In this document: one piece after another, positions 1 to 64,000 of the stretch
How the letters are laid out: each line of letters starts with the position of its first letter
Position numbering within the stretch: position 1 is the first letter of the stretch
DNA from: Acidimicrobiia bacterium
GTDB lineage: Bacteria; Actinomycetota; Acidimicrobiia; Spongiisociales; JAENVV01
DNA: 64,000 nucleotides
Reading direction: 5' to 3'
Assembly: GCA_041577335.1 (NCBI GenBank)
Contig: JBFGJH010000002.1
Location: forward strand, 16,389-80,388
Translations under genes and position numbers: made by a program
The notes under the pieces: model-generated
Seen by the model: only the letters and a program-made list of their open reading frames with translations
Databases searched by the model: none
What the model was told of the DNA's origin: nothing

Positions 1-97
1 GCCAGAGTGATCGCCAACCCGACAGGCCAGACAAGCTTCATCAAGTCAGTATCCTTACCCCGGCGTTCGTGCCCTGAACTCTACCGATCATTGGCTG

Positions 98-976
98 ATG
101 TCTATGTCTGAACCCCTCCACATCCCGCCGGCCGACCCGCCGCTCGTCGACTTCGTCGTCATCGGGGCCATGAAGTCCGGCACGTCGACATTGCATGCGT
201 GGCTCGATGAGAACCCGCAAGTTTCGATGTGCTCGTGGAAGGAGCCGAGCTTCTTCTCCAACGAGGACCGTTGGGAGCGCGGCGTCGCCTGGTACGCGGG
301 TCTGTTCCCTGCTGCCGATGGCGCAAAGCGCGGCGAAGCCTCCACGAGTTACACCGACCCCCGTTTCGCGGCGGTTGCCGCAGAGCGGATAGCCGGCCTC
401 GCGCCCGACGCACGGTTGATATATCTGGTGCGCCATCCCATCGATCGGTCTCGTTCCCACTACCGACATCAGGTCCAGCGGGGCCGAGAGAAACGGCCGC
501 TGGCAGAGGCGTTTGCCGACATCGATGCGTTGTACCTCAGCCAGAGTCAGTATTGGACGTGCCTTCAGCCCTACCTGGAGCGCTTTCCCCGCGACCAGAT
601 CCTGGTGGTGCGCCTCGAGGATCTCGTCACCGAGAGTAATGCCGCCTGGGGCTCCATCCAGCGCCACGTCGGGCTCTCGTCGAGGCCGCGTCCGACCACG
701 GTCAAGAACGTCACAGCCGACAAGAGTCAGTACACGTGGCTGATGCGATGGCTCTGGGAGCGGAATCTCCTCCCGTCCACAGCACTCATACCGAAGCCGC
801 TGCGAGGCTTGGGTCGACGGGTACTGATGCGGGATGACGATGCTTACGATCGTCTCATCCAGAACTCGCACGATCCTGTCCCGGAGGAGATGACTGCTGC
901 CGTGTGGGCCGACATCTCCAACCTCGAGGAATGGCTCGGGTCCACCAAACCGCTGTGGGACAGCTCAGCTCCCTAG
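98..976 (+). CDS. Sulfotransferase family protein (PAPS-dependent)
   Basis: The N-terminus FVVIGAMKSGTSTL fits the 5'-phosphosulfate-binding loop. A downstream YLVRHPIDRSRSHY matches the sulfotransferase 3'-PB region. It runs convergently to the next sulfotransferase, overlapping it by 4 nt. Confidence 0.75.
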   Translation: MSMSEPLHIPPADPPLVDFVVIGAMKSGTSTLHAWLDENPQVSMCSWKEPSFFSNEDRWERGVAWYAGLFPAADGAKRGEASTSYTDPRFAAVAAERIAGLAPDARLIYLVRHPIDRSRSHYRHQVQRGREKRPLAEAFADIDALYLSQSQYWTCLQPYLERFPRDQILVVRLEDLVTESNAAWGSIQRHVGLSSRPRPTTVKNVTADKSQYTWLMRWLWERNLLPSTALIPKPLRGLGRRVLMRDDDAYDRLIQNSHDPVPEEMTAAVWADISNLEEWLGSTKPLWDSSAP

Positions 977-1929
977 GCCCGTGATGGCCTCGTGCGCCGC
1001 CTCAGGTTCTTCCCCTTGGCTCGAGCTCGTTGCGCCTGCCATGTGAGCCATGCAGAGGCTGCGTGAGCCAGGCTGCCCGGGGTAGGCCGCCGGCCAGATA
1101 TCTCGTAGCCGAATGATGCCAAGGTCTTGCCGGCCAGCACCTCGAAGGTGGCGGCGTCTTTCGGCGACATCTGCTCCTTCCAATTGCGCAAGCCCTTGGT
1201 GGGCGGCAAAGCCAGCGACTGGTGGGCCGTGGGGTCGGCGGTCTCTGATCGAAGCTGTTCGCCCTGTTCGAAGTAGCGAAGCATTGCTGGATCGAAATCC
1301 AGCTCCAGGAACGGACTAAGTTCTCTCACGACTCTCTCGGGATCGGAAACCAGGTCTTCGTACTTCATTTCCCGGTATCGGTCTTTGCCCAGTTTGGCCC
1401 CCGACGACCGTCCGATGGTGACTCGGCGCTGCCAATAGAGCGCACCGGCGGGAACGTCTTTGGGCCCAAACTTGGTTTCCACATAGCTCAGGGCCACTGC
1501 CCGACCGTCCCGGATGACGTGCACGAACCGGGCTTCAGGAAACAGAACCGCAAGCCGTTCCATGTGCAAGACATAGCCCGGTGATTTGTCGCCGTAGCGA
1601 GCCTTGCCGCGCGCTGCTGCGTACTGCTGGAACACGCGTCTCACGGCGTCGGCGTAGTCGGCCGGGGGTCGATCGTGGAGGTCGGAAAGGAGCGCCCGTT
1701 CGTCGATTTCGAGACGGCGATAGTCGGGGATCCGGTTGAGATCGCGCACGAACATGTCAGCCGCGAATTTGCCGTCTTTGCCATACGGCCGGTCGGCGAG
1801 GCGGGGGATGAATTGTGACTCGTGGGTAATCGCCAGATCCGGATGGGCAGAGAAGATCGCTTGCACGAGCGTCGTGCCGGATCGGCCGGAGCCGATAAAG
1901 ATCGGGAACACGGGCTGCTGAGACGACAT
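973..1929 (-). CDS. Sulfotransferase (Stf0/Sulfotransfer_3-like)
   Basis: It carries FIGSGRSGTTLV as a P-loop-like PAPS motif and FVHVIRDGRAVALS as a 3'-PB-like region. It is the last gene of the minus-strand operon. Confidence 0.75.
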   Translation of the reverse strand: MSSQQPVFPIFIGSGRSGTTLVQAIFSAHPDLAITHESQFIPRLADRPYGKDGKFAADMFVRDLNRIPDYRRLEIDERALLSDLHDRPPADYADAVRRVFQQYAAARGKARYGDKSPGYVLHMERLAVLFPEARFVHVIRDGRAVALSYVETKFGPKDVPAGALYWQRRVTIGRSSGAKLGKDRYREMKYEDLVSDPERVVRELSPFLELDFDPAMLRYFEQGEQLRSETADPTAHQSLALPPTKGLRNWKEQMSPKDAATFEVLAGKTLASFGYEISGRRPTPGSLAHAASAWLTWQAQRARAKGKNLRRRTRPSRA

Positions 1930-1936
1930 AGGGGCT

Positions 1937-2749
1937 CTAGTAGCCGCTCAGCACACCGAGTTTGCGCCCGTATTCGAGAGCTCGGCCGTACAGCCACAGC
2001 GACAGGGGAAAGACGATGACGCAGAATCCCGTGAGCGCCAGCATGGCGGTATTCGACGACATCGATGGCAGGTCGCTGCCTACCGGCATCAGGACATTGC
2101 GGAGGGCGGCGACGGCGTAGGTGTGGGGGATGAGCCACGAGATCCACTGAAGGGCGGACGGAAGCTCGGAGACAGGGAAGAACACTCCCGAGAAGATCTG
2201 AACCAGCAGTCCGTAGATGAACAGAATGGGGTCACCCTGTTTGGCGAGCACCTTGAGCGAGGCAGACAGGGTGCCGATCGCAAGGCCGGCGACGAGACCG
2301 AGGGCAACAATCAGCAGGGCTGCCCACAGCTGGTCGGTGCGGAAGCGAGCGCCGAGCGCGACACCGATGGCAGCCATCAGCAGGGCATTGACGACTCCCT
2401 GGACGGCTCGCCATTGCACCATCGATATGGGCAAGAGCCGCCAATGGACAGGCTCGACCAAGAACATCTCCAGCCATCCACGGTTGATGGCGATATCGAT
2501 CTCTGTGCTGAAGCCACGCACACCGGTGTCCATGAAGCGGGATGCGAGCAGCCCAATGATCACGAACGAGAAGTAGTCGGGCTGCTCGACGAGGCGCGAG
2601 ACGAAGTAGAAGATGAACACCGGCAGAAGTGCGCTGAACTGATTGGTGATGAAGCCAAGCGGGTAGCTGAGCTCCTGTTGGAGGCCGAGGCGAAAGAACG
2701 CTCCGGCTACCTGAAGAGAACGGCGGGTTGAGCCAATGACAGCCTGCAT
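1937..2749 (-). CDS. ABC-2 type polysaccharide export permease (Wzm/KpsM-like)
   Basis: The translated ORF is about six TM helices of hydrophobic protein. It sits immediately downstream of an ABC ATPase, the typical ABC-2 arrangement. Confidence 0.7.
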   Translation of the reverse strand: MQAVIGSTRRSLQVAGAFFRLGLQQELSYPLGFITNQFSALLPVFIFYFVSRLVEQPDYFSFVIIGLLASRFMDTGVRGFSTEIDIAINRGWLEMFLVEPVHWRLLPISMVQWRAVQGVVNALLMAAIGVALGARFRTDQLWAALLIVALGLVAGLAIGTLSASLKVLAKQGDPILFIYGLLVQIFSGVFFPVSELPSALQWISWLIPHTYAVAALRNVLMPVGSDLPSMSSNTAMLALTGFCVIVFPLSLWLYGRALEYGRKLGVLSGY

Positions 2750-2750
2750 G

Positions 2751-3857
2751 TCAGCGCCTCTGCTCGTCGGGTATCAGCATCTTGGCGAGCAGGTCACGGA
2801 GTGGCATACGCGACACCGTGATCCCGGCGATTTCGTCCAGGCGCCCGTTGGCGGCCGCGAACAGATCGCCGACACCGAGCGTGCTCGACAAAACCACCGT
2901 CTCGTCTTCGCTTCGCACGACTTCGACTCCATCGATGGAACCGAGGAGGTCGACCGCCGCCGCTGCCGCCTCCGGAGTGTTGAACTTGGCTTCGAGGCGC
3001 GGTTGTTCCCACAGGCCCCGCAGGTTGTCGAGATGCCCGTCATAGACAATCTCGCCTTCGTTGAGGAGCAGCACGTGCTCCGGTAGCGCCTCGATCTCTT
3101 CGAGGCGGTGCGAGCTGATCAACGTGGCCATACCTTGCTCAACGGTTGCCTGCTTGATGATCTCGAGGAACTGGTACGCGGCTACGGGGTCGAGTGCACC
3201 GGTCGGCTCGTCCAGGATCAGCACCCTTGGGCGGTGCAGCAGGGCCCGAGCGAGTTGCAGGCGGGCCTTCATCCCCGAGGACAGGGCGAGTGCCAGACGA
3301 CCCGCCGCTCGTTCGAGGTTCACCAATTCCAGCACGCCGCGGATACGCCGGGGCAGCGCTTTGGACGGAATGCCCTGCAGCCTGCCATGGAACATGAGGT
3401 TCTCTTTCACGCTGTGGCGGCCGAGCAGCATTCGCTCGTCTGCGGCATGAAATCCGATGACTTTGCGGACTTGGAATGATTGGGTGGTGACGTCATATCC
3501 GTGGACGAAGCCGTCCCCGGTGGTCGGCGTCGTCAGTCCGGTCAGGGTGCGGAACAACGTGGATTTGCCGGCTCCATTGGGCCCGACAATGGCACAAATC
3601 GTGCCCGGCTCGACCTGGAACGAGACTCCTTTGAGTGCGTGAACCGGCTCCTTGATCGCCGAGCGCAGCAGAACTCTCATCATCGGCGGTGACGGAATAT
3701 ACGTCTTGCTGATGTTGCGGACGTCGACGGCGAAGCGTTCGTCGCCGCCGGTGCCTCTTCTGGGCCCCCGTTGCCGGGCACCCTCATCAGTTCGTCGCAG
3801 ATCTTGTCCCACGCCTAACCCCCTTTTGGAACGCTGGATGGTACCACTGTGTGTCAA
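2751..3857 (-). CDS. ABC transporter ATP-binding protein with C-terminal extension (Wzt/KpsT-like)
   Basis: It has the Walker A motif GPNGAGKST, the signature LSSGMKARL and the Walker B motif VLILDEPT. About 100 aa of C-terminal domain is present, as in Wzt. The true start may be an internal Met. Confidence 0.85.
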   Translation of the reverse strand: MTHSGTIQRSKRGLGVGQDLRRTDEGARQRGPRRGTGGDERFAVDVRNISKTYIPSPPMMRVLLRSAIKEPVHALKGVSFQVEPGTICAIVGPNGAGKSTLFRTLTGLTTPTTGDGFVHGYDVTTQSFQVRKVIGFHAADERMLLGRHSVKENLMFHGRLQGIPSKALPRRIRGVLELVNLERAAGRLALALSSGMKARLQLARALLHRPRVLILDEPTGALDPVAAYQFLEIIKQATVEQGMATLISSHRLEEIEALPEHVLLLNEGEIVYDGHLDNLRGLWEQPRLEAKFNTPEAAAAAVDLLGSIDGVEVVRSEDETVVLSSTLGVGDLFAAANGRLDEIAGITVSRMPLRDLLAKMLIPDEQRR

Positions 3858-3863
3858 CCCCTC

Positions 3864-5063
3864 TCAGTGCCGCGGCGTCTCGATGACGGTGCGGTAGAGC
3901 TTTTCGATCTCGTGGGCGACATCATCGCTGTTGAAGTCGTCGATCATGCGCTGGCGGGCTGCCTCCCCGAGCCGGCGTCGAAGCTCGTGATCGGTGCCCA
4001 ATTCGACCACTGCCTTGGCGATCGCTGCCGGATCTTGGGCCGAGACCAACAAACCGGTGTCTCGGTCACTCACGACCTCTGTCATGGGCGGCCGATCGGT
4101 GGTGACGCAGGCCAAGCCGCTGGCCATTGCCTGAAGGAGTGAGACCCCGAGCCCTTCGTAGAGAGAAGGGAATACAAAGATGTCCGCGGCGGCGAGCAAA
4201 CGGGGGATGTCCGGTCGCACTCCGATGAGGCGCACCGAGTCGGCAAGACCCAGTTCGGCGCTCTCCGTCGTGATTGGTGATGTTTTGGCCCCGGCGCTGC
4301 CCGCCGACAAGAAAACCGCGTTGGGAAGGTGTTCAAGAATCTCCGGCATTGCCCGCACAACGTAGATTTGGCCTTTCTGGGCGACCTGACGTCCTATGTT
4401 GAAGAGCAAGAGCGTGTCTTCGGATAGGCCGAATTCGAGAAGGACGCTTCGGCGCACCTCGCCTCTTTCCTCGGGGTCCGGCAGAGTGGCCGTGTCGACG
4501 CCGCGAGGGATGACCGTGATCTTCTCGGGGGGGATGTGAACGGTCTCAGCCCACGATCGGGCCACTTCCTGGCTCAGAGCGTGAAATCGAGTGATCCACC
4601 GCATCGTCAGTCTGTCGACGGCTCTGTGGAGGGCGAGCTTGAGTGGCGTGACTGCGTCGTTGTCCACCGCATGGACAGGCTCGTGGCTGACGTTCACCAG
4701 GCTCTCGACAACGGGAACGGCAGTGAGCCGACCAGCTACCCGTGCTGCCAGCGCGGCATCCGGGAGAGCACAATGCACCAGGTCCGGCGAGCGACTTCGG
4801 AAAGCGCCGAACATGCGCCGGATGAGTCGGAGCCGATTGCGGGTGCGTTCGTGCTGCGAGTAGAGGTAGGTGATCCGGACGTGGCCGGGCACTTCGCTTT
4901 CCCTGGTGTTGCCCTCTCCGGGGTAGAGACAGAGCAGTTCGTGTTCGAATCCGGCGTCCGTGAACCTTTGAAGGTTCGTGACCAGCTGCTGCTCGGCTCC
5001 CCCTGAGCGCCCGAGGGAGTCGATGACGTGCATGATGCGCATGGGCCGTTTTGATGCGGTCAT
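3864..5063 (-). CDS. Glycosyltransferase family 4
   Basis: The N-terminus is GT4-type (MRIMHVIDSLGRSGGAEQ). The C-terminal segment FVFPSLYEGLGVSLLQAMASGLACV carries the E-x7-E motif. The six-frame ORF runs on to 5276 but that extension overlaps the upstream gene, so I chose the ATG at 5063, which overlaps the upstream stop. Confidence 0.8.
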   Translation of the reverse strand: MTASKRPMRIMHVIDSLGRSGGAEQQLVTNLQRFTDAGFEHELLCLYPGEGNTRESEVPGHVRITYLYSQHERTRNRLRLIRRMFGAFRSRSPDLVHCALPDAALAARVAGRLTAVPVVESLVNVSHEPVHAVDNDAVTPLKLALHRAVDRLTMRWITRFHALSQEVARSWAETVHIPPEKITVIPRGVDTATLPDPEERGEVRRSVLLEFGLSEDTLLLFNIGRQVAQKGQIYVVRAMPEILEHLPNAVFLSAGSAGAKTSPITTESAELGLADSVRLIGVRPDIPRLLAAADIFVFPSLYEGLGVSLLQAMASGLACVTTDRPPMTEVVSDRDTGLLVSAQDPAAIAKAVVELGTDHELRRRLGEAARQRMIDDFNSDDVAHEIEKLYRTVIETPRH

Positions 5064-6202
5064 GGGACGTGCACGATTCGGTCGTAGTGTTTCTGGACGG
5101 CTGCCGCCACGGCTTCGGTGCCATACCGTTCGCTTGCCCAGCGGCTGATGACGGCTGGTGCCGCGAACTCGTCGGTCTCGAAGCCTTTGATGATGGCCTC
5201 GGCCACCGCCACGGCACTGGGGTCGTCGAAGGCAATCCCAACATGGGCAGCGAGCTCTTCGGAAACCCCGCCGCATCTGATCGTTACCGCAGGCGTGCCA
5301 CTGAGGAGCGCCTCCACGATGGCGACCCCGAAACTCTCGCGTTCTGAGGTGTGTACGTACAGAACCGCGTCCTGGAGGAGATCGGCAATCGTTTCGCGCT
5401 TCGTCTGGCCGTGGAATGTGATCGCACTTGCGAGGCCGAGTTCAGAGGCGAGGCGTTCGAGGCTCGCTCGCTGATCTCCACCCCCGATGATGTCGAGGTG
5501 GGTGTCGGGGTACCGAGCCACGACATGTTGCAGAGCGGCAATGAGCAGGTCATGGCGCTTCCGCGTGAGCAGATGCCCGATGGTGACGATCCGCCCGCCG
5601 GTCGAAGGAAGTGGCTTGGGATGGAACAGCGATGTATCGACTGGATTGGGGATAACGTCGAATGTGCCGGTGGCTCCGAGGCGACACGCCGATTCTTTCT
5701 GCTCCTCGCCGACGAAGAAAACTGCGGCAGCCTCGGCAAAGACGAGTTTCATGATGCGTATGCCTTCCCGGCTCAGGTGATGTTCTGGGTCTGGAGCGGC
5801 GAGGCGGCTGGTGTGCTCGGTGAGGACGAACGGGATTTGTAGTTGTCTGGCGACGCTGGGGATGGCTGCGGCGCCGGCGTAGAAATGACCGTGAATGATG
5901 TCCGGGTCCCAGTTGAGGAGCGTGAGCGCTCTGCGGATGGCGGCAGCCTCCCGGCCGGCGTTCCATTTCCAGAACAGACGCACCGGGCGTAGTCGTCGTC
6001 TCCGAACGAATACCGTCGTGAAGCCGCCGACGTCTCCAAGTGCGATTCCTTTTCCGATTCGTTCGGCTTGGCGAGGCAACGTCGGCAAGACACTGAGGCC
6101 GGTAACCCGCGAGAAGCGGGCTACAGCCTTGGCCCAATCGGTGATGAATGTCGGTCCACCCAGGCCGAGCATGACGCAGTGGTATTCACGCATCGGTGCC
6201 AC
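5060..6202 (-). CDS. Glycosyltransferase family 4
   Basis: YVHTSERESFGVAIVEALLSGTPAV is a GT4 E-x7-E motif. The N-terminal GT-B domain is present. Confidence 0.8.
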   Translation of the reverse strand: MAPMREYHCVMLGLGGPTFITDWAKAVARFSRVTGLSVLPTLPRQAERIGKGIALGDVGGFTTVFVRRRRLRPVRLFWKWNAGREAAAIRRALTLLNWDPDIIHGHFYAGAAAIPSVARQLQIPFVLTEHTSRLAAPDPEHHLSREGIRIMKLVFAEAAAVFFVGEEQKESACRLGATGTFDVIPNPVDTSLFHPKPLPSTGGRIVTIGHLLTRKRHDLLIAALQHVVARYPDTHLDIIGGGDQRASLERLASELGLASAITFHGQTKRETIADLLQDAVLYVHTSERESFGVAIVEALLSGTPAVTIRCGGVSEELAAHVGIAFDDPSAVAVAEAIIKGFETDEFAAPAVISRWASERYGTEAVAAAVQKHYDRIVHVP

Positions 6203-7037
6203 CTGTCGCGCGATATCCGAGGGCCATCATTTCGGGGCGACACCGTTCTTCTATCCGCATCATGTTGGCGGTCCCGAAAAACTCGACGAGCGGAACGTTG
6301 CGATTGGCCCCTTTGGCCTGGAATTGCTGATCGACCGACGCGGAGATATCTCCGGCCATGGGGAGTCCGAGCTGCTCCGCCAATCTCGCGATGGCGGCGG
6401 TCTTGTTCGCCCGAAAATCTTCATAACGAATGAGCGTGATGTCGGCCTCGTGGTCGAGGTACACCCGGACCATATCGGCCCATCGATCGGCGATCGCTTC
6501 GAGGTAGGTACTGCGATCGAAACCGGGCCGACCTTCGCCAAGGATCAAGCGCCAAGGTTTGGGAATATCGGCCCACCGGTCTGCGGCGATGGCTTCGTCG
6601 TCACCGGCGAGATCGAGTCGGTCGAGGATGCTCCGGATGTTGTCGCGCGGGTCGCGAACCACGAATACGAACTGGGAATGCGGGAAGCGGTTGTGGAGAG
6701 CCGGGTAGATCAGTGTCAGGTTGGGGTGCTTGACGATTGGAGCCGCGAACTCGTCTCGGTTCCTTTTGATGAGGTCCTCGAGGTCGGCTTGGCCGGAAAC
6801 GATGCGGGGAATGATGAGGTCACGGATCTCCTGTTTGAGGTCGATCGTCACGTCCATGCCCGTTTGCTCACCGAGCAAGGCAGCAATGACCGAAGTGCCG
6901 GCTTTCTGGTGGCCCAGGATGAACACGGGCTGATGGCTCGGCGGGAGCGGTGGAGCGGTAAACGAACGCCATCGGGTGATCGCGGAGCGCCGGGCGCGTC
7001 CGGCGGCCGAGCGGATGCGGTGGGCAGTGATGGTCAT
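6186..7037 (-). CDS. Sulfotransferase family protein
   Basis: It has FILGHQKAGTS as the 5'-PSB P-loop and FVFVVRDPRDNIRS as the 3'-PB motif. I chose the start at MTITAH (the ATG at 7037), which overlaps the deacetylase stop by 4 nt. The longer ORF upstream of that is an out-of-frame overlap with the deacetylase gene. Confidence 0.75.
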   Translation of the reverse strand: MTITAHRIRSAAGRARRSAITRWRSFTAPPLPPSHQPVFILGHQKAGTSVIAALLGEQTGMDVTIDLKQEIRDLIIPRIVSGQADLEDLIKRNRDEFAAPIVKHPNLTLIYPALHNRFPHSQFVFVVRDPRDNIRSILDRLDLAGDDEAIAADRWADIPKPWRLILGEGRPGFDRSTYLEAIADRWADMVRVYLDHEADITLIRYEDFRANKTAAIARLAEQLGLPMAGDISASVDQQFQAKGANRNVPLVEFFGTANMMRIEERCRPEMMALGYRATGGTDA

Positions 7038-7858
7038 GGTCCGTCGTATTTGGTCAATCGGCGCCGCACATTCTCTTCCGTGCGTTGTCCCCGGCGCACC
7101 TTGCGTTTGAAGAAGATCACTCCATCGTCGAGCTGCACGGGGATCCGGTTGAGAAGGAGCGGGTCGCTGGCGCCGTCGATGGGCTGGCCCCCCCCGAGTA
7201 CTGCTGAGGCGTACTGTTCCCGAACCGCACTGTCGCATGATCGTGACCAGTAGCCCCACGGATAGGCGAAGTGGTCGGGCTTGACGCCGGTGCGGCGTTC
7301 GATGAGTTCGGTGGACAGGCCGATCTCTTCCTCTGCCTGTGGTGGTTCCAGCGTTCGGAAGTCCGGGTGGGTGTGGGTGTGGGCGCCGACGGTCACGAGA
7401 CCCGACTCCTGCATCGCATTGACCTGCTCCCAGGTGATCGGCGCCGATCGGCCGTCGTCCGACAACGGCGTCCGAGCTTCGATGGGGTGGCTGGTGAGGT
7501 AGACCGTGAATGGGATGTGGAATTCCTTGAGCAGTGGATAAGCGTTGCGGTACATATCGTCGTATCCGTCATCGAACGTGAGCACCACATGGTCAGCCGA
7601 GCCGGATTCCGCCCTCCGGTCGATCGCCTCCTCCAGGGGAAGGACCGAGAAGCCGGAGTTGGTCAAGTACTCGAGGTGACTACGGAAGTGGTCAGGGTCG
7701 AGGTCCATTTGTTTGCGGTTGCCGGCGCCGATTTGGTGATAGATGAGGATCCTGGGGCCTGGAAAGGCTCCCAAGGAAAGGTCGAGGAGCGAGAAGACCG
7801 TTTTGGCCGCCGCTCGGACGGGAGAGCCCATCAGGCGGATCCGCCGGAATCGAGCCAT
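7034..7858 (-). CDS. Polysaccharide deacetylase (CE4/NodB-homology)
   Basis: The NodB motifs are present: VVLTFDDGYDD, YLTSHPIEAR, a histidine cluster and HTHTHPDF. It is translationally coupled to the sulfotransferases on both sides. Confidence 0.85.
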   Translation of the reverse strand: MARFRRIRLMGSPVRAAAKTVFSLLDLSLGAFPGPRILIYHQIGAGNRKQMDLDPDHFRSHLEYLTNSGFSVLPLEEAIDRRAESGSADHVVLTFDDGYDDMYRNAYPLLKEFHIPFTVYLTSHPIEARTPLSDDGRSAPITWEQVNAMQESGLVTVGAHTHTHPDFRTLEPPQAEEEIGLSTELIERRTGVKPDHFAYPWGYWSRSCDSAVREQYASAVLGGGQPIDGASDPLLLNRIPVQLDDGVIFFKRKVRRGQRTEENVRRRLTKYDGP

Positions 7859-8754
7859 TGGAGGTCGTAGCCGAGGAGGGCAGCAAGGTGCTCGTTGTGT
7901 TGTCGGAAGACGTCGGCCAGATGCTCACGAATGCCCGTGTCCACGGCGAGGCTGTCGGCGCGCCCCGCTCTCCCATAGCTGTGATTGGCAAACTCGGGTG
8001 GGTGCCAGTCCTCGATTCCCAAGAACGATTCGATCGCCGAAAGGGCGTGCCGAGGGTCGGAGGTGAGGTCCTCGAACCGAACCACCATCATCTGGTCTTG
8101 GGGGTACCAGGCTTGCCACCGGATGAGCTGTTCGGCGTATTTGCCTCGCTCGACATAAGAGTACCGTCGCAGCGGCCGGGCGTGATACGTCGGGTCGTCG
8201 GCGATGCGCTCCATTTCTCGGGCAAGGCGCTCGTCCTCGCGCTGCAACGCCTCCTCGAGAGTCAGCGGTTCTTGGCCGAGGCGCCGATTGTGTCCGTATT
8301 GGGAAATCGCACGGTCGATGGGATTGCGAATGAGGGTGATGATCTTCGCTTCTGGGATCAGGTGGGCGGCCCGCTGCGCCGCCAGGGGATGCAAGAGGTA
8401 ATCGGGGGTCGCCTCGAACGCCAAGGTGGGTTGCGCGCGTCGCCTTGAACGGACAGTTCGGCTTGCGCTGAGTGGGAAATGTGCCCGGTACCAATCCTCG
8501 CCCTCGAGGAACCTCGTCGAGAAATACTCCACCTCCTTACGAAGCGATGGATACACCTGCGGATGTGCTCCGAGATATTTGTACAGCGAACTCGTCCCGG
8601 ACCGTTGGGCGCCGACGATGAGCAGGTCGGGGAGGCTGCGCGCCCGAGAAGTCAACTGGCGTGTGCGAACGCGGGTCTCGGCGAGCTGGCGGCGCCGTTT
8701 GGTCGGAGTCTTCTCCTTGATCCATCCAGCGATCGCTGGAGTCACCGCAGGCAC
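7831..8754 (-). CDS. Sulfotransferase family protein
   Basis: LLIVGAQRSGTSSLYKYL is the PAPS P-loop and ITLIRNPIDRAISQYGH is the 3'-PB motif. Confidence 0.8.
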   Translation of the reverse strand: MPAVTPAIAGWIKEKTPTKRRRQLAETRVRTRQLTSRARSLPDLLIVGAQRSGTSSLYKYLGAHPQVYPSLRKEVEYFSTRFLEGEDWYRAHFPLSASRTVRSRRRAQPTLAFEATPDYLLHPLAAQRAAHLIPEAKIITLIRNPIDRAISQYGHNRRLGQEPLTLEEALQREDERLAREMERIADDPTYHARPLRRYSYVERGKYAEQLIRWQAWYPQDQMMVVRFEDLTSDPRHALSAIESFLGIEDWHPPEFANHSYGRAGRADSLAVDTGIREHLADVFRQHNEHLAALLGYDLQWLDSGGSA

Positions 8755-8757
8755 GGC

Positions 8758-11124
8758 CTAGCGACCAGAGCTGGCGGTATCGTCGTAGGAGCTGAGACGC
8801 TGCTCTCGGGGAACCTGGGGGAGGGGCTCCATATCGTTGTATGGCCACTCTTTGATCCAGTCGACGACCGCTCGGGTGCGAGACACCGGAGTCGGATGGT
8901 TCGGGGACGCGCTGGTCGCGTCGATGGCTACCTGGTCGGTCTCGGGCGCAGAACGAGGCTTCTTCTTGGGGGGTGGCGCAGGCGGTTCGGATGGCACGTT
9001 GACGCTCTGGGGTTTCTGACTGGTGCGGCGCGAGGGTGCTGGTCCGGGTGACGATGCCGCTTCCTTCGCGGGTGCTGGCGCAGCGGGTGCTGGCACCTCG
9101 GCGGCCGGAGTATCGGATGGCTGGGCAGCCGGAACCGCGGGTGCAGGTGCGGTGGGCGCTGCGGCTTTCTTCTGCTTCTTTTCGGTTTTCTGTTCTTTCT
9201 TCTTGGCTCTGGTTGCCTTCTTGGTCTGGGTTGGACTGCTGGTCGTAGCTCGGCTCCCTTTGCGGCTCTTCGGGCGGAAGAAGTTGCGAATCCTGCCGAA
9301 GAACCCTGACGATGGTGAGCCGGTGAGCAGCGCCGCACCCAAGGCGGGAGCCAGCCCTGCATCGACGTCGGTAAGCAGTAGATCCAGGGCGGCGCGGCGG
9401 CTCACTCGCTCCAGGACCACGGCCACGACGCCGTCGACCCGCTGGCGGAGAGCCTGGGTGAGCTCGGCCGACGCAGGTGGCATGACTGCGAGGATGACGT
9501 CGAAGTGCTGACGAGCCGCGCTCATCAGATCAACGAAACCGTCGGTGAGCACAGCATCGGTGGCGTCGTCGATCATGCTCCCTGGGGCAACGACTCTCAG
9601 TTTCCTCTCCTCGGGCCCGTCGATCAGGGTTTCCTTGAAGTAGGAGTTGCCGGTCTCCCGGTCATTGCGCATGACCTGCAGGAGTTTGGAAACGGTTACG
9701 CCGCTGCTTCCTTCGTAGTGGACGGTGGTGTCGAAGTTCAGATCGACGACGAGGACGAAGCGGTCGGATGCGGCGAGGCGGTTGCCGATGTCGAGCGCCA
9801 AGATGCTCACTTCGCTGTCGTTGACGCTCACCCCAGACAGTCCGAGGACCAGCGTGGTAGGCGATGAATCGACATAGCGGAGTATTGCGTGGCGCATCTG
9901 GCGAACACCATCGGCGCGTTCGCCTGCCAATCGTCCCGAGCGGTCCGTGCTGGCGCGCCCCTTCGTCGTTGCTGCACTGGGCAGCTCGGCGATGACCGGC
10001 AGCGGAGCGATGTCGGTCGGCCCGTAGATATTGCCGCGAGCGCTCTTGGATGCAAAGAGCAGACCGACACCGAGCAGGGCCCCGGCCAGCAGTCCGAGAA
10101 CGGCGTTGAGTGGAGCGGAGACGGGCGACGGGGTGAGGTCCTCGACCTCGACGGGTACCAGGACCGCCGGAGTCTCGCTTTCCGCTTCGAGGAAAAGATC
10201 GCCGAACTCGGAGGTGAGGTCGCCGTAGCGGTCCTCGAGCGCGTCGAGCGTCAACTGATCGGTGAGACCTCCCTCCGGCACTTCGTCAGGTGTGACGTCG
10301 CGCGGATCCTGAGGCACGTTGGGCGCAGCCGGCGTTTGCGAACCTCCCTGGTTGCCCTGATTCGTCTGCGGCGTGATGTCTGCCGGGTTGAGTCCGTTCT
10401 CCAAAGCAATGACTACGAGCTCAGACCTGATCGCGGCCATCCGGAATTGGATGTCGTCGATCTGTTCTTGAATCTCCTCGGGGTCATCGACTCGTTCGTC
10501 GCCCGATTGCGCCAACACGAGGTTGACTTCGAGTTGGGTGAGCTGCTGGTCGAGGGCATCATGGAGGTCCTGGAGAGAATCGATACGAGCTTGGAGGGCG
10601 ACGCCGATGACTGGCTCCTCGACGATCAACTCGACCGGTGTCAGGCGTTCGATCTGTTGCAGGACTTCGGCAGCTTCGATGATGATCTCGTCGAGGCGTG
10701 CTTGGCGTTCATCGGCACGTGCTTGAGCCGTGCCGTTGACGTAGGCGGCGCGAAGGCTCTCGGAGGCAACCGCGGCCTCGGTCCGGTCTTCGCTTCTCGC
10801 CAAAAAGAGGAGTCGGAAGTTGGGCTCGTCGATGGCCAACTGGCCGACTCGTTGCTCGAGGGCGGTGGCGTTGTAGACACGTGCTTCTTCGGCGGCTGCC
10901 CTGACGAGTTCCAGCGTGGTGTCGCGACTCCGATCGCCCAGCTCCGATTCGAACTCGACGTAGGTGGTCGCCTCGAAGAGAGGTTTGATGGCTTGGTTGG
11001 CCCGCTCTGATATGGCGTACCCGAGCACTGCACCCACGAGCGCCAGCGCGACGACTGCCCACCACTTGCGGCGGACCATTCGAAAAAGACCTGTGAGAAC
11101 TTTCAAACCGCTCATACCCCCCAA
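8758..11124 (-). CDS. Polysaccharide co-polymerase / BY-kinase-like protein with degenerate Walker A and long K/A/P-rich tail
   Basis: An N-terminal TM helix is followed by a long coiled-coil periplasmic region and a second TM helix. The cytoplasmic domain is CpsD/Wzc-like (VLVVDLNFD and FDVILAVMPP), but the Walker A position reads GLSGVSVNDSEV, with no GKS/T. The C-terminal 150 aa or so is low complexity (KKATRAKKKEQKTEKKQKKAAAPTAPAPAVP and so on). Confidence 0.6.
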   Translation of the reverse strand: MGGMSGLKVLTGLFRMVRRKWWAVVALALVGAVLGYAISERANQAIKPLFEATTYVEFESELGDRSRDTTLELVRAAAEEARVYNATALEQRVGQLAIDEPNFRLLFLARSEDRTEAAVASESLRAAYVNGTAQARADERQARLDEIIIEAAEVLQQIERLTPVELIVEEPVIGVALQARIDSLQDLHDALDQQLTQLEVNLVLAQSGDERVDDPEEIQEQIDDIQFRMAAIRSELVVIALENGLNPADITPQTNQGNQGGSQTPAAPNVPQDPRDVTPDEVPEGGLTDQLTLDALEDRYGDLTSEFGDLFLEAESETPAVLVPVEVEDLTPSPVSAPLNAVLGLLAGALLGVGLLFASKSARGNIYGPTDIAPLPVIAELPSAATTKGRASTDRSGRLAGERADGVRQMRHAILRYVDSSPTTLVLGLSGVSVNDSEVSILALDIGNRLAASDRFVLVVDLNFDTTVHYEGSSGVTVSKLLQVMRNDRETGNSYFKETLIDGPEERKLRVVAPGSMIDDATDAVLTDGFVDLMSAARQHFDVILAVMPPASAELTQALRQRVDGVVAVVLERVSRRAALDLLLTDVDAGLAPALGAALLTGSPSSGFFGRIRNFFRPKSRKGSRATTSSPTQTKKATRAKKKEQKTEKKQKKAAAPTAPAPAVPAAQPSDTPAAEVPAPAAPAPAKEAASSPGPAPSRRTSQKPQSVNVPSEPPAPPPKKKPRSAPETDQVAIDATSASPNHPTPVSRTRAVVDWIKEWPYNDMEPLPQVPREQRLSSYDDTASSGR

Positions 11125-11303
11125 AGCAGACGAAGAGACGGACTGCCGCCTCTCACGCCACCGCCACTCTAGCCCACCTTGTCGCCCAAGTCACGAGGCC
11201 GATCTATATACCTCTCTTAACCCTCACGGCGTTGGGCGCTTAACCCACTGGTGGATAGGTTTCTCCCTAGTGGGTAGGGAGGTTCGAGACAGTCTGGCGC
11301 CGA

Positions 11304-13055
11304 TTGATCCCCGTTGCGGCGCCCCAACAATCGATGAGGTCGCTCCCCATGTCCCTTCCCATCAATCCCCGGCTGGTAGTCGCAATCGCACTCACGTTAG
11401 GTGCTTTTGCGCTCGCTTTTGGTGGCATCCAGGCAAACGCCGCCACGGTCGTCCAGATCTCCGGCGAGGTTTCCTACCCGCAGTCGACCACCGTCACATC
11501 AGACGAGGTGCTTCGCTTCGATCCCGCCCAAGACACGACGCTGGAGGTGAGCGGGAACCTCGTCATCGAGGGGACGCTCGAGATGAAACCCAATAAGGGC
11601 GTGACGCACACGCTCCGGTTCCTCGCGGTCAATGAGGCCGGCATGGTCGGCGGCGGGATGCAGGTGCTCGAATCCGATCGCGGGCTCTGGGTCGTGGGAA
11701 GCGGACAGCTCGACCTGCACGGCGAAGAAACAGTGGGTTGGAATCGCACCGGGACGGATTCCACGTGGAGCTCGAGCGACGACCTGAGGATCGCCCCCTA
11801 CCTCGCAGGTGATTACGCGTCCGGAGGATTCGACTCCTTTGCGCTCGGTTCGCCCGTGCCGGTCGCCGATCCCACACTTCCCCCAACAGAGGTCATGAAT
11901 CTGACCCGGTCGGTCAACATCGAAGGTACGCCGGGGGGACGATCCCATGTGATCGTCATGAGCTCCCAGCCGCAAGAGGTTCGCTACGCCACGTTCCGGT
12001 ACATGGGACCACGCCAGGACTCCGAGGGCGTGATGGGCAGGTATCCGATCCATTTCCACATGAACGGTGACAGCTCCCGAGGATCGATCGTCGAAGGAAA
12101 TGTGGTCCGTGAGTCAGGAAATCGCGGCATCGTCGTTCACGCGTCGCATGGCGTGATCGCACGGGGCAACGTGATCTATGACGTAGTCGACGACCCATTC
12201 TGGTGGGACCTCGGTGAGGAGAACGCCTCCCACGACGTGGTATTGGAGGGCAACCTCGCAGGTCTGGTCAAGAACGACCCCAAGAAACAGGGCTACACCC
12301 TGTCGGCATTCCACCTCGGTCGCGGTGAAGGCAACGTTGCCAACGGGAACGTTGCAGTGGGCGTCCAAGGCAACAAGAACTGCTCTGGCTTCAACTGGCC
12401 GAGTCAAGGGAGCGGCCTGTGGGAGTTCCAGGACAACGTTGCCCACAACAACAAGTGTCACGGCATCTTCGTGTGGCAGAACAGCTCCGCCAACCACCTC
12501 ATCGAGGATTTCATCGCCTACCGCAACGGGTCTACCGGCGTGAATCACGGGGCTTACACCAATGACTATGTCTACGAGAACCTCTACTTGTTCGAAAACC
12601 TGGAATACGGCGTGGTCAGCCACGCGTTCTCGCACCCGCCGCGTTCAGGGCAGCTCCAGCAAACCTGGTCGTGCGTCACAGTCGTCGGCTCGCCAGTCGG
12701 CCTGTCGGTTTCGGTTTCCAACGCCCCCGAGTTCGGGCATCCGGCGTTGTTCGACCATTTCACGGTGATCGATACGCCGGTGGCCACGCATGTCGAGCAA
12801 AACGCACTCGAAAACGGCCAGACGCTCGAAACAAGGGTGACGTTGGTGAACTTCAATGTTCCATGTGTCGGATCGCCGGTCCCTGATCCTGACGAGCCTG
12901 ATCCTGACGAGCCTGATCCTGACGAGCCTGATCCTGATCAGCCTGATCCTGATCAGCCTGATCCTGACGAGCCTGATCCTGACGATCGGCCGGAGCGGCC
13001 CGACCGGCCGCAACGTCCGCCCCGTGGTCCACGGTGGATATCGGGTACTCCGTAA
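11304..13055 (+). CDS. Secreted right-handed parallel beta-helix protein with C-terminal (PDPDEP)n tail (putative glycan hydrolase/lyase)
   Basis: It has a signal peptide (VVAIALTLGAFALAFGGIQANA) and repeated beta-helix rungs (NVVRESGNRGIVVHASHGV, NVAHNNKCHGIFVWQNSS). It is a paralogue of the next gene. The start could instead be the ATG at 11334 or 11349. Confidence 0.65.
   Translation: MIPVAAPQQSMRSLPMSLPINPRLVVAIALTLGAFALAFGGIQANAATVVQISGEVSYPQSTTVTSDEVLRFDPAQDTTLEVSGNLVIEGTLEMKPNKGVTHTLRFLAVNEAGMVGGGMQVLESDRGLWVVGSGQLDLHGEETVGWNRTGTDSTWSSSDDLRIAPYLAGDYASGGFDSFALGSPVPVADPTLPPTEVMNLTRSVNIEGTPGGRSHVIVMSSQPQEVRYATFRYMGPRQDSEGVMGRYPIHFHMNGDSSRGSIVEGNVVRESGNRGIVVHASHGVIARGNVIYDVVDDPFWWDLGEENASHDVVLEGNLAGLVKNDPKKQGYTLSAFHLGRGEGNVANGNVAVGVQGNKNCSGFNWPSQGSGLWEFQDNVAHNNKCHGIFVWQNSSANHLIEDFIAYRNGSTGVNHGAYTNDYVYENLYLFENLEYGVVSHAFSHPPRSGQLQQTWSCVTVVGSPVGLSVSVSNAPEFGHPALFDHFTVIDTPVATHVEQNALENGQTLETRVTLVNFNVPCVGSPVPDPDEPDPDEPDPDEPDPDQPDPDQPDPDEPDPDDRPERPDRPQRPPRGPRWISGTP
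12883..12990 (+). repeat. 18-bp tandem repeat (cctgatcctgacgagcct x6, minor variants) encoding PDPDEP/PDPDQP
   Basis: The repeat is directly visible in the sequence. It is in frame within the CDS 11304..13055. Confidence 0.9.
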
Positions 13056-13250
13056 TCGAAATCTCCCGGCCTGCCTGAACTCTCGCCGACTTGTTGCACG
13101 TTTAACTAAAGCGGGGAGCCTGGTTAACCGATGCTGCATGAGGGTTCAGGCGGGCTGAGGGGCAACACACATCTCCCAAGATGGGAGTGTCGCCCGCACA
13201 GGAACAGCCCACCCGGGCAAACCCAGAAAACCACGAGAGGTCGTTCTCCC

Positions 13251-15362
13251 ATGTCGTACGCCGCGAGGTTCCCCAGACTCGCTGTCAGCGTCGTATTCGT
13301 ATTGCTGGCGGCGCTCATCGCCATAGTCGGTTGGTCGCGGTCCGCCGACGCCGCGGCTGTCACAGAGGTGTCCGGTGATGTGTCCTACTCGGCCAGTACG
13401 ACAATCGCCGCCGGAGAAGTGCTGAAGTTCGATCCAGCCAAGGACACAACCCTCGAGGTCAGCGGCAACCTGGTCATCGCCGGGACCCTCGAGATGAAAC
13501 CCAACAACGGAGTCACTCACACCCTTCGATTTCTCGGCGTCGATGAGTCGAGCTTCATCGGTGGCGGCGTCGAGGTACTCGAATCTGACCGGGGACTGTG
13601 GGTGACCGGAGCGGGCAAACTCGACTTGCAGGGCGAAGAAAAGACAGGCTGGAACCGGACCGGAACCGATGCCACCTGGAAGTCGAGCGACGAACTGAAG
13701 ATCGCTCCCTATCAGATGGGTGACTATGCGGTAGATGGCTTCGACTCCTTCAGCCTGGGGTCATCGGTTCCAAAGGCCGACCCGTCTCTGCCCGCCACAG
13801 AGGTCATCAACCTCACTCGCTCAGTCAATATCGAGGGGACAAGCGGAGGAAGGTCGCACGTGACCATCATGAGCTCGGTCCCCCAAGAGGTGCGATACGT
13901 CGCGTTTCGTCACATGGGGCCCCGCCAGCCCGACGGTGACGGCGATACCGAGGGCGTGATGGGCCGCTATCCGCTGCATTTCCACACGACGGGAGACGGG
14001 TCGCGAGGGTCCGTCGTCGAAGGAAACGTCGTTCGCGACTCGGGCCACCGCGGCATTGTCGTCCACCTCTCCAACGGTGTGACTGTCTCCGACAACGTCA
14101 TCTACGACGTCTACGACGACGTGTTCTGGTGGGATCTCGGAGAAGAGAACGCCAGCGACGATGTCGTGTTCGAGGACAACTTCGTGGGTCTGGTGAGGAC
14201 CGACCCCGTGAACCAAGGTTTCACGCTCAGCGGATTCCATCTCGGTCGCGGTGAAGGCAACGTTGCCAACGGCAACGTGGTTGTGGCCGTCCTAGGCAAC
14301 AAGAACTGTTCCGGGTTTCAGTGGCCGAGCCAGGGCAGTGGGCTCTGGGAGTTCCAGGACAACGTTGCCCACAACAACAAGTGTCACGGCATCTTCGTGT
14401 GGCAGAACAGCTCCGCCAACCACCTCATCGAGGATTTCATCGCCTACCGGAACGGCACCGCGGGCGTGAGTCACGGCGCCTACACCAACGACTACGTCTA
14501 CGAAGACGTCTATCTCTTCGAGAACGAAGAGATGGGCATCATCAGTCACGCGTTCTCACACCCACCGCGGACGGGCCAGATGCAGCAGACGTGGTCATGC
14601 GTCACGGTGGTTGGCTCCCCAGTCGGCCTGACAGTGGCAGTTTCGAATGCCCCCGAGGTCGGGGATCCGGCCATCTTCAATTACTTCAAGACGGAGGACA
14701 CCCCCGTCCTCTACGAGGTCCAAGAAGCCGCCCTGGACAAGGGACAAACCATCGACGCGCGGGCAACCTTCAACAACCTGAACGTGGACTGCCCCGCCGG
14801 TGGCTTCAGCGGAACGGTCGTCGGCGAGGGCATCTTTGTCGACGATGACGCTTCGCCGCACGAAGCCAACATCGAGCTCATCGCCGAGGCCGGGATAACC
14901 GTGGGTTGCAATCCTCCCGACAACGATATGTTTTGCCCTGGTGACCCGGTGACGCGGGCGCAGATGGCGACGTTCCTCGCCCGTGCATTGGCTCTGCCGG
15001 CTCCATCGAACGACTACTTCAGAGATGATGATGCCTCGACCCATGAAGGCGGGATAAACGCCCTTGCGGCGGCCGGGATCAGCAGCGGATGCAACGAGGC
15101 AAACACCAACTACTGCCCCGGTGACCATGTGACGAGAGCGCAGATGGCCAGCTTCCTCGCACGAGCGCTGAACCTTCCCGCCGATTCTGCGAACTGGTTC
15201 GTCGATGACGACAAGTCGTCGCACGAAGCGAACATCAACGCGTTGGCGTCCGCCGAGATCACCTCGGGATGCAAGCCGGCTGATCGCCTGTTTTGCCCGG
15301 CCGACTCGGTAACCCGAGCCCAGATGGCGACGTTCCTGGTGAAGGCACTGAATCTCAACTAA
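13251..15362 (+). CDS. Secreted parallel beta-helix protein with three C-terminal SLH domains
   Basis: It has a signal peptide (VVFVLLAALIAIVGWSRSADA) and a beta-helix core about 80% identical to the upstream paralogue. Three C-terminal repeats of about 55 aa (F.DDD.S.HE..I..LA.AGI..GC....FCP...VTRAQMA.FL..AL.L) match the S-layer-homology domain pattern. Confidence 0.7.
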   Translation: MSYAARFPRLAVSVVFVLLAALIAIVGWSRSADAAAVTEVSGDVSYSASTTIAAGEVLKFDPAKDTTLEVSGNLVIAGTLEMKPNNGVTHTLRFLGVDESSFIGGGVEVLESDRGLWVTGAGKLDLQGEEKTGWNRTGTDATWKSSDELKIAPYQMGDYAVDGFDSFSLGSSVPKADPSLPATEVINLTRSVNIEGTSGGRSHVTIMSSVPQEVRYVAFRHMGPRQPDGDGDTEGVMGRYPLHFHTTGDGSRGSVVEGNVVRDSGHRGIVVHLSNGVTVSDNVIYDVYDDVFWWDLGEENASDDVVFEDNFVGLVRTDPVNQGFTLSGFHLGRGEGNVANGNVVVAVLGNKNCSGFQWPSQGSGLWEFQDNVAHNNKCHGIFVWQNSSANHLIEDFIAYRNGTAGVSHGAYTNDYVYEDVYLFENEEMGIISHAFSHPPRTGQMQQTWSCVTVVGSPVGLTVAVSNAPEVGDPAIFNYFKTEDTPVLYEVQEAALDKGQTIDARATFNNLNVDCPAGGFSGTVVGEGIFVDDDASPHEANIELIAEAGITVGCNPPDNDMFCPGDPVTRAQMATFLARALALPAPSNDYFRDDDASTHEGGINALAAAGISSGCNEANTNYCPGDHVTRAQMASFLARALNLPADSANWFVDDDKSSHEANINALASAEITSGCKPADRLFCPADSVTRAQMATFLVKALNLN

Positions 15363-15410
15363 CCAAAACTCGCCCTATGGGTTGGCCTTGTCGCCGCTTA
15401 TGCTGGCGTC

Positions 15411-16847
15411 GTGGTGATCGACGACAAGGAAGCAGCGAAGCCGGGGTTGGCAGCGTTCGTTCCGAGCCAAACCGCCCCGCCGCGTCTGCCGTGGGGCCTC
15501 TGGGCCATCCTGGCTGTGCTCTTCATGGCCTTGGTCGGTTCGTTTGCCTTCGGCGCTACCGAAGCAGGAACGTTCGCGCTTCTCATCCTCCTGGCGTTTC
15601 CGATTGCACTCATGGCCAAGAACGCCGCCAGCCCACTCGATTCGCAATGGATACCGAATTGGATCATGGCGGGTTGGGCGGCCAAGCTGGCAGCTTCGAT
15701 CGGCCGTTATTGGGCGCTCGAGGTTTTGTACAACGGTGTCGGTGATGCCACCGGGTATCACAATTTCGGAACTCGCTACGCCGACATGTGGCGAGCGTTG
15801 GAAGTCCCGCCCTTCGGGACCGGAACCGAATTCATCCAATGGGCCACCGGCGTGCTCTACATTCCGTACACGCCGACCAAGCTCGGCGGGTTCGTGCTGT
15901 TCGCCACGATTGCCTTCGTCGGACAGATCTTGCTCTATCTGGCGTTTCGGCGAGCCCGGCCCCATGCAAGGCTCAAATGGTACGCCGGACTGATCTTCTT
16001 CTTCCCGAACATCGTCTACTGGCCTTCCAGCATCGGCAAAGAGTCGCTGATGATCTTCTTCATCGGCATCGCCGCCTACGGAGCCGTGAGGATGTTTGCC
16101 GAGTACCAGGCGATGTGGATGGCTGTGGTGGCCATCGGGCTGGTGGGCACCGGCGTGATTCGATCGCATATTGCCCTACTCATCATCGGGTCGCTGACGG
16201 TGGCAGTTGTCTTTGGAAGGGGCCCAGAGAACGCCCCCGCCCGAATGCGGCGCCTCATCTCGGCGGTCGTTGCCGTGATCTTGTTGGTTGGCGTGGGAGC
16301 GTGGGCAATCCAAGACTTTGGCATCGATCTCAGTAGCGGTGTCAGTGACGAACTTCTCACCGAGGAGCTCGACCCGATCTTCGCAGGCGTCGAAGAGCAG
16401 ACCGACAAGGGCGGCTCGGCCGTCGAGGGCAGCGCCATCCGCTCGCCGCTCGATGTTCCCGAAGCCGTGCTGCGGGTTGTGTTTCAGCCACTTCCGTGGG
16501 ATGCCCACAACACTCAGGCGCTGGTGAACAGCTTTGTCGAGGGCATGTTCCTGCTGTTGCTGTTCATATGGAGGCTTCCCGCCATAGCGCGGGGCTTCTT
16601 CCGGAAGGCGCGAGACCCGTATGTGATGTTTTCGCTCGTGTATACGGCAGGGTTCATCTTTGGGCACAGCGCGGTCCTGAATCTCGGCATCATGGCTCGG
16701 CAACGGTCTCAGCTCATTCCGTTCGTGCTGGTGATCCTCGTTGCGATGGGAATGAACGACTCGGGGAAAGACGTTGCCGAGCTCGAAGACACGTCGGCCA
16801 AATCGCCATTACCACCCAAGACACTTGTGGTCGTAGAATCGCCCTAG
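15411..16847 (+). CDS. Polytopic integral membrane protein, putative glycan polymerase/ligase or GT-C-like
   Basis: It has ten or more predicted TM segments, a large central loop (DLSSGVSDELLTEELDPIFAGVEEQTDKGG) and sits within the glycan locus. I recognise no specific family motif. Confidence 0.35.
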   Translation: MVIDDKEAAKPGLAAFVPSQTAPPRLPWGLWAILAVLFMALVGSFAFGATEAGTFALLILLAFPIALMAKNAASPLDSQWIPNWIMAGWAAKLAASIGRYWALEVLYNGVGDATGYHNFGTRYADMWRALEVPPFGTGTEFIQWATGVLYIPYTPTKLGGFVLFATIAFVGQILLYLAFRRARPHARLKWYAGLIFFFPNIVYWPSSIGKESLMIFFIGIAAYGAVRMFAEYQAMWMAVVAIGLVGTGVIRSHIALLIIGSLTVAVVFGRGPENAPARMRRLISAVVAVILLVGVGAWAIQDFGIDLSSGVSDELLTEELDPIFAGVEEQTDKGGSAVEGSAIRSPLDVPEAVLRVVFQPLPWDAHNTQALVNSFVEGMFLLLLFIWRLPAIARGFFRKARDPYVMFSLVYTAGFIFGHSAVLNLGIMARQRSQLIPFVLVILVAMGMNDSGKDVAELEDTSAKSPLPPKTLVVVESP

Positions 16848-17033
16848 TGCTCGGAGATACCGAGCACCGAATCGAGCGACGCAGCACTGGTATTCGTGTG
16901 AATCCGTTGCTACGCTCGGTGGCAAGGGATTGGGACTGTGAACAGATCGGGGTCGCTCCGCTGGCTATCGACAACGCCACCTGAGCGGGCATCTTCTGGT
17001 CCCACTCACGACACGTAAAGAGGGGTTATTGAC

Positions 17034-18284
17034 GTGAGAACACAGGTTGCCATTGTTGGGGGTGGTCCGGGAGGCGCGGCGAGCGCGCTTTTCCTGGGGG
17101 AGCACGGCATCGACTCGATCATCATCGAAGCTGAGTCGTTTCCGCGGTTTCATATCGGCGAATCGATGACTGGTTGGGTCGCCGAGAAGATACGCGGATG
17201 GGGCCTCGAATCCGCCATGAAAGAGAACCGTTTTCCGATCAAACGAGCCGGCACCGTCTACGGGTCGTCGGGTTCGAACCGGTACGACGTGCCCATCACC
17301 GCACGGGTGGCCGGCACCGAGCGCCGACAGGTGGAGACGTGGCAGGTTCGCCGGTCCGTGTTCGACAAGATGCTCTTGGACGTTGCTGTCGAGCGGGGCG
17401 CCCGGCTGGTACACGGGAAAGCCATCGAACCGATCTTCGACGACGAGGGCGCTGTCTCGGGAGTCACCGTGCAGCTGGCGTCGGGCGATACCACCACGAT
17501 CGAGGCCGACGGCATCATCGACGCATCCGGACGCAAGACCTGGATGTCGAGCCTCGGCTTCGCAGGCAAGAAGGAACGCGGCGGTTACGAGAGCCAGATC
17601 GCTGTCTTCAGCCATGTGAAGGGGGGGATCCGCAACGGTGAGATGGAGGAGGGAAACACGCTGCTGTTCTACCGAGAGGTCGATCACTGGTCGTGGTTCA
17701 TTCCCGTCGACGACGAGACCGTGTCCATTGGAATCGTCACTCCTGCGTCCTATTACAAGTCGATGAAGGAATCCAAAGAAGAGTTCTTTGCTCGCGAATG
17801 TCGCGAGCTGAATCCCAACCTGGCCGAACGCCTGGCAGATGTCGAATTGGTGGAACCGGTGACGGCCACCGCCAACTTCTCCTACAAGATTCCCGAATTC
17901 ACGGGCAAGGGCTGGATGTGCGTCGGTGATGCCCACCGATTCATCGACCCGTTCTTTTCGTTTGGCATCCACCTTGCATTGTCGGAAGCTGAGAAGGCAG
18001 CCGAATACATGGCGTCCTATCTCGGCGGTGAGTTGGACGGCGCCGACCCGTTCGCTGAGTATGCAGCTATATGCGAGCGAGGGATGGATACCGTGCAAAC
18101 GCTGATGGACTCCTTCTGGGCCAATCCGCTCGGCTGGGGCTACATGCTCCACTACACGGATCACGGGGGCGACGTGCTCGACATGTTCGGCGGCCGCATC
18201 TACGAGGAGGAGCCGCTTCCGGCGTTGCTTTCGATGCGTGAGATGGTGGCCCGCTCGGACAGAGGACTCGTTCCCGTTTCGTAG
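17034..18284 (+). CDS. Flavin-dependent halogenase-like FAD monooxygenase
   Basis: It has the FAD motif IVGGGPGGAASA, a WxWxIP motif (HWSWFIPV) and an FxxPxxSxG motif (FIDPFFSFG), which together diagnose flavin-dependent halogenases. The start codon is GTG, preceded by the RBS agagggg. Confidence 0.65.
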   Translation: MRTQVAIVGGGPGGAASALFLGEHGIDSIIIEAESFPRFHIGESMTGWVAEKIRGWGLESAMKENRFPIKRAGTVYGSSGSNRYDVPITARVAGTERRQVETWQVRRSVFDKMLLDVAVERGARLVHGKAIEPIFDDEGAVSGVTVQLASGDTTTIEADGIIDASGRKTWMSSLGFAGKKERGGYESQIAVFSHVKGGIRNGEMEEGNTLLFYREVDHWSWFIPVDDETVSIGIVTPASYYKSMKESKEEFFARECRELNPNLAERLADVELVEPVTATANFSYKIPEFTGKGWMCVGDAHRFIDPFFSFGIHLALSEAEKAAEYMASYLGGELDGADPFAEYAAICERGMDTVQTLMDSFWANPLGWGYMLHYTDHGGDVLDMFGGRIYEEEPLPALLSMREMVARSDRGLVPVS

Positions 18285-18296
18285 CGGTCGCACGCC

Positions 18297-19445
18297 ATGG
18301 ATTTCTCAATAACCCAAGAGCAACAGGCGTTCCGCGAGTCGATCTTGGGGTTCGGGCGCGACTACCTCGACTATGACATGGTCGACCATGACGACCAGCA
18401 CCGGTTCAACAGTGATGCCTGGAAGAGGTGTGCCGAGTTCGGCATTCAGGGCTTGTGCGTACCCGAGGAATACGGTGGCCAGGAGGCCGATCCGATCACG
18501 ATCATCCTGGCGATGGAGGCGCTCGGCTACGCCTGCCGCGACAACGGTCTGCTGTTCTCCCTGAACGCTCAGATGTGGTCGGCGGAGATACCGATCATCC
18601 GGTTCGGCAATGAAGAACAGAAACAGAGGTACCTGCCCGGCCTCGTCGATGGCAGCATCGTGGGTGTGCAAGGTATGTCCGAGCCGGATGCTGGGTCCGA
18701 TGCGTTCGGAAGCATGGCGACCTCCGCAGTGGTCGACGGCGATGACTACGTCATCAACGGCTCGAAGACGTGGATCACCAATGCGCCGATCGCCAACATG
18801 TTCGTTCTGTTCGCGGTGACCGACGCATCGAAAGGCTCGTTTGGGTTGTCTGCTTTCTTGATCGATCGGGATACGCCTGGGCTCACCGTAGGCGCTCCTT
18901 TCAAGAAGATGGGGCTTCGCACCTCACCGATGAGCGAGCTGGTGTTCTCCGATTGCCGGGTACCGGCGACCAGCCTGTTGGGAAAACCCGGCTCGGGCAT
19001 GGCGATCTTCAACCATTCGATGGATTGGGAACGGGGCGTGATCCTCGCCAGTTCAGTCGGAACCATGCAACGCCAGCTCGAAACGTCGGTCGCCTATGCC
19101 AAAGAGCGGAAACAGTTCGGTCAGGCCATCGGCAAGTTCCAAGCTGTATCGCACCGTCTCGTCGACATGAAGGTGCGGCTCGAGGCTGCCCGCCTGCTCC
19201 TGTACCACCTCGGGTGGTCGATGACCCAGCGCACGTCCAACAACATGGAATCGGCGATGGTCAAGCTCTTCTTGTCGGAGGCTTTCGTGCAATCGAGCCT
19301 CGACACGATTCAGACGCACGGCGGGATGGGATACATGGCCGAAGCGGGTATCGAGCGCGAGCTCAGAGACGCGATCGCCGGCCGGATCTACTCCGGGACG
19401 TCCGATATCCAGAAGAACCTGATCGCCCGTCATATGGGCCTGTGA
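18297..19445 (+). CDS. Acyl-CoA dehydrogenase family protein
   Basis: It has the ACAD fold signatures GMSEPDAGSD, TKTWITNA and YSGTSDIQKN. Its stop overlaps the start of the next gene (TGATG). Confidence 0.85.
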   Translation: MDFSITQEQQAFRESILGFGRDYLDYDMVDHDDQHRFNSDAWKRCAEFGIQGLCVPEEYGGQEADPITIILAMEALGYACRDNGLLFSLNAQMWSAEIPIIRFGNEEQKQRYLPGLVDGSIVGVQGMSEPDAGSDAFGSMATSAVVDGDDYVINGSKTWITNAPIANMFVLFAVTDASKGSFGLSAFLIDRDTPGLTVGAPFKKMGLRTSPMSELVFSDCRVPATSLLGKPGSGMAIFNHSMDWERGVILASSVGTMQRQLETSVAYAKERKQFGQAIGKFQAVSHRLVDMKVRLEAARLLLYHLGWSMTQRTSNNMESAMVKLFLSEAFVQSSLDTIQTHGGMGYMAEAGIERELRDAIAGRIYSGTSDIQKNLIARHMGL

Positions 19446-21019
19446 TGGCTCATCTCCTACATGGTCTTCTGGAAGCCTCCTGTGAGAGTGATCCGACCCG
19501 CGTAGCCGTCGTGGACGGGGAGCGGCGCTACACCTACGAAGAGCTGGACGGCGACGCCAACCGCGTCGCCCATCTGCTGATCGAGGCGGGCGTTCGACCC
19601 GGTGATCGAGTCGGCCTGTATCTCGACAAGTCCCTGGAAGCGGTGGTAGCCATCTATGGGATCCTCAAGGCGGGCGCTGTCTACGTTCCCCTGGACTCGC
19701 GGGCTCCGGCGATTCGCTTGAGCTACATCGTGCGCGACTGCGGTATCCGCCATCTCGTCACCATGTCCAAGCTGGAGAATGGCTGGTCGGATATGGCCGC
19801 AGAAGGGGTTCCGCTCGAGACCATCGTGGTGATGGACGGCGCCGGAGAGCTGACTCCCATCGACGGGATGACCTTCCGTGACGGTGCCGTCCTTGGTGGC
19901 TATTCCCCAGATCGGCCCGGGGTTCGAAGAATCGACGAGGACCTCGCCTACATCCTCTACACGTCCGGGTCGACTGGCGCTCCCAAGGGAGTGATGCTGT
20001 CGCATCGCAACGCCCTCGCTTTTGTGGAATGGGCGAGAGACGAGGTGGGCCTCACGGCCGACGACCGGCTTTCCAGTCACGCACCCTTCCACTTCGACCT
20101 TTCGACCTTTGACCTGTTCTCTGCGGCGGCGGCCGGCGCGTCGGTCACCCTCGTCCCTCGGGCAACATCGGTCTTCCCGATCGAGGTTGCCCGCTTCATC
20201 GACCGCCACGAGATCACGGTGTGGTATTCGGTGCCGTCGATCCTCTCGCTGCTCACACAGCACGGCAACCTCGCCGAGGGAGCGCTGCCCTCGCTTCGCA
20301 CCGTGATCTTCGCCGGCGAAGTGTTCCCATCGAAATACCTTTCATCGCTCATGGCACAGCTCCCGGACGTGGAGTTTCACAACTGGTACGGCCCGACCGA
20401 GACAAACGTGTGCACTGCCTTCCGGGTGTCCGAGCCGCCGGCTCCCGACGGCGGGGACATTCCCATAGGCAAGGCCATCGCAAACGTTGAGACGTTCGTG
20501 GTTGGCGAGGACGGCACCCTGGTTCCGCCAGGAGAGCGGGGCGAGCTGTATGTGCGGGGCGCCACCGTCATGCACGGTTACTGGGGAGATCCAGAGAAGA
20601 CAGCCGCCCGCCTGGTGGCCCACCCACGCGGAGCCGGCACCACCGATCTGGCATATGCGACGGGCGATCTCGTGTCAGAACTGCCGTCTGGCGACTACAA
20701 GTTTCTGGGACGCAAGGACCATCAGATCAAGAGTCGCGGCTACCGGATCGAACTGGGAGAGATCGAGACGGCGCTGAACGCTCATCCCGGCGTCAAAGAG
20801 GCCGTGGTGGTTGCCATCCCCGACGACGTCGTGTCGAACCGTATCCGCGCCTACGTGGTGGTCAGCGGGGACGAGACCAAAAACGAGCTGGTGGCTTGGT
20901 GTGGGGAACGGGTTCCCAAATACATGATCCCTGAATCCTTCGATTTCGAGGATGTGCTCCCCAAGACCTCAACCGGCAAGATCGACCGCCAAGCTCTCCA
21001 GACAGCCGCCACCTCGTAG
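19445..21019 (+). CDS. Stand-alone adenylation enzyme (AMP-binding, amino-acid-activating type)
   Basis: The core A-domain motifs are present: A3 LAYILYTSGSTGAPKG, A4 FDLS, A5 NWYGPTETN, A7 YATGDL, A8 GRKDHQIKSRGYRIELGEIE and A10 PKTSTGKIDR. No PCP or condensation domain follows. The upstream N-terminal part of the 749-aa six-frame ORF is an overlap artefact. Confidence 0.85.
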   Translation: MAHLLHGLLEASCESDPTRVAVVDGERRYTYEELDGDANRVAHLLIEAGVRPGDRVGLYLDKSLEAVVAIYGILKAGAVYVPLDSRAPAIRLSYIVRDCGIRHLVTMSKLENGWSDMAAEGVPLETIVVMDGAGELTPIDGMTFRDGAVLGGYSPDRPGVRRIDEDLAYILYTSGSTGAPKGVMLSHRNALAFVEWARDEVGLTADDRLSSHAPFHFDLSTFDLFSAAAAGASVTLVPRATSVFPIEVARFIDRHEITVWYSVPSILSLLTQHGNLAEGALPSLRTVIFAGEVFPSKYLSSLMAQLPDVEFHNWYGPTETNVCTAFRVSEPPAPDGGDIPIGKAIANVETFVVGEDGTLVPPGERGELYVRGATVMHGYWGDPEKTAARLVAHPRGAGTTDLAYATGDLVSELPSGDYKFLGRKDHQIKSRGYRIELGEIETALNAHPGVKEAVVVAIPDDVVSNRIRAYVVVSGDETKNELVAWCGERVPKYMIPESFDFEDVLPKTSTGKIDRQALQTAATS

Positions 21020-21176
21020 CCTCGCCTTCTCCGCCCCTTCCGTCCTCGGCTTTTCGCCGAGTCCAGCTCCGCAACCCTCTGTCAAGGCCTCGGTGGAGGA
21101 GAAGATTGGGTCGTTTCACCCTGCCGCATGCAGAGCCGAACTGCGAACTTCGGCGAGAGTTCCTGTTCTCCAACGT

Positions 21177-21262
21177 CTTGAAGCCTCTGGCTTCAAGAAG
21201 CGACGATGCGCTCTGGGCTCCAACTTCTTGAAGCCTCTGGCTTCAAGAAGCGACGATGCGCT
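21177..21262. repeat. Tandem 36-bp direct repeat (period 50 bp), each copy containing a 9-bp-stem hairpin (tcttgaagcc-tctg-ggcttcaaga); the second copy spans the stop codon of the CapD-like gene
   Basis: Copies at 21177-21212 and 21227-21262 are identical. Each contains an internal palindrome. They lie between convergent genes, so a bidirectional terminator is likely. Confidence 0.7.
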
Positions 21263-23231
21263 TCGTGCCGTCGGCGACGACGAGCGGCTCCGGCTGCCAG
21301 TCGCGCGAGCTGACTGCGAGGAGGCGTTCCCGCAGGCCGTCCTGGTCGCCTTCGGCGGCCATGCGGATCAAGGCGTTGACGGTATTCATCAGGGCGACCG
21401 AACCGGGCCAACCCTGATCGGCGATGCTGATCCTGGGATGAACGCTGGGGCGGAGTGGCACCGTTGCGAGGATCTCATGGAGTTTCTCGCCGGGGCGCTT
21501 GCCCGTGAAGCGCACCTCGATGTCGCGGACGGGCACCAGTCCCGCCATCCGAATGAGACGATGTGCCAGGTCGACGATCCGCACGGGCTCACCCATGTCG
21601 AGCACGAGCACTTCACCGCCCTTGGCTGTGGCGGAGCCCTGCAGCACCAGTTCTACCGCTTCGGCGATCGTCATGAAGTATCGGGTCATCTCGGGATCGG
21701 TGACCGTGACCGGTCCGCCTCTCTTGATCTGATTGACGAACGTCGGCACTACCGAGCCGCGGCTGCCGAGCACATTGCCGAACCTCACGGCCGAGTAGAC
21801 GCATTCGGGATGGTCGACGGCGGCTGACTGGACCAGCATCTCGGCGACTCTCTTCGAGGCGCCCATGACGCCGATGGGGTCACACGCCTTGTCGGTGGAG
21901 ATGAGGACGAACCGGTCGACGCCCGATCGTTGGCACCCTTCCAAGAGATACTCGGTGCCGAGCACGTTGGTCTTCACGGCCTCCTCGGGATAACTCTCCA
22001 GGATGGGCACGTGCTTGTGGGCGGCGGCGTGGAACACGACCTCAGGCTTGTGTTCATCGAAGACGCGCAGCACCCTGCGACGATCGCGGATATCACAGAG
22101 AATCGCCTGCACCTCGACACCGGAGCCGCCCCACATGGACAGCGCTTCGTGGAGGTGGGTTTCGTCGTTGTCCAAGACATACAGAGTCGAGGGTTTGAAC
22201 CGGATGATCTGGCGGACGAGCTCGGAACCGATCGAACCGCCGGCACCGGTAACGAGCACACGACGACCTTCGAGGCTCTCCGACACCAGACCGAGGTCGG
22301 TTTGCACCGGTGCTCGCTCCAGGAGGTCTTCTGGTTCCAAGTCTCTGACGTCCTGGATGTTGGTGTCATCCTGCATGATCGACTCGATGTCGGGCAGAAT
22401 CCGGAGGCGAACATCGACCATGAGGCACATGTCGACGAGCCGGCGGACGATATGAGACCCGTCGTTCGAAGCAACGATGATTTCGTCGACGTCATAGGCG
22501 TCAACCAACTTGGGAATCGATTCCAGGGAGCCAAGCACTTCGAGCCCGGCGAGCCGGCGATTCGTCTTGATGGGCTCGGCCGTCACAAACCCGACCACCT
22601 GGATGCGCTCACCGCTGGTGGTGAGGTGGCGCGCCAGGTTGGCAGCCGCGCGTCCTTGACCTACGACGAGCACACGCCGCATTGCTCCCGGCGTATGGCT
22701 CGCCTTGTTGAACGAGAACAATCGGGTGCGGAAGCGCACGGCTCCGGTGAGCATCACCGTGAGTAATGCGCCGAGTGCGAGTGAGCCAATTGGCACCGGC
22801 CCGCTCATCGAGAATATGGAACGCGCCAGAATCATGGTCGTGAGGAGGACCGCTCCTGCCATCATCGACGCGAGGATGATGCGGATGGCTTCGGCGATGC
22901 TGGCGTGTTCCCACACGTGACCATAGGTGCCGAATGCGATGTTCGAGATGATGTGTACCGCCACGATGATCGGCAGTACCCACAGAAAATCTCGCCACCA
23001 GCGGGGCGGCACGCCGGAGGTCTGGTCGACGAATCTCAGAATGAGAGCTGCCGAATAGGCGGCGGCGACGAGGAGTGCATCCACGACCGCGAAAGAAACA
23101 TCGGTGCGCACCGATGCCAATGTCTGCGCTATCAAGCGGGATCTATCGACCCCAGCCCGCTCCCGTGTCGTAAACGACAAAATCCACCCCTTAGTGAATG
23201 GCTCAAGATGAGCCAGGCCCCAACCTACCAC
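21243..23231 (-). CDS. Membrane-anchored UDP-sugar 4,6-dehydratase/epimerase (CapD/WbpM/PglF family)
   Basis: It has N-terminal TM helices and the Rossmann motif VLVTGAGGSIGSEL. The length and layout are typical of polysaccharide biosynthesis protein CapD. Confidence 0.85.
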   Translation of the reverse strand: MVGWGLAHLEPFTKGWILSFTTRERAGVDRSRLIAQTLASVRTDVSFAVVDALLVAAAYSAALILRFVDQTSGVPPRWWRDFLWVLPIIVAVHIISNIAFGTYGHVWEHASIAEAIRIILASMMAGAVLLTTMILARSIFSMSGPVPIGSLALGALLTVMLTGAVRFRTRLFSFNKASHTPGAMRRVLVVGQGRAAANLARHLTTSGERIQVVGFVTAEPIKTNRRLAGLEVLGSLESIPKLVDAYDVDEIIVASNDGSHIVRRLVDMCLMVDVRLRILPDIESIMQDDTNIQDVRDLEPEDLLERAPVQTDLGLVSESLEGRRVLVTGAGGSIGSELVRQIIRFKPSTLYVLDNDETHLHEALSMWGGSGVEVQAILCDIRDRRRVLRVFDEHKPEVVFHAAAHKHVPILESYPEEAVKTNVLGTEYLLEGCQRSGVDRFVLISTDKACDPIGVMGASKRVAEMLVQSAAVDHPECVYSAVRFGNVLGSRGSVVPTFVNQIKRGGPVTVTDPEMTRYFMTIAEAVELVLQGSATAKGGEVLVLDMGEPVRIVDLAHRLIRMAGLVPVRDIEVRFTGKRPGEKLHEILATVPLRPSVHPRISIADQGWPGSVALMNTVNALIRMAAEGDQDGLRERLLAVSSRDWQPEPLVVADGTKRIVAS

Positions 23232-23501
23232 TCAGTGTGAGAGCACGCCACAGCGATTTAGCTCCGATTAAGGATTCAGGTCGTCTGGCGGAGGTCGCCC
23301 ATTCCCGGGCTGCCGGCGGTGCGTGACATGCCCACCACCACATGTGGCAAGGGGTGACGGGTGCGATGCGGCCGCCATTGAGCCACGCGCCGGGATCGGG
23401 CGGCGACACTATCATCCGGCCCCGGTTGTCCAATGGAGGGGTGGATGGACGCACCGCCGAATCACGAAAGTCCTGAGCCCGGCTCGGCGCGCCCTCGCCT
23501 C

Positions 23502-24584
23502 ATGGTGCTCGTGACGAGCGGTCAGCGACGCGGCGCCGAGGTGTTTGGGGAGCGCCTCGCGGTCGGTCTGCCCGATCACGGTTGGGACGTTGATTTTATT
23601 GCGCTGGCCGCAGGTCCGGAAGAGGTCGCTGCTTCGGTGGCGGCAGTTCCGCTGAGCGCGGTGGCCCCCGGCCATCTTCGTCGCCTCGACCTCACGATCG
23701 TCAGGGCGCTTCGCGGCCGTCTCAGAAGCCACGGCACCGAGGTGCTTCTCGCCAATGGGTCCTCGACGCTTCATTACGGCGTGGCTGCTGCCCGAACGAT
23801 GGGTCGACGACCGGCGATCGCGTACGGCAGCATCGGTGAGCCGACGTACTGGGCTCGGTCTCCTCGCCAGCGGGCCTCCTACCAGCTCTTTCTGCGCTTG
23901 GTCGATCGAGTGTTTTCTGTATCTGAGCAAACCGGTCGGCAACTGGTCGACCATTTCGGCGTGAGCCCCGAGAAACTCCGTGTGCTCCATACCGGGGTAC
24001 CGCAATCCCTTCTCGATGTCTCGCCACTTCCTCGTGGGGGCGAATTGCATCTGCTGTTCATGGGAAGCCTCTCGGCCGAAAAGGACCCGCTCGCCGCGAT
24101 CGAGATTCTGCGCCAAGTGCGCGACACGATGCCGGCTCGCCTACGGCTCGTAGGCATTGGGCCTCTGGCCGCCGACATTTCGGCGGCTGCTACTGCCGTC
24201 GGCATGGATGGCGCAGTGGAGATGGTGGGATCTGTCGACGATGTCGAACCGCATCTGGCCTGGGCTGACGTCCTGCTCCTCACGTCCAAAACCGAAGGTC
24301 TCCCGGCCGCCCCTCTCGAGGCGGCGGCCGCTTCGGTCCCGGTGGTTGCATACGACGTGGGTGGAGTCGCCGAGACGCTCGTCGATGGCTCAACGGGCCG
24401 CCTCGTACCTGCGGGTGACGTCGTCGCGGCCGCCAAGGCCGTCGTCGAGTTGGCCGAGGATGAGCAAGCACGTCAGGCCGCCGGGCAAGCTGCCCGGTCG
24501 TTCATTCTCAATGGTTTCACCGTCCAAGACGCTGTTCGGCGGTACGACACGGCGTTGCGTGAGCTCCTGCGGAGTGGACGATGA
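23502..24584 (+). CDS. Glycosyltransferase family 4
   Basis: It has a GT-B C-terminal domain with LLLTSKTEGLPAAPLEAAAASVPVV (E-x7-E). I chose the start at MVLVTSG. The ORF track extends to 23433. Confidence 0.75.
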   Translation: MVLVTSGQRRGAEVFGERLAVGLPDHGWDVDFIALAAGPEEVAASVAAVPLSAVAPGHLRRLDLTIVRALRGRLRSHGTEVLLANGSSTLHYGVAAARTMGRRPAIAYGSIGEPTYWARSPRQRASYQLFLRLVDRVFSVSEQTGRQLVDHFGVSPEKLRVLHTGVPQSLLDVSPLPRGGELHLLFMGSLSAEKDPLAAIEILRQVRDTMPARLRLVGIGPLAADISAAATAVGMDGAVEMVGSVDDVEPHLAWADVLLLTSKTEGLPAAPLEAAAASVPVVAYDVGGVAETLVDGSTGRLVPAGDVVAAAKAVVELAEDEQARQAAGQAARSFILNGFTVQDAVRRYDTALRELLRSGR

Positions 24585-26341
24585 AGGTCGCTCACCTGAC
24601 GACGGTCGACCTCAGCCTCCGGTATCTGGTGTTCGCCCAGCTGAAGTCGATTCGCCAGATCGGCGGTGAGTCGATCGGTATCAGTGCGCCCGGGCCGTGG
24701 GTCGAAGAGATCGAAGCGGCCGGTATCACCCATATTGCGCTGCCGGCTTCGACGCGAGGAATCGCCCCGTTCGCCGATGTCAAAGCTGCCTGGCAACTCT
24801 GGAAGATCCTTCGAGCCGACCCGCCCGATATTCTCCACACCCATAACCCCAAGCCAGGTCTCTACGGGCGGATACTGGGTCGGCTCGCCGGCGTGCCCGT
24901 CGTGATCAACACCGTTCATGGCCTCTACGCGGCTCCCGATGATCCGCTGATCAAGAAGGCCATCGTTTACGTTCTCGAGGCCATCGCCGCTCGCTTCTCT
25001 GATCGGGAGCTCGTACAGAGCCGCGAGGACCTGGCGCTCATGGAACGGCTGCACATGGTCCGTCGTGGTCAGGGACAACTGCTCGGCAACGGCGTGGACC
25101 TGGTCAAGTTCGATCCCGACCGCACCGATCTGCCTGGTCGGGCCGAGATGCGCGCTCAGCTGGCTGTGTCGGACGACCAGATCGTTGTGGGGATGGTTGG
25201 TCGTCTGGTGGCTGAGAAGGGGTACCCCGAGCTGTTCGAGGCGGCAGCGGTGTTGCCCGACCGTTATGTGGTGGTGGCGATTGGGCCAGACGATCCTGAC
25301 AAACCCGACGCGCTGCCCCGCGAGGTGGTCGAATCAGCGGAACGGGCCGGGGTCCGGTTCTTGGGAATGCGCACGGACGTGGATGCCCTCTACCGGGCGT
25401 TGGACATCTTCGTGCTGCCGTCGCACCGTGAGGGTTTCCCCCGTGCCGCAATGGAGGCCGCCGCAATGGGGCTGCCGGTGATCGCGACGGACATTCGCGG
25501 CTGCCGTGAGGTGGTCGACGACGGTATCAATGGGGTCTTGATCCCCGTCAGGTCCCCCAACGCGCTGAAGGCCGCCATCGAGCGGATCGGGTCGGACGCT
25601 GAAGCCCGACAACGGATGGGGTCGGCCAGCTGGCGGAAAGCGCAGCTGGCGTTTGACGAACAGATCGTGGTCCATCGGGTTCTCGAGGCTTACCGCACGG
25701 TCACTGCCGAGAAGGGACTGACCGCAATGGGCGAGGCGCTCGGCAGCGGGTCCGGTGTCGCCGAGCTGCGGCCGGCGGTCGCAGCAGATGCTGCAGCGCT
25801 GGCACGGATGCACATCGAAGGCATTGGCACGGGGTTCCTTCCCCGGCTGGGGCCCCGATTCATGCGGCTTTTGTATGAAGCGTTGATTGGCTATGGCGAG
25901 GCCGTGGTGTTGGTCGCCGACAGCGGCGGGGGGGCGATTGGGTTTGTGGCCGGGGTTGCCGATACGGGTGCCTTCTACAAGCACTTTGTTCGCAGGTACG
26001 GCGTCGGCGCAGGCGTACGGGCCTTGCCCGCAGCCATGCGGCCGAGCAACCTTCGGCGGGGATGGGAAACCGCCCGGTACGGTGGCGGAGACGACGGTGT
26101 GAGAGCCGAGCTCCTCTCGATGGCCGTGGATACTGCCTGGCGGGGAAAGGGCATCGCGCTTCGTCTGGGCCGCGCCTTCCTCGCAGAGATGGCAGCCCGG
26201 GACGTTGACTCGGTGAAAGTGGTGGTTGGCATGCGCAACGAGATTGCCCAACGCGCCTACCAGCGGATGGGATTCGTGGAAGCGGGAACCGAAGAGGTGC
26301 ATCCCGGGGAGACATCGATGGTCCTGGTGTGGTCGGCATAG
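24581..26341 (+). CDS. Glycosyltransferase family 4 fused to C-terminal GNAT N-acetyltransferase domain
   Basis: The GT4 part reads FVLPSHREGFPRAAMEAAAMGLPVIATD. A C-terminal domain of about 170 aa carries GNAT motifs (ELLSMAVDTAWRGKGIALRL ... AYQRMGF). Confidence 0.75.
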   Translation: MKVAHLTTVDLSLRYLVFAQLKSIRQIGGESIGISAPGPWVEEIEAAGITHIALPASTRGIAPFADVKAAWQLWKILRADPPDILHTHNPKPGLYGRILGRLAGVPVVINTVHGLYAAPDDPLIKKAIVYVLEAIAARFSDRELVQSREDLALMERLHMVRRGQGQLLGNGVDLVKFDPDRTDLPGRAEMRAQLAVSDDQIVVGMVGRLVAEKGYPELFEAAAVLPDRYVVVAIGPDDPDKPDALPREVVESAERAGVRFLGMRTDVDALYRALDIFVLPSHREGFPRAAMEAAAMGLPVIATDIRGCREVVDDGINGVLIPVRSPNALKAAIERIGSDAEARQRMGSASWRKAQLAFDEQIVVHRVLEAYRTVTAEKGLTAMGEALGSGSGVAELRPAVAADAAALARMHIEGIGTGFLPRLGPRFMRLLYEALIGYGEAVVLVADSGGGAIGFVAGVADTGAFYKHFVRRYGVGAGVRALPAAMRPSNLRRGWETARYGGGDDGVRAELLSMAVDTAWRGKGIALRLGRAFLAEMAARDVDSVKVVVGMRNEIAQRAYQRMGFVEAGTEEVHPGETSMVLVWSA

Positions 26342-27279
26342 CAGTCGCGTTCTTCGTCGCGGTGGTGGTCGGCCTCATTGTGCGCCGCATCGGCCCAACG
26401 CTCGGGTATGTGGACCGGCCCGATGATCCGACCCTCAAGGTTCATACCCAGGCTGCGGTTCCGCTCGGCGGTGTTGCGGTGTTTGCGGGGCTCCACATCG
26501 GATTGGTGGTGGCCGACAGGTTCGATCTGACGCTGTTCGTGGCGACCAGCGTGCTTCTCGCGTTGGGCCTTGCCGACGACCGTCTGGGTCTCGATCCCAA
26601 GGTCCGGCTGGCCGTCGAGGCCGTTGCCGGGATCATCCTGGCGATCGGTCTGTATGAGGATGCTGGTGTCGCCGTTGCGGTGTTGGTGGCCGTATTGGTG
26701 GTTGTGTCGGTGAATGCCGTGAATCTCTTCGACGGCCTCGACGGATTGGCCGGCTCGACTGCGTTGTTGTCGGCGGCAGGTGCTTCCGTGTTCGCCGTCA
26801 TCCGGTCGGCTGGAGCTGTGCCGGCGTTGATCGTGGTCGCTGCTTTGGCAGGTTTCTTGGTGTTCAACTGGCATCCGGCCAAGCTCTTCCTCGGCGACAA
26901 CGGCGCCTACTTCGTGGGACTGACTCTCGTGGCCCTCTACGCCTTTCCGAGTGAGGGGATCCCCGCCGTCATCATCGGCACCGGGCTGTTGGGCCTGTTC
27001 CTGGTCGACCTCGTCTCGACCGTCCTCCGCCGGAGGATCGCCGGCACCCCGATGTTCTTGGGCGACCGCAGCCACATCTACGACCGAATCCACGCCCAAG
27101 GCCGGCCGGTCCCGTCGGTCGTGTTGATCGTGGCGGCAATGCACATCGTCGTGATCGGAGCAGTCCTCCTCGCCGACTGGCTCCTCGCCCCAGGCTGGGC
27201 CGCAACGGCCACGGTGATGGTGGGCGTTGCAGCGATCGCGGTCGCCACCCGGGGCGCCGGCCAGGCGACCAAGAAGTAG
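26329..27279 (+). CDS. Polyprenyl-phosphate N-acetylhexosamine-1-phosphate transferase (WecA/WbpL/MraY family)
   Basis: It is a multi-TM protein with the family motif VNAVNLFDGLDGLA and a DDxxD-like motif LADDRLGLD. Confidence 0.85.
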   Translation: MVGIAVAFFVAVVVGLIVRRIGPTLGYVDRPDDPTLKVHTQAAVPLGGVAVFAGLHIGLVVADRFDLTLFVATSVLLALGLADDRLGLDPKVRLAVEAVAGIILAIGLYEDAGVAVAVLVAVLVVVSVNAVNLFDGLDGLAGSTALLSAAGASVFAVIRSAGAVPALIVVAALAGFLVFNWHPAKLFLGDNGAYFVGLTLVALYAFPSEGIPAVIIGTGLLGLFLVDLVSTVLRRRIAGTPMFLGDRSHIYDRIHAQGRPVPSVVLIVAAMHIVVIGAVLLADWLLAPGWAATATVMVGVAAIAVATRGAGQATKK

Positions 27280-27317
27280 GGACGGTTGCTGGGGGGGAAA
27301 GATCATTGGTTTCAGCC

Positions 27318-28268
27318 CTACAGCAGCTCGAGGTCTCCCAGGCCGATGTGCCAGTTGGAAGGGTCACTGACGTCGAGGGGGAGGTCTCGCAATGGTCTGG
27401 CCACCAGGGTCAGCGCCGACACTCTCGGCACCGGCACGAGCCCGGCTCTCATGGCGAGCGCTCTCTCTTCGGTTCCCTCCGAGAACCAGCCGGCCGTATA
27501 GGCGGGCCGGAGTTGTTTGATCAGCGCCCTGGCCGCCCGGGGAGCGCCGGCGCCCACCAACTCCGACATCACCAGCTCTCGCCGGTCGCTTCGCCGGTTG
27601 AGGCGGGCGATGGCTGCGCCGCCTTCCGTGGTGGCCACGGCATACTGCCCGGTCGGATGAGCGCCGAATCTCCAGCGCAGGTAGTCCAAGGTGCGAGGGG
27701 TCCTCAGGCCGTGCCGTGTCCCTTTGCTGAACAGGTCGGCCAACTCGGAATCGATCGCGGATGGCGCATCAAGGGCGGGGACGGTATTCCATTCTGCCTT
27801 CGGCGAGGCCAGCCCCAATCCCGGACGGGCCATGATCCCGATCGGGTCAACCGACAGCCAGCCCATTTTCAAGTAGCCGGCTCCCGACTTCTCGTTGGGC
27901 GTGTTGAAGATCATGTCGACGCCGTCTTCGGTGGCGAGCTCGATGCCGGCCAGGGTCAGGTTCTTGAAGATGCCGCGTCTTTGAAAGTCCGGGTGGGTGG
28001 CTGTGTCGACCGCTCGGACGCAGCGCAGTGTTTTCCCGTCCGGCGTCACCATATCCCAGCGCATGAACGCCCGGAATCCTGCGACTTCTCCACCGGCGTC
28101 GGCGACGAGCATCACTGATCTTCCGAAAGGGTTGTCGAGATGCTTCCACGCAAACAGGTCAGGAGTTCGACCCAGGCCCGGTGGTTCTCCGAGTGCGGCC
28201 CGCATGGTGTCGAGCACGGCCTCGAGGTCGGAGTCTCGGTAGGGGCGGATCTCGATGTCGTCAGCCAC
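27318..28268 (-). CDS. GNAT family N-acetyltransferase
   Basis: The segment VRAVDTATHPDFQRRGIFKNLTLAGIELA matches the acetyl-CoA binding motifs A/B. There is extra C-terminal sequence of unknown function. Confidence 0.6.
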   Translation of the reverse strand: MADDIEIRPYRDSDLEAVLDTMRAALGEPPGLGRTPDLFAWKHLDNPFGRSVMLVADAGGEVAGFRAFMRWDMVTPDGKTLRCVRAVDTATHPDFQRRGIFKNLTLAGIELATEDGVDMIFNTPNEKSGAGYLKMGWLSVDPIGIMARPGLGLASPKAEWNTVPALDAPSAIDSELADLFSKGTRHGLRTPRTLDYLRWRFGAHPTGQYAVATTEGGAAIARLNRRSDRRELVMSELVGAGAPRAARALIKQLRPAYTAGWFSEGTEERALAMRAGLVPVPRVSALTLVARPLRDLPLDVSDPSNWHIGLGDLELL

Positions 28269-29361
28269 TGAGCAACCTTTGGTAGATGTCCTCGAATGCT
28301 TCGATCATCGGCGCCATTCCGTGGTCTCTCGCCACCGCCGCGGCAGCCGCCGCTCCGACGGTGGTCCGTAGATGGGGGTCTTCGAGAAGCCGCACGATGG
28401 CACCGGCCAAGCCGTCCGGATCGCCCGGCGCTGCCAGCAACCCGGTCTCGCCATCTTCGATGACGCTGGGTACGCCACCGACCGCGGTGGCGGCGATCGC
28501 CCGGCCCATGGCCATCGCCTCGAGGATGACCACAGGCAGCCCTTCGACGTCGGAGGGGTTCACGAACACGTCGGCCGCCGCAATGAACTCCCGAGCGTTC
28601 TCCTTGCGGCCCAGGAACCGGATGGTGTCCGTGACCCCGGCCGCCTCAGCGGCTTCTTTGAGTCGGTCGAGGTCACCGGGGTACTTCTCGCCACCGATCG
28701 ACACGACCAACGCTTGTGGTCGTTTCTCCTTCAGCACCGCCGCGGTCTCAACCAGGTTCTGATGGCCCTTGTGAGGGCGGATGTTGCCGACGGCCACGAC
28801 AAGTTCGGTGGCCTCGTCGATCGACAACTCGGCTCGGGCGGCCGACACCTCGGCCGGGTCAACGGTCACCGAGACCCCGTTGGGCACCACCGCCGCGGCT
28901 GGCCCGCCGAAGGCGGCAACCGACTCGGCCACCGCCGCCGACACAGCCGTGACTGCGGCGTTCCGGGAGTACGTCATCTTGTTCAGGGTGCGGGTTGGTT
29001 GACGATAGGAATCACCCAAGTTGTGCTCGGTGTAGACGATCGGGGCCGGCGAAACCATCCGAGCCACGACGGCGGTGGCAGGGGAGTGGGCATGCACGAT
29101 CGCAGCCTCGGTCTCTCTGATGTGCGACCGCAGCCGGATCGCCGACAGGGGATCCATGCCTCGGCTTCCGCCCAAGAAGGCGACCGGCACATTCGCCTCC
29201 TCCAGCTCCGGTACCAGCTGGTTCTTCCACGGCACGAAGTACGCCACGCGATAGTCGAAGGTGTCGCGGTCCCAGAACGGGATCGCCTCACTGATCAGGC
29301 GTTCGGCGCCGCCGATTCCCAGGCCTTTGATGATGACCAGGATGACCGGCCGCGCTGGCAT
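28261..29361 (-). CDS. Glycosyltransferase family 4
   Basis: FVNPSDVEGLPVVILEAMAMGRAIAAT is a GT4 E-x7-E motif. The N-terminus is GT4-type (ILVIIKGLGIGGAERL). Confidence 0.8.
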   Translation of the reverse strand: MPARPVILVIIKGLGIGGAERLISEAIPFWDRDTFDYRVAYFVPWKNQLVPELEEANVPVAFLGGSRGMDPLSAIRLRSHIRETEAAIVHAHSPATAVVARMVSPAPIVYTEHNLGDSYRQPTRTLNKMTYSRNAAVTAVSAAVAESVAAFGGPAAAVVPNGVSVTVDPAEVSAARAELSIDEATELVVAVGNIRPHKGHQNLVETAAVLKEKRPQALVVSIGGEKYPGDLDRLKEAAEAAGVTDTIRFLGRKENAREFIAAADVFVNPSDVEGLPVVILEAMAMGRAIAATAVGGVPSVIEDGETGLLAAPGDPDGLAGAIVRLLEDPHLRTTVGAAAAAAVARDHGMAPMIEAFEDIYQRLLSG

Positions 29362-29371
29362 GCGTTGTTCC

Positions 29372-30256
29372 TCAGCCGGAGGCTTCGACAGAGTCCATCA
29401 GTTCCGCCAGACCCTCGTCGAAGGGGGTCTCGGCCTTCCAACCCAACAGTTCCTCTGCCTTGGCGGCGGATACAGCCGCGGGAGGCACGTCTCCGGGCCG
29501 CGGCGGCCCAAATGTGAGCTCGGTGGGGAAGCGGGCGACGACCAACTCGGCCAGCTCTTTGATCGAGACCGCTTCCGGTGCGACCGTGTTCAAGGCAACT
29601 TCTCGAAGATCGGAGCGGCACGCCATCGAGAATGCACGGGCAATGTCGCGGGCGTGGGTGAACTGCCGTGACTGTGCGCCATCTCCTTGGATGGTGATCG
29701 GTTCACTAGCACGGGCTCGGTCGATGAAGATCCGGAACACCGAGTTGGCTCGCAGGCCGACGCCGTATGCGGTGCCAAGACGAAGTGCCATCGTGGGTAC
29801 GTCGTGGAGGCGGTCGGCGGCGAACAGCATGCTCTCGCCGGCCAGCTTGGTGATGTTGTAGGGGTGGTCTGGGTTGGTGGGGTGGGTCTCGTCGAGCGGC
29901 TGATACTCCGGCTCGCCGTAGACCTCCCATGTCGATGCGTACACCACCCGCGCCCCAGCCTTGGCGGCCGCGACAGCGATGTTGGCGGTGCCGGTCACGT
30001 TGACGGATGCAGCGAGCGCCGGCTCGTTGCCTGCCAGGTAGACGTCTCCTATGGCGCCGATGTGGCAGACGACGTCGACTTCTGCGACGGCTTTGTTGAC
30101 GTCGGCGGCGTCGGTGAGATCTCCGACGATGGACCGTACTCCCGGAATATCGACTTCCTGCAGGTCGAATGCGGCGACGTCGAAGCCATCGGCGATGAGC
30201 CGATCGATGACGTGCGGACCGATGAAACCGGCCGCGCCGGTAACAAGTGCTTTCAA
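29372..30256 (-). CDS. NAD-dependent epimerase/dehydratase (SDR, UDP-sugar 4-epimerase-like)
   Basis: It has the Rossmann motif LVTGAAGFIG and a YxxxK region. The likely start is TTG (MKALVTG), preceded by the RBS gggaggg. The six-frame ORF extends to 30361. Confidence 0.75.
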   Translation of the reverse strand: MKALVTGAAGFIGPHVIDRLIADGFDVAAFDLQEVDIPGVRSIVGDLTDAADVNKAVAEVDVVCHIGAIGDVYLAGNEPALAASVNVTGTANIAVAAAKAGARVVYASTWEVYGEPEYQPLDETHPTNPDHPYNITKLAGESMLFAADRLHDVPTMALRLGTAYGVGLRANSVFRIFIDRARASEPITIQGDGAQSRQFTHARDIARAFSMACRSDLREVALNTVAPEAVSIKELAELVVARFPTELTFGPPRPGDVPPAAVSAAKAEELLGWKAETPFDEGLAELMDSVEASG

Positions 30257-30743
30257 GATTCCCTCCCTTATTGGGGTGAACGATATCAGTGACCCCAAAG
30301 GGTGAGCAAGACCTCGGTGCAGATATGGGCCGGGAGCCTCATCCGGCCGGCCCAGATCCAACGAACGGGCGGCGGCGAGGCCTCCCGTCCTCTCTTCTGC
30401 AACAGAAGGGCTAGATGCTGAAGAGTGGCATTGCCGGCTCGCCGACGAAGTCGGGAAGTGCGGTTGCGCCCGTCAGGTTGCGCCGCGATATTGGCGCGAT
30501 AGCTGATCCGTCAGGTGCTCGTACGTTCAACGCAAGTCGGGAGAGGTGGTGATTTCACGCCACGGACGGGTTGCGACGACCTTGCTCGGCCAGGAGGCTG
30601 CCCGATACATCGCCAATGTCAGCGAGACCAACGCTCAGGGCCTCATGGCTCGGCTCACCGGCAATACAAACGCAGCAACGAGAGGTGAGCACTCCGGCTT
30701 TGACGTAGCTTTGCCGTGTGGCGTACCATTGCTGCGCAAGCGA

Positions 30744-30817
<74 letters not shown>

Positions 30818-30825
30818 CGAATCGA

Positions 30826-30862
30826 GAATCCCGAGCCTGATGGTTCGGGATTTCTCTTTTTT
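30826..30862 (+). terminator. Rho-independent terminator after tRNA
   Basis: The stem gaatcccg / cgggatt (with one bulge) has a 12-nt loop and is followed by ctcttttttcgg. Confidence 0.6.
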
Positions 30863-31107
30863 CGGTTGCGGAATCGAATAGAAGAAACGGCGTGCGTCCC
30901 TGAATGCCTCACGGCCGGTGAGCGCCTTTCGGGGTCTGTGTTACCGATCTAGCTGCCGCCACTGGGTGTTCCTGAGCACGTCGTGTGATCCACCTCGCTT
31001 ACGATGTCGTGGATGGGACTTCCCGATGATCGCTGGGCTCCGCCGACGCGGGCCGCACCCGTAGTCTGGGGCGCTACGGCAAGTCGAGCGGAGCGTGGTG
31101 TGAGTTC

Positions 31108-33006
31108 GTGAGCGGCTCGGAGAAGCTTCGATCGGCTGCGGCCGATGCCCTGCCGATCATGCGATGGCTTCCACAGTATGACCGAAGCCGTCTGCGGAGG
31201 GATGTCCTCGCCGGTGCGATCGTCGCTGCGCTCCTCATTCCGCAGTCGCTCGGGTACGCACGCATTGCGGGCGTCCCGGTGGAGGTCGGCCTGTATGCCG
31301 TGCCTCTCGCGTTACTCGCGTACGCAGTCCTGGGCTCGTCGCCCCAGCTCATCGTCGGTCCCGCCTCGACAGTTGCCATCGTCTCGGGATCGCTCGTCCT
31401 CGAGATTGCACGAGACAACCCCGAGGACACCGTTGCCATCACAGCCGGGCTCGCGATCACGGCCGGCATCATCTTGATGGCCGTGGGACTGCTGAGGATG
31501 GGTTGGATCGCCGAGTTCCTCTCGAAACCGATCGTGACGGGATTCGTATTCGGCCTCACGCTCACGATCGTCATCGGCGAGCTACCTACCCTGTTGGGAA
31601 TACCGAAGCCACCGGGTGACCTCATTGGTGTCTTCGTCCGCACACTGGCGAGGCTCGGCGACACCAGCACCGCCACCGCCCTCGTCGGCGCCACGGCTCT
31701 GGTCATCCTGCTCGGTGGCCGGCGCTTGAACCGACGCGTCCCGTGGGGCTTGTTGACGGTCGTCGGCGCAGTGGTGGCATCGACCGCGCTCGATCTCGCA
31801 GCGTTGGGGGTTGCGACGATCGGCGAGGTGCCGGCGGGATTGCCTCCGCTCGGCCTGCCGCTGATACCGCGCCACGACCTCGCAGCTGTGGCTGTCGGCG
31901 GTGCGTCCCTTGCGCTCGTCGCGATGGCCGAAGGCCTTGCGGCAACCCGCCTCTTCGCGAGCCGCGGAGGATATCGGGTGGAAACGGGGCGTGAATTGGT
32001 CGGGATGGGCGCAGCCAATGTCGGCGCCGGTATGTTTGGTGGGTTGAGTGTGGCGGGAAGCCTCTCCAAGACGGCGGCTGCCGACAGTGCCGGGAGCCAC
32101 AGCCAGGTAACGGGCCTGGCAGCGGCCGGTCTGGTCGTCATCGTGCTGCTCGCATTCACGTGGGTCTTCGAGGAGCTCCCCCAGGCGGTCCTCAGCGCGG
32201 TCGTCATCGCTGCCGTCTGGGGGCTCATGGATGTCGCGGCCCTCCGTCGTTATCGCAGGGTCCGACGGGCAGACTTCGTCGCCGCGATCGTTGCCATCGC
32301 GGGCGTCGTGTTTCTTGGACCCCTCCCCGGTCTGGGAGTCGCCATCGTGACTTCGCTGCTGGCGATCATCTATCGATCGAGCGCACCGCGAATGGAAGTA
32401 CTCGGCAAGATTGGCGAAGAGAAGGCGGCGTGGGGCCGCTTGCGCAGCCACACGCGCCGCAAGACGGTTCCTGGGGTCGTCGTCATCCGCCTCGACGTGC
32501 CCCTGTTCTGGGTAAATGCGACCGAGATCGAGGATCGCTTGCTCGCCGAACTCGACAAGTGGCCCGACACACGCGCTCTCGTGCTCGATCTCGAGGCGAC
32601 CTCACAGCTCGACACGACGAGTGTTGACATGCTCGAGCATCTCCACGCAGAACTGGCGGCGGCGGACATCAGGCTTTACCTGGCCCGTGTGATTCACCGG
32701 GTCTCCGATGTCCTCGACCGATCCGGCTTCCTCGACACGCTCGGCGACGAACACATATGGCACAGCATTTCGCAATGCGTCCGCGCCGCCCGGCGCGCGA
32801 CCGGCCTCAAGGGGGGCGCAGCCGGGGGATCCGAGGCACGCAGTGACAGCCCGGAGACTCCGGCCGGACCCGCCAATGGCGAGGACGCGATCGACGTTCT
32901 CGAGGAAGAGGCCGAGACCCAGGTGCTCGATGATGAAGATGACGAAGAAGCTCCTGAAGTTCGCCGGTGGCCCTGGCAGCTCCCCCGGGGGCGAGAACCG
33001 CGGTGA
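31108..33006 (+). CDS. SulP family sulfate permease with C-terminal STAS domain
   Basis: The N-terminal SulP signature is LPQYDRSRLRRDVLAGAIVAALLIPQSLGYARIAG. Many TM helices are present. The C-terminal STAS-like region (VVIRLDVPLFWVNATEIEDRL) is followed by an acidic tail. Confidence 0.85.
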   Translation: MSGSEKLRSAAADALPIMRWLPQYDRSRLRRDVLAGAIVAALLIPQSLGYARIAGVPVEVGLYAVPLALLAYAVLGSSPQLIVGPASTVAIVSGSLVLEIARDNPEDTVAITAGLAITAGIILMAVGLLRMGWIAEFLSKPIVTGFVFGLTLTIVIGELPTLLGIPKPPGDLIGVFVRTLARLGDTSTATALVGATALVILLGGRRLNRRVPWGLLTVVGAVVASTALDLAALGVATIGEVPAGLPPLGLPLIPRHDLAAVAVGGASLALVAMAEGLAATRLFASRGGYRVETGRELVGMGAANVGAGMFGGLSVAGSLSKTAAADSAGSHSQVTGLAAAGLVVIVLLAFTWVFEELPQAVLSAVVIAAVWGLMDVAALRRYRRVRRADFVAAIVAIAGVVFLGPLPGLGVAIVTSLLAIIYRSSAPRMEVLGKIGEEKAAWGRLRSHTRRKTVPGVVVIRLDVPLFWVNATEIEDRLLAELDKWPDTRALVLDLEATSQLDTTSVDMLEHLHAELAAADIRLYLARVIHRVSDVLDRSGFLDTLGDEHIWHSISQCVRAARRATGLKGGAAGGSEARSDSPETPAGPANGEDAIDVLEEEAETQVLDDEDDEEAPEVRRWPWQLPRGREPR

Positions 33007-33248
33007 GGAGCCGGTGACCCTGGGTACCGAGACCACGGGTACACCTCGTCGAAAACGCGACCTGAGGTGCAAACCATGCCAGGACGCACGGAAGCCAGGA
33101 CTTTCGTCGAACGGACTTGGCTGCTGGGCCGACGAACTTGTGCGATCAACGGTCGGGATCTCGGCCGGACTGGATCAATGGTCGCCGCCGTCGGCGATCC
33201 CATCTCCCGACACTTCGCCTGCCTGATCTGGCGATCCTTCGCGGTCGG

Positions 33249-33376
33249 TTTTGGGGGCCCTCGAGCCCCAGCCCAGTTCGCTGGCGGGGACCATCAAGTC
33301 CTCCATTGGCGGGGTGGTTTTCGGGGCCCTCGAACCCCAGCCAAGTTCAGTGGCGCCTACCGCCAAGTCGTCTACT
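33249..33376. repeat. Imperfect tandem direct repeat (~64 bp x2, ~75% identity) in non-coding region
   Basis: The first copy is ttttgggggccctcgagccccagcccagttcgctggcgggg... and the second is ttttcggggccctcgaaccccagccaagttcagtggcgcc... Confidence 0.5.
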
Positions 33377-33515
33377 GGCACGTTCTTGCCCCTGCTGGCA
33401 AAGGTATCGGTCAACCAGAACTTGAGCGACTTCCAGAACTTCCTCATGTTCCAACGATACCGACCAGGGCGATATCCTGGGGCGGAGCCAGTCTTCGAAG
33501 ATACCTGCCGTGGAC

Positions 33516-33710
33516 CTAGGCGACCTCCTCGACGACGAGGGATGTGGGATCGATGCGAAGATCCCACCACCGGTAGGCGAAGGCTCCGGCGACGAGAACG
33601 ACCGCTGCCGCCGAGAATGCCACCACGTAGTCGAACCCGTCGATGAGGAAGCCGACGGCTGGTGCCCCAACGAGAAGCGCAACGTCGAAGATCGAGGTGA
33701 ACGTGGCCAT
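33516..33710 (-). pseudogene. Possible C-terminal remnant of an MFS-type transporter
   Basis: The 64-aa hydrophobic ORF (FTSIFDVALLVGAPAVGFLIDGF...VLVAGAFAY) resembles the last two TM helices of an MFS protein. There is no room upstream for the rest of the gene. Confidence 0.25.
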
Positions 33711-33848
33711 CGCCGAGCCACGCTCTGCCCCCGGGTCGCACCAAACCGGTTGGTCGACATCAGGCCGGGCACGCTAGTGATAGGCGTCCCGTGAGGCGGT
33801 GGAATTGCGGAGCCGATCCTCCGATCGCTGCTTGTCGGGACAACTGTG

Positions 33849-34529
33849 TCAGGCGCGCGACCGCATCTGGCTCTTCGGTGGTCTCGAGATGTCTCTGAGT
33901 GGTTCGACGGGGCTGTCGACTGGCATTTGGCTGATTTTTTCGATGGCCTTCTTATTCTTCTCTTCGGACGGTGCGAGATCGTCCCACGTCTCGACCTCCG
34001 CCAGGGTGCGGTCGACCCAGGCTTCGACCGTTTTCAAGTGGCTCACGAAGAAGTCGACGGGCAGGGCTCTGATGTAGGCCTGGTCTTGGGTTGGGTTGAT
34101 GCCATCGATGAACTCTTGTTTCACCTCGCCGGCGAACTTGAGCATCTCTTGCGCGTCGGCGTGGACCTGTCTGAGCGTGTTGACGAGCTCGTCTTTGGTT
34201 CCGAGGGGAGCGACGAAGATGCGCAGTATCGCTTCGAACTCCATCGAAAACGGGGCGACGGGACTTCCCAGCCATTCGCGTAACGCTTCCCTGCCGGCTT
34301 CGGTGATCGAGTAGACGGTTCGGGCTCTCTTGCCGGTGTATTCCTTGTTGCCTTCGATGAGTCCCATCGAGGCAAGCCGTTTGGCTTCTCGGTAGATGGC
34401 GCTCTCGGCGGCCGGCCAGACGTATCGGAGGTAGCGAACTCGTTGCTGAGCCAGCTCATAGGTGGACCATGGTCGCACCCCTACTTGAGTGAGCACCGCG
34501 TACGAGGTGGTCGTCAATTGATCTTTCAT
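33849..34529 (-). CDS. PadR family transcriptional regulator
   Basis: The PadR winged-helix signature is YAVLTQVGVRPWSTYELAQQ...YREAKRLASMGLIEG...RTVYSITEAGREAL. A C-terminal extension is present. Confidence 0.85.
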   Translation of the reverse strand: MKDQLTTTSYAVLTQVGVRPWSTYELAQQRVRYLRYVWPAAESAIYREAKRLASMGLIEGNKEYTGKRARTVYSITEAGREALREWLGSPVAPFSMEFEAILRIFVAPLGTKDELVNTLRQVHADAQEMLKFAGEVKQEFIDGINPTQDQAYIRALPVDFFVSHLKTVEAWVDRTLAEVETWDDLAPSEEKNKKAIEKISQMPVDSPVEPLRDISRPPKSQMRSRA

Positions 34530-34538
34530 TTTTGCCTC

Positions 34539-34584
34539 TTGACTTACTCCAAATGAGAGTATATGTTTACTCCAACTTGGAGTA
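34539..34584 (+). promoter_or_regulatory. Divergent promoter/operator: -35 TTGACT (34539-44), 17-bp spacer containing palindrome TACTC-N7-GAGTA, -10 TATGTT (34562-67), then perfect palindrome TACTCCAA-C-TTGGAGTA (34568-84); RBS aaggagg at 34607-13
   Basis: All elements are directly visible in the sequence. They lie between a PadR gene and the gene it probably regulates. Confidence 0.65.
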
Positions 34585-34621
34585 TAGTCGATTCAAGCGC
34601 TGATAAGAAGGAGGCAAGGCC

Positions 34622-35773
34622 ATGGCTGATGGAAGCGGAAGCAAGAATGTGGGGACTCTCGTCATCGGGGGCGGTCAAGCCGGGCTTTCCATGGCGTATC
34701 GCCTCTCCCAACGTGGGCTGCCATATGCGATCGTCGACGCCAACGACCGGATCGGCGATGCCTGGCGCAATCGGTGGGACTCGTTGCGGCTGTTCACTCC
34801 GAGCCGACTCGACGGGCTCCCCGGCATGCCATTCCCCGGATACCACTGGGGGTTTCCGAGCAAAGACGAGTTCGCTGACTACCTGGAGTCCTACGCCGAA
34901 CGTTTCGACATCGACGTGAAGACTGGGGTCAGGGTGGATAAACTGTTCAGAGATGGTGACGTCTTCGTGGCAATCGCCGGAGATCGACGGTTTGAGGCCG
35001 ACAACGTGGTGGTTGCGATGTCGAGCTGGCAGAAACCTCGGATGCCGGAGTTCGCCAATGATCTCGACCCAAGCATCGTTCAGCTTCACGTCGCCGACTA
35101 TCGCAACCCCAGCCAGCTCCAGGAGGGACCCGTCCTCGTAGTGGGAGCCGGGAACTCCGGAGCAGAAGTCGCCAAGGAACTGGCGAGAACTCACGACGTC
35201 TGGTTGTCTGGTCCCAGCACTGGAAAGCTCCCATTCCGCCCCGAAAGCGTGGCGGCTCGAGTGCTCATGCCGTTCGTTGGACGGGTCATCTTTCACCGAG
35301 TGCTGACCACCAGTACGCCCATAGGACGAAAGGCCCGGCCCAAGATGGTGTCCACCGGCGAGCCCCTGATCAGGGTCAAACCCAAAGACTTGGAGGAAGG
35401 CGGCGTGGAACGCGTTCCCAGGGTCACCGGGGTCCAGCACGGACAACCTCACCTCGAGGACGGCCGTCGTCTCGATCCGGCCAATCTTGTCTGGTGCACC
35501 GGATTCAAGCCAGAGTTCTCATGGATCGATCTTCCAGAGGTGGATCGAGAGAATCCCGAACCGAACCACGATCGGGGCGCCGTGGAGGGGGTTCCTGGGC
35601 TCTACTTCCTCGGCCTCAAATTCCTCCACTCGGTCTCATCGGAACAAATCCACGGTGTCGGTCGGGATGCAGCTCACATCGCCGAGGCGATCGGGGCCAG
35701 GAATACGAAAGACAGGCCTGGCCTCCAAGCAGCCAATCCAAAACTGGAGGCGGCCCGGCCGGGCCGCAACTAG
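34622..35773 (+). CDS. Flavin-containing monooxygenase / FAD-NAD(P)-binding oxidoreductase (CzcO-like)
   Basis: It has the FAD motif GGGQAGLSMAY and a second Rossmann motif VVGAGNSGAEVA. It is divergent from the PadR gene. Confidence 0.75.
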   Translation: MADGSGSKNVGTLVIGGGQAGLSMAYRLSQRGLPYAIVDANDRIGDAWRNRWDSLRLFTPSRLDGLPGMPFPGYHWGFPSKDEFADYLESYAERFDIDVKTGVRVDKLFRDGDVFVAIAGDRRFEADNVVVAMSSWQKPRMPEFANDLDPSIVQLHVADYRNPSQLQEGPVLVVGAGNSGAEVAKELARTHDVWLSGPSTGKLPFRPESVAARVLMPFVGRVIFHRVLTTSTPIGRKARPKMVSTGEPLIRVKPKDLEEGGVERVPRVTGVQHGQPHLEDGRRLDPANLVWCTGFKPEFSWIDLPEVDRENPEPNHDRGAVEGVPGLYFLGLKFLHSVSSEQIHGVGRDAAHIAEAIGARNTKDRPGLQAANPKLEAARPGRN

Positions 35774-35836
35774 AGAATCGGTGGCAGGCCAGGTGCCCGA
35801 ACCCGACTGCTGACTCGATCGATTCACCCATCAAAC

Positions 35837-36121
35837 ATGCCTTCACTCATCACTTTTGCCATGGCAGTGAGCAGCGTCAGTCTGTGGACGCTGCGCGTGG
35901 CCCTCACAGCCCGGGGCAGCCGCGCGCTCGGTTCGACGATCGCCGCCACCGAGGCCGTGGTCTTCGTTCTGGCGTTCTCCCACGTCACCGGGTCGCTCGA
36001 TGCGCCCATCCAGATCTCCATCTACGGAGGCGGCGTCGGGTTCGGCACCTACCTTGGCCTGATGATTGACCGCACGATGAGAAAGCGCGTCGACCAGCCG
36101 ACCGAGGCTTCGATTTCGTGA
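35837..36121 (+). CDS. Small membrane protein, function unknown
   Basis: It is 94 aa with two or three hydrophobic helices. Confidence 0.35.
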   Translation: MPSLITFAMAVSSVSLWTLRVALTARGSRALGSTIAATEAVVFVLAFSHVTGSLDAPIQISIYGGGVGFGTYLGLMIDRTMRKRVDQPTEASIS

Positions 36122-36158
36122 TAGGCGGGCCGAGCTCTAGCGTCGTGGTCTTCGACGT

Positions 36159-36629
36159 CTAGCGATTCGAGGCTTCATTCAAGGCAGCGGCGGCCCGAAC
36201 GAGACTTCTGAAAGCGTCTTCGTCGATGTCGTCGCCTTCGAAGAAGTCGATGGCCCGCCGGGTGTTGCCCTCGAGGCTCGAATTGAAGATACCGGTCGGG
36301 TCGTCCACAGAGGCACCCCTGGCGAAGGTCAGCTTCACCTTGTCTTTGTAGGTCTCGCCGGTACAGACGATCCCGTCATGCGACCAGACAGGGACACCCA
36401 AGGGGTTCGACGGCTTTCTCCATTTCACCTCCTCGACCACGTCGGGGTCGGCTTCTTTGATCGCGGCGCGCAGCCGAGCGAGCATCGCGCCTCGCCAGTC
36501 GCCCAGGCCGTCGATGTGGGCGTCGATCAGCTCTGAGGGAGATCTCGCTTCACCGGGTTGGCTCGTTGTCACGTCGTCTCCTCTGACCGGCGGCAGGCTC
36601 GTCTCGTGCGGCTGCCGTGCCCAGCGCAT
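36159..36629 (-). CDS. DUF1801 (YdhG-like) domain protein
   Basis: The C-terminal region GIVCTGETYKDKVKLTFARGASVDDPTGIFNSSLEGNTRRAIDF is typical of the family. The start is uncertain. Confidence 0.5.
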   Translation of the reverse strand: MRWARQPHETSLPPVRGDDVTTSQPGEARSPSELIDAHIDGLGDWRGAMLARLRAAIKEADPDVVEEVKWRKPSNPLGVPVWSHDGIVCTGETYKDKVKLTFARGASVDDPTGIFNSSLEGNTRRAIDFFEGDDIDEDAFRSLVRAAAALNEASNR

Positions 36630-36753
36630 AGGACTCTCACTGTTTCCGTCGACAAAAGATACCTCGGCGGGAGGTCTTTGCCCGCCACTCAGATATGCAA
36701 CGGCGTCGGGCGCCAGGAAGACGGAGTCAGTGGCGGGGAACTAGTTTTCCCGA

Positions 36754-39108
36754 ATGCATAGCGCCGACACTCACGACCTGATCCGGGTCACCGGGGCACG
36801 CGAGAACAACCTCAAGGACGTCAGCATCGAGCTCCCCAAACGCCGCCTGACCGTGTTCACCGGCGTCTCAGGATCGGGCAAGAGCTCCCTCGTCTTCGAC
36901 ACCATCGCTGCCGAATCACAGCGACTCATCAACGAGACCTACAGCGCCTTCCTCCAGGGCTTCATGACGACGCTGGCACGACCAGACGTCGACGTCCTCG
37001 AAGGATTGACGACCGCGATCACGGTCGATCAAGAGCAGATGGGTGGCAATCCCCGCTCCACGGTCGGAACCGCCACCGATGCCAACGCCTTGCTGCGCAT
37101 CCTCTTCAGTCGACTCGGCGAGCCGCATATTGGACCTCCGACCGCCTTCGCTTTCAACGTCCCGACCCGCAAGGCGAGCGGGTCCATGACCGTCGACAGG
37201 GGCAAAGGGGAGCGGATCGTGGTGCGCAACGTCGTGTACCACGGCGGTATGTGCCCGCGCTGTGAAGGCATGGGCACGGTCAATGACATCGACCTGACCC
37301 AGCTCTACGACGACTCCAGGTCGCTCGCCGAGGGTGCAATCACCATTCCCGGCTACAAGCCGGGCGGTTGGTCGGTTCGCGAATTCATGGAATCGGGCTT
37401 CCTCGACCCGGACAAACCGATCCGCAAGTACACCAAGAAAGAGCTGCACGACTTCCTCTACAAGAAGCCGGTCAAGATCAAGTTTGCCGGCATCAACAAA
37501 ACCTATGAGGGCCTCATCCCGCGGGTCCAGAAGTCCTTTTTTTCCAAGGACCGGGATTCGCTTCAGCCTCACATCCGGGCGTTCGTCGAGAGAGCCGCCA
37601 CGTTCACCGCCTGCGGGGACTGTGGCGGGACCCGGCTCAGCGAAGCGGCCAGGTCGTCCAAGATCGAGGGCATCAACATCGCCGAGGCCTGCTCGATGCA
37701 AATCGGCGACCTGGCCGTGTGGGTGGGCAAACTGAAGGAGCCGTCGGTGGCGCCGCTGCTGGCGGCTTTGGGACACACCCTCGAATCGTTCGACGAGATC
37801 GGGCTGGGCTACCTCTCGCTCGACCGGCCGGCCGGCACGCTGTCAGGCGGTGAAGCGCAACGCACAAAGATGATCCGCCACCTCGGGTCTTCACTCACCG
37901 ACGTCACCTACGTATTCGATGAGCCCACCATCGGCTTGCACCCCCACGATATTCAGCGGATGAACGAGCTGCTGATACAGCTGCGAGACAAGGGAAACAC
38001 GGTGCTGGTCGTGGAGCACAAACCAGAGACGATCGCCATCGCCGACCACATCGTCGATCTCGGCCCTGGCGCCGGGACAGCCGGCGGCACCATCTGCTTC
38101 GAGGGCACCCTCAACGAGCTGCGTGCCAGCAACACCGTCACCGGCCACCATCTCGACCACCGGGCTGCCCTCAAGGAGACGGTGCGGGCCCCTGCCGGGG
38201 TGCTGGAGGTGCGCGGTGCCGACCTGCACAACCTCCAGGACGTCGACGTCGACATCCCTCTCGGCGTGTTGGCGGTGGTGACCGGCGTGGCCGGGTCAGG
38301 AAAGAGCTCACTCGTTCACGGCTCGGTGTCGGGTCGGGACGGGGTGGTGGCGTTCGACCAAACCCCCATTCGTGGCTCACGACGGAGCAACCCGGCAACG
38401 TATACCGGACTCCTCGACCCGATCCGCAAAGCCTTCGCCAAGGCCAACGGCGTGAAGCCGGCCCTCTTCAGCGCCAACTCTGAGGGCGCCTGTCCCACCT
38501 GCAATGGCGCAGGCGTCATCTACACCGAACTCGGCTTCATGGAAACCGTCGCCACCACGTGCGAGGACTGCGAGGGGAAGCGGTTCGACGCATCGGTTCT
38601 CGAGTTTCACCTGGCCGGCCGAGACATCAGCGAGGTGCTGGCGATGTCGGCAACCGAGGCCGAGGAGTTTTTTGAGGACGGCGAGGCGCGAACGCCCGCT
38701 GCCCACAAGATCCTCGCCCGCCTCGTCGACGTCGGACTGGGCTACCTCAGCCTTGGCCAGCCACTTCCCACGCTGTCGGGTGGCGAGCGGCAACGGCTGA
38801 AGCTGGCCATCGAAATGGCCGAGCAAGGGCGGATCTACGTGCTCGATGAGCCAACCACCGGCCTCCACCTCGCCGATGTCGACCATCTGCTCAGTCTCCT
38901 CGACCGGCTGGTCGACTCGGGCAAGTCGGTCATCGCGATCTCGCACCACCAGGCGGTGATGGCCCACGCCGACTGGATCATCGACCTGGGCCCCGGCGCC
39001 GGCCACGACGGTGGCCAGGTCGTGTTCGAGGGCATCCCGGCCGACCTGGTTGCCGCTGTTTCGACCCTCACCGGTCAGCATCTCGCCGACTATGTGGGTT
39101 CGCCCTAG
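36754..39108 (+). CDS. UvrA-like ABC ATPase, short (class II) paralogue of excinuclease subunit A
   Basis: It has two ABC modules with Walker A GVSGSGKSSL and GVAGSGKSSL and signature motifs. The zinc-finger modules are CPRCEGMG and CPTCNGAG. At 784 aa it is shorter than canonical UvrA. Confidence 0.85.
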   Translation: MHSADTHDLIRVTGARENNLKDVSIELPKRRLTVFTGVSGSGKSSLVFDTIAAESQRLINETYSAFLQGFMTTLARPDVDVLEGLTTAITVDQEQMGGNPRSTVGTATDANALLRILFSRLGEPHIGPPTAFAFNVPTRKASGSMTVDRGKGERIVVRNVVYHGGMCPRCEGMGTVNDIDLTQLYDDSRSLAEGAITIPGYKPGGWSVREFMESGFLDPDKPIRKYTKKELHDFLYKKPVKIKFAGINKTYEGLIPRVQKSFFSKDRDSLQPHIRAFVERAATFTACGDCGGTRLSEAARSSKIEGINIAEACSMQIGDLAVWVGKLKEPSVAPLLAALGHTLESFDEIGLGYLSLDRPAGTLSGGEAQRTKMIRHLGSSLTDVTYVFDEPTIGLHPHDIQRMNELLIQLRDKGNTVLVVEHKPETIAIADHIVDLGPGAGTAGGTICFEGTLNELRASNTVTGHHLDHRAALKETVRAPAGVLEVRGADLHNLQDVDVDIPLGVLAVVTGVAGSGKSSLVHGSVSGRDGVVAFDQTPIRGSRRSNPATYTGLLDPIRKAFAKANGVKPALFSANSEGACPTCNGAGVIYTELGFMETVATTCEDCEGKRFDASVLEFHLAGRDISEVLAMSATEAEEFFEDGEARTPAAHKILARLVDVGLGYLSLGQPLPTLSGGERQRLKLAIEMAEQGRIYVLDEPTTGLHLADVDHLLSLLDRLVDSGKSVIAISHHQAVMAHADWIIDLGPGAGHDGGQVVFEGIPADLVAAVSTLTGQHLADYVGSP

Positions 39109-39136
39109 AGGCTGCGCCCAGGTCGACGGTGAGATT

Positions 39137-39717
39137 TCAAGCGACAGGGCCTGCTGAAGCGAGCGCTCTCGAGGGAACGTCGCGGAGTGTCAGCAGCGCT
39201 TCTTCGAGCTGGGCTTGGAGATCGGGGTTCGACAGTCGGCCTTCCGCTGTGTCGAAGTTCTGGCCAAAGCTGGGCACCGACATGCTCGCCTTGACCTCGG
39301 TGCCGTAAAAGGGAGCGGAGCCGAGGGCGGTTGCCAGAACGCTGCGGCCGCCGCCGGGACCCATCGACGCCGAGAGCATGACGCTCGGGGTGTCTTGGAA
39401 GACCCGGCTGTCGATTCGGGATGCCCAGTCGTACAGGTTCTTGTAGGCGGCGGTGTAGGAGCCGTTGTGCTCGGCGAAGCTGATGAGGAGGGCGTCGGCT
39501 TCTGTGATCTTGTCGAAGAACCGCTGAGCATTGGCCGGAATGCCGAGTTCGCTCTCGCGGTCGACGCTGTAGAGCGGCAACTCGTAGTCGTTGAGATCGA
39601 TCAGCTCCACTCGCGCGTCGGGAATCAGGCCATCCTCGATGGTTCGAGCTGCGTGCGCAGCGAGGGCTTTGTTGATCGAGGACCGGCTCGTCGTCGCTGC
39701 AAAAGCGAGGATGTTCA
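39137..39717 (-). CDS. NAD(P)H-dependent FMN reductase
   Basis: MNILAFAATTSRSSINKALA...ISFAEHNGSYTAAYKNLYDW is a flavodoxin-like FMN reductase pattern. I chose the start at the ATG 39717. The upstream part of the six-frame ORF overlaps the next gene. Confidence 0.75.
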
Positions 39718-39834
39718 TGTGAGTTCCCTTATCTCGGTGTGATCTTTCACCATGAATACGGCGCCGTGGCCCAATTGGACGACCCGCCTCGGTGTACGAA
39801 CCGCCGGCTCTGCACGTGGCGACCCCTGGCGAGT

Positions 39835-40720
39835 TCATGAGGGCGGCCGGCGCGGGAGACGCAGCAGCAACGCCGGAGTGGCTTGGGTGTACGCCTGGAA
39901 CGCTGGGTCGCCGCCCCAGCGTTCCACGGCGCGGGCTTCGAGCATCGGGATTCCGCTTATGCGGGTGAGCAACACAAAGACGAACAACGGGGAGATCAGG
40001 GTGACCCACCGCCAGCCCGACAGCACCGGAATGGCGATGATGGCGATACCGGCCCAGAGGGTGATCTCGCCGAAGTAGTTGGGGTGGCGGGACCACGCCC
40101 ACAGGCCCGATGTGATGAAGCGGTCTTTGTTGGAAGGCTTCTTCTTGAACGATGATTTCTGCCGGTCGGCGATCACCTCGATGGTGAACCCGCCGAGCCA
40201 GATGACCGCCCCGATCGCTGCCGGAAAACCGATCGCACGTCGATCGGTGCCGGTGATGACGGCCAGCGCACACGCCAACGTGAGGAACACCCACAGGCCC
40301 TGCACCGTCCAGGCCATGAGGAACCGCAGTGGGTCCATCTTGATCTCGTCGAACCGTCGATCAGCTCCCTCTCGGGTGATGCGTCGGAAGAGGAACGAAC
40401 CCAGCCGCAATGCCCACACCACCACCATGAGCGCCACGATCGCAGCCCGAGCGTCGAGGTCGCCGCTGAACACCACTGCCGTGGCGATCACGACGACATA
40501 GGTGATGCTGCCCGTGAGGTCGTAATAGCGCTCGGTCTTCAGCAGGTTGGAGGGCACGAACGCCACCCAGTTGATGACGTAGGCGAGCAGACCACAAAGG
40601 GCGAACACGGCGATCCCTCCCAGCTGGGCACTCCCGTCGCTCCCAGCAAAGGCGACAAGTGAGCCGACCAGCAGGCTGCCGGCGATTCCTGCCAGCGCGG
40701 TGCGTCTCTGCGGTGTCATG
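39835..40720 (-). CDS. DUF1295 / steroid 5-alpha-reductase-ICMT-like membrane protein
   Basis: It is a multi-TM protein with GLWAWSRHPNYFGEITLW, the HPNYFGE motif of that superfamily. Confidence 0.7.
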
Positions 40721-40904
40721 GCGAGAACCCTAGGGCACACGCTTCGCGTCAATCGGCGCTCCGCTTTTCCGACGGGCACTCCCTCCCCATCTCCCGGAGA
40801 TCTGGCACGCGGATCAGCGAGGCTTCAGACGTGCTGGGTGAGCGAAGCCGGCAGACGGTTCCAATCAATGGCCGGGTTGCCCGAGATGCTTCTAGTGTTG
40901 GTTC

Positions 40905-41507
40905 ATGAATGAGCCGACGTTCGACACATTGGAGCTTCGTTGGTTTGTGCCAGGCATGTTGCCGGAGGAATTGGTCGATTGGTTCTCTGGCGATGGCACG
41001 ATGGGGGTCGTCGAACATCGCGTCGACACCTACTGGCATGTTGATCGAGATGACCTCGGACTCAAGCGGCGCGATCGGGGAGTCTGGGAGATGAAGCTGC
41101 TTCGCGATTGGCACATCGAAGCGCTACCGACCGGACGGACTGCCCGCGTCGAGCAGTGGAGCAAATGGATGCCCGCTCAAGGAGGTGCGAAAGCTCCCGG
41201 CGCACACGTCGAGATCGACAAAACCATCATTACGAGGACGTTCGGGCCGGAAGGCGAAGTAGCGGCCGGTCCTGTGGACGGCTCATTGCCTCGAACGGAG
41301 GTGGAGCTGGCGGCGATACTGGCCGATGATGAGCCCTGGTGGACTCTCGCCTTCGAGGCCAGCGGACCGGAGGCGCTTCGCCCGACAGGCCTCGCGAGCG
41401 CGGTGGACACGATGTTCTCTCCCCGCCTCAGCGATCTCGTGGACGACGTGTGGAATCTCGGTTACCCGGCCTGGCTCATCGCCATCAGGCACCCTGAACA
41501 CGTCTGA
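40905..41507 (+). CDS. Hypothetical protein (possibly CYTH-like)
   Basis: There is an N-terminal ExE-like strand (TLELRWFV) and a C-terminal VELAAIL. The similarity is weak. Confidence 0.3.
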   Translation: MNEPTFDTLELRWFVPGMLPEELVDWFSGDGTMGVVEHRVDTYWHVDRDDLGLKRRDRGVWEMKLLRDWHIEALPTGRTARVEQWSKWMPAQGGAKAPGAHVEIDKTIITRTFGPEGEVAAGPVDGSLPRTEVELAAILADDEPWWTLAFEASGPEALRPTGLASAVDTMFSPRLSDLVDDVWNLGYPAWLIAIRHPEHV

Positions 41508-41670
41508 GAGACACGCCGGAACCGTTCCTCGCTGCCGTGGCGAAGGCATTCTGCAGCAGCCTGTGTCCGTGGTCGATCGAGAGGCGCTCGGCCATGATCC
41601 CCGACTGACGATGGCAGCCAGCACGAAGGCCGTGCCGACGAACTCGGCGCGGGGCGCCTCGACAGCAGCA

Positions 41671-42102
41671 TCAGTGGTCCACAACATCGAGGCTGTCGAG
41701 CAGGCCACGAACTCGTTGCCCGATCTCGTCGCGCACCTCCCGGACCACACCAATGTCCTGCCCGGCGGGGTCGGCCAGTTCCCAATCTTCGTACTGCTTA
41801 CCCGGGTACACGGGGCACACATCGCCGCACCCCATCGTCACCACAACGTCGGCCGCGCGGACGGCATCCTCGGTCCACGGCCTTGGGGTCTCATTGGCGA
41901 TGTCGATTCCGACCTCGGCCATGGCTTCTACTGCCACCTGGTTCACGCCACCAGCCGGCTCCGATCCCCCGGAGAAGACCGCGACGGTTTCTCCGGCGAG
42001 ATGACGAAGCCATCCGGCCGCCATCTGCGAGCGCCCGGCGTTGTGGACGCACACAAACAGCACGGCAGGTCGTTCGTCAGACGCCCGATGATTCGCATTC
42101 AT
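41671..42102 (-). CDS. arsC: Arsenate reductase, thioredoxin-coupled LMW-PTP type (ArsC)
   Basis: It has the CX5R P-loop CVHNAGRSQMA and the downstream Cys pair in MGCGDVCPV. Confidence 0.75.
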   Translation of the reverse strand: MNANHRASDERPAVLFVCVHNAGRSQMAAGWLRHLAGETVAVFSGGSEPAGGVNQVAVEAMAEVGIDIANETPRPWTEDAVRAADVVVTMGCGDVCPVYPGKQYEDWELADPAGQDIGVVREVRDEIGQRVRGLLDSLDVVDH

Positions 42103-42272
42103 CGGACGATCATAAGGCCCCTTGGGTTATCGGTCGGTGCTTTCGAATGAACCTTTCTGCTTGCGATACACGGGGCACCGTCCGGCCGGCCCTCGATGGA
42201 TCTTCTGGTCGCGTCGGGCTACGAAAGCATGGCAGTGGGGCCCGGGTCGGGCCCCACTACAGATCGGGCCCA

Positions 42273-43748
42273 CTACGGCCGGGTGACTCCGGCGGCGGCT
42301 ACGGCGTTGATGTCGGCTTCGAAAATCGAACCATTGTCGTCGCTGAAGTAGTCCGTGCTGGTTGCGGGCAAGTCGAATGCCCTGACAGTCCACGCGGCGA
42401 GCTGCCCGCGAGTGAGAATGCCGGTCGGGCAGAACTTGGTGCCCCCATCGCACGCGCCCGCGATACCGGCTGTTGCCAAACGGTTGATGTCGGCTTCGAA
42501 GATCGATCCGGCGTCGTCACTGAACCAGTCCTTGCCGCCGTCGCCGGTCAGGGCCAACGCCCGGCTGAACCAAGCGGCTGCCATCGCTCGTGACGCCAAC
42601 TGGTCGGGGCACGCCAAGGTGTTGTCAGGTGGATTGCAGCCCACGATGATTCCGGCGGCGGCGAGGCGGTTGAGGTCCTCTTCGAAAACGGAACCGTCAT
42701 CGTCGGTGAACCAGTCTTTGCCGCCGGTGTCTTTCAGGCCCGCCGCCCGGGAGATGAACGCCGCCACCGCCCCCCGGCTGACGCCGAGGCCCGGGCAGTA
42801 GGTGGCGCTGTCGGGACGGCATGCAGTTGCGACCGGCGCCGGCTGGAGCTCGAGGTAGGCAGCGCTCACCCAGCCGAGAGTTCCGCCAATCAGCTCGACC
42901 TGCCGCCACACACCCCCACTCACCTCGGCGCGCTTGCCCGTTGTCACGAGGTCGGTGGCATCGAAAGCCAACGTGGCGATCACGTCGGTGTGGATGCCGG
43001 GTCCCTTACGGACGTTGACACTGCCGCTGCTGAGCCCGGTCACCTGGTAGGTGGCCGGTGTGTCATCGGACAAGTAGACGACCTCAGGTGTGAGGTAGGA
43101 CCCATTGACCCAGCCTGTGCTGTCAGCGGTCAGTTGGATTTCGACCCACACTGCACCTTGCACCTCGGCCCGATGGCCGGTCGACCGTACAGTGGCTCCG
43201 TTCGTCAAGGTCGAGATGACGGCGTGGTCCACGCCCGCATGTGAGCGAACGTTGAGGCTGCCGCCACTCACCACGAAATTGGCCGGCTTGGCACTGTCCA
43301 ATGTGGTGATCTGATGCACCAACACCTGCGCATCGATCCAAGCCTCGGCGCCACCAACAAGCTCGATCTCGAAGTAGATCTTGCCCTTTACGGAGGCTCT
43401 TCTACCTGTGGTTTCGATATTGCGGCTCTCGGAATCCAACAGCGTCTGCCGCGAACTCGAATCACCCGGAATCTCTGTCACCGTGACATGCTCCGTCGAG
43501 ACACCAAAGATTTGATAGACGGCGGGTGCCATGTCGGACAGGTACGACACAAGCACCTGTGGCACCGTGGCCGGGGGCGCTGTGACGGGTGGAGTCGTCT
43601 GAGCCGTCGGAAGGGTTGTGGTGGTTGACGCTTCCGATGGGAGCGTTGCGGGAGGAAAGGGCCCGGGCGGCTGTAGGCCACCGGCCTGACAAGCTGCGGC
43701 AATCATGGCGATCACAATCGCAGCCAAGAGATACTTCATAGAGCGCAT
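42273..43748 (-). CDS. Lipoprotein with three SH3b-like repeats and three C-terminal SLH domains
   Basis: It has a lipobox (IAAACQ), a Thr/Pro-rich linker and three repeats of about 70 aa of the type SGGSLNVRSHAG...GWVNGSYL. Three SLH-like repeats follow (DWFTDDDGSVFEEDLNRLAAAGI..GC..). Confidence 0.7.
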   Translation of the reverse strand: MRSMKYLLAAIVIAMIAAACQAGGLQPPGPFPPATLPSEASTTTTLPTAQTTPPVTAPPATVPQVLVSYLSDMAPAVYQIFGVSTEHVTVTEIPGDSSSRQTLLDSESRNIETTGRRASVKGKIYFEIELVGGAEAWIDAQVLVHQITTLDSAKPANFVVSGGSLNVRSHAGVDHAVISTLTNGATVRSTGHRAEVQGAVWVEIQLTADSTGWVNGSYLTPEVVYLSDDTPATYQVTGLSSGSVNVRKGPGIHTDVIATLAFDATDLVTTGKRAEVSGGVWRQVELIGGTLGWVSAAYLELQPAPVATACRPDSATYCPGLGVSRGAVAAFISRAAGLKDTGGKDWFTDDDGSVFEEDLNRLAAAGIIVGCNPPDNTLACPDQLASRAMAAAWFSRALALTGDGGKDWFSDDAGSIFEADINRLATAGIAGACDGGTKFCPTGILTRGQLAAWTVRAFDLPATSTDYFSDDNGSIFEADINAVAAAGVTRP

Positions 43749-44172
43749 TCGTGCGTCTCCTTCTTGCAGGGTGCCTTCATGGCACCAACGTGAGGTTTGC
43801 GTCTCGCAGCCGGAGTGAGCTCTTACCGGTGTCCGTCAGCTTTCGAGTTGCGCATGTGACGTGCATAGGGGCGCCTCAGTTCCCGTGTCTTGGACCCTTT
43901 TGAACGCCCGCATGGGTAGTGGTGGCCGGGCGTGGTTCGGCAATTTCCGGAGCGTCATCGACCAGCCTCGAGGCCAGGGCCCGAAAGCCTCGACAGGCAA
44001 TGCCATGACAGAGAAATGGGATGGCACGCAGCCTCGAGGTCATGAGGCCCGTCGGGTCACGGTCGGGCCGGAGCCCGATGTGAATAGGCAGCCGCTCGAA
44101 TGTCGTCCAGCCTGTGAGGGTGTGGCGCCGGCTGGCGTTTTGTTCCGTCGGTGACCAGCTGCGAGCACTAGG

Positions 44173-45297
44173 TTGCTCGTCATGACAAAAGACCGCAGTG
44201 CCAGCTTTGTCGAGTTGTTCTTCGACCTCGTCTTCGTGTTCGGGATCACCCAGGTGGCGGCCTTCATTCACGGGCACCTCGACTGGCCCACGTTGTGGCG
44301 TGCCGCCATCGTGCTCGCCCTTTTGTGGTGGGCTTGGACGCAGTACACCTGGACCGCCGGCAGCGCCGACTTTGACGAGCTGCGGCCGCGCATCGTCATG
44401 TTGTTGGCTACCGCCGGTTCCTTCGTTGTGGCTGCGGCGGTGCAAGGGGCATGGCACGACGATGGTGCGAGGTTCGCTTTGGGCTACTTCGCAGTGATGG
44501 CGCTTGCCGCGGTATTCCTCTTTCTCCGGACCCTGGGGACCGATCGGACCGCCGGCGTCGTCGTCTATCTGTCGCAGATGATGGCGGGGTCGGTTTTGGT
44601 TCTGGTGGGGGGCTTCGTCTCTGTCGACGTTCGTCCCTGGTTCTGGGTTGGGGCGGTCGTGGTCAACATCCTCAGCTCTGTCGCGGTGGAGAGCTACGAG
44701 TTTGATATCGCCGCCGGCCACTTCGCCGAGCGCCACGGGCTTTTCGTGATCATCGTGCTCGGTGAGGCGCTCATCGCCATCGGCGTCGGTGTTGTCGGCC
44801 GGTCCGGGTCGGTCGCATTCTTCGTCGCGGGCACCTCGATGCTGCTCACCGCGCTGGCAATGTGGTGGTCATATTTCGACTGGCTGTTCCAGATCGGCGA
44901 GCGTGCGCTGAAGGCCGCTACGGGTATCGCCAAAGGCCGGTTGGCCCGTGACGCCTACACGCTCAGCCATTATCCAATCGTGGCGGGTGTGATCATGTTT
45001 GCGGTTGGCGCCGAAGAGGTGTTGGCCCATCCCGATGCAGTGATGGACGGCCCAACGCGATGGGCCTTCGTCGGCGGCCTCATTCTGTTCCTCGCCGCAG
45101 AATCAGCAATGGTGGCGCGGTTGACTGGATCGCTGGCTCGGGAGCGCTTCGTTCTCATCGGATCGCTTGGAATCGGTGGCTTGGTTCTGGGCGGCCTGAA
45201 TGCAGCAGCGCTCGCTTCTGTGGTGTTGGTGATGATGGTGGTGGCCCTCGGTGTTGAGACCGCTCGGTACCGTGAACCACTCAGCCAGCTTCGGTAG
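44173..45297 (+). CDS. Low temperature requirement A (LtrA) family membrane protein
   Basis: The N-terminus SFVELFFDLVFVFGITQV is the LtrA signature. There are ten or more TM helices. Confidence 0.75.
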   Translation: MLVMTKDRSASFVELFFDLVFVFGITQVAAFIHGHLDWPTLWRAAIVLALLWWAWTQYTWTAGSADFDELRPRIVMLLATAGSFVVAAAVQGAWHDDGARFALGYFAVMALAAVFLFLRTLGTDRTAGVVVYLSQMMAGSVLVLVGGFVSVDVRPWFWVGAVVVNILSSVAVESYEFDIAAGHFAERHGLFVIIVLGEALIAIGVGVVGRSGSVAFFVAGTSMLLTALAMWWSYFDWLFQIGERALKAATGIAKGRLARDAYTLSHYPIVAGVIMFAVGAEEVLAHPDAVMDGPTRWAFVGGLILFLAAESAMVARLTGSLARERFVLIGSLGIGGLVLGGLNAAALASVVLVMMVVALGVETARYREPLSQLR

Positions 45298-45351
45298 CGT
45301 CGGCCCCGACACCGACCTCGGCGCAGGGCGTTTGTTAGCCTTTCTGCCTAG

Positions 45352-46911
45352 ATGACCTTCGTTCTGGGTCCGGCCTCCACCGGACTGACGCTTCAGCCTG
45401 GGAGCGATGAGGAGCTGGCGCGATTCGAAGAGCTCCAACGGACTTTCCCAGAGATGTATGAGCGCGTCTTTCAGGATCCCAAAGCGGAGCGGACCGTGAT
45501 AGTGATTCCGTCGCTCAGCCTCGATCCGGACGAGCTCGAGAAGATCGCCGGGGTGATCCATTACGAGGAGCGCCTGCTTTGCCTGCTCATGCTGCTGCGG
45601 ATGCCGCGAACTCAGCTGATCTACGTGACCAGCCTGCCGGTCGAGGATGCGGTCATCGATTATTACCTTCATCTCCTCCCTGGCGTGCCCTCGGCCCACG
45701 CCCGGGCGAGGCTGGAGATGATCAGCATCGACGATGCCGCAGTTACCTCGTTGTCCCAGAAGATTCTCGACCGCCCCGACATCCTCGACCGTATTCGCCG
45801 GTCGATACAGCATCCAACGGCCGCTCACTTGTCGTGCTTCAATTCCACCGCAGCCGAGAGGTCTCTGGCGGTCCGACTCGGCGTTCCGATGTACGCAGCC
45901 GATCCGATGTTGTCGCACCTCGGGAGCAAATCGATGAGTCGGAGCCTGATGCGAGATGTGGGCCTGACCGTCCCCGACGGCTTCGAGCAACTCCGGGACC
46001 GGGGAGATGTCGTCGATGCGTTACTGGCCCTCCACCAACAGCACACCGGGTTGGAACATGCCCTGGTGAAACTCGATGAGGGCTTCTCGGGTGAAGGAAA
46101 CGCAGTTCTGAGCCTCTCCGGTGTCGAAGACGCCGTCGACGCTCGCGCTGAGATCAACCGGCGGCTCGACAGCGAACTCAGGTGTGTTGCTCCCGGCGAG
46201 GATTGCCAGTCGTTTCTCGAGAAACTGGCCACCATGGGCGGGGTGGTGGAAGTGATGGTCGAAGGTCCCCGAAAACGATCTCCGTCGGTGCAGATGCGAA
46301 TTGACCCGACCGGTCGTCTGCAGCTTGTTTCGACCCATGATCAGGTGCTGGGTGGGTCCGATGGTCAGGTGTTCGAGGGTTGTACCTTTCCGGCGAGACG
46401 CCCCTACCGGGTCGACCTCCACGAGGCTGGCTTCCTGGTGGGAGCCGAGTTGCGAGACCGGGGCGTCATCGGCCGGTTTGGGATCGATTTCGTCTCGGTG
46501 CAGCACGACGGACAGTGGGTCCACAACGCCATAGAGATCAACCTGCGCAAAGGCGGGACGACCCTGCCGTATCTGATGCTCGAGTTCCTCACCAACGGTA
46601 CGTACGACAGCGAGACCGGGAGATTCCGGACGCCCACCGGTGCCACCAGGGGCTATTACGCCACCGACAACCTCGTCGATCCTCGTTATCTGGGGCTGAC
46701 GCCTGCTGAGCTCATCGACATGGCGGTTGTGAACGACCTGCATTTCGACGCCGCGTCGCAGGAAGGGACTGTGTTTCACCTCCTGGGCGCGGTCACCGAC
46801 TACGGCAAGGTGGGCATGCTGTCGATCGCCAAGAACCGGCGGGCTGCCATCAAACGCCACCAGGGTGCCGTTGCTGCGCTGACCCGGGAGGCGAAGGCAA
46901 GAGCTCGATGA
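45352..46911 (+). CDS. Hypothetical protein, possibly pre-ATP-grasp/ATP-grasp fold
   Basis: It is 519 aa with no clear motif beyond a general resemblance to ATP-grasp ligases (GRFGIDFVSVQHDGQWVHNAIEINLRKGG). Confidence 0.3.
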   Translation: MTFVLGPASTGLTLQPGSDEELARFEELQRTFPEMYERVFQDPKAERTVIVIPSLSLDPDELEKIAGVIHYEERLLCLLMLLRMPRTQLIYVTSLPVEDAVIDYYLHLLPGVPSAHARARLEMISIDDAAVTSLSQKILDRPDILDRIRRSIQHPTAAHLSCFNSTAAERSLAVRLGVPMYAADPMLSHLGSKSMSRSLMRDVGLTVPDGFEQLRDRGDVVDALLALHQQHTGLEHALVKLDEGFSGEGNAVLSLSGVEDAVDARAEINRRLDSELRCVAPGEDCQSFLEKLATMGGVVEVMVEGPRKRSPSVQMRIDPTGRLQLVSTHDQVLGGSDGQVFEGCTFPARRPYRVDLHEAGFLVGAELRDRGVIGRFGIDFVSVQHDGQWVHNAIEINLRKGGTTLPYLMLEFLTNGTYDSETGRFRTPTGATRGYYATDNLVDPRYLGLTPAELIDMAVVNDLHFDAASQEGTVFHLLGAVTDYGKVGMLSIAKNRRAAIKRHQGAVAALTREAKARAR

Positions 46912-47116
46912 CCGAGGCGGCGCCAAGACCTGGTGCCAGGCGACACGTCGTGCTGATAGTTCTGGCCTTCGCGGCGTGGATATACAGATCGACCAGAGAA
47001 TCGCATCTGTCGATTGATGCCTCGCCAGATGCCGGCCCGCACCGACTCTTTGGACGGGTGTGCTGTACGACTCGGCCTCGTGCTCGACGGTAGTCTGGAC
47101 GGATAGTGGGCATGGG

Positions 47117-47608
47117 ATGACGCACGCGGCCGAGGAGGAGAAGACTGTGGCAGACACCTACGTCGTTGAGCGCTCAATGACGATCAACGCATCGCCGGCG
47201 GATCTCTACGGAAGGATCTCGAACTTACGGAACTGGACCGAGTGGTCTCCCTGGGAAGACCTTGATCCGGATATGCAACAGGATTACGTCGGCGACGACG
47301 GCACTGTGGGATCTGGCTACAGATGGAAAGGCAACCGCAAGGCCGGCCAGGGTCGGATGCGGATCACGGACCTCGAGGCCCCGGATCGGGTCACCATCGA
47401 CCTGCAGTTCGAGAAGCCGTTCAAGTCGCAGAGCGTCACCGAGTTTGCACTCACCCCTGATGGGGATGGCACGAAGGTGACGTGGAATCTGACGGGGACG
47501 CACAACTGGATGTCCAAGGTCATGGGGATCTTCATGAGCATGGACAAGATGTTGGGTAAGGACTTCGAGAAGGGCCTGCAGAACCTGAAATCAGTGTCAG
47601 AGGGCTAG
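47117..47608 (+). CDS. SRPBCC (polyketide cyclase/AHSA1-like) domain protein
   Basis: YVVERSMTINASPADLYGRISNLRNWTEWSPW is a typical SRPBCC N-terminus. Confidence 0.7.
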   Translation: MTHAAEEEKTVADTYVVERSMTINASPADLYGRISNLRNWTEWSPWEDLDPDMQQDYVGDDGTVGSGYRWKGNRKAGQGRMRITDLEAPDRVTIDLQFEKPFKSQSVTEFALTPDGDGTKVTWNLTGTHNWMSKVMGIFMSMDKMLGKDFEKGLQNLKSVSEG

Positions 47609-47625
47609 AGCGCCTCCTTCGAGCG

Positions 47626-48189
47626 GTGCAGGTAACCGTGGGGGTACTGTCAACTATGGCCTCAGTCGTCCGCACCCACTTTGAGCTTGGTAGTCGAGCT
47701 GGTGTCACGACCTTGGAGCAGCAGTTTCGTTTCGATGGTGAAGGCGCTGATGCTGCCAGTATCGCTGGATTGCTTCTCACGGCTCCACTCACCGGAGCGG
47801 CTTCCGTCTTTGGCGACCGGCCAGGGGAAGAGGGCCCTCGCACAGAGTCTTCCCGGTCGCTGCGAGGCTTTTCCCCTGCCCCTGGGTTCCGCTTCGATGT
47901 CGACCTGACTCTCAGGGGAGCGGGGGCCTTCGTGGTGCGGTTCTCGCAGCCGGGCCGGGATGCTCCTTATTTGCAGGGTCATCTCCTTTGGACGATCTCG
48001 AATGATGGCGACGGAGCTCTATTCTACGAGCAGATCAACACCGAAAAAGCGCTCGAGGTTGCGAGTGAACCTCTCAGCGGTCCCCGGCCATCACTGCGCC
48101 GGTGGCTGTTCTTTCGGGCGGGCCACAAGCAAGTCATGGCTCGAGCGACGAATAATCTTGCAGTACTCCTCGGAAGCCAGGAACTCTAG
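47626..48189 (+). CDS. Hypothetical protein
   Basis: It is an ORF of plausible size and codon usage with no recognisable motif. Confidence 0.3.
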   Translation: MQVTVGVLSTMASVVRTHFELGSRAGVTTLEQQFRFDGEGADAASIAGLLLTAPLTGAASVFGDRPGEEGPRTESSRSLRGFSPAPGFRFDVDLTLRGAGAFVVRFSQPGRDAPYLQGHLLWTISNDGDGALFYEQINTEKALEVASEPLSGPRPSLRRWLFFRAGHKQVMARATNNLAVLLGSQEL

Positions 48190-49027
48190 GCTCGCGGCCG
48201 GAAAGCCCGCCCGGCTCGCCCTTCCGCATGGGGTCTTCGTTGATCGCCAACCGGCGTGGTCGCCAACACTCAGCCTTCACCGCGGGGCCTGGCCGTGGTC
48301 GAATCGCGCCATTGCCGGAAGGCACCCGTATGTGCCCAACCCGCCGGTCGCATCGTTTCGATGCTGTGGGCGGTCAGCGGGTCCAGGCGCACCTCGAAGA
48401 CAGACCTAGGAATTGGGTCGAAGTCCTCTGGTCGGTGGTCGGATGCGGGAACATGATCATCCCAGGTGATGCATATGTTGGATGTTTTGCTTGGTGCGCT
48501 ACTTCTTGCTCTCGGCGGTTTGGCCGCCCTCAATTCCCTGACAGTCGTGAGGCGGGCGGTGCGTGTGTGGCCGCGACCTCTCGAAAGGCGCGGCGGCGAG
48601 GCCATGGCCTCATACGAATTCCTGGTGCGGTTCATAGGCCTGATGGTTGCTCTCCTGGGCCTCGGGTTGATCTTGTTTGAGACCCTCTAGGCAGAACCTT
48701 CCCCGAGTGCCGGACGCCTGCTGGACATGGAGCAATTGCTGGCAGGTCCCGCCGTGAAACGCACTCAGCGACTCGGCGTTGCGAAGCTGCTCGTCACGGC
48801 TTTCCCCGAACTGTCCTGAAAGACGTAGTCCGATTCCTGCGGAGTCGCGCCTCGGCGAAGCCAGGTCACCATCCGCCTGAGCACCCAGAGCCATGCGGCA
48901 ATTGACAGCGAGCGGTGGGTTGGAGTACGGCCATGCCGGAAGACCCAGGCCGGCCGCTCATTGCGCGGCGGCGAGCCTGCGGGAATGGCCAGAACGGTAG
49001 TGTCGGCAACCAGAGGAGGAGGCGTTC

Positions 49028-49381
49028 GTGCGAATTCAGACTGGCCAACTCGTCAGCCTCGGCTACGGGAAATACGTTCGTTCCGACGATGTCGTCGCAG
49101 TGGAGCCGATAGTTGAGGGCCGCGGGCCGGGCAAGCGCACACGGCTGTGGGTGCGCGGCGTCCCGGACCCGATCGAAGCCTCCCGGGCCGAAGGCTCCAT
49201 CGTCGACGACCTGGTGACCCCCGCAGAAGAAGCGGCCCGCATGCGCCAGCAGCGGGCGATGCTGGCCAAGCTGGCGTCGGCCATCGAGGCGGTTTCCCCG
49301 GCGCTGCGGCGCGTCATCGTGGAGGAAAGCGATACTGATCTCACTGCGCTGGCGAGCGAAGCACGCCGGGTGCTCGGATAG
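49028..49381 (+). CDS. Hypothetical protein (remote resemblance to DUF370/RemA-like small regulators)
   Basis: The N-terminus LVSLGYGKYVRSDDVVAVEP resembles the RemA-family pattern (GFGN..V....V.AVV.P). The match is weak. Confidence 0.3.
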   Translation: MRIQTGQLVSLGYGKYVRSDDVVAVEPIVEGRGPGKRTRLWVRGVPDPIEASRAEGSIVDDLVTPAEEAARMRQQRAMLAKLASAIEAVSPALRRVIVEESDTDLTALASEARRVLG

Positions 49382-49431
49382 CCGGCCGGAGGCGCTCAAC
49401 CCGCCTCCGGCCGGTCCCGATTGTTTCAGTC

Positions 49432-50283
49432 TCAGCGAATCTTCTCAACGGTCTTGTAGCGGAACGTCCCGAACCCACCGTATGCCTCGTCGTCGGGCTC
49501 GTCGTCGAATCCCATCGCTCCGATGGCACCCGAGACGGTCCCTCCGTAGTAGTCGGTTCCTTCGCTCCAGTAGGAGTAGCGGTAGCCCTGACCCCAATAC
49601 GAGTAGGAGCTCTCGTACTTTTGCCATTCACCGCCTGTGATCGTGAGGTTGATGGGCGGTGTCCCCAGGACTTCGCTCGGCTCACCGTGGCCGCCTCCGG
49701 CCACCGTCAGAGTTCCGGATACCTGGACGACCTGGGCCCTGATATCAACCGTGAACGTGACTGTGTCTGTGCCGTCCAGGAAGCGGTCCTGGATGTAGTC
49801 GCAGGTGGGTATCTCCTCCTCGATCTCTTCGGCTATCGCGGCAGGAACCGCTTCGGAGAGCCGTTCTTGCACGGCCTCGATCACTTCGTTCGCATCGATG
49901 ACGCTTGCTCCGGAGTCGACGATTGCATCGACGGCATCTTGGGCTGACGCCTCGGCGGTCTTGGCGCCTTCCTCAGCGATGGTTTCGACAATGCCGTGGC
50001 CGCCCCACGGGCTCTCGCCCTCATCGCAGTCGAAGTCGGTGACGTTGCCGTAGAAATACGTCCCGTACTGGTCTGACCATCCGGAGAGATAGCCGATGTG
50101 CACGTTGCCGGGAAGCCCGAGCGCGTCGTCGGCGTCGTACTCGGTCCAGCTCGTATAGAAATGCTTGCCGGAACCGCTTGTTCGATACTCGTCTGCTCCA
50201 ACGGGCGCGGCCAGCAGAGCAGTGCTCAAGAGCCCCACAGCGGTCGCCGCTACGAACTTGCCTCTAGCGGGTGGTGTCCTCAA
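49432..50283 (-). CDS. Secreted hypothetical protein
   Basis: It has a signal peptide (KFVAATAVGLLSTALLAAPVGA) and an acidic, Tyr/Gly-rich mature part. Confidence 0.45.
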   Translation of the reverse strand: MRTPPARGKFVAATAVGLLSTALLAAPVGADEYRTSGSGKHFYTSWTEYDADDALGLPGNVHIGYLSGWSDQYGTYFYGNVTDFDCDEGESPWGGHGIVETIAEEGAKTAEASAQDAVDAIVDSGASVIDANEVIEAVQERLSEAVPAAIAEEIEEEIPTCDYIQDRFLDGTDTVTFTVDIRAQVVQVSGTLTVAGGGHGEPSEVLGTPPINLTITGGEWQKYESSYSYWGQGYRYSYWSEGTDYYGGTVSGAIGAMGFDDEPDDEAYGGFGTFRYKTVEKIR

Positions 50284-50427
50284 CTCGTTCTCCCTCGCTT
50301 GTGATTGCTTCGTCGGAATATACTCGCTTATTGGTCGACCGTTAAGTCTTTTCTTGTCGTTCGTCCAGCTAACATTCCGTGTATGACGCCGGCGCGATCA
50401 CTCCGGCGTCGGTACAAAGGTGATCCG

Positions 50428-50943
50428 ATGACCAGCCGACCAACCGAGAGGCGAGACGCGATCGTTGCGGTGGCGCGGCGGACGTTCACGACCCTCGGCT
50501 ACGACGGAACGACCATCGGCAACATCGCCAATGAGTTGGACATCTCCAAGGCGGCCATCGCCTATTACTTCCCCACCAAGGACACATTCCTGGATGAATT
50601 CGTACCGCCGTTTCTGGAAGCGCTCGAGACAGGCGTGGAGACAGCGACGGACGCTCGCGCCGCGCTATCCGGGTATCTGACTGCTCTGACGAAACACCAC
50701 GATGTTGCCGTGTGGATGGACACGGACCCTGTCCTGCAAGGCCATCCTGTTCATGGCGCTCGCCTCGCCGGGATCAACCAGCGAACGATCGCCGTCGTGA
50801 CGGCTGGGAGCCGCAAACAGAAGGACCATGTCAGGGCGCTGGGAGTCCTGGGCGGTTTGTGGCGGCCGGTGCGGGAGTTAGAGGTGAGCGACCTCGAGGC
50901 TCTCCATGAAGAGATCGTCGAGGCGGCACTCGCCAGCTATTGA
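50428..50943 (+). CDS. TetR/AcrR family transcriptional regulator
   Basis: The HTH region is VARRTFTTLGYDGTTIGNIANELDISKAAIAYYF. I chose the start at MTSRPTERR. Confidence 0.8.
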   Translation: MTSRPTERRDAIVAVARRTFTTLGYDGTTIGNIANELDISKAAIAYYFPTKDTFLDEFVPPFLEALETGVETATDARAALSGYLTALTKHHDVAVWMDTDPVLQGHPVHGARLAGINQRTIAVVTAGSRKQKDHVRALGVLGGLWRPVRELEVSDLEALHEEIVEAALASY

Positions 50944-50974
50944 TCGAGAGGCGGTCGATAGGCCGTGGGAGGCA

Positions 50975-51625
50975 CTATCGATTCACAGCGTCTCGTGGCT
51001 CTTCCGCCGACTCGGATGCTTCTGACCAGTTTTCCCAGGCTTCGCGAGCCGCCGCCCCCGCCACCAGGAGGGCCGCGGCCGGATCGGCCCACCACCACCC
51101 TATGACGGCATTCAGGAGCAGGCCAACCATGGTCGCAGTCGAGAGCATGCCGTCCAGGAATGTCATCGACGCCTCCGACGCCAGCGGCGACGAGCCGAGC
51201 CGGTTCGCGACGCGACGCTTCGCCGTCGCCAAGCCGAACATGACGAGCGCCGTGATTGCCAGGTAGACGATTCCCCAAAAGGACGCGTCGGGTTGTCGGC
51301 CGGTCACCAGGTCGCGAACACTTGCGACCATCAACGTCACCGTGAGGGCTCCGAAAGCGATGGCGACCAATCGATGTGCCCGTGCAGTCCGCTCGGAGGT
51401 GGACGCCTCGTATTCGGGTCGAAGATGCCATACGACGACCGCCGACGCGAAGACCTCGATGACGGAGACCGTTCCGAATCCGATCAATGCCAACGATGAG
51501 GCGATGGCACCCAGGGCGAGGGTGAGTACGGCTTCACCGACATTCCAGGCAACCGTTCCATACTCGAGCCGCAACGCCGTGCGCCGGAGCGTCGCAATGT
51601 CGTCTTCGGCAGGCATCAACACCAC
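50975..51625 (-). CDS. Cation-efflux (CDF-like) membrane protein, TM domain only
   Basis: It has six TM helices with a pattern of the type ALGAIASSLALIGFG...VVVWHL. Confidence 0.5.
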   Translation of the reverse strand: MVLMPAEDDIATLRRTALRLEYGTVAWNVGEAVLTLALGAIASSLALIGFGTVSVIEVFASAVVVWHLRPEYEASTSERTARAHRLVAIAFGALTVTLMVASVRDLVTGRQPDASFWGIVYLAITALVMFGLATAKRRVANRLGSSPLASEASMTFLDGMLSTATMVGLLLNAVIGWWWADPAAALLVAGAAAREAWENWSEASESAEEPRDAVNR

Positions 51626-51717
51626 AAGCCTCTCATGAGCTGCGAGACCGCCGGGGCCGTCGGGTCATCGGAGGGCGACCAGCGTGCAGGCCGGGGTCCG
51701 CGGATGGGCATCGCAGG

Positions 51718-52134
51718 TCAGGCTGCTCCACCTTTCCAGTCGAGGATCTGGCGCTGAACGTTGGCGGCGTCGAACCAGGCGTTCTCGTAGCTGATGAGGC
51801 CCTCGCGGAGCTCAAAGATATGGAGAATTCGTACCTCGACCGGTGCGCCTCCACCGTTCATTCCTGCCCATTCGCCGTGCACATGTCCGGTCAAGATGGA
51901 CTCGTCGACGACGTATTTGCCGTCGTTTCCGGAGAAACGCTTGACCGTCGTGAGCACGATGTCCGGGATGGCGTCGATGATCGACGAGTACACGTTTGCC
52001 ACCGATTCTTTTCCATAGAACGGCGCGTCGGGATGGGTGACGTCGTCCCAGACGATGTCGTCCGTGTAGGTGTCAAGTGTCGCCTGAACGTCGTGAGCGT
52101 TCTCGGCTGCAAAGTGTCGGTCGATGATGTCCAT
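51718..52134 (-). CDS. SnoaL-like / NTF2-fold protein
   Basis: IIDRHFAAENAHDVQATLDTYTDDIVWDD is a typical SnoaL_2 N-terminus. Confidence 0.7.
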   Translation of the reverse strand: MDIIDRHFAAENAHDVQATLDTYTDDIVWDDVTHPDAPFYGKESVANVYSSIIDAIPDIVLTTVKRFSGNDGKYVVDESILTGHVHGEWAGMNGGGAPVEVRILHIFELREGLISYENAWFDAANVQRQILDWKGGAA

Positions 52135-52362
52135 CGAGAGCCTCCTGACCAGTTATCGCAGGGCACGCGCGGTTTCGCCAAGTGAAAGGCTAATGGCTCT
52201 GACCACTGCCAAGGCCGAGCCGGCAAGCCGCCCAACGGAGTCTGGCCCGGAGGTAATGTGAGCGGATCCAGCGTTCGCGGATCTGACCATCGCCTAGTCC
52301 CACGGCCCTGCGGCTGAGTCCACGATGAGGTCGCGAAAGCATTCCACCAGAGGAAGTGAAGC

Positions 52363-52839
52363 GTGCCCCGGATCATCCCCAACCTGTGGTTCGACACCGA
52401 GAGTGAGGAGGCTGCCGCCTTCTATGTCTCGGTGTTTCCCAACTCGAAGATCACCAACACGACCTACTACACAGAGTCCGGACGCAGGGACGCAGGCATG
52501 GTCATGACCGTCGACTTCGTGCTCGACAGTCAGCCCTATACGGCCATCAACGGTGGTCCCCAGTTCTCATTCTCCGAGGCAATCTCGCTACTGGTCACCT
52601 GTGCCGATCAGGGCGAAGTGGACTATTACTGGGAGAGGCTCACCGATGGTGGCGAAGAGGTGCAGTGTGGCTGGCTCAAGGATCGGTTCGGCCTCTCGTG
52701 GCAGATCGTCCCTGAGGGCTTGGCCGAACTGCTGTCTGATCCTGACGGCGGGCGGGCAAGACGTGCCATGGAAGCCATGTTGGCGATGAAGAAGCTCGAT
52801 CTGACTGCACTTCTGGGCGCCGCCGACCGGGCTGACTGA
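52363..52839 (+). CDS. VOC (glyoxalase/PhnB-like) family protein
   Basis: The N-terminus IIPNLWFDTESEEAAAFYVSVFPNS is the PhnB-like/3-demethylubiquinone-9 methyltransferase-domain pattern. Confidence 0.7.
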   Translation: MPRIIPNLWFDTESEEAAAFYVSVFPNSKITNTTYYTESGRRDAGMVMTVDFVLDSQPYTAINGGPQFSFSEAISLLVTCADQGEVDYYWERLTDGGEEVQCGWLKDRFGLSWQIVPEGLAELLSDPDGGRARRAMEAMLAMKKLDLTALLGAADRAD

Positions 52840-53020
52840 AGCTGGGGTCGCCCCGTCGAGACCCATCGCGCCGCGACTCCGTTGCAGAATCCGAGGTTTC
52901 CCTATTCCTCGCCGACAGAGTTCGGGATCATCACGTAGAGTGACGCTGCTGACACGCTATTTGGGAGGAGTGCCGCGTGCATCGAAAGAAAAGGCCGCTG
53001 TGGCGAGTTGGAGGGTGCGA

Positions 53021-54727
53021 ATGATGATACGAACGCGGAAAGGGTCGCTGCGGCGCCTTCTTGTCTTGGCGGCGGTCACCTCCGTCGTTGCGCTTGCCTT
53101 GGGAGCGCCGGCCGGCGCCGGCAAAGGTGACAACAATGGCAAGGGAGAGGAGAACTCGAAAGAGGTCAACCTCCAGATCCTGGCCATCAACGACTTCCAC
53201 GGGAACATCGCGACATCGTCTGGCAGCTTTGGTGGAACGGGCCGGGCCGACTACCTGGCGGCCAACATCGCCGCACGAGAGGCTGAAGCTGACAACTCGA
53301 TCTTCGTCTCTGCCGGCGACCTGATTGGCGCATCGCCGCTGATCTCGGCGCTGTTCCATGACGAGCCGACGATCGAAGCCATGAACCTGCTCGGCTTGGA
53401 TATCAACGGTGTTGGTAACCACGAATTCGACGAGGGCCCCGAAGAGCTGCTTCGCATGGCCAATGGCGGGAGCCATCCAGTCGACGGCGATCTCGACGGT
53501 GACGGCTTCGCCGGCGCCGACTTCGAGTTCCTCGCTGCCAACGTCGTGGTCGACGCGACGGGCGAGACGCTCTTCCCGGCATACACCGTCAAGAACTACC
53601 AGGGCGTGAAGGTTGCCTTCATCGGCATGACCCTCGAAGGCACACCGTCGATCGTGACACCCAGCGGCGTCGCCGGTCTGACGTTCAAAGACGAAGCCGA
53701 AACCGTGAACGCGCTCATCCCGCAGCTCCAGAAGAACAACATCGAGTCGTTCGTCATCCTGCTGCACGAGGGCGGCCAATCAGACGGCGGCCAAAACGAC
53801 TGCGGCACAGAGCTCACCGGCCCGATCGCCGAGATCGTCCCGCTGCTCGACGACGCGGTCGACCTGGTCATCGCCGGGCACACCAACGACGAGTTCGTCT
53901 GTGAGATCGACGGCAAATGGGTGACGATGGCCGACAACCGTGGCCGGCTGTTCACCGACATTGACGTGACGTTGAACCGTGTGACGAAGGACATGACCGT
54001 GCAGTCGATCGAAAACGTCGCCAATCTGCAGGCCGGGGTCACGCCCGATCCGGAGGTCACTGCGTTGATCGACAAGTACGACGCAGCGTCAGCGCCGCTC
54101 GCCAACGCAGTGATCGGGTCGATCACGGCCGACATCCTGCGGGCGAACAACGCCGCCGGCGAGTCGGCCCTCGGTGACGTCATCGCCGATGTCCAGCTCG
54201 ACGCTACCGACGATCCAGGGTTCGGCGACGCCGTCGTGGCATTCATGAACCCCGGCGGGATCCGCGACGACATGCTCTTCGCCGAGATCTCGGGCGGCGA
54301 GGCGGCTGGCGAGGTCACCTTCGGAGAGGCGTTCAGCGTCCAGCCGTTCGGCAACAGCCTGGTGACCATGACACTGACCGGTGCGCAAATCTACGATCTG
54401 TTGGAAGAACAGTGGTTAGACCAGCCGTTCCCCCGCATCCTGCAACCCTCTGCCGGATTCACCTACACGTGGGACGCGAATGAGCCCGACGGCGCCAAAG
54501 TTGTCGCCGGCTCGGTCGAGATCGGTGGCGTGCCCATCGACGCCGGAACTGGCTACCGGGTCACAGTGAATAGCTTCCTGGCCGATGGAGGCGACAACTT
54601 CGCCACCCTCGTCGACGGTACGAACCGACTCGGCGGCGAAGTCGACATCGACGCCCTTGTGACGTACTTCGGTGCGAACTCGCCGGTGGCGCCCGGAGCG
54701 CAAGACCGGATCACGGTTCTGCCGTAG
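53021..54727 (+). CDS. Secreted bifunctional metallophosphatase/5'-nucleotidase
   Basis: It has a signal peptide, the calcineurin-like motifs LAINDFHGN, GDLIGASP and GNHEFD, and a C-terminal 5'-nucleotidase domain. Confidence 0.85.
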   Translation: MMIRTRKGSLRRLLVLAAVTSVVALALGAPAGAGKGDNNGKGEENSKEVNLQILAINDFHGNIATSSGSFGGTGRADYLAANIAAREAEADNSIFVSAGDLIGASPLISALFHDEPTIEAMNLLGLDINGVGNHEFDEGPEELLRMANGGSHPVDGDLDGDGFAGADFEFLAANVVVDATGETLFPAYTVKNYQGVKVAFIGMTLEGTPSIVTPSGVAGLTFKDEAETVNALIPQLQKNNIESFVILLHEGGQSDGGQNDCGTELTGPIAEIVPLLDDAVDLVIAGHTNDEFVCEIDGKWVTMADNRGRLFTDIDVTLNRVTKDMTVQSIENVANLQAGVTPDPEVTALIDKYDAASAPLANAVIGSITADILRANNAAGESALGDVIADVQLDATDDPGFGDAVVAFMNPGGIRDDMLFAEISGGEAAGEVTFGEAFSVQPFGNSLVTMTLTGAQIYDLLEEQWLDQPFPRILQPSAGFTYTWDANEPDGAKVVAGSVEIGGVPIDAGTGYRVTVNSFLADGGDNFATLVDGTNRLGGEVDIDALVTYFGANSPVAPGAQDRITVLP

Positions 54728-54855
54728 GACGAGCAACGAACCGACAGTGCCCGGCCCCCAGGGGCCGGGCACTTCTGTTCAACCCCTCGCCAGCGATGCC
54801 GGGGCCCTTGTGGGCACCGGCATCGTTTGGCGCTCCGGGGGCTGCCGTGCCTAAC

Positions 54856-55530
54856 TCAGATGCTCGGCACGGGCGAGTCCTCGAGAGCCTGCTCGAGGAC
54901 CGGGCGGAACTCTGAGAGGGTGGCCGAGTCCCACGAGCTTTGATCGTCCCGGCCGGGACAGCCGCCTTCGTCATAGGCGATGGCCGTGATGGAAATGATC
55001 TGATCGCCCACGATGGTCGCGTATTGCAGATTGAGCTCGGACGGAGATCCATCGGGCAGCGTGCCGACAAACCCGTAGAACGTCCCCGGGCCTTCGCCCA
55101 GTGCGAACTCATCGGGCCCCAACCGCTCAAAACCGTAGTCGGCACCGCACGTTGCCAAGCGATCCGAGCTGAGCGCCTCGTGAAATCCACCGGCCAGCTC
55201 CGACAAGTTGTTCGCAGGGTCGCCGGTGGGGTCGAGAGCGTCAAACGATGACACGGGATAGGCAATGATCTCCAGCGCGCCCACCGGGGAACCGTCCCGT
55301 TCGACACACATGAACGGCGCCTCACCCTCACACTTGCGAATCGACCATCCATCTGGGAGAAGCGTGGCCTTGGTTGGATCATCCCAACTGATCGCGACCG
55401 GCGCGGAAGTCGATTTGGGTGACACGTCTGGTTCGTTGGCAGCAGCGTCGTTGCCGAGGCACGATGCCAGGAGCACGGCCAGCGCTCCGATGGCGATGAC
55501 GATCTTCTTGCTGTACACAGGCTCCTCCAT
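54856..55530 (-). CDS. Lipoprotein, function unknown
   Basis: It has a signal peptide with the lipobox LLASCLG. Confidence 0.5.
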   Translation of the reverse strand: MEEPVYSKKIVIAIGALAVLLASCLGNDAAANEPDVSPKSTSAPVAISWDDPTKATLLPDGWSIRKCEGEAPFMCVERDGSPVGALEIIAYPVSSFDALDPTGDPANNLSELAGGFHEALSSDRLATCGADYGFERLGPDEFALGEGPGTFYGFVGTLPDGSPSELNLQYATIVGDQIISITAIAYDEGGCPGRDDQSSWDSATLSEFRPVLEQALEDSPVPSI

Positions 55531-55829
55531 TGGGTGCGTCGGGTCCTTCGTCACCCCCGGGTGAGGGATCTTGAACCCGTCTCTGACGTCGGGGCGACCT
55601 GGGTGGTTCCCGGCCTGCGATGTAATGAGGGACGATGGCGCCGGGCTCGGAGGCGGCTCGCCTTTCCGTTGTTCGCACTGTCCGGGTCCTGCAGTGCTGG
55701 CCGGATTGGGTGTGCCGACAGAGAAGGTCCTCCGTAGATGAGGAAAGCGCCCGCATGAGGCCCTTTGGTTGCGGCTCGCTCAACCATTGCTCCTGGCTAG
55801 CCTCGACTCGGCAGTATTGTGTCCGTCTC

Positions 55830-57302
55830 ATGGCTCGCATACTCGTCACCGGCGCGACCGGCTACATCGGAGGCCGGCTGGTTCCCAGACTGTTGGAAGC
55901 CGGGCACGAAGTTCGCTGCATGACCCGGGTCCCGTCTCGGCTCGACCTCGACCCATGGCGAAACCAGGTTGAAGTCGTTACGGGCAACGTGCTCGACCTC
56001 GAATCTCTCAAGGCGGCGTTGCAGGGGTGCGACTTCGCCTTCTACTTCGTGCATTCGCTCGGCGACGCCGCCGACTTCGAGGCGGCCGATCGAGCCGGGG
56101 CCGAGAACTTCCGAATCGCAGCTGATGCGAACGCTCTTCAGCGCATCATCTACTTGGGCGGCCTTGGCGAAGACGAGTCGGAGCTGTCGGCTCACCTCGA
56201 ATCTCGCCACGAGGTCGGCAAGGTGCTCGCCTCTGGATCCACGCCGGTGACTGAGATCCGTGCTGCGGTGATCATCGGCTCAGGTTCGGTTTCGTTCGAG
56301 ATGCTCCGCTACCTGACCGAGGTATTGCCGGCGATGACGACGCCGAAATGGGTCCGATCGATGTGCCAGCCGATCGCCATTCGTGATGTTCTCACGATTC
56401 TCGTAGCCGTGCTCGAGCGCCATCATCCAGGAAGCGAAGTCATCGAGGTCGGCGGACCCGATGTCCTCTCCTACCAGGACATGATGCAGACCTACGCCGA
56501 AGTCGCCGGCCTGCGCAAACGACTGATCGTTCCTGTCCCGGTGCTCAGCCCCGGGTTGTCATCGCTGTGGATAGGTCTCGTCACGCCGCTTCCGTCCGGA
56601 GTGGCGCGACCGCTCGTCGACAGTCTCAAACATGACGTCGTCGTGCGTGACGGCCAAGCCCAGTCCGAGCTCCTGGATCATCCGCTGTCCTTCAGGGAAG
56701 CTGTGAGATTGGCCTTGGCTCGTTACGAGAACGGAGAAGTGGTCACTCGGTGGTCCGACGCCGAGGCCAGCCCCGCGCTGCCCATCCCGTCGGATCCCGA
56801 TTGGGCCGGAGGCAGCGTCCTTATCGATGAGCAAGGCGTCGTGACCTCGGCGCCGCCCGAAGACGTTTTCTGGGCGGTGAGCCGGATCGGCGGAACAGTC
56901 GGGTACTACGTCTTTGACTGGGCGTGGGCCGTGCGCGGGTGGTTCGACACTCTCATCGGTGGCATTGGATTGAGACGTGGCCGCCGCCACCCCGAGGTTC
57001 TCCATGAGGGGGAATCGCTCGATTTCTGGCGAGTGAGCGTCGTGGATCCGCCGCATCGGCTCCTCCTGCGGGCAGAGATGAAAGTGCCAGGAGAAGCGTT
57101 TCTCGAATGGGTCATCACGCCTGACGGCGATGAAACGGCGATCAAGCAGACGGCCTACTTCGCACCCCGTGGCTTGTTTGGGAGGCTGTACTGGTTTGCG
57201 CTTGTCCCAATTCACGCAGCGATATTTGGCCCAATGGCCCGCAGGATCGCCGACTCGGCGGTCACCCACGGCCGTGATCGCCAGATCGGCGACTCCACCT
57301 AG
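55830..57302 (+). CDS. NAD(P)-binding SDR/NmrA-like protein fused to DUF2867
   Basis: The start is MARILVTGATGYIGGRLV, at the ATG 55830. The C-terminal domain of about 170 aa is DUF2867-type. Confidence 0.7.
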   Translation: MARILVTGATGYIGGRLVPRLLEAGHEVRCMTRVPSRLDLDPWRNQVEVVTGNVLDLESLKAALQGCDFAFYFVHSLGDAADFEAADRAGAENFRIAADANALQRIIYLGGLGEDESELSAHLESRHEVGKVLASGSTPVTEIRAAVIIGSGSVSFEMLRYLTEVLPAMTTPKWVRSMCQPIAIRDVLTILVAVLERHHPGSEVIEVGGPDVLSYQDMMQTYAEVAGLRKRLIVPVPVLSPGLSSLWIGLVTPLPSGVARPLVDSLKHDVVVRDGQAQSELLDHPLSFREAVRLALARYENGEVVTRWSDAEASPALPIPSDPDWAGGSVLIDEQGVVTSAPPEDVFWAVSRIGGTVGYYVFDWAWAVRGWFDTLIGGIGLRRGRRHPEVLHEGESLDFWRVSVVDPPHRLLLRAEMKVPGEAFLEWVITPDGDETAIKQTAYFAPRGLFGRLYWFALVPIHAAIFGPMARRIADSAVTHGRDRQIGDST

Positions 57303-57562
57303 ATCCCAGACTGTGGGTCTTCGATGAGTTGATGATCCGAGTCGCTAATCGAATAGACGGCAAGTGAGCCCAAGCGGCCGGCGAACCGCCACGTCGGTAG
57401 CGCCAAGAAGGGCGGTCTCAACCGCGAACGTCCACGTCGCCTATCTCGACGAGAACGCTGTCTTTGCGCATCTCCGGTGTGAGGACATAGCTCGCCCGGC
57501 TTCGTGCATCTTCGCCGGTGAGATGGGACCGCACCCTGGCACTCACGCCTTCTACCACCGGG

Positions 57563-57883
57563 TCAGGTCTCACGGTCGGCACGCGACAGTGCTGGCGAAT
57601 CGTTGCCCTCGACGAGGACCCGCAGGAGGGTACCGATGGCGAGATGATCTTCGAGCGGATGGCGCAGGGGAAGATCGGTGTGCACGTCGTACAGATTCCG
57701 GCGCCCAACCTTCACGTGAGACAGATAACCGGCCTCCTCCAACTCGGCGACAATCCGCTGGGTGGCTCGTTCGGTGATGCCGACCAGATCGGCAACATCG
57801 CGTAGCCGCACGCCAGGATCGGCTGCAATACAGAGGAGCACGTGGGCGTGATTCGTGAGGAAGGTCCATCGGTTTTCAGCCAT
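57563..57883 (-). CDS. HTH transcriptional regulator (ArsR/MarR-like)
   Basis: The HTH segment is LRDVADLVGITERATQRIVAELEEAGYL. Confidence 0.65.
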   Translation of the reverse strand: MAENRWTFLTNHAHVLLCIAADPGVRLRDVADLVGITERATQRIVAELEEAGYLSHVKVGRRNLYDVHTDLPLRHPLEDHLAIGTLLRVLVEGNDSPALSRADRET

Positions 57884-57903
57884 GACTGCATCATCTTACG
57901 TCG

Positions 57904-58767
57904 TTAGTTACGTGATTCGAATGACGCTTGCTCGAGCGGCCGGCCGTAAGCAGCCGCAATTCTGTTTTCCATTTCGCCGATCTTGGCGATGACTTCGTCC
58001 GGTTCGTCGGTTGTCAACACGTGAACGTAGAGATGGTCATCCCGGATCTCCAACGCAACCGAGCCAGGCGAGAACGAGATCGCGTTCATGAGGAGCATGA
58101 TCTCGCTGCGAGAACGAAGCCGGAGCGGAGCCTCGACGACGGCAGGGCGGATTTCGTCCACTGGGAGCGCCATCGTGCGGATCACCTGCAACGTTCCCGC
58201 TATGACTTGACTGGCGAAATACCAGGCGAATGCGGCCGTCGCGATCGGGTGTTTCAGCACCTCGGGCCATCGAGGCGCCAGAGCTCGAAGTTGCAGCGCC
58301 AGCACTCCTGAGACGACGAGCCCGCTTGCGATCACGTTCGGCCGCAATGATCCAAAAAGCGCTATCCACGCAATCAGCAGGATGAGCGCGAGCATGGGGG
58401 GCGAGCCTCTCTTTTGCCGCGCGCTCGTTGATTCCCTCCGTGAGCGCTCGAGATCCACAGCCGCCATACGGGACGGCCTGGGCGTCTCTGGGTCGTAGAG
58501 AGCAGCTCGGGCGAGGAGGCTCATTCCCAATGGTGCTGAGATGAAAAGGAGCGCGACAACCAGAACCACGACCAGCGCTCCGGCAACGCCACCCGCTTCG
58601 ATTGCGGTCCCGATCATGACGCCGATGACGCCGACGGTGGCTGCCTTGGTGGAGGCATGCATCCGGGCAAAAACGTCGGGGAACCGAAGGAGCCCCACTC
58701 CGCCGAGCGAGGCAGCCAACGCGCCCCCCACGACGAAGACCGCAGCGATCCAATCGGCGACACTCAT
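57904..58767 (-). CDS. mrpGE: Mrp antiporter subunits G and E in one continuous reading frame (mrpG-mrpE fusion or read-through)
   Basis: The N-terminal part LLRFPDVFARMHASTKAATVG is the MnhG signature. The C-terminal part ALPVDEIRP...MNAISFSPGSVALEIRDDHLYVHVL is the MnhE signature. No stop codon lies between them. Confidence 0.65.
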   Translation of the reverse strand: MSVADWIAAVFVVGGALAASLGGVGLLRFPDVFARMHASTKAATVGVIGVMIGTAIEAGGVAGALVVVLVVALLFISAPLGMSLLARAALYDPETPRPSRMAAVDLERSRRESTSARQKRGSPPMLALILLIAWIALFGSLRPNVIASGLVVSGVLALQLRALAPRWPEVLKHPIATAAFAWYFASQVIAGTLQVIRTMALPVDEIRPAVVEAPLRLRSRSEIMLLMNAISFSPGSVALEIRDDHLYVHVLTTDEPDEVIAKIGEMENRIAAAYGRPLEQASFESRN

Positions 58768-59027
58768 CGCTTGGTCTCCGCCTCGATGTAACGCGCAACG
58801 ACGATCGTCCCGATGAACGCGATCACGACAGCGACCACCATGAGTGGCAGGTAGGTCGTGTCGCCGCTGCGGACGATATACACGCCGATCCCACCGACGC
58901 CGAGATGGAGCAGGGTGTCGACTGCCACCATCCGGTCGGCGACCGAAGGTCCTCGAACCGCGCGGACGAGCGCGGCGGCACCTCCGACGATGAGCAAGAC
59001 AGTCGCGATCGTCGTTGCCAGGATCAT
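58764..59027 (-). CDS. mrpF: Mrp antiporter subunit F
   Basis: It is 87 aa, with GPSVADRMVAVDTL as the MnhF signature. Confidence 0.75.
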   Translation of the reverse strand: MILATTIATVLLIVGGAAALVRAVRGPSVADRMVAVDTLLHLGVGGIGVYIVRSGDTTYLPLMVVAVVIAFIGTIVVARYIEAETKR

Positions 59028-60496
59028 GCCGGCGATCCCAGGACAAAGGCACGGTACGCGCCAGGTTCGAGCAGGTCGATTGCCGCCTGTTGCGCATAGT
59101 CGAGCAGCGGCTGTGCCGCGAGTGCAATGAACAAACCCACCACCACCATGCCGGCGGTGGCGCCGATCATCCCGGTCGGGAGGCGGCGAATCTCACCGTC
59201 GGCTGGTGTGCCCCAAAATACACCGGACCATATCTTGGTCATCGAAAAGAGCGTGAGCACACTGGCGAGAAGCGACACGCCCACGACAGCCCATTGCTCG
59301 ATTGCGAAGCCTGCCTCGACGAGAGCGAGCTTGCCCACGAATCCAGAAAACGGTGGGAAGCCGGCGAGGCTGAACGCCGCAGGGAGAAACAATGCGGCAA
59401 CGACCGGGCTGCGCCTGGCGACACCGTTGACGCGGTCGATGACTCCGGTGCCTTCCGACGCTTCGACGAGACCGCCAACGAGGAACAGCGACGCCTTCAC
59501 GATGATCTGGTGGACGACGAACACGACCGCCGCCGTGACGCCGGCAACCGTGAAGAAGCCAAGCCCCATGATCATGTAGCCGATCTGACTCACGATGTGG
59601 AAGGAAAGGATTCGTTTCACATCCTTCTGCGCAATTGCGCCGAGGACTCCGACGACCATGGTCAGACCGGCGATGATGAGCATCAGCGTCGAAGGGCCGT
59701 CGCTCGGGAAGATCAATGTTTGGGTTCGAATGATTGCGTACACGCCGATCTTCGTGAGCAGCCCGGCAAAGACGGCAGTCACCGGCGTTGGAGCTACCGG
59801 ATAGGAGTCGGGAAGCCAGAAGAAGAGCGGAAAGATGGCCGCCTTGATTCCGAAAACCAGGAACAACATCCAGCCGATACCAGCCCTGAGACCGCTCGGC
59901 ACCTGGCCGAGCTTCGTCGTCAGGTCAGCAATGTTGACGGTCCCGGCCACCGAGTAGATGAGAGCGATGCATGTCAGAAGAAGTGCTGACGCCACGAGTC
60001 CAATCACGACATAGCTGATCGTCGCCCGGGTCTGAGCGCCACCTGCTCGGTAGGTGAGGAGAACGTAGCTCGCCGTCAACATGATCTCAAACGCCACAAA
60101 CAGCGTGAAAAGATCTCCCGTCAGGAGCGCGAGGGCCACGCCGGCCGCGAGCATCTGATAGACCGCATGGAAGCCGCGAAGCTCCTCATCGGTGGCTCGC
60201 TGGCTCACCGCAAAGACCAAAACCAGGACGAGGGCGACCGCCGACGTGAAGAGCAGCAGGGCAGCCAAACGGTCAGCGACGAGGACAATTCCAAACGGCG
60301 CCTCCCACCCCGCGACGTTGGCGACGATGGGTCCGGAGTTGCCCACAGTGAGGAGGAGCCAGCCTGCTACCGAGGCGAGTCCAAGTGATGCGGCTATGCC
60401 GATGATGCGCTGCCCAGTCAGGCTGCGCAGCGCCACTAGCGACATCGCAGCACCAAGGAGAGGAATGGCGACGGGGAGAGTGGCCACAGTGCTCAT
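59024..60496 (-). CDS. mrpD: Mrp antiporter subunit D (NuoN/ND2-like)
   Basis: It is a 490-aa polytopic proton-pumping-antiporter-module protein that follows MrpC. Confidence 0.85.
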   Translation of the reverse strand: MSTVATLPVAIPLLGAAMSLVALRSLTGQRIIGIAASLGLASVAGWLLLTVGNSGPIVANVAGWEAPFGIVLVADRLAALLLFTSAVALVLVLVFAVSQRATDEELRGFHAVYQMLAAGVALALLTGDLFTLFVAFEIMLTASYVLLTYRAGGAQTRATISYVVIGLVASALLLTCIALIYSVAGTVNIADLTTKLGQVPSGLRAGIGWMLFLVFGIKAAIFPLFFWLPDSYPVAPTPVTAVFAGLLTKIGVYAIIRTQTLIFPSDGPSTLMLIIAGLTMVVGVLGAIAQKDVKRILSFHIVSQIGYMIMGLGFFTVAGVTAAVVFVVHQIIVKASLFLVGGLVEASEGTGVIDRVNGVARRSPVVAALFLPAAFSLAGFPPFSGFVGKLALVEAGFAIEQWAVVGVSLLASVLTLFSMTKIWSGVFWGTPADGEIRRLPTGMIGATAGMVVVGLFIALAAQPLLDYAQQAAIDLLEPGAYRAFVLGSPA

Positions 60497-60855
60497 TGGC
60501 GCCTCCCGGCCAAGCCCACAATCCGCCTGTCTTCGATGTCGTCTTCCACCTCATCGGAGCCCTGCTCGCTCCACGACCGATAGGCGAGGGCCAACAGAAA
60601 CGCCGTGATGCCGAAAGTGATCACGATGGCGGTGAGCACGAGGGCCTGCTCGAGCGGGTCCGAGACCGCAGCCGGGTTGAGCCCATCGATGATGGGCGGT
60701 GCTCCTGGCCTTCCGCCCGAACCGAGAATCAGAAGGTTGGCCGCATGCGCGATCAGGCCGAGACCGACGATGATCCGACTGAGGAGCTTCTGCAGCACGA
60801 GGTACGTCCCCGCGCCGAAGAGCACTCCTGCTGCAAGGGCGATAGCAAGGGTCAT
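60493..60855 (-). CDS. mrpC: Mrp antiporter subunit C (NuoK-like)
   Basis: It is 120 aa with three TM helices, and LIAHAANLLILG is NuoK-like. Confidence 0.8.
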   Translation of the reverse strand: MTLAIALAAGVLFGAGTYLVLQKLLSRIIVGLGLIAHAANLLILGSGGRPGAPPIIDGLNPAAVSDPLEQALVLTAIVITFGITAFLLALAYRSWSEQGSDEVEDDIEDRRIVGLAGRRQ

Positions 60856-61283
60856 GACGGCTCCTCTTCGCCGAGGCGCAGGATGCCGGTTGCCACGAGC
60901 CCAACTACGACCAGATACACCCCGGCGTCGAAGACCAGCACCGACGTGAGCTTGACGACGCCGATCGCCGGGACTGTGAAAGAAGCTGAGAGTGCTGCGA
61001 GGAACTGTTCGCCGATGACCAAACCGAGCGCTCCGGCTGCGAAAGCCGTCGTCAGGCCGATCCCGGTGATGACCTCGGGGTCGACGTGGAGCGCTTTGCG
61101 GAGTCCGCGATGTCCGTAGGCCAGATAGATCAAGAGCACAGCCGCGGCAGCCGCAAGCCCGCCTGCGAACCCTCCCCCTGGAGCGTCGTGGCCAACGACC
61201 AGTAGGTAGATGGAGAACACAAGGAGAATCGGGATCATCGTCCGTGCTCCTGTAGCGAGGAGGGGCGAAAAGCGGACCTGCAT
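60852..61283 (-). CDS. mrpB: Mrp antiporter subunit B
   Basis: GHDAPGGGFAGG is the MnhB motif. Confidence 0.8.
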   Translation of the reverse strand: MQVRFSPLLATGARTMIPILLVFSIYLLVVGHDAPGGGFAGGLAAAAAVLLIYLAYGHRGLRKALHVDPEVITGIGLTTAFAAGALGLVIGEQFLAALSASFTVPAIGVVKLTSVLVFDAGVYLVVVGLVATGILRLGEEEPS

Positions 61284-63553
61284 CAGCTGCCTACCTTCGG
61301 CTCTTTGCGTTGGCGTGCGTTGCCGGCCAAGCCGAGCGCGCCGATGCCAATGGCAGCTGCCGCCAAGACCGTGATCTCGCCAAGCGTGTCGAGCGCACGG
61401 AAATCCGTCAGAATCACGTTGACCACGTTGCGTCCCCCGGCCTCGACGGCGTTGTTTGTGTAGAACTCGGCGACAGAGCGGTCAGGCGTCACCGAGGTCG
61501 CCGCCAGAGCCGCCGCAGTCACGAATGCGCCGGCGAGAATTGCCACCGCAAGGCGAATAGGGCGAGAGAGCGACCTGGGCTCGGCTCCGAAGCGGCGGGG
61601 CAATTTGGCCAGCACCAAGGCAAACAACGCGACAGTGAAGGTCTCAATCAGAAGTTGGGTGAGCGCCAAGTCCGGGGCGCCAAAACTGAGGTAGATCCCG
61701 GCCACCATGTAGCCCACCGCGCCGAGGAGGAGGACTGCTGCCATTCTGCGCCGAGCCCGGGTGGCTGCGATGGCCGATACGATCGCGGCGGTGGCCAGCG
61801 CCAATTCGACAGGATTGTTCGCCAGCCTCCAGGTGAATTCGGCATCGAATCCTGTGAGAGCCACCGCAGCGGGAACCACGAACACCGTGGTCAAGATCAC
61901 AGCGACGTACACCGGAAGCGAGCCGTTCTGGACGATGGCGGTCACCACATCGGCCCCATGGTTCAGTCCTTGAATTGTGGATCTATAGGCCTTTTGGGCG
62001 TCAGGAAACCGAGCCACGCCGAGTCTCGCCATCGATGCGCCCGGGCGCGCCACCCATACATACACTCCCGCGCCCACCGCCAGAACCAATGCTGAGACCG
62101 CCAAGGCCGGCTTGAACCCGGGCCAGAGAACCAATTTGATGCTTTCGTCCACTGCGGACGAAATCACGCCTTCGAGCGGCTCAGGAAACAGGCCGAATAT
62201 GATCGAGGCTGCTGCGAGTAAACCGGGAGGCAGGACGAGGAGCCACGGGGCCGGCGTCGGTCTTGCCAATCCGGCGTCGGGTGAGCGACCACCGAACGCT
62301 CCAAGCCAGAAACGCGCCGTATAAGCAACGGTGAGCGCGGATGCCAAGGCTGAAACCAACAGAGGCAGCCAATCGCCGTTGCTGATCAAACCGTCGAAAG
62401 CCGCCTCTTTTGAGACGAACCCCAACAGTGGCGGCGCGCCGGCCATGGACAGCGCGCATGCAGCTCCGATTGCGGCCAGGCCTCGATGTGATTTCCCAAG
62501 GCCGTTGAGCCTGCGGATGTCCCTCGTCCCCTCTAGGTTGTCGATGGTGCCGACAACCAGGAACAGCGCCGCTTTGAAGACCGCATGAGCAACGAGCACA
62601 GCCACAGTCAGCCCAACGGCGCCAAGCCCGATGAGCGCCACCATGAACCCGAGCTGGCTGACCGTGCCGTGGGCAAGGAGAAGCTTCAGGTCGTGTTGGC
62701 GCATAGCTTGCCAGGCGCCAAGCATCATGGTGAAGAGCCCGACACCCGTCACTGCATATAGCCAGATCGGTTCGCTCGAGAAGCCGGGGGCAAGCAGCAC
62801 CAGAAGCACGATTCCGGCTTTCACCATGGTTGCGGAGTGCAGGTAGGCAGAGGCTGGAGTGGGCGCGGCCATCGCTCCGGGCAACCAGAAATGGAACGGG
62901 AACTGCGCTGATTTCGTAAAGGCACCAAGCAGGATGAGGCCAATGGCAACCGATGTGGCAGTGCCGGTAGGAGGGGCGGCGACGATCTCCGGGATCGACG
63001 TCGATCTAGACACATCGGCAAGCAACACAAAACCCGCGAGCATGGTTAAGCCGCCGGCGGTTGTCACAAGCACTGCTTGGACCGCGGCCCCGCGAGCCGC
63101 CGCTTTCTCGCTGTCGAATCCGATCAGGAGGAACGACGCAATAGTGGTGATCTCCCAGAAGATGAAAAGTCCGAACAACTGGTCGGATGCAACGATGCCG
63201 GCCATCCCCCCGGAGAAGAGCAGCATGAGAGCGAGAAATCTCACCCGTTTGCGTGGGTCAGTCATATAGCCCCAGGTGTAAATCGCGATGAGCAGGCCGA
63301 TGGCCGCAACGACGGTGGTGAGCAAGAGGCTCAAGGAGTCGATCTCGATGCCAACGGTCACACCGAGCGACGGAATCCAATCGAGCGATGCGGAGGAGGG
63401 AAGGGGTTCAGCGGCGAGAAACCCGACCGTAATGAGTTGGGCGACGAAGGGGGCGAGCGCGATTGCCGGTGCGGCTTTGCGAAGGCGGACGCCCGCCACG
63501 CCGAGCAGCGCGGCGGCGACGAAGTAGGTAGCAATGGATATCAACAACGGCAT
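61283..63553 (-). CDS. mrpA: Mrp antiporter subunit A (NuoL/ND5-like with C-terminal MrpB-like domain)
   Basis: It is a 756-aa polytopic protein with NuoL-like core motifs (WLPGAMAAPTPASAYLHSATMV). Confidence 0.85.
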   Translation of the reverse strand: MPLLISIATYFVAAALLGVAGVRLRKAAPAIALAPFVAQLITVGFLAAEPLPSSASLDWIPSLGVTVGIEIDSLSLLLTTVVAAIGLLIAIYTWGYMTDPRKRVRFLALMLLFSGGMAGIVASDQLFGLFIFWEITTIASFLLIGFDSEKAAARGAAVQAVLVTTAGGLTMLAGFVLLADVSRSTSIPEIVAAPPTGTATSVAIGLILLGAFTKSAQFPFHFWLPGAMAAPTPASAYLHSATMVKAGIVLLVLLAPGFSSEPIWLYAVTGVGLFTMMLGAWQAMRQHDLKLLLAHGTVSQLGFMVALIGLGAVGLTVAVLVAHAVFKAALFLVVGTIDNLEGTRDIRRLNGLGKSHRGLAAIGAACALSMAGAPPLLGFVSKEAAFDGLISNGDWLPLLVSALASALTVAYTARFWLGAFGGRSPDAGLARPTPAPWLLVLPPGLLAAASIIFGLFPEPLEGVISSAVDESIKLVLWPGFKPALAVSALVLAVGAGVYVWVARPGASMARLGVARFPDAQKAYRSTIQGLNHGADVVTAIVQNGSLPVYVAVILTTVFVVPAAVALTGFDAEFTWRLANNPVELALATAAIVSAIAATRARRRMAAVLLLGAVGYMVAGIYLSFGAPDLALTQLLIETFTVALFALVLAKLPRRFGAEPRSLSRPIRLAVAILAGAFVTAAALAATSVTPDRSVAEFYTNNAVEAGGRNVVNVILTDFRALDTLGEITVLAAAAIGIGALGLAGNARQRKEPKVGS

Positions 63554-63612
63554 GGGGAGAAACCACCATCGGTAGAGGAACCAGCGACGGCCCCGTCAGA
63601 AGCATTCGTTGC

Positions 63613-63981
63613 TCAGGGAGTTTCGGATGCCTGCAACCGAGCAAGGTGCCGGTAGTCGGGCCGGCCCAGGGCGATCACTCGGTCCTCGGGATCCAGATCG
63701 CTGTCAGCTGAGAACAACTCCGTGTAGCCGTTTCTCTTCACCACGAGCGGGAGCGTGACGAGTTGAGCTTGTTGTGGTTCTACTGGGGTGCCTTCCGCCA
63801 TGAGGGACTCGGGATCCGCCACCACGTACTTGAGCTCCGTTGTCCGATCCTGATCCAGGTCTGCGTCCCAGGCGGCCAAATCGATATCTCTGCCAAAGAG
63901 AAGCTGGCCTCCCAACTCCTCGAGCATGGCGACCATCGACTGCGTGGTGCCTTGTGGCAGTGCTGCGTAGATCTCGGGCAC
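63613..63981 (-). CDS. Hypothetical protein
   Basis: It is a 122-aa acidic ORF near the window edge. Confidence 0.3.
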   Translation of the reverse strand: MPEIYAALPQGTTQSMVAMLEELGGQLLFGRDIDLAAWDADLDQDRTTELKYVVADPESLMAEGTPVEPQQAQLVTLPLVVKRNGYTELFSADSDLDPEDRVIALGRPDYRHLARLQASETP

Positions 63982-64000
63982 TCCGAGCTTTCCGGAAGCA

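Follow-up and report, generated by a model that had tools for sequence, protein, structure and literature searches.

To our knowledge, cell-surface sugar chains decorated with sulfate have rarely been documented in bacteria. Haloarchaeal S-layer proteins bear sulfated N-glycans. The bacterial carbohydrate sulfotransferases that we know to have been characterised (NodH, NoeE, KpsS, LpsS, and Stf0) are all O-sulfotransferases. NodH and KpsS are described as such in work that also sets out the role of the catalytic-base glutamate in sulfotransferases (PMC11625862). Here we describe a locus from an uncultured actinobacterium of the class Acidimicrobiia. We analysed a window of 64,000 nt (the whole stretch of DNA under study) entirely in silico, and all of the sequence material is from MAGs.

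Nine genes on the minus strand, running from 11079 to 973, encode a PCP-like membrane protein, three sulfotransferases (STs), a CE4 deacetylase, two GT4 glycosyltransferases, and an ABC-2 exporter (Table 1). We re-set start codons using homologues and annotated copies (for GT4b, the annotated copy in locus L001). With the corrected starts, the successive junctions from the PCP-like gene to ST-B are 3, -1, -4, -17, -4, 51, 1, and 7 nt, which is consistent with a single operon. The nine genes are a real, tightly packed operon. A fourth ST gene, ST-A, converges on it, and at their stop codons ST-A and ST-B share 4 nt. The open reading frames that an earlier note placed here are all present at those positions, with domain matches far above chance, but its limits for the locus were too narrow: by synteny, the operon adjoins the 21-30 kb block and the GT-C transferase in relatives.

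Table 1. Features of the operon, the extended cluster, and its right-hand neighbours, with domain matches and, where counted, presence in related loci
Feature	Position	Strand	Remarks
ST-A	98..976	+	Heparan-sulfate 3-O-sulfotransferase-like; Pfam Sulfotransfer_3 1.9e-14, Sulfotransfer_1 2.2e-13
ST-B	973..1929	-	Last operon gene; TPST/CurM-ST-like; Pfam Sulfotransfer_3 6.5e-34
ABC-2 family permease	1937..2749	-	Pfam ABC2_membrane 8.1e-13
ABC exporter ATPase	2751..3812 (ORF to 3857)	-	353 aa, start re-set; Pfam ABC_tran 1.5e-29
GT4b glycosyltransferase	3864..5063	-	399 aa, start re-set; Glycos_transf_1 1.8e-34, Glyco_transf_4 4.9e-20; in 43/80 loci
GT4a glycosyltransferase	5060..6202	-	Glycos_transf_1 3.2e-31
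ST-C	6186..7037 (ORF 6186-7259)	-	Divergent ST, 283 aa, start re-set; Pfam Sulfotransfer_3 4.8e-12
CE4 polysaccharide deacetylase	7034..7831 (ORF 7034-7858)	-	265 aa, start re-set; Pfam Polysacc_deac_1 2.7e-27
ST-D	7831..8754	-	Closest to N-sulfotransferase domain of NDST1; Pfam 4.3e-21 and 2.8e-19
PCP-like membrane protein	8758..11079	-	773 aa, start re-set (ORF 788 aa); TM and weak Wzz match
CEMIP/TMEM2-like right-handed beta-helix protein, secreted/anchored	11304..13055	+	CEMIP_beta-hel 6.9e-17
Second CEMIP-like beta-helix protein, C-terminal SLH repeats	13131..15362	+	CEMIP_beta-hel 3.1e-15, SLH 1.1e-13
GT-C fold membrane glycosyltransferase	15411..16847	+	478 aa; no Pfam match; conserved cluster member in relatives
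PglF/CapD-like UDP-GlcNAc 4,6-dehydratase, membrane-anchored	21243..23231	-	Polysacc_synt_2 1.1e-106; PseB/FnlA-type NCBIfam matches
GT4d glycosyltransferase	23433..24584	+	Glycos_transf_1 1.8e-27
GT4-GNAT fusion	24581..26341	+	Glycos_transf_1 2.6e-35, Acetyltransf_1 3.9e-8; in 23/80 loci
WecA/MraY-family polyprenyl-phosphate HexNAc-1-P transferase (priming)	26329..27279	+	Glycos_transf_4 1.3e-26
GNAT acetyltransferase	27318..28268	-	Acetyltransf_9 6.3e-12; in 31/80 loci
GT4c glycosyltransferase	28261..29361	-	Glycos_transf_1 2.9e-37; in 26/80 loci
SDR sugar-nucleotide epimerase/reductase	29372..30361	-	Epimerase 4.7e-47
tRNA-Met	30744-30818		
SulP+STAS anion permease	31108..33006	+	Sulfate_transp 1.5e-88, STAS 2.6e-15

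The four STs are distinct paralogues of the PAPS type, as had been claimed: each exceeds the Pfam thresholds, and each has both the 5'-PSB and the 3'-PB motif, which are conserved within its family. The motifs of ST-A are GAMKSGTST ... RHPIDRSRS, and K26-S27-G28-T29, K48-E49, and R112...S120 are kept in 10 family members. Similarly, ST-B (GSGRSGTTL ... RDGRAVALS) shares G13, R16-S17-G18-T19-T20, E37, and R140-D141-G142-R143 with 51 family members. ST-C (GHQKAGTSV ... RDPRDNIRS) scores 47 bits for Sulfotransfer_3 (cut-off 27) and 23.3 bits for Sulfotransfer_1 (cut-off 22); across the 675 representatives of its family, G42, Q44, G47, T48, K103, R128, S136, and E206 are invariant. For ST-D (GAQRSGTSS ... 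RNPIDRAIS), the residues that are invariant in 30 homologues are G48, Q50, R51, G53, T54, S55, S56, R72, K73, E74, R143, P145, R148, and S151. The best PDB matches of ST-A and ST-B are 3-OST-3A (7.6e-13) and TPST1 (1.1e-13), while ST-D matches the NDST1 structure 1nst at 2e-24 versus 1.1e-16 for 3-OST-3A. The catalytic-base glutamate of ST-D aligns with Glu642 of NDST1, that of ST-A with the glutamate of 3-OST-3, and that of ST-B with the glutamate of TPST. The earlier note considered four STs to be notable. All four are present, but multi-ST loci recur in Acidimicrobiia MAGs: of 80 loci, 51 have two or more STs and 14 have four or more.

The identification of the CE4 deacetylase also holds. 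Homologues retain its metal-binding and catalytic motifs (TFDDG and HTxxH), and its best PDB match is IcaB (4wcj, 1e-15), followed by PgaB and PplD. These closest solved relatives work outside the cell. We detected no signal peptide or TM segment in the CE4, and a hydrophobic N-terminus was found in none of 37 CE4 homologues; its cytoplasmic placement comes from a hydropathy heuristic only. The CE4 gene overlaps ST-D (TGATG) and also ST-C, where the sequence ATGA holds both the ST-C start codon and the CE4 stop codon. In 21 of 76 loci, CE4 is the next gene downstream of ST-D, and this adjacency is kept down to ~43% ST-D identity, including in contigs binned as Thermoanaerobaculia. Domains of the ST-C family are also fused to GT2, Wzx, GT4 plus methyltransferase, and PIG-L de-N-acetylase (natural fusion P0332); the fusions to GT2, GT4, and Wzx tie the family to polysaccharide synthesis. 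Because a CE4 that lacks a signal peptide overlaps both an NDST1-like ST and an ST whose family includes a deacetylase fusion, these data suggest that CE4, ST-D, and ST-C might form a bacterial module for N-deacetylation and N-sulfation. The resemblance of ST-D to the NST domain does not by itself establish N- over O-sulfation.

Alternatively, the CE4 might be uncoupled from N-sulfation, so that its amines would serve a partly cationic polymer (like PNAG/PIA) or re-acylation by GNAT enzymes, and all four STs would be O-sulfotransferases. We give this a little less than an even chance. IcaB and PgaB are PNAG deacetylases, which fits uncoupling, but the lack of a signal peptide in the CE4 does not. 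O-sulfation would agree with the characterised bacterial enzymes named above, but the match of ST-D to the NST domain of NDST1 is stronger than its match to any O-sulfotransferase. In 43 of 80 loci there is no CE4 within the 10-kb surroundings of ST-D, yet here the CE4 gene overlaps both flanking STs, and the adjacency persists in distant relatives. Finally, the extended cluster has three GNAT domains, which could re-acylate the amines, while the PIG-L fusion argues for coupling.

The first gene of the operon was described earlier as encoding a co-polymerase-like protein. Its topology does fit a PCP: it has TM1 (ORF residues 21-39), a coiled-coil ectodomain of ~300 aa, TM2 (341-359), a degenerate P-loop-NTPase-like cytoplasmic domain, and a basic tail rich in Pro, Ala, and Lys. 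However, its Wzz match (E=1e-3, 19.8 bits) is under the Pfam cut-off of 25.5, and the Walker A motif is absent from the kinase-like domain of this protein and of every homologue. The match to the BY-kinase model TIGR01007 (5e-3) is sub-threshold as well. Given the sub-threshold Pfam match and an AF2 model with a pLDDT of 46.6, the PCP assignment is weak. In two homologues (P0243 and P0072), the same polypeptide also carries a sulfotransferase of the ST-D type.

The whole operon is kept at 75-85% identity in two related loci (L004 and L007). Furthermore, some 15 MAGs at the species level (L006, L009, L012, L019, L041, L047, L048, and L069 among them) share the order GT4-GNAT / WecA / GT-C / GNAT / GT4c / PglF / PCP / ST-D / CE4 / GT4b ... 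ST-B ... ABC-2 / ATPase. In L006, L009, L012, and others, the PglF-like dehydratase is directly upstream of PCP/ST-D/CE4, and a homologue of the SDR enzyme adjoins ST-D in L029 and L074. The priming enzyme matches the wecA model TIGR02380 at 1e-23, which is under the cut-off. The sole PDB sequence match of the first beta-helix protein is the TMEM2 hyaluronidase (8c6i, 3.2e-5). This protein, a candidate hydrolase or lyase of the glycan polymer, has an N-terminal hydrophobic segment at 24-42, and at least 17 of 80 loci encode a CEMIP-type homologue. The SLH-containing beta-helix protein is syntenic in L004. We found no LCP ligase, Wzx, or Wzy in this locus analysis.

The 478-aa membrane protein has a GT-C fold, and its structural neighbours include AglB, STT3, and PglB. 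We consider it unlikely that the predicted sulfated glycan serves protein glycosylation (for instance, of S-layer or SLH-anchored surface proteins) instead of being a free or wall-linked polysaccharide. The PglF-like dehydratase, acetyltransferases, polyprenyl-phosphate primer, and ABC exporter do resemble the enzyme sets of Campylobacter pgl or archaeal agl, and the GT-C enzyme would then transfer a lipid-linked sulfated oligosaccharide to protein, but the large extracytoplasmic domain found at the C-terminus of STT3, PglB, and AglB is missing from it. A fusion of a GT-C homologue with a DegT aminotransferase (P0207), the SLH-domain surface protein encoded next to the cluster, and the haloarchaeal precedent all count towards protein glycosylation; the PCP-like chain-length protein suggests a polymer instead. 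The GT4 enzymes have weak matches to PglH, PglJ, and Agl16, but the PglH/PglJ matches reflect generic GT4 similarity and are far under the cut-offs.

The exporter had been called Wzm/Wzt, a label that we do not retain. No Wzt_C domain was found in the ATPase, whose best NCBIfam match is DrrA (3.4e-56; model type DrrA/NodI) and whose best PDB matches are the NBDs of ABCA3 and ABCA1. The permease has at least four strongly hydrophobic segments and DrrB/NodJ-type NCBIfam matches under the cut-offs. The justified label is ABC-2-type exporter, and judging by its sequence it cannot be placed in any polysaccharide-specific ABC family. Might the product instead be small, a sulfated oligosaccharide or glycolipid that has lost some of its N-acetyl groups and is exported to serve as a signal or envelope lipid, like Nod factors (with the CE4 NodB, the STs NodH and NoeE, and the ABC-2 exporter NodIJ) or mycobacterial sulfoglycolipids? 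The ATPase and permease score with the NodI/NodJ and DrrA/DrrB models, the CE4 matches NodB (2.4e-5), and ST-B matches NoeE (1e-10), all of them under the cut-offs, but the operon has no NodC-type GT2, NodA acyltransferase, or polyketide/acyl-lipid genes. Five GT4 enzymes, a WecA-type primer, the PCP-like and GT-C proteins, and secreted beta-helix enzymes better fit a lipid-linked polymer pathway, and we regard a small glycolipid as very unlikely.

There is just a slim chance that at least one ST acts on a non-glycan substrate, such as ST-B on protein tyrosine (like RaxST/TPST), or on a small molecule: among solved structures, ST-B is most closely related to TPST1/2 and to the polyketide sulfotransferases CurM and OLS, and ST-C has faint PDB similarity to the glycopeptide-antibiotic STs Teg12 and Teg14 (E ~0.3), but ST-B ends a glycan operon, 7 nt past the permease gene, 37 of 80 loci have ST-B-like genes alongside the cluster, the ST-C family has the glycosyltransferase and Wzx fusions described above, and peptide-precursor, PKS, and NRPS genes are absent from the window.

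A SulP permease does lie ~20 kb from the operon, as the earlier note pointed out, and only ~750 bp separate it from the right-hand border of the extended glycan cluster, with a tRNA-Met gene in between. However, this linkage is not conserved: a SulP homologue was found in none of 87 related loci, so the permease adds little, and its membership of the system is uncertain. As for PAPS supply, cysC, cysDN, or other PAPS-synthesis genes were not found within the 64-kb window. APS kinase and CysD motifs are present less than 10 kb from ST-D homologues in L028, L050, and L055.

Overall, we think it moderately likely, from sequence comparisons, that the operon makes up one half of a gene set, conserved in Acidimicrobiia, for building a heavily sulfated, amino-sugar-containing glycan of the cell envelope. 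The WecA-like enzyme would prime polyprenyl phosphate with HexNAc, perhaps a 6-deoxy-HexNAc from the PglF-like dehydratase and the SDR enzyme, and the five GT4 enzymes would extend the chain at the cytoplasmic face of the membrane. The cytoplasmic CE4 would remove N-acetyl groups, and the four PAPS-dependent STs would sulfate different positions; ST-D, at least, would act at the membrane, where the cytoplasmic domain of the PCP-like protein would tether it or serve as its docking site. The amine freed by CE4 may be sulfated by ST-D, ST-C, or both. The finished lipid-linked glycan would cross the membrane via the ABC-2 exporter. Outside the cell, the GT-C transferase would act on the exported glycan, and the CEMIP-like beta-helix enzymes, one of them SLH-anchored, may trim or remodel it.

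The best-supported reading of this locus is a pathway for an ABC-transporter-dependent sulfated glycan. All of our evidence is in silico and comes from MAGs. The earlier note's minus-strand operon was recovered by the ORF listing, a codon-position GC screen, and Pfam as nine co-directional genes; the stop codon of its last gene, for the sulfotransferase ST-B, overlaps that of ST-A, a fourth sulfotransferase on the other strand. After some starts were re-set from annotated copies and homologues, the junctions in the operon are 3, -1, -4, -17, -4, 51, 1, and 7 nt. ST-D begins 3 nt past the stop codon of the first gene (for the PCP-like membrane protein), and the gene for CE4, the polysaccharide deacetylase, overlaps both the stop codon of ST-D (TGATG) and the start codon of ST-C (ATGA). 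A promoter and terminator scan yielded no promoters, and terminator-like sites were at chance level.

Features of the window discussed in the text, with E-values from Pfam (the PF13469 cut-off is 27 bits)
Feature	Position	Strand	Re-set start	Matches and remarks
ST-A	98-976	+		1.9e-14 and 2.2e-13; PF13469 54.9 bits; convergent on operon
ST-B	973-1929	-		Sulfotransfer_3 6.5e-34; PF13469 118.5 bits
ABC-2 permease	1937-2749	-		8.1e-13
ABC ATPase	2751-3857 (ORF)	-	3812	ABC_tran 1.5e-29
GT4b	3864-5276 (ORF)	-	5063	GT4
GT4a	5060-6202	-		GT4
ST-C	6186-7259 (ORF)	-	7037	Sulfotransfer_3 4.8e-12; PF13469 47.0 bits
CE4 deacetylase	7034-7858 (ORF)	-	7831	Polysacc_deac_1 2.7e-27
ST-D	7831-8754	-		Sulfotransfer_3 4.3e-21, Sulfotransfer_1 2.8e-19; PF13469 76.6 bits
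PCP-like membrane protein	8758-11124 (ORF)	-	11079	Wzz 1e-3 only, below threshold
First beta-helix protein	11304-13055	+		CEMIP beta-helix domain
Tandem repeat	12882-12985			15 bp, 6.9 copies, 95% matches
Second beta-helix protein	13131-15362	+		CEMIP beta-helix domain; SLH repeats
478-aa membrane protein	15411-16847	+
FAD-dependent oxidoreductase	17034-18284	+		FAD_binding_3 / Trp_halogenase-like
Acyl-CoA dehydrogenase	18297-19445			follows the FAD enzyme
SulP permease with STAS	31108-33006			adjoins the extended cluster
784-aa protein	36754-39108	+		two ABC ATPase regions, CXXCXGXG zinc-finger match
Phosphotyrosine phosphatase, low molecular weight	41671-42102	-		PF01451 1.6e-20
519-aa protein	45352-46911	+		IQCH-like ATP-grasp domain, PGM1 C-terminal domain
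Mrp/Mnh-type multisubunit cation/proton antiporter block	59024-63553	-		Proton_antipo_M, MbhD, MbhE

All four sulfotransferases score above the gathering threshold of a sulfotransferase model (PF00685 or PF13469), as had been predicted. They are also as distinct as the earlier note supposed, with pairwise identities of only 21-32% and different nearest solved enzymes, and each retains both PAPS motifs that it had reported: the P-loop of the 5'-PSB (G-x-x-[KR]-x-G-[TS]) and the 3'-PB motif (R-x(7)-S). These motifs are at least 90% conserved in each family (30 homologues of ST-D, 26 of the 675 family representatives for ST-C, and, drawn from related loci, 51 homologues of ST-B and 10 of ST-A). 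From their sequences, all four enzymes are plausibly active.

Among PDB sequences, the best match of ST-D is the N-sulfotransferase domain of NDST1 (1nst, 2e-24), followed by 3-OST-3A (1.1e-16). ST-A is nearest to 3-OST-3A (7.6e-13), and ST-B to TPST1/2 and the CurM sulfotransferase (about 1e-13). ST-C had no significant match there (best E = 0.33), so we base its assignment on Pfam and on conservation within the family. ST-D (E74, corresponding to E642 of NDST1), ST-A (E49), and ST-B (E37) each have a glutamate that aligns with the known base; a catalytic glutamate has been described for NST and HS3ST1 (PMC11625862). ST-C has a conserved D66 and K103 after the P-loop, and no glutamate or histidine base could be assigned to it. 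ST-A (KEPSFFS) and ST-D (KEVEYFS) depart from E-x-H-x-x-D, which we take to be the catalytic motif of heparan-sulfate 3-O-sulfotransferase (EPHFFD in 3-OST-3A): the glutamate is kept, and the histidine and the aspartate are replaced. In other proteins, domains of the ST-C family are fused to GT2, to a Wzx flippase, to TPR, GT4, and methyltransferase domains, or to a PIG-L de-N-acetylase (P0332, 40% identical to ST-C).

A 10.7-kb contig of MAG GCA_041564755.1 (L001) encodes the permease identically. On this contig, some 3-3.5 kb to the left of where the window begins, lies a truncated sulfotransferase remnant (9427-10017, minus strand; 196 aa) that keeps the 3'-PB motif (LLRDGCDVVAS), with the P-loop absent. 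At the orthologous position, the related locus L007 encodes a 289-aa sulfotransferase that runs off the locus end. This suggests that the locus once had a fifth sulfotransferase and that relatives still do. Three Chloroflexia/Ktedonobacteria MAG loci (L079, L082, and L083) have four tandem ST-D-like genes each (37-41% identical to ST-D), with no other cluster proteins detected nearby, which is a separate context for the ST-D family.

The deacetylase matches PF01522 with 95.6 bits (cut-off 23.1) and has the Asp-His-His metal triad and the catalytic aspartate (TFDD, H-[ST]-x-x-H): T85-F86-D87-D88-G89, H151, and H155 are conserved in at least 90% of 37 homologues (TFDDG, HTxxH). Its nearest solved relatives are IcaB, PgaB, and PplD, which act extracellularly. 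We looked for a hydrophobic N-terminus in CE4 and in the 37 homologues and found none.

The exporter had been called Wzm/Wzt. An ABC-2 permease (PF01061, 48.8 bits; cut-off 26.9) with an ATPase gene adjoining it at 1 nt, inside a glycan cluster, bears out the exporter, but the grouping with Wzt, TagH, or KpsT does not stand. The top NCBIfam matches of the ATPase are DrrA, GldA, RbbA, and NodI, all below their cut-offs; its top 60 PDB matches are NBDs of ABCA and ABCB, with no Wzt or TarH among them; and the Wzt carbohydrate-binding domain (PF14524) has no match in the ATPase, whose C-terminal extension is only about 60 aa. The permease has no match to Wzm or TarG among PDB sequences. Because the ATPase sits with DrrA/ABCA types (NCBIfam, PDB) and the permease lacks a PDB match, we rejected the specific label as unproven.

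Similarly, the description of the first gene product as co-polymerase-like holds for its topology but not for its sequence. Transmembrane segments at ORF positions 21-39 and 341-359 flank a large extracytoplasmic domain, in which long helices are predicted (low-confidence model, pLDDT 46.6). The Wzz model (PF02706) scores 19.8 bits, under its cut-off of 25.5; the Walker A motif (GxxxxGK[ST]) is absent from the protein and from its homologues P0241, P0242, P0243, and P0072; and the same set lacks a C-terminal tyrosine cluster, with at most 2 tyrosines in the last 40 residues. The cytoplasmic domain matches Wzc (3la6) among PDB sequences at E = 1.4 only. A word-indexed search found only 3 homologues and was probably swamped by the low-complexity tail; the AF2 model, built from a 4-sequence alignment, was too poor for a fold search (pLDDT 46.6). 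P0243 and P0072 carry a C-terminal ST-D-type sulfotransferase, and these fusions argue that ST-D acts at the membrane on a PCP-like scaffold. The phosphotyrosine phosphatase is encoded about 30 kb from the PCP-like gene, and a Wzb/Wzc-type pairing of the two looks unlikely because the kinase-like domain has no Walker A motif.

Neither Pfam nor NCBIfam recognizes the 478-aa membrane protein. A confident AF2 model (pLDDT 88) shows the multi-TM architecture of GT-C enzymes, and the protein represents a previously unannotated GT-C family (139 matches) that is conserved in the cluster. It lacks the hallmarks of the STT3, PglB, and AglB oligosaccharyltransferases: it ends soon after the last TM helix, has no STT3 Pfam match, and has no C-terminal extracytoplasmic domain with a WWDYG-type motif. 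Both secreted neighbors score against the CEMIP beta-helix domain, with 6.9e-17 and 3.1e-15, and the TMEM2 hyaluronidase (3.2e-5) is the only entry that they match among PDB sequences. At least 17 of 80 related loci also contain a CEMIP-type homologue. In the first of these proteins, the tandem repeat corresponds to a C-terminal (PDPDE/Q)n linker. The second is an Acidimicrobiia protein with SLH domains. Such domains usually need a pyruvylated secondary cell-wall polymer as their anchor; since the window shows no CsaB-type pyruvyltransferase, one may ask which anionic polymer this protein binds.

To find related loci, we scanned the ST-D alignment against one genome per species, which gave 80 loci, and probed them by tblastn with the proteins of the window. 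Acidimicrobiia MAGs account for nearly all of them, with Ilumatobacteraceae, Microthrixaceae, and Iamia represented, and Ktedonobacteria and contigs binned as Thermoanaerobaculia contribute a few; complete MAGs with the cluster include CBDCGU010000003.1 (4.16 Mb), OY970200.1, and OY970227.1. The named ST-D homologues are Acidimicrobiia or Acidimicrobiales MAG proteins. At least two sulfotransferases are present in 51 of the 80 loci and at least four in 14. The whole operon is syntenic in L004 (75% identity in ST-D, both beta-helix genes included) and in L007 (85%). The recurrent order is GT4-GNAT, WecA-like, 478-aa protein, GNAT, GT4c, PglF-like, PCP-like, ST-D, CE4, and GT4b, then ST-B, and then ABC-2 and ATPase. 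This gene order suggests that the operon and the block at 21-30 kb of the window (with the PglF-like dehydratase, the WecA-like primer, GT4s, and GNATs) form one functional unit.

In the window genome, the two halves of this extended cluster are parted by the genes for the beta-helix proteins, the 478-aa protein, the FAD enzyme, and the acyl-CoA dehydrogenase. A paralogous FAD-dependent oxidoreductase, about 50% identical, is encoded in L001 (8111-9331, minus strand), so that the pair flanks the sulfotransferase operon on both sides. Homologues of the FAD enzyme occur in 3 of the 80 related loci and those of the acyl-CoA dehydrogenase in 9. Elsewhere in the window, the 784-aa protein, probably a UvrA-like paralogue, has no relation to the glycan locus, the 519-aa protein may be a peptide or amino-acid ligase, and the antiporter block could point to a saline or alkaline habitat.

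A SulP sulfate permease had been pointed out about 20 kb from the operon. As a part of the system it finds no support: none of 87 related loci has a homologue, and we treat its position as probably coincidental. As for the supply of PAPS, neither Pfam searches of every large ORF nor a scan for motifs of APS kinase, CysD, and sulfurylase turned up cysC or cysDN in the window. L028, L050, and L055 have motifs of APS kinase (GLSGSGKST, RDPKGLY) and CysD (SGGKDS) no more than 10 kb from their ST-D homologues, which implies that the lineage has a PAPS pathway that is sometimes linked to the sulfotransferases.

In the proposed pathway, a WecA-type enzyme would prime polyprenyl phosphate, and GT4 enzymes would extend the chain in the cytoplasm, where it would be de-N-acetylated and then sulfated at multiple sites by the PAPS-dependent enzymes. 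The product would then be exported, transferred extracytoplasmically by the GT-C enzyme, and trimmed by the beta-helix enzymes. Because the metabolite PAPS is cytoplasmic, sulfate has to be added before export, which fits both the ABC route and a deacetylase without a signal peptide. A heparosan-like backbone can be set aside: the window has neither a heparosan-synthase-type glycosyltransferase nor a UDP-glucose dehydrogenase, so we do not claim that the backbone is "GAG-like."

Does one of the sulfotransferases act on the amine that CE4 would free? In favor of N-sulfation are the gene overlaps, the conserved adjacency of ST-D and CE4 (of 76 loci, 21 have CE4 as the next gene after ST-D; 37 of 80 have it within 10 kb), the NST domain as the best match of ST-D, and the deacetylase-sulfotransferase fusion. 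Against it, the GNATs of the cluster could give the free amine another fate, CE4 is missing from many ST-D neighborhoods, and to our knowledge every characterized bacterial carbohydrate sulfotransferase is an O-sulfotransferase. On balance, we consider N-sulfation of the product possible but rather unlikely. The fuller proposal is similarly tentative: a prokaryotic counterpart of the NDST step in Acidimicrobiia, in which a cytoplasmic CE4 together with an NST-like ST-D (docked on the PCP-like scaffold), ST-C, or both would form N-sulfo-hexosamine within an envelope polymer that resembles glycosaminoglycans, is multiply sulfated, and is remodelled by CEMIP/TMEM2-like enzymes.

Compared to animal NDST (PDB 1nst, 8ccy; PMC10864358), ST-D has an aligned P-loop, catalytic glutamate, and 3'-PB motif; the deacetylase gene is translationally coupled to ST-D, and deacetylase fusions occur in the ST-C family. 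However, NDST joins both activities, whereas the deacetylase and the sulfotransferases of the window are separate polypeptides; the deacetylase is a CE4 enzyme, while that of NDST is not termed CE4 in PMC10864358 and clusters nearer CE18 (PMC13353177); ST-D has an arginine in the P-loop where NDST1 has Lys614; and heparosan-type synthases (GT45/GT2/GT64), like UDP-glucose dehydrogenase, are absent from the window. The Nod-factor system (NodB, NodH/NoeE, NodIJ) also combines a CE4 de-N-acetylase, PAPS-dependent sulfotransferases, and an ABC-2 exporter, and Nod-type carbohydrate sulfotransferases share the R-x-G type of P-loop (PF13469). In contrast to that system, the window has no NodC or NodA, NCBIfam matches to Nod proteins are all far below their cut-offs, and the locus relies on GT4 enzymes and lipid priming and includes PCP-like and GT-C proteins. 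Pathways for Wzm/Wzt O-antigen and TarGH wall teichoic acid share WecA/TagO-type priming, assembly and modification entirely in the cytoplasm, and ABC-2 (type V) export, but the ATPase of the window resembles DrrA/ABCA more closely than Wzt, TagH, or KpsT and lacks the Wzt carbohydrate-binding domain, no LCP ligase was seen in the window, and the PCP-like and GT-C proteins are atypical.

Among known sulfated polysaccharides, synechan of Synechocystis PCC 6803 is made by an EPS cluster (xss) with several glycosyltransferases, a PCP, and two sulfotransferases of different subfamilies, and sulfotransferase genes were noted in ABC-type EPS clusters of cyanobacteria as well (PMC8205485). The window locus likewise combines glycosyltransferases, a PCP-like protein, and multiple sulfotransferases, but xss is cyanobacterial and Wzx/Wzy-dependent and needs an OPX protein (its host is diderm), whereas the locus in Actinomycetota has an ABC-2 exporter and a GT-C enzyme and no Wzx, Wzy, or OPX. 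It has four sulfotransferases and a CE4 gene sandwiched between two of them, and its PCP-like protein differs in a degenerate NTPase domain and in the sulfotransferase fusion in relatives. The actinobacterial EPS cluster wps-1 of Actinoplanes missouriensis has two sulfotransferases, one of them heparan-sulfate-ST-like, a Wzz-like protein, and a glycoside hydrolase (PMC13390465). Sulfation is inferred from genes there too, but wps-1 belongs to the Actinomycetes rather than the Acidimicrobiia, is Wzx/Wzy-dependent, and lacks an ST-adjacent CE4, an ABC-2 exporter, and a GT-C enzyme. Some marine Gram-negative bacteria likewise have EPS clusters with sulfotransferases (PMC11641403, PMC11766843). 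A literature search for Acidimicrobiia plus sulfotransferase returned nothing relevant, and a glycan of this kind is not known to have been reported from that class. Judging from gene content, what appears to be new here is the set of four sulfotransferases with ABC-2 export, a GT-C enzyme, a sulfotransferase-linked PCP scaffold, and an NDST-like deacetylase/sulfotransferase module.

Recent papers still describe the sulfated polysaccharides of bacteria as essentially confined to cyanobacteria (PMC8205485, PMC13390465). Measurements on wastewater granules show GAG-like polymers that carry both N- and O-linked sulfate and for which genes and producers are lacking (PMC10483923), and microbial production of heparin is held back by the lack of an active NDST in prokaryotes (PMC13353177, PMC11069525). 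This locus and its about 80 relatives in species-level Acidimicrobiia genomes provide a concrete, testable gene set: four sulfotransferase families, a deacetylase between two of them, PCP-sulfotransferase and deacetylase-sulfotransferase fusions, an ABC-2 exporter, and a GT-C enzyme. If the deacetylase/sulfotransferase pair does N-sulfate, it would be the first bacterial NDST-like system and would bear on the heparin bottleneck, with bacterial enzymes for heparin-type biomanufacturing and with producers and genes for the N-/O-sulfated GAG-like polymers of biofilms (PMC10483923); the Acidimicrobiia with such a counterpart would include families that abound in soil, sediment, and activated sludge. 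If the sulfotransferases only O-sulfate, the locus would still extend sulfated-glycan biosynthesis to a major, poorly cultured class of actinobacteria.

Follow-up and report, generated by a model that had tools for sequence, protein, structure and literature searches.

A sulfotransferase–deacetylase operon for a putative sulfated cell-surface heteropolysaccharide in an uncultured Acidimicrobiia-type bacterium

Genes of the operon and their coupling

The window, a stretch of 64,000 nucleotides from an Acidimicrobiia bacterium, carries a packed operon of nine genes on the minus strand, in the order Wzz-like, ST1, CE4, ST2, GT4, GT4, ABC ATPase, ABC-2 permease and ST3. The original prediction had read the stretch from 6186 to 8754 as a sulfotransferase, a CE4 deacetylase and a second sulfotransferase. 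An ORF check of the window recovered all three on that strand, and Pfam matches bear out their identities. ST1, CE4 and ST2 are real genes and not chance ORFs, since homologues below E 1e-50 number in the hundreds for each, and the AF2 models of ST1 and CE4 are of high confidence.

The first gene (8758..11124) encodes a polysaccharide co-polymerase-type, Wzz-like protein of 788 aa with weak matches to Pfam Wzz (residues 10–65) and TIGR01007, transmembrane segments at residues 20–42 and 335–361, and a Pro/Ala/Lys-rich tail. Three nucleotides further on lies ST1 (7831..8754; 307 aa, or 304 aa from an alternative GTG), followed by CE4 (7034..7831; 265 aa) and ST2 (6186..7037). The 283-aa start of ST2 is supported by homologues that span 100% of its length, and its stop is overlapped by 8 nt by the start of a GT4 glycosyltransferase (5060..6193; Pfam Glycos_transf_1 and Glyco_transf_4). 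An ATGA at 5063 joins this gene to the second GT4 (3864..5063; Pfam), whose start we place at that overlap. The 70 Arg-rich N-terminal residues of its longest ORF are spurious; the homologue in the related locus L001 has 402 aa and abuts its preceding gene. The DrrA/NodI-like ABC transporter ATPase (2751..3857; Pfam ABC_tran) has NCBIfam drrA and nodI matches, every one under the equivalog cut-off, and its true start probably lies downstream of TTG 3857, its homologue in L001 having 309 aa. The ABC-2 type permease, the exporter (1937..2749; Pfam ABC2_membrane), follows after 1 nt, with hydrophobic stretches inside residues 114–255 that fit several transmembrane helices. After another 7 nt comes ST3 (973..1929), and on the plus strand ST4 (98..976) converges on it at the operon end.

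The overlaps around CE4 had been noted at the outset. A 28-nt overlap with ST1 holds for the longest CE4 ORF (274 aa, 7858..7034), which begins at ATG 7858, upstream of the ST1 stop at 7833..7831. The true start is most likely the in-frame ATG 7831, because CE4 homologues are nearly all 265 aa long and begin with M-[GAS]-S-P-[IV]-R; the overlap would then be a single nucleotide (TGATG) that shares the last base of the ST1 TGA. The ATGA overlap between CE4 and ST2 was confirmed (ST2 ATG 7037..7035, CE4 TGA 7036..7034). Tight coupling is common to the whole operon and not peculiar to these three genes.

The glycan locus continues at 21243..30361, where Pfam annotation shows its second half. This comprises a Polysacc_synt_2 dehydratase (21243..23231, minus strand), a GT4 (23433..24584, plus), a GT4-GNAT fusion (24581..26341, plus), a WecA-like PF00953 initiating transferase (26329..27279, plus), an Acetyltransf_9 protein (27318..28268, minus), another GT4 (28261..29361, minus) and an NAD epimerase/dehydratase (29372..30361, minus). 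In L003, L005, L166 and L167 these genes run contiguous with the Wzz-like–(ST1)–CE4–GT4 block. Genes for an acyl-CoA dehydrogenase and an acyl-CoA synthetase are syntenic between the window (18297..21019) and L167.

The deacetylase and the four sulfotransferases

CE4 matches Pfam Polysacc_deac_1 (PF01522) at E 2.7e-27 and, in PDB sequence searches, IcaB (1e-15), PgaB (5e-15) and 6dq3 (2e-12). Its AF2 model (pLDDT 92.7) gave Foldseek matches to IcaB (1.8e-17), PplD (6dq3; 4e-17) and PgaB (1.5e-16), which agrees with the fold comparison originally proposed. The best 13 fold matches (E 1e-15 to 1e-17) are the PNAG deacetylases IcaB, PgaB and BpsB and the linkage-unit GlcNAc de-N-acetylase PplD, except for three Bacillus entries (4v33, 4hd5 and 6go1) annotated at deposition as putative deacetylases of polysaccharide or peptidoglycan. 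By sequence and fold CE4 is classed as a PgaB/IcaB/PplD-type de-N-acetylase. The catalytic Asp and His residues, whose loss had been named as a sign of an inactive enzyme, are all in place: H32, D87, D88, H151, H155 and R229 are complete and invariant in 41 homologues, within the motifs Y31-H32, T85-F-D87-D88-G89, H151/H155, Y190-P191-x-G193 (YPWG) and R229. The YH His, DD, HxxxH and Arg elements are common to CE4 and PgaB, IcaB, BpsB and PplD.

Secretion or surface anchoring is the rule for these relatives, which act on the product of a GT2 synthase once it has been exported. CE4 differs from them in three respects: it has no signal peptide or transmembrane segment (maximum 19-residue hydropathy 1.37), it carries conserved basic C-terminal helices (residues 240–265), and its locus is of the GT4/ABC-2 kind, a scan of roughly 50 window ORFs having turned up no GT2 synthase. 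Signal peptides and transmembrane segments are likewise absent from ST1–4. Such segments do occur in the Wzz-like protein and the permease. Since CE4 lacks a signal peptide, it is predicted to be cytoplasmic and should act beside the PAPS-type sulfotransferases before export; deacetylation and PAPS-dependent sulfation could thus share one compartment. A precedent for a CE4-fold enzyme that treats a lipid-linked sugar on the cytoplasmic side, ahead of flipping, is the deformylase ArnD, which acts on undecaprenyl-linked Ara4FN. Its relation to CE4 is very distant (Foldseek rank 23, 11% identity, TM 0.37), and its substrate is another one. Acetylxylan esterases and peptidoglycan deacetylases also belong to the CE4 family and appear at Foldseek ranks 14–50 (about 1e-6). 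An alternative is that CE4 is no glycan de-N-acetylase of this pathway and only shares its operon, acting instead as an O-acetyl esterase or as a deacetylase of peptidoglycan. We regard this as highly improbable: the best matches are of the PNAG and PplD kind with the exceptions given, peptidoglycan would be out of reach of a protein with no signal peptide, and CE4 is strictly syntenic with glycan-assembly genes.

ST1 matches Pfam Sulfotransfer_3 (E 4e-21) and Sulfotransfer_1 (3e-19). As a single sequence its PDB matches are 1nst (2e-24) and 3rnl (8e-24); a family profile gives 3rnl (1e-42), 3-OST3 (2e-36) and NST (1.4e-33). The AF2 model (pLDDT 91) matches 3rnl, NST and 3-OST at about 1e-13 each in Foldseek, and the NDST1 NST domain shares 25–27% identity and a TM of ~0.65 with ST1. 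These comparisons place ST1 in the heparan-sulfate NST/3-OST class, as a homologue of the NDST1 sulfotransferase domain. The structural comparison with NDST1 proposed at the outset shows a likeness, and 3-OSTs match equally well: 3-OST-1, -3 and -5 reach profile E-values of 2e-36 to 1e-29 and Foldseek values of ~1e-12 to 1e-13. NST is the best match for the single sequence only. Because the profile favours 3-OST3 and Foldseek ties, homology does not point to N- over O-sulfation by ST1.

Residues R51 (5'-PSB, GAQRSGTSS), E74, R143/S151 (3'-PB) and H155 are invariant in ST1. E74 aligns with NST Glu642, the proposed catalytic residue, and H155 with NST H716, a position occupied by Gln in 3-OSTs (PMC3733922). 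The His and Asp of the 3-OST E-x-H-x-x-D motif are missing, as is the (S/T)KGR loop (NST Lys833/Arg835), and the 5'-PSB has Arg in place of NST Lys614. An Arg-type PSB, found in both ST1 and ST3, has been reported for NodH (PMC11625862).

ST2 is a PAPS-type sulfotransferase of a broad, uncharacterised bacterial family, with matches over the cut-off to Sulfotransfer_3 (48 bits, E 2e-12) and Sulfotransfer_1 (24 bits, E 2e-5) and with the motifs GHQKAGTS (5'-PSB, 42–49) and RDPRDNIRS (3'-PB, 128–136). A PDB sequence search returned no significant match, and homologues were found in Acidimicrobiia, cyanobacteria, Krumholzibacteria and Myxococcota. ST3 (Sulfotransfer_3, E 6.5e-34) is TPST/CurM-ST-like, matching TPST1 (1e-13), the olefin-synthase sulfotransferase domain 4gox (7e-13) and CurM ST (6e-9), and a gene like it is kept in most related loci. 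ST4, likewise a sulfotransferase by Pfam, is 3-OST-like in its PDB matches, with 3-OST3 (7.6e-13) as its best match and NST at 8.6e-10.

Gene order in related loci

With one genome counted per species, 22 of 76 loci have ST1 and CE4 side by side and coupled; among the 20 closest ST1 homologues the coupling is seen in 15, spread over at least three ST1 clades. In these 15, ST1 has the Wzz-like gene directly on one side and CE4 directly on the other, with ST1/CE4 gaps of -7 to +35 nt. The two genes also adjoin in L001, L005, L166, L167 and L168. One clade with the pair comes from contigs binned as Thermoanaerobaculia, and its CE4 is much more divergent. CE4 is absent within 10 kb in the other five of the 20, the closest species-level homologue (L006) included. 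One protein, P0192, is an in-frame fusion of a Wzz-like C-terminal domain and an ST1 homologue.

In most related loci the gene immediately upstream of ST1 or CE4 is Wzz-like, and in L087, L089, L091 and L093–L095 this gene adjoins CE4 directly, without ST1. A span of about 20 kb in L093 and L094 gave no sulfotransferase match; NeuB, UDP-GlcNAc 2-epimerase or GT2 is present there instead. L003 has CE4–GT4 without an adjacent sulfotransferase. CE4 is a core gene of the locus, with orthologues in sulfotransferase-free loci as well. The association is asymmetric: CE4 mostly adjoins ST1 homologues, yet is often found without ST1. ST2 travels with the GT4–GT4–ABC block and not with CE4; in L169 a homologue accompanies GT4–GT4–ABC–ABC2 where CE4 is missing, and in L170 the context is unrelated. 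The three genes had been proposed as a unit. The sulfotransferase–CE4–sulfotransferase sandwich is limited to one lineage, and what recurs is the ST1–CE4 pair.

Possible chemistry of the pathway

We tentatively propose, with a probability of about 0.45, that the operon builds and exports a sulfated cell-surface heteropolysaccharide, in which CE4 frees an amine and the sulfotransferases O-sulfate. The operon would be the tailoring-and-export arm of a conserved locus with Polysacc_synt_2, Wzz-like, CE4 and GT4 genes as its core and the four PAPS-type sulfotransferases as lineage-variable add-ons, ST1 with CE4 and ST2 with the GT4–GT4–ABC block. The WecA-like enzyme would start the glycan on undecaprenyl phosphate, GT4 enzymes would extend it at the cytoplasmic face of the membrane, where it would also be modified, and the ABC-2 transporter would then send it out. 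CE4 would be an active, cytoplasmic, metal-dependent de-N-acetylase converting a HexNAc, most likely GlcNAc, to a free-amine hexosamine. O-sulfation of hydroxyls is the most likely chemistry, in line with all bacterial glycan sulfotransferases yet characterised; those named in a 2024 review (NodH, KpsS and Stf0) are O-sulfotransferases (PMC11625862). The polymer would then bear free amines and sulfate esters, and deacetylation and sulfation would be chemically independent steps of one pathway. Several points argue against this reading: the ST1–CE4 coupling goes beyond what a loose tie within one pathway would call for, the asymmetry is the pattern expected of a consumer of the CE4 product, and a cytoplasmic PgaB-type deacetylase is unusual, with the fate of the free amine left open.

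Those points suit a split analogue of animal NDST, the logic originally suggested, which we consider plausible but less likely: CE4 would deacetylate GlcNAc on a cytoplasmic lipid-linked glycan, ST1 would N-sulfate the freed amine and a GlcNS polymer would be exported. NDST likewise joins a metal-dependent (beta/alpha)7-barrel de-N-acetylase with an Asp-His-His triad to a PAPS sulfotransferase of the structural class of ST1 (PMC10864358). The recurrent coupled pair, the shared predicted compartment, the intact CE4 active site, the E74/E642 and H155/H716 correspondences and the loss of the 3-OST His and Asp all favour it, as do colorimetric assays reporting N-sulfated hexosamine in bacterial EPS (PMC7356697, PMC10788855); these reports also count against the O-sulfation reading. 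On the other side stand the equal or better 3-OST matches, the missing Lys833/Arg835 loop and the Lys-to-Arg change in the PSB, the CE4 orthologues that serve sulfotransferase-free loci, and the close ST1 homologues with no CE4 nearby. A literature search found no bacterial glycan N-sulfotransferase. The deacetylases also differ in family: the NDST domain resembles Agd3 (PMC10864358) and falls with CE18 (PMC13353177), and NDST1 is neither among the sequence matches of CE4 nor in its top 50 fold matches. Here, moreover, the activities lie on two proteins, the sulfotransferase preceding the deacetylase. NDST is Golgi-lumenal, whereas this system is predicted to be cytoplasmic and ABC-exported, with N-sulfation a candidate only.

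The asymmetric synteny would fit equally well if ST1 were an O-sulfotransferase that needs the CE4-made amine for specificity and sulfates a hydroxyl, either on the same sugar or on a neighbour. Animal 3-OST-3 is reported to act on N-unsubstituted glucosamine, and it is the best animal match of ST1 by family profile. The absence from ST1 of the 3-OST His, Asp and KGR loop makes this explanation unlikely.

Nod factor modules (NodB CE4, NodH/NoeE, NodIJ ABC-2) similarly cluster a cytoplasmic CE4, PAPS sulfotransferases and an ABC-2 exporter, and NCBIfam NodB, NoeE, NodI and NodJ matches in the locus are weak, all far under cut-off. By NodB/NodA logic, CE4 could free the amine for a locus GNAT (Acetyltransf_9 at 27318..28268 or the GT4-GNAT fusion at 24581..26341) to attach another acyl group to it, leaving the sulfotransferases as unrelated O-decorations. 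GNAT genes are kept in the core locus beside CE4-containing blocks, and the syntenic acyl-CoA genes would suit such a swap; the GNATs never lie beside CE4 or show coupling to it, and no NodA-like gene was seen, so that we judge it improbable. Nod modules differ further in their NodC-type GT2 and in the C6 O-sulfation by NodH, as against a Wzz-associated, presumably WecA-initiated polymer made by GT4 enzymes.

The proposed O-sulfated heteropolysaccharide has parallels in Synechocystis xss (synechan) and Actinoplanes wps-1. Both are polysaccharide loci that encode several PAPS sulfotransferases, and WpsH of wps-1 carries a heparan-sulfate sulfotransferase domain (PMC13390465, PMC13125312). The wps-1 system is Wzx/Wzy-dependent, with no deacetylase listed, and sulfated polysaccharide production by actinomycetes is still unverified (PMC13390465). 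In the window, a SulP/STAS sulfate permease gene (31108..33006, plus strand; Pfam Sulfate_transp E 1.5e-88, and STAS) lies close to the second half of the locus, a proximity that makes it a possible source of sulfate. The xss system, too, is Wzx/Wzy-dependent.

Operon layout and the deacetylase

The gene run sulfotransferase–deacetylase–sulfotransferase, which the original prediction read as a split bacterial analogue of NDST (the N-deacetylase/N-sulfotransferase for heparan sulfate in animals) and as a source of N-sulfated aminosugar, is borne out by the ORFs of the minus strand and their Pfam assignments. It forms part of a longer run of abutting ORFs that opens with a Wzz-like protein of 788 aa (11124..8758) and continues with the sulfotransferase ST1 (8754..7831), the de-N-acetylase CE4 (longest ORF 7858..7034), the sulfotransferase ST2 (7037..6186), the GT4 glycosyltransferases GT4a (6193..5060) and GT4b (5063..3864), an ABC ATPase (ABC_tran, 3857..2751), an ABC-2 permease (ABC2_membrane, 2749..1937) and the sulfotransferase ST3 (1929..973). 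A fourth sulfotransferase gene, ST4 (98..976, plus strand), converges on the operon end. All four sulfotransferases score above the curated cut-offs of Pfam Sulfotransfer_1/3, and CE4 above that of Polysacc_deac_1 (E 2.7e-27). The G+C content of the window is ~62%, and two reading frames were discarded as high-GC artefacts: a 452-aa antisense ORF over ST2 and GT4a (5895..7253, plus strand), which is no gene, and the Arg-rich N-terminal extension of 70 residues in the longest ORF of GT4b (5063..5276, minus strand).

Translational coupling had been claimed for the triad. The overlap of CE4 with ST2 is indeed an ATGA. The 28-nt overlap between ST1 and CE4 holds for the longest CE4 ORF but not for its likely start: since nearly all CE4 homologues are 265 aa long and begin with M-[GAS]-S-P-[IV]-R, translation likely starts at the in-frame ATG at 7831, which would overlap the ST1 stop by one base (TGATG). 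The junction gaps resolved across the operon are +3, -1, -4, -8, -4, +1 and +7 nt; as such tight spacing runs through the whole operon, coupling is no special trait of ST1-CE4-ST2.

CE4 belongs with the PgaB/IcaB/PplD-type enzymes. Among the sequences of solved structures it matches IcaB (1e-15), PgaB (5e-15) and PplD (6dq3, 2e-12), and also BpsB. The original prediction had pointed to PgaB and IcaB for structural comparison, and the AF2 model of CE4 (pLDDT 92.7) matches both in Foldseek, together with PplD and BpsB, at E values of 1e-15 to 1e-17 (IcaB 1.8e-17); the TM scores of the top matches lie at 0.64–0.73 on the query and reach 0.83 on the target. The same range of E values takes in the entries 4v33, 4hd5 and 6go1, all three from Bacillus and registered as putative deacetylases of polysaccharide or peptidoglycan; other CE4-family esterases and peptidoglycan deacetylases match more weakly (~1e-6), and ArnD is a distant fold match. 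NDST1 is absent from the sequence matches and from the top 50 fold matches.

The catalytic Asp and His residues are intact, none being missing among 41 aligned homologues, so that the loss named by the original prediction as its refutation does not occur. Invariant in this alignment are H32 of the N-terminal YH, D87/D88 of TFDDG, H151/H155 of HTHTH, the YPWG motif and R229, and H32, D87, D88, H151, H155 and R229 align with IcaB, PgaB and the 6dq3 chain. We take these residues to be the full catalytic set of PgaB/IcaB: the (beta/alpha)7 barrel, the Asp-His-His metal triad, the Asp base, the YH-motif His acid and the Arg are all present.

The chemistry is thus that of PgaB, IcaB and PplD, whereas compartment and pathway type differ. 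Those enzymes are extracytoplasmic and act after export, and unlike them CE4 has no signal peptide or transmembrane segment, its hydropathy over 19 residues peaking at 1.37. A conserved amphipathic helix containing Asp forms its N-terminus and two conserved basic helices its C-terminus, and we infer from the sequence a cytoplasmic, probably membrane-proximal enzyme. Cytoplasmic CE4-fold enzymes have precedents in NodB and ArnD. The homologue P0100 carries, behind the basic tail, a C-terminal extension with two transmembrane-like segments.

Two known pathway types were considered and rejected. A PNAG-type system does not fit, as there is no GT2 synthase among the ~50 window ORFs scanned and CE4 has no signal peptide. 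The Nod system has a cytoplasmic CE4 enzyme, sulfotransferases and an ABC-2 exporter in common with the operon, but neither a NodC GT2 nor NodA occurs among the same ~50 ORFs, where the only transferases are of the GT4 and PF00953 types; NCBIfam matches to NodB, NodI, NodJ and NoeE fall far below the cut-offs.

The NDST logic is resembled, yet membership fails, because the activities are unfused and the deacetylase families differ. NDST is one fused polypeptide, whereas ST1 and CE4 are encoded by two ORFs, each with a start and a stop codon of its own, and the homologue lists of ST1 and CE4 hold no ST1-CE4 fusion. The NDST deacetylase domain is Agd3-like, grouping with CE18 (PMC10864358, PMC13353177), and comes with an N-terminal accessory domain; CE4 of the window falls in the PgaB/IcaB branch.

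The sulfotransferases

Single-sequence comparison with the PDB places the NDST1 sulfotransferase domain (NST) first for ST1 (2e-24), with 3rnl, an uncharacterised Alicyclobacillus sulfotransferase, as runner-up (8e-24) and the heparan sulfate 3-O-sulfotransferases (3-OSTs) following at 1e-16 to 1e-11. A profile built from 42 family members ranks 3rnl first (1e-42), then 3-OST-3 (2e-36), NST (1.4e-33) and 3-OST-5/3-OST-1 (~1e-30). Foldseek with the AF2 model (pLDDT 91) puts 3rnl, NST and the 3-OSTs side by side, at E values of 1e-14 to 1e-12 and TM ~0.65. A specific likeness to NST therefore exists for the single sequence only; we rejected it as evidence of N-sulfation, because it is absent from both the family profile and the fold search. 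Of the NDST1 likeness originally suggested for structural comparison, the NST-class fold stands, but the 3-OSTs match equally well.

The active-site residues of ST1 give a mixed picture as well. Its PAPS motifs are GAQRSGTSS (5'-PSB, 48-56) and RNPIDRAIS (3'-PB, 143-151). The invariant E74 aligns with NST Glu642, presumably the catalytic base, and is equivalent to the catalytic Glu of 3-OST-3. The likewise invariant H155 is equivalent to NST His716, where the 3-OSTs carry Gln, and of the 3-OST motif E-x-H-x-x-D the His and Asp are missing from ST1. An invariant Arg51 replaces the PSB Lys (NST Lys614), as reported for NodH (PMC11625862). The (S/T)KGR loop common to NST (Lys833/Arg835) and the 3-OSTs has no counterpart in ST1, in a region of low model confidence. 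With profile, fold and residue comparisons thus divided, homology places ST1 in the NST/3-OST class as a predicted glycan sulfotransferase, as distant from the N-sulfotransferases as from the 3-O-sulfotransferases, and gives no regiochemistry.

The other three sulfotransferases are diverse. ST4 is 3-OST-like and ST3 TPST/CurM-like, both with the same 5'-PSB and 3'-PB motifs. ST2 has no significant relative among solved structures, and its catalytic base was not identified, though both PAPS motifs are present (GHQKAGTS, 42-49; RDPRDNIRS, 128-136); its family spreads over cyanobacteria, Krumholzibacteria, Myxococcota and others. Neither CE4 nor any of ST1–ST4 carries an export signal. The homologue P0192 is an in-frame fusion of a Wzz-like C-terminal domain with an ST1 homologue, the only fusion in the homologue lists, and hints that ST1 may work attached to the Wzz-like protein.

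Synteny of ST1, CE4 and ST2

A scan with the ST1-family alignment through a collection with one genome per species gave 80 loci, mostly from MAGs named as Acidimicrobiia or other Actinomycetota and a few binned to other phyla, whose six-frame ORFs were scored with family HMMs. Sequence extends at least 1 kb downstream of ST1 in 76 loci, of which 22 have a CE4-family gene directly after ST1 in the same orientation, spaced by -7 to +38 nt; where ST1 reaches at least 430 bits (20 loci), an orthologous CE4 (>370 bits) takes this position in 15. In 22 more ST1 loci a CE4-family gene lies elsewhere within 10 kb. The 36 ST1 loci with no CE4 within 10 kb include L015, L021, L023, L043 and L006, the closest species-level homologue. 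In a neighbour-joining tree of ST1 homologues the adjacency occurs in at least three separate clades, namely a large Acidimicrobiia clade, the clade of the window itself and two contigs that binning assigns to Thermoanaerobaculia and that carry a far more divergent CE4.

Seen from the deacetylase, the association is looser. Separate look-ups of five CE4 homologues found a Wzz-like gene (called, with no Pfam match) followed by ST1 and CE4 in four; in L166 and L167 a GT4 comes directly after CE4, and in L001 ST2 intervenes. The fifth shows CE4-GT4 with no adjacent sulfotransferase. A CE4-centred metagenome scan returned ~10 close orthologues; ST1 is present in one of the eight that were informative, and the Wzz-like gene abuts CE4 directly in six of these eight. 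The remaining hits were distant CE4 proteins (~30% identity), almost all in loci without a sulfotransferase. With so few close orthologues, one of eight in the scan against four of five in the look-ups, the probability of finding ST1 given CE4 is a rough figure. Loci L093 and L094 have no sulfotransferase match in ~20 kb and carry NeuB and UDP-GlcNAc 2-epimerase (nonulosonic-acid genes) or a GT2 instead, and hence the deacetylase also serves non-sulfated glycans; the gene order there is Polysacc_synt_2, Wzz-like (890 aa), CE4. Since ST1 lies mostly beside CE4 and CE4 often occurs without ST1, the dependence is asymmetric: as judged from gene neighbourhoods, CE4 is a core gene of the locus that does not need ST1, and not a servant of the sulfotransferases.

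Of the proposed triad, the ST1-CE4 pair is recurrent, but the adjacency of CE4 and ST2 is confined to one lineage. The full sandwich occurs only in relatives of the window (L001, L002, L168 and the short contigs common to the CE4 and ST2 match lists). Elsewhere ST2 homologues lack CE4, and we discarded ST2 as a general partner of the deacetylase. In L169 the ST2 homologue stands beside a GT4-GT4-ABC-ABC2 block and shares the locus with six further sulfotransferase genes, and the stretch in view lacks CE4; L170 shows an ST2 homologue in an unrelated context. The window operon looks like two juxtaposed modules, a putative Wzz-like-ST1-CE4 unit and a putative ST2-GT4-GT4-ABC-ABC2-ST3/ST4 unit. 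With seven sulfotransferase genes and a beta-helix protein, L169 is an unusually dense sulfation cluster.

Sulfation chemistry and the wider glycan locus

The operon is a genuine, conserved sulfated-glycan operon, and the hallmarks of an ABC-dependent pathway are present, with ABC_tran and ABC2_membrane in the operon and a WecA-like PF00953 transferase in the locus. Undecaprenyl phosphate would carry the growing glycan on the cytoplasmic side of the membrane, where CE4 would de-N-acetylate a HexNAc residue and the sulfotransferases would use PAPS to sulfate the glycan; the finished product would then leave through the ABC-2 exporter of the operon.

We favour, at a probability of roughly 0.45, sulfation of hydroxyl groups that is chemically independent of deacetylation. 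To our knowledge every characterised bacterial glycan sulfotransferase is an O-sulfotransferase, and these precedents, the core status of CE4 and the neutrality of the homology evidence set the estimate. N-sulfation by ST1 of the amine freed by CE4 in the lipid-linked glycan, at the cytoplasmic face, is the less probable but still plausible reading. The recurrent tight coupling of ST1 and CE4, the asymmetric dependence of ST1 on CE4 and their shared compartment speak for it; against it stand the loss of NST-likeness in the profile search and the role of CE4 as a core enzyme that is also found in loci without sulfotransferases. What survives of the NDST proposal is the conserved pair with an intact deacetylase, and what falls away is the NST-specific likeness and the generality of the triad. 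The pair is a reasonable, testable candidate for bacterial N-sulfation, with synteny as its sole basis. That ST1 is an O-sulfotransferase which needs the free amine for recognition appears improbable; the remaining probability is shared between an N-acyl swap and a CE4 function unrelated to this pathway.

The literature searched held no description of a bacterial glycan N-sulfotransferase or of a sulfotransferase-CE4 pair. For Pontiella EPS and for granular sludge, N-sulfated hexosamine has been reported from colorimetric nitrous-acid/DMMB assays (PMC7356697, PMC10788855), production of sulfated polysaccharides by actinomycetes has so far only been predicted from gene clusters (PMC13390465), and heparin engineering is turning to artificial deacetylase-NST fusions, as NDST expresses poorly in bacteria and a version compatible with prokaryotes is lacking (PMC13353177). 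If N-sulfation were true, ST1 and CE4 would be a native two-protein N-deacetylase/N-sulfotransferase of prokaryotes acting on GlcNAc, and a heparan-like polymer with GlcNS would be exported by soil and sediment Acidimicrobiia (and, judging by binned contigs, by some Thermoanaerobaculia). N-sulfated sugars would then have, for the first time outside animals, a genetically defined route. Heparin bioengineering would gain a prokaryote-native deacetylase/N-sulfotransferase pair, the "N-sulfated GAG-like" signals of bacterial EPS and granular sludge (PMC7356697, PMC10788855, PMC10483923) would have a genetic explanation, and the result would bear on how early the NST/3-OST fold acted on glucosamine. 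If it is false, a useful correction is still gained: the deacetylase is a core enzyme and the sandwich a lineage-specific juxtaposition of modules.

Sulfated polysaccharides are considered rare in bacteria. The window locus and ~100 related loci, from MAGs mostly assigned to Acidimicrobiia (other phyla account for a few), point to an ABC-exported surface glycan with several sulfotransferases as a widespread trait of this poorly cultured class.

The other half of the glycan locus lies at 21–30 kb and comprises a Polysacc_synt_2 dehydratase, GT4 enzymes, a GT4-GNAT fusion, the WecA-like PF00953 transferase, an Acetyltransf_9 protein and an epimerase. The GT4-GNAT gene (24581..26341, plus strand) overlaps that of the WecA-like transferase (26329..27279, plus strand) by 13 nt, and the pair is conserved in L003, L005, L166 and L167. 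A SulP/STAS sulfate permease (31108..33006, plus strand) follows ~750 bp past the last glycan gene. Neither a motif scan (APS kinase, ATP sulfurylase, CysQ) nor Pfam finds PAPS-synthesis genes in the window, and PAPS supply must therefore be encoded elsewhere.

Two CEMIP-type beta-helix proteins (11304..13055 and 13131..15362, plus strand) are encoded just upstream of the operon, on the strand opposite to it; in L001, L166 and L169 their homologues are likewise in synteny with the sulfated-glycan locus. A (PDPDE/Q)n repeat closes the first, and SLH domains are present in the second. Depolymerisation or processing of the polymer is a possible role for them, as is binding it as wall-anchored proteins. 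Near-full-length ORFs overlap on opposite strands at 17034..18284 (plus) and 16965..18293 (minus); the product of the former resembles FAD-dependent halogenases/monooxygenases, and a homologue adjoins the locus in L001. Between the halves of the glycan locus lie genes for an acyl-CoA dehydrogenase and an AMP-binding acyl-CoA synthetase (18297..21019, plus strand). In L167 both genes recur after the glycan locus, which could be plain synteny or reflect the supply of an unusual acyl group. Towards the far end of the window, genes for Mrp-type Na+/H+ antiporter subunits occupy 57904..63553 (minus strand), and the AT skew rises to ~+0.19 from 58 kb on, which agrees with minus-strand genes for membrane proteins being T-rich.

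Follow-up and report, generated by a model that had tools for sequence, protein, structure and literature searches.

A predicted kinase-dead, Wzc-like co-polymerase with a tether-like C-terminal tail in a sulfotransferase-rich gene cluster of an Acidimicrobiia bacterium

The window, that is, the whole stretch of 64,000 nucleotides that was analyzed, carries on its minus strand an open reading frame for a Wzc-like co-polymerase (PCP) with a degenerate BY-kinase-fold domain. Downstream of it lies a string of co-directional genes, and a set of divergent genes starts on the opposite strand.

973..7259 (-), rest of the co-directional gene string, in the same order in the orthologous locus L001
973-1929 (-), sulfotransferase
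1937-2749 (-), ABC-2 permease of a DrrAB/NodIJ-type exporter
2751-3857 (-), ABC ATPase of a DrrAB/NodIJ-type exporter
3864-5276 (-), GT4 glycosyltransferase
5060-6202 (-), GT4 glycosyltransferase
6186-7259 (-), sulfotransferase
7034..7858 (-), NodB/PgaB-type polysaccharide N-deacetylase
7831..8754 (-), downstream cytoplasmic sulfotransferase
8755..8760 (-), one TAG stop codon (8758-8760) and 3 further nt, followed in frame by the sulfotransferase ORF
8758..11124 (-), whole ORF of the Wzc-like co-polymerase with the dead BY-kinase-fold domain, 788 aa from the longest start
11304..16847 (+), divergent partners conserved with the family, from neighborhood comparison
11304-13055 (+), secreted CEMIP-type beta-helix protein
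13131-15362 (+), secreted CEMIP-type beta-helix protein with SLH repeats
15411-16847 (+), GT-C-fold membrane glycosyltransferase (GT-C/OST-like), the window's only otherwise unassigned polytopic protein

None of the sulfotransferases, the deacetylase or the two GT4 glycosyltransferases of the string has a TM segment. No Pfam match to Wzx, Wzy or O-antigen ligase was obtained in the window, where an ABC-2 exporter is present instead, and no Wza/OPX or Wzb was identified in the vicinity. The host appears to be a monoderm actinobacterium. Low-complexity tails occur commonly in its genome, as exemplified by the PDPDEP tail of the 11304-13055 product.

The true start of the ORF is probably the TTG at 11104-11106 or the ATG at 11113-11115. 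The start called in the database is the ATG at 11079, but the peptide GLKVLTGLFR upstream of it is kept in the L001 ortholog, which suggests a start further upstream. The AlphaFold2 (AF2) model of the 788-residue protein displayed a mean pLDDT of 79, with most of residues 1-612 above 90. An N-terminal helix, TM1, a helical ectodomain of 290 residues, a Pro/Gly-rich TM2, the BY-kinase-fold domain and a long tail follow each other in this order.

11068..11115 (-), residues 4-19, N-terminal cytoplasmic amphipathic helix SGLKVLTGLFRMVRRK (AF2 helix 4-19)
10999..11067 (-), residues 20-42, TM1 (hydropathy; AF2 helix 21-44)
10123..10998 (-), residues 43-334, extracytoplasmic domain (AF2; profile alignment)
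10042..10122 (-), residues 335-361, TM2 (hydropathy; AF2)
9289..9924 (-), residues 401-612, BY-kinase-fold pseudokinase domain (profile against PDB; Foldseek)
9892..9912 (-), O-motif equivalent D405-x2-R408-x2-R411 (column mapping to Wzc E508/R511/R514)
9805..9834 (-), residues 431-440, degenerate Walker A, GVSVNDSEVS (column mapping to Wzc)
9730..9756 (-), residues 457-465, Walker A' remnant, VLVVDLNFD (column mapping)
9475..9504 (-), residues 541-550, degenerate Walker B, FDVILAVMPP (column mapping)
9166..9288 (-), aromatic/basic helix 608-616 (FFGRIRNFF) and polybasic block 617-653 (AF2, charge count)
8893..9165 (-), residues 654-744, neutral spacer rich in Pro, Ala, Ser and Thr, predicted disordered and fast-evolving
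8761..8892 (-), residues 745-788, conserved C-terminal module (identity and dN/dS against the ortholog)

The peptide of the N-terminal helix is also kept in L001 upstream of the annotated start, as well as in the family consensus. In the AF2 model, the ectodomain consists of a small alpha/beta base and long helices (114-161, 175-206, 215-242 and 286-316), with a disordered, acidic and Pro-rich loop at 251-285, and residues 401-612 fold as an alpha/beta domain. A Pro/Gly-rich motif at the start of TM2 is a hallmark of PCPs (as defined in the papers of Morona and Cuthbertson). By inspection, such a motif (P332-x-P334-x3-P338...G344-x3-G348-x3-G352) precedes and overlaps TM2, and G344 is conserved in at least 90% of the family alignment. 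Hydropathy and AF2 thus bear out the layout given in the original prediction, with a kinase-like cytoplasmic domain after two TM segments and a helical extracytoplasmic region between them.

Searches of the PDB with the family profile retrieved Wzc (7e-28), Etk (4e-19), BceF (2e-16) and CapAB (1e-14), and the alignment to Wzc spans its residues 249-696, covering ectodomain helices, TM2 and the kinase domain. The single sequence alone gives only E = 1.4. Foldseek matched the AF2 model to Wzc at E = 4e-21, and the kinase domain reached target-normalized TM-scores of 0.72-0.75 against Wzc, CapAB and BceF. The Pfam Wzz match (PF02706) at residues 10-65 is below the cut-off (E = 0.001; 19.8 bits as compared to 25.5), and 9 of 60 family members match this entry at E <= 0.001. 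The kinase-type domain and the co-polymerase form one polypeptide, a layout kept in the full-length family members, some of the representatives being fragmentary. Fused co-polymerase/kinases are classified as PCP-2a, and split proteins of the CapA+CapB type as PCP-2b (PMC12004946). By its architecture the protein is Wzc-like PCP-2a and not PCP-2b, because the layout is fused and both profile and fold searches link it to full-length Wzc. The PCP2b label initially given to it was wrong. CapA/CapB of Staphylococcus aureus share the fold of the kinase domain (TM-score 0.74-0.75; profile E = 1e-14) and the Gram-positive setting. However, they consist of two chains, and their kinase is active and carries a Tyr cluster, whereas the present protein is a single chain whose ectodomain is larger and whose active site is dead, and the label is thus unfit.

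The stretch GLSGVSVNDSEVS (residues 428-440) is the Walker A region that had been predicted to lack the Lys-Ser/Thr pair. A motif search confirmed this, as GK[ST] is absent from the whole 788-residue protein, including shifted positions. The Gly-Lys-Thr columns of the Wzc Walker A correspond to Glu438-Val439-Ser440, so that Wzc K540 is replaced by Val439. The other two motifs had been expected to be kept, which was true for only half of Walker A' (hhhhDxDxR), where D461 is retained but Asn463 takes the place of the second Asp and Asp465 that of the Arg. It was not true for Walker B (hhhhDxxP), where the column of the catalytic Asp contains Val547. The O-motif (EX2RX2R, helix alpha2) reads D405-G-V-R408-Q-M-R411, with a conservative Glu-to-Asp change. 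Inspection of the last 180 residues revealed only Y762 and Y780 and no C-terminal tyrosine cluster, in agreement with the original prediction; canonical BY-kinases from the same search have clusters of the GYGYGY or YEYRY type at their ends. Judged by these motifs, the protein is a pseudokinase, since both the Walker A lysine and the Tyr cluster have been lost, and profile, fold and motif columns agree with the proposed Wzz/Wzc-type pseudokinase co-polymerase. We infer from the lost catalytic motifs that it would neither bind nor hydrolyze ATP nor autophosphorylate.

The same losses were observed in 134 of 142 aligned relatives, the remaining eight being canonical BY-kinases. In the 134 non-canonical representatives, the five most common residues in the Walker A Lys column are V (84), T (12), A (10), L (9) and I (7), with Lys not among these five; the Walker B Asp column contains V (59), A (39), S (16) and D (5). 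Both K and D are present in the canonical kinases of the same alignment (Walker B D in 8 of 8). Arg occupies the R411 column in 124 of the 134 members, and D461 (the first Asp of Walker A') and D542 are also conserved. The family comprises approximately 200 sequence clusters, is uncharacterized and gave no curated Pfam or NCBIfam family match above threshold; its members with names are Acidimicrobiia MAGs. The family-wide motif loss had been overlooked in the original prediction, as had the conserved C-terminal module and the fusions to sulfotransferases and deacetylases.

The conservation of D461 and D542 could be taken to suggest that the domain has kept kinase or ATPase activity by means of non-canonical residues, and some P-loop proteins tolerate unusual motifs. 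The presence of Val at the Lys position and of acidic residues at Gly positions, together with the missing Walker B Asp, is however family-wide, and there is neither a Tyr cluster to serve as substrate nor a phosphatase signature in the window. We therefore consider residual catalysis extremely improbable. A six-frame regular-expression search of the window gave no LMW-PTP signature, and no Pfam match to LMW-PTP or PHP-type phosphatases was found among the approximately 40 larger ORFs scanned. A second BY-kinase site (GxxxxGK[ST]) was not found in the window either.

The tail had been described as a disordered, Lys/Ala/Pro-rich segment of about 150 residues. Disorder and composition were confirmed, but the segment is approximately 132 residues long and is followed by a separate module of 44 residues. 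Residues 613-744 contain 12.9% K, 19.7% A and 19.7% P, as compared to a body with 1.3% K, 12.1% A and 4.7% P (binomial p = 2e-12, 8e-3 and 6e-10, respectively), and have a net charge of +16, as compared to -41 for the body. Of the +16, +14 is contributed by the 608-653 region. The pLDDT is below 50 for residues 624-749. The terminal module (745-788) is not of low complexity and consists of a helix (RAVVDWIKEW) followed by PLPQVPREQR. An NCBIfam DnaX match on the protein was compositional and was discounted.

The proposed resemblance to AlgP/H1-like KPAA tracts did not hold beyond composition, since TRF identified no tandem repeats in 8700-11200, KPAA-type repeats included, and Pfam gave nothing histone-like for the tail, only Lin-8 at E = 0.25. 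Like those tracts, the tail is basic, predicted disordered and rich in Lys, Ala and Pro, but its Lys residues sit in one 37-residue block, followed by a neutral spacer and a non-repetitive module. Within the family, a true H1-like repeat tail (AAKP/KKPA, net +41) occurs only in the distant member P0111. We take the tail to be a tether with a conserved end and not a histone-like domain, and a modest feature.

The tail is also present in the same frame in an independent assembly. Comparison with the ortholog showed 42% identity with indels and a dN/dS of approximately 0.16 for the linker (613-744), 93% and 0.03 for the module, and approximately 90% and 0.05 for the body, values that come from a single ortholog pair with synonymous sites near saturation. 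Assembly and substitution rates both support the original dismissal of a frameshift artefact. The strong purifying selection on the terminal 44 residues suggests that the linker must stay in frame and flexible. Could the linker nevertheless be functionless, a GC-driven low-complexity sequence and possibly the relic of a former fusion linker? Its low identity and indels next to a body conserved at about 90%, the absence of a codon-position GC signal and the great variation in length and composition of tails across the family are consistent with this. The dN/dS is however below neutrality, albeit with saturated dS, the ortholog keeps both the net charge (+15) and the K/P/A composition, and the selection on the module calls for a linker that stays in frame. 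This makes a functionless linker quite unlikely.

The tail should be cytoplasmic, because the helix before TM1 (SGLKVLTGLFRMVRRK) is basic and there are two TM segments. It is there that the polybasic sequence could bind a polyanion, either a cytoplasmic sulfated glycan intermediate or nucleic acid, and serve as a substrate-holding arm or as a tether to nucleoid or polymer. A net charge of +16 on a body of -41, its maintenance in the ortholog at just 42% identity, the repeat tail of P0111 and a K/S/T/A-rich tail in P0066 fit this idea, and a sulfated polymer would be cytoplasmic before export if the pathway is ABC-dependent. The next-closest relatives, whose loci are equally rich in sulfotransferases, have however neutral or acidic tails (P0004, -4; P0006, -3; P0008, -4), and the tail of P0045 has a net charge of -61. 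Neither KPAA repeats nor a histone-like Pfam match is present, and low-complexity tails, the PDPDEP tail being one, are common in the genome. Hence, to judge from the sequences, binding of polymer or DNA by the tail is not a family-wide trait, and for the present protein we regard it as rather unlikely.

In the approximately 40 residues next to the domain, which hold +14 of the charge, binding to the membrane is equally likely. The 608-616 helix and the 617-653 block might hold the pseudokinase ring at the anionic inner leaflet of the membrane, with the rest acting as a spacer. In 130 family tails, the first 35 residues past the domain have a mean net charge of +2.6, with 66 tails at +3 or above and frequent W/F-R/K patterns (WRRL, FRRL, RRW), and EcpK has a positively charged C-terminal helix for which contact with the membrane has been proposed (PMC12004946). 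On the other hand, this segment has a negative net charge in 31 of the 130 tails, the protein is already held in the membrane by two TM helices, and the conserved terminal module is left unexplained. Anchoring is thus a possibility that we hold tentatively and with more doubt than belief.

A helix and PLPQ(E)VPR motif related to the module was identified in the tails of P0004 and P0006, although the match is statistically weak (tblastn E = 1.2). Many family members have short tails (20-60 aa) and no module, which indicates that the module cannot be essential to the core function of the family.

A sulfotransferase and/or deacetylase gene adjoins the family gene in every sampled locus and follows it in L001, L002/L003, L004/L005 and L007. 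In some relatives the two are joined: orthologs of the 7831-8754 sulfotransferase (48-52% identical) are fused to the C-terminus of P0003, P0013 and P0118, and orthologs of the 7034-7858 deacetylase (47-48% identical) to that of P0032, P0099 and P0125. The fusions show functional linkage, not binding of the unfused proteins via the tail. The existence of true sulfotransferase fusions also raises the question of whether low-level stop readthrough yields small amounts of a PCP-sulfotransferase fusion here. The two ORFs share a frame and are separated by one stop, which is TAG in the window, TGA in L001 and TGA in the 39%-identical L004/L005 lineage. However, the probability that two independent lineages have in-frame spacing by chance is about 0.1, GTG or ATG starts lie 3-12 nt past the stop as in ordinary translational coupling, and no readthrough signal was identified. 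Readthrough is thus very unlikely.

Our preferred reading, which we consider somewhat more likely than not, is that the protein acts as a phosphorylation-independent, Wzc-like scaffold that couples cytoplasmic glycan tailoring to ABC-2 export. It builds on homology, fold, motif loss, the retained O-motif, tail disorder and substitution rates, fusions and synteny. The pseudokinase, unable to bind nucleotide, would oligomerize constitutively as a passive membrane scaffold, probably ring-forming, that keeps sugar-modifying enzymes beside the exporter. The glycan would be sulfated and partly N-deacetylated, built and tailored in the cytoplasm, and exported via the ABC-2 transporter of the same gene string. 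The tail would serve as a flexible tether, composed of the polybasic juxta-domain stretch, the fast-evolving Pro/Ala spacer and the helical 44-residue module, and the module would probably dock a partner, for which the sulfotransferase and/or deacetylase encoded directly downstream are the most plausible candidates. The ring interface of Wzc is formed by the O-motif residues, and its octamer is stabilized by catalytically dead variants (PMC9800525). There is also precedent for BY pseudokinases, EcpK and HfsB, as scaffolds for PCP-2 partners (PMC12004946).

Other observations count against parts of the scaffold model. The authors of the EcpK study argue that EcpK may not need oligomerization (PMC12004946), and the terminal helix has a pLDDT of only 50-62 in the AF2 monomer model, so that no docking site is predicted. 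To our knowledge, ABC-transporter pathways of monoderm bacteria do not normally involve PCPs, and the assignment to an ABC-2 pathway may thus be incomplete. The GT-C enzyme (15411-16847) and unrecognized components may alter the pathway picture.

The similarity to Wzc of E. coli (a PCP-2a tyrosine autokinase; PDB 7NHR, 3LA6) extends over TM1, the helical ectodomain, the Pro/Gly-rich TM2, the fused P-loop-fold domain and the Arg residues of the O-motif. The identity is however only about 11-17%, Walker A is without its Lys and Walker B without its Asp, there is no Tyr cluster, the tail has 176 residues as compared to the approximately 20-residue Tyr-rich tail of Wzc, and the locus is without detected Wza/OPX, Wzb, Wzx and Wzy in an apparently monoderm host. 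KpsE-type PCP-3 proteins (in the Cuthbertson/Whitfield classification) also cooperate with an ABC-2 exporter, and their polymer is completed in the cytoplasm; compared by description, they have no kinase-like domain and bridge to the outer-membrane OPX in diderms. EcpK of Myxococcus xanthus and HfsB of Caulobacter crescentus also have a BY-kinase fold without catalytic residues or Tyr tail and are proposed to be phosphorylation-independent scaffolds for PCP-2, and the basic C-terminal helix of EcpK, which may touch the membrane, is comparable to the present polybasic block (PMC12004946). They are, however, soluble stand-alone proteins of Gram-negative Wzx/Wzy pathways that bind the C-terminal extension of a separate PCP-2 (PMC12004946), whereas in the present protein, again compared by description, the pseudokinase is fused to the PCP, lies in an ABC-2 cluster and is followed at the C-terminus by a long tether or, in the relatives with fusions, by whole enzymes.

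The first experimental characterization of BY pseudokinases dates from 2025 (EcpK) and concerns only stand-alone proteins of Gram-negative Wzx/Wzy pathways (PMC12004946). What is new here is an entire family, with approximately 200 sequence clusters, whose dead kinase and co-polymerase form one fused protein. In Actinomycetota, this family occurs together with an ABC-2 exporter, a sulfate permease and several sulfotransferases. The fusions to tailoring enzymes lead to the testable idea that a kinase-dead ring organizes cytoplasmic modification at the export site. If true, this would help to explain how PCP-2 proteins function without phosphorylation cycles, and it would provide a handle for engineering microbial sulfated glycans. 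A bolder and unlikely extension is that the family represents a new class of Wzc-like machines that work without phosphorylation in uncultured Acidimicrobiia, a bacterial analogue of the eukaryotic "GAGosome", in which a locked pseudokinase ring physically recruits the tailoring enzymes. Some lineages would have sulfotransferase and N-deacetylase covalently fused to the ring, whereas here a tethered docking module would recruit them, heparan-like cytoplasmic tailoring would be coupled to ABC-2 export and GT-C-mediated surface transfer, and the polybasic arm would hold the nascent sulfated chain.

Another actinobacterial protein for comparison is WpsK of the Actinoplanes missouriensis wps-1 cluster. 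This cluster encodes recognizable Wzx and Wzy, unlike the present one, and the accessible part of the source describes neither the catalytic motifs of WpsK nor any fusions or tails (PMC13390465). According to the same text, published in 2026, bacterial sulfated polysaccharides are still considered exclusive to cyanobacteria (PMC13390465). It also reports that WpsK has Wzz-N and "polysaccharide biosynthesis and export" domains and that its cluster contains two sulfotransferases and is thought to make a sulfated polysaccharide, in which it resembles the locus described here (PMC13390465).

The open reading frame of the co-polymerase at 8758-11124 on the reverse strand was confirmed as a single ORF, as originally predicted, and encodes 788 amino acids from its longest start. 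The public copies P0001 and P0152 (773 amino acids) are annotated to start at Met16. Since the motif GLKVLTGLFR, located upstream of Met16, is kept in both the ortholog and the family consensus, translation probably starts at TTG 11106 or ATG 11115; a Shine-Dalgarno-like GGGGGG run precedes the candidate starts. Hydropathy analysis identified two transmembrane segments, at residues 20-42 and 335-361. The AlphaFold2 model, obtained with a 60-sequence alignment, had a mean pLDDT of 79, with residues 1-612 mostly above 90. From the N-terminus, it displayed a helix, TM1, an ectodomain made up mainly of long helices (114-161, 175-206, 215-242 and 286-316), TM2, an alpha/beta domain (401-612) and the tail, where pLDDT was below 50 over 624-749, interrupted solely by a short helix at 749-758.

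The protein sequence by itself appears almost unrecognizable. Searches with the single sequence gave sub-threshold matches to Wzz in Pfam (19.8 bits; cut-off 25.5) and to eps_fam in NCBIfam (E = 0.005), and a phmmer match to Wzc in PDB at E = 1.4. The homology therefore rests on the family profile and the fold. An exhaustive phmmer search with residues 1-616 against 1.84 billion representatives recovered 201 relatives at E <= 1e-3, of which 19 reached E <= 1e-30, and those with a named source come from Acidimicrobiia MAGs. A word-indexed homolog search found only three relatives with the single sequence and mainly canonical BY-kinases (bacterial tyrosine autokinases) with the profile, while a genome-collection scan with a 10-sequence alignment found one Acidimicrobiia locus. 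The family profile (60 sequences) matched the full-length Wzc of E. coli (E = 7e-28) in a single alignment that starts in the periplasmic helices, crosses TM2 and extends to where the kinase domain ends, and also matched Etk, BceF, CapAB and VpsO in PDB. Foldseek aligned the model to Wzc chains at E = 4e-21 and to the isolated kinase domains of Wzc, CapAB and BceF with target-normalised TM-scores of 0.72-0.75. Polysaccharide co-polymerases of the PCP-2a type have a fused layout and those of the PCP-2b type a split one (PMC12004946). Since both the profile and the fold match full-length Wzc, the Wzc/Wzz-type layout that had been proposed holds, but the layout is fused PCP-2a and the PCP-2b label is replaced.

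The catalytic columns were mapped by three independent alignments (profile to Wzc, single sequence to Wzc, and an hmmalign of 142 domain sequences, including 8 canonical BY-kinases from the same search and 134 non-canonical sequences), which agreed at all three motifs. Residues 428-440 read GLSGVSVNDSEVS, with Glu438-Val439-Ser440 in the place of the Walker A Gly-Lys-Thr. At Walker A', VLVVD461-L-N463 aligns with VLFIDAD, and at Walker B, ILAV547MPP aligns with IIIDTPP. The predicted absence of the Walker A Lys-Ser/Thr is thus confirmed, and a search of the whole protein for an intact motif at a shifted position found no GK[ST]. The alignments depart from the expectation that A' and B are kept: D461 of A' is retained, with N463 in place of the second Asp, and Walker B carries Val547. 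Judging from the alignments, Walker A and Walker B have been lost and half of A' retained. The C-terminal tyrosine cluster is missing, as had been noted, Y762 and Y780 being the only tyrosines among the last 180 residues.

The loss of Walker A and B is family-wide. Among the 134 non-canonical representatives, the Lys column holds Val in 84, Thr in 12, Ala in 10, Leu in 9 and Ile in 7, with Lys not among the top five; in the Gly column before it, Asp, Ala and Glu predominate; and at the position of the Walker B Asp, 114 have Val, Ala or Ser and 5 have Asp. All eight canonical BY-kinases in the alignment have the Lys, the Asp and C-terminal Tyr clusters. Residual kinase activity of the co-polymerase domain is very unlikely. 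The first A' Asp is kept in 122/134. Of the EX2RX2R oligomerisation motif, the final Arg is kept in 124/134, and the window protein has the whole motif, as D405-x2-R408-x2-R411. In the octameric ring of Wzc, the corresponding residues E508, R511 and R514 mediate the contacts between subunits, and Wzc variants that are kinase-dead or carry Tyr-to-Phe changes are considered to stabilise the assembled form (PMC9800525). A search of the window for a further GxxxxGK[ST] site attributable to a second BY-kinase, and for the LMW-PTP signature of a phosphatase, found neither. Outside the ABC exporter, canonical Walker A sites occur in the window only in a UvrA-like double ABC ATPase at 36754-39108 on the forward strand, which is unrelated to the co-polymerase.

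The tail differs strongly from the body in composition. Residues 613-744 contain 12.9% Lys (1.3% in the body, p = 2e-12), 19.7% Ala (12.1%, p = 8e-3) and 19.7% Pro (4.7%, p = 6e-10), with a net charge of +16 as compared to -41 for the body. The charge is uneven, +14 falling within 613-653, directly after the aromatic/basic helix FFGRIRNFF, and approximately 60 residues after 653 form a neutral Pro/Ala/Ser/Thr spacer. TRF found no tandem repeats in the tail at the DNA level, Pfam gave no match and no histone-like domain, and an NCBIfam match of the protein to DnaX was dismissed as compositional. Thus, the tail is histone-like, as it had been described, in its composition alone. Against the ortholog P0002 (81% identical; locus L001), which stems from an independent assembly, the tail separates into two parts.

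Divergence of the co-polymerase from the ortholog P0002
Body: identity 89-96%; dN/dS 0.05
Linker 613-744: identity 42%, with indels; dN/dS about 0.16, dS saturated
Last 44 residues: identity 93%; dN/dS 0.03 (pS = 0.57)

The contrast in identity and dN/dS between linker and end shows that the tail consists of a fast-evolving linker and a terminal module under strong purifying selection. The module comprises the helix RAVVDWIKEW followed by PYNDMEPLPQVPREQR. By inspection, the closest relatives after the ortholog, P0004 (RALDRLETVLEP...PLPQEVPRSER) and P0006 (EALERVERALEP, two copies), carry similar helix motifs in tails that are otherwise unrelated. A six-frame search of the window and the loci for other copies yielded only the ortholog and a weak match to P0004 (tblastn E = 1.2). 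An origin of the module as a duplicate of the sulfotransferase N-terminus, based on shared WIKE or PxSRxRA motifs, was unconvincing in shuffling tests (p = 0.01 to 0.2) and was dropped.

Variability of the tail agrees with a linker that has no function, which is at odds with the conserved end, and we regard this reading as improbable. Binding of a polyanion, as proposed in the original prediction, is consistent with a tail that is cytoplasmic and basic, with a charge kept in the ortholog, and with a sulfated intermediate that would be cytoplasmic; yet tails are neutral or acidic in the closest other relatives, whose loci are just as rich in sulfotransferases, and such binding seems unlikely. 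Membrane binding by the basic block next to the domain is also doubtful, if slightly less so: the first 35 tail residues show a moderate family trend (mean +2.6, with 66/130 tails at +3 or more), but 31/130 tails are negative over this stretch.

The C-terminal extensions of the family fall into classes, many of them short. The commonest appendage is a conserved domain of approximately 270 amino acids, present in 44 representatives (e.g. P0021, P0022, P0025; 10001-12685 in locus L007) and characterized by the motifs FF.RHV.RTDREP.VWHL.S and YPW...GW.P.WSEGI.PNLAPLQRLGLL. It has no match in Pfam, and its similarity to BrxX/PglX, the BREX methyltransferase, is weak and confined to that protein's C-terminal region (PDB 8c45, E = 7e-5). 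A few members have long unique disordered tails, including that of P0111 (basic) and strongly acidic ones such as that of P0045 (net -61). P0111 (10-2109 in locus L006) is a distant, N-terminally truncated member with a genuine histone-H1/AlgP-like tail of AEKVAAEKV repeats followed by approximately 15 KKPAAKK/AAKPVAKK repeats (net +41, weak Pfam HC2 match), and strongly basic repeat tails thus do arise in the family. Three members are fused to an ortholog of the downstream sulfotransferase of the window (48-52% identical) and three to an ortholog of its deacetylase (47-48% identical). These Rosetta-stone fusions offer the best clue to function, and the cytoplasmic end of the co-polymerase appears to be an attachment site of tailoring enzymes.

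The features surrounding the gene are as follows.

98-8754 and 21243-33006: large cluster, apparently for a sulfated glycan, in an Acidimicrobiia-like genome
2751-3857: ABC ATPase
3864-5276: GT4
5060-6202: GT4
6186-7259, reverse strand: sulfotransferase
7034-7858, reverse strand: NodB/PgaB-type deacetylase
7831-8754: downstream sulfotransferase
11125-11303: leader between the divergent operons
11304-13055, forward strand: secreted CEMIP-type right-handed beta-helix protein
13131-15362, forward strand: paralog of the preceding protein
15411-16847, forward strand: conserved membrane protein of 478 amino acids, 8-10 TM segments

The co-polymerase gene is the first of a co-directional string, followed by genes for a sulfotransferase, the deacetylase, a sulfotransferase, two GT4s, an ABC ATPase, an ABC-2 permease and a sulfotransferase. 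The sulfotransferases, the deacetylase and the two listed GT4s of the string lack TM-like segments. The two beta-helix proteins, one with SLH repeats, and the polytopic membrane protein are encoded divergently. Farther away, the window encodes a dehydratase of the PglF/WbpM type, an initiating transferase of the WecA type, additional GT4s, GNAT acetyltransferases, an epimerase and the sulfate permease SulP. The glycan cluster includes four sulfotransferases, SulP, the WecA-type initiator, the dehydratase and a number of GT4s and GNATs. In the window, genes for PAPS synthesis were not seen. The adjacency of deacetylase and sulfotransferase resembles an NDST-like logic. The longest ORF of the 6186-7259 sulfotransferase has an Arg/Pro-rich N-terminus and overlaps the deacetylase by 226 nt, and its true start is probably about 100 codons downstream, since the ortholog is called at 258 amino acids. 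The loci of P0002, P0003, P0004/P0162 and P0022 share these neighbours: orthologs of the 7831-8754 sulfotransferase and/or the deacetylase come after the co-polymerase gene, with beta-helix/SLH, GT-C, ABC-2 and further sulfotransferase genes nearby.

Wzx, Wzy and O-antigen-ligase families were not detected in the window. The 15411-16847 product had no match in Pfam or NCBIfam; those of its relatives that have a name are annotated as hypothetical proteins from Acidimicrobiia/Actinomycetota MAGs, two of them with Pfam PMT_2, and homologs are present in L002 and L007. Its confident model (pLDDT 89) was closest, though weakly, to the GT-C oligosaccharyltransferases STT3, AglB and PglB (Foldseek E = 7e-3 to 5e-2), with AftA also among the closest structures. 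It thus looks more like a GT-C oligosaccharyltransferase than a Wzy polymerase, and it probably transfers the exported glycan to an acceptor. The simplest pathway would comprise lipid-carrier assembly and tailoring in the cytoplasm, ABC-2 export and transfer outside. The two beta-helix proteins, each about 73% identical to the L001 ortholog of the other, are conserved beside the co-polymerase gene in L001, L002, L004 and L005. One protein ends in a low-complexity (PDPDEP)n tail and the other in three SLH repeats, and they may be cell-wall-anchored lyases, hydrolases or epimerases for the same polymer.

The co-polymerase and the downstream sulfotransferase lie in the same frame with one stop between them: TAG in the window (8754-8760), TGA in L001 (6975-6990) and TGA in the 39%-identical P0004 lineage (8414-8450 in L005). 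The junction could be a gene-fission relic or reflect translational coupling or low-level readthrough. Readthrough into a co-polymerase-sulfotransferase product would be consistent with the same pattern in two lineages and with the three relatives encoding both as one protein, but it has little statistical backing (p about 0.1), and the stop is followed by ordinary start codons; we consider it highly improbable.

We propose that the pseudokinase domain would bind no nucleotide and that the protein would form a ring that is not cycled by phosphorylation, a membrane scaffold that would gather the cytoplasmic tailoring enzymes and perhaps the ABC exporter. The 44-residue module, on a tether of approximately 130 residues, would dock a partner. 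We hold the pseudokinase scaffold to be very probable and the tether and docking to be tentative; the proposal as a whole is reasonably likely. Kinase-dead BY-kinase-like proteins are already known. Earlier surveys had pointed out PCP-2a sequences that are non-canonical, and the precedent for the scaffold is given by the stand-alone BY pseudokinases EcpK and HfsB, which have been studied experimentally and are proposed scaffolds for PCP partners (PMC12004946). The window protein is a fused version in Actinomycetota, set apart by an ABC-2 exporter with no detectable Wzx/Wzy, by a sulfation/deacetylation context and by a C-terminus that serves as an enzyme attachment point. A literature search found no paper on the family or on Acidimicrobiia sulfated-glycan clusters.

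The leader is 78% identical to that of the ortholog and more conserved than synonymous sites in the co-polymerase gene (pS 0.63). It contains a conserved hairpin and U-tract at 11133-11154, just before the GGGGGG run. Rfam has no family for the hairpin, and with a folding z-score of -0.29 there is no evidence for a structured RNA, which makes the leader more likely promoter/operator DNA.
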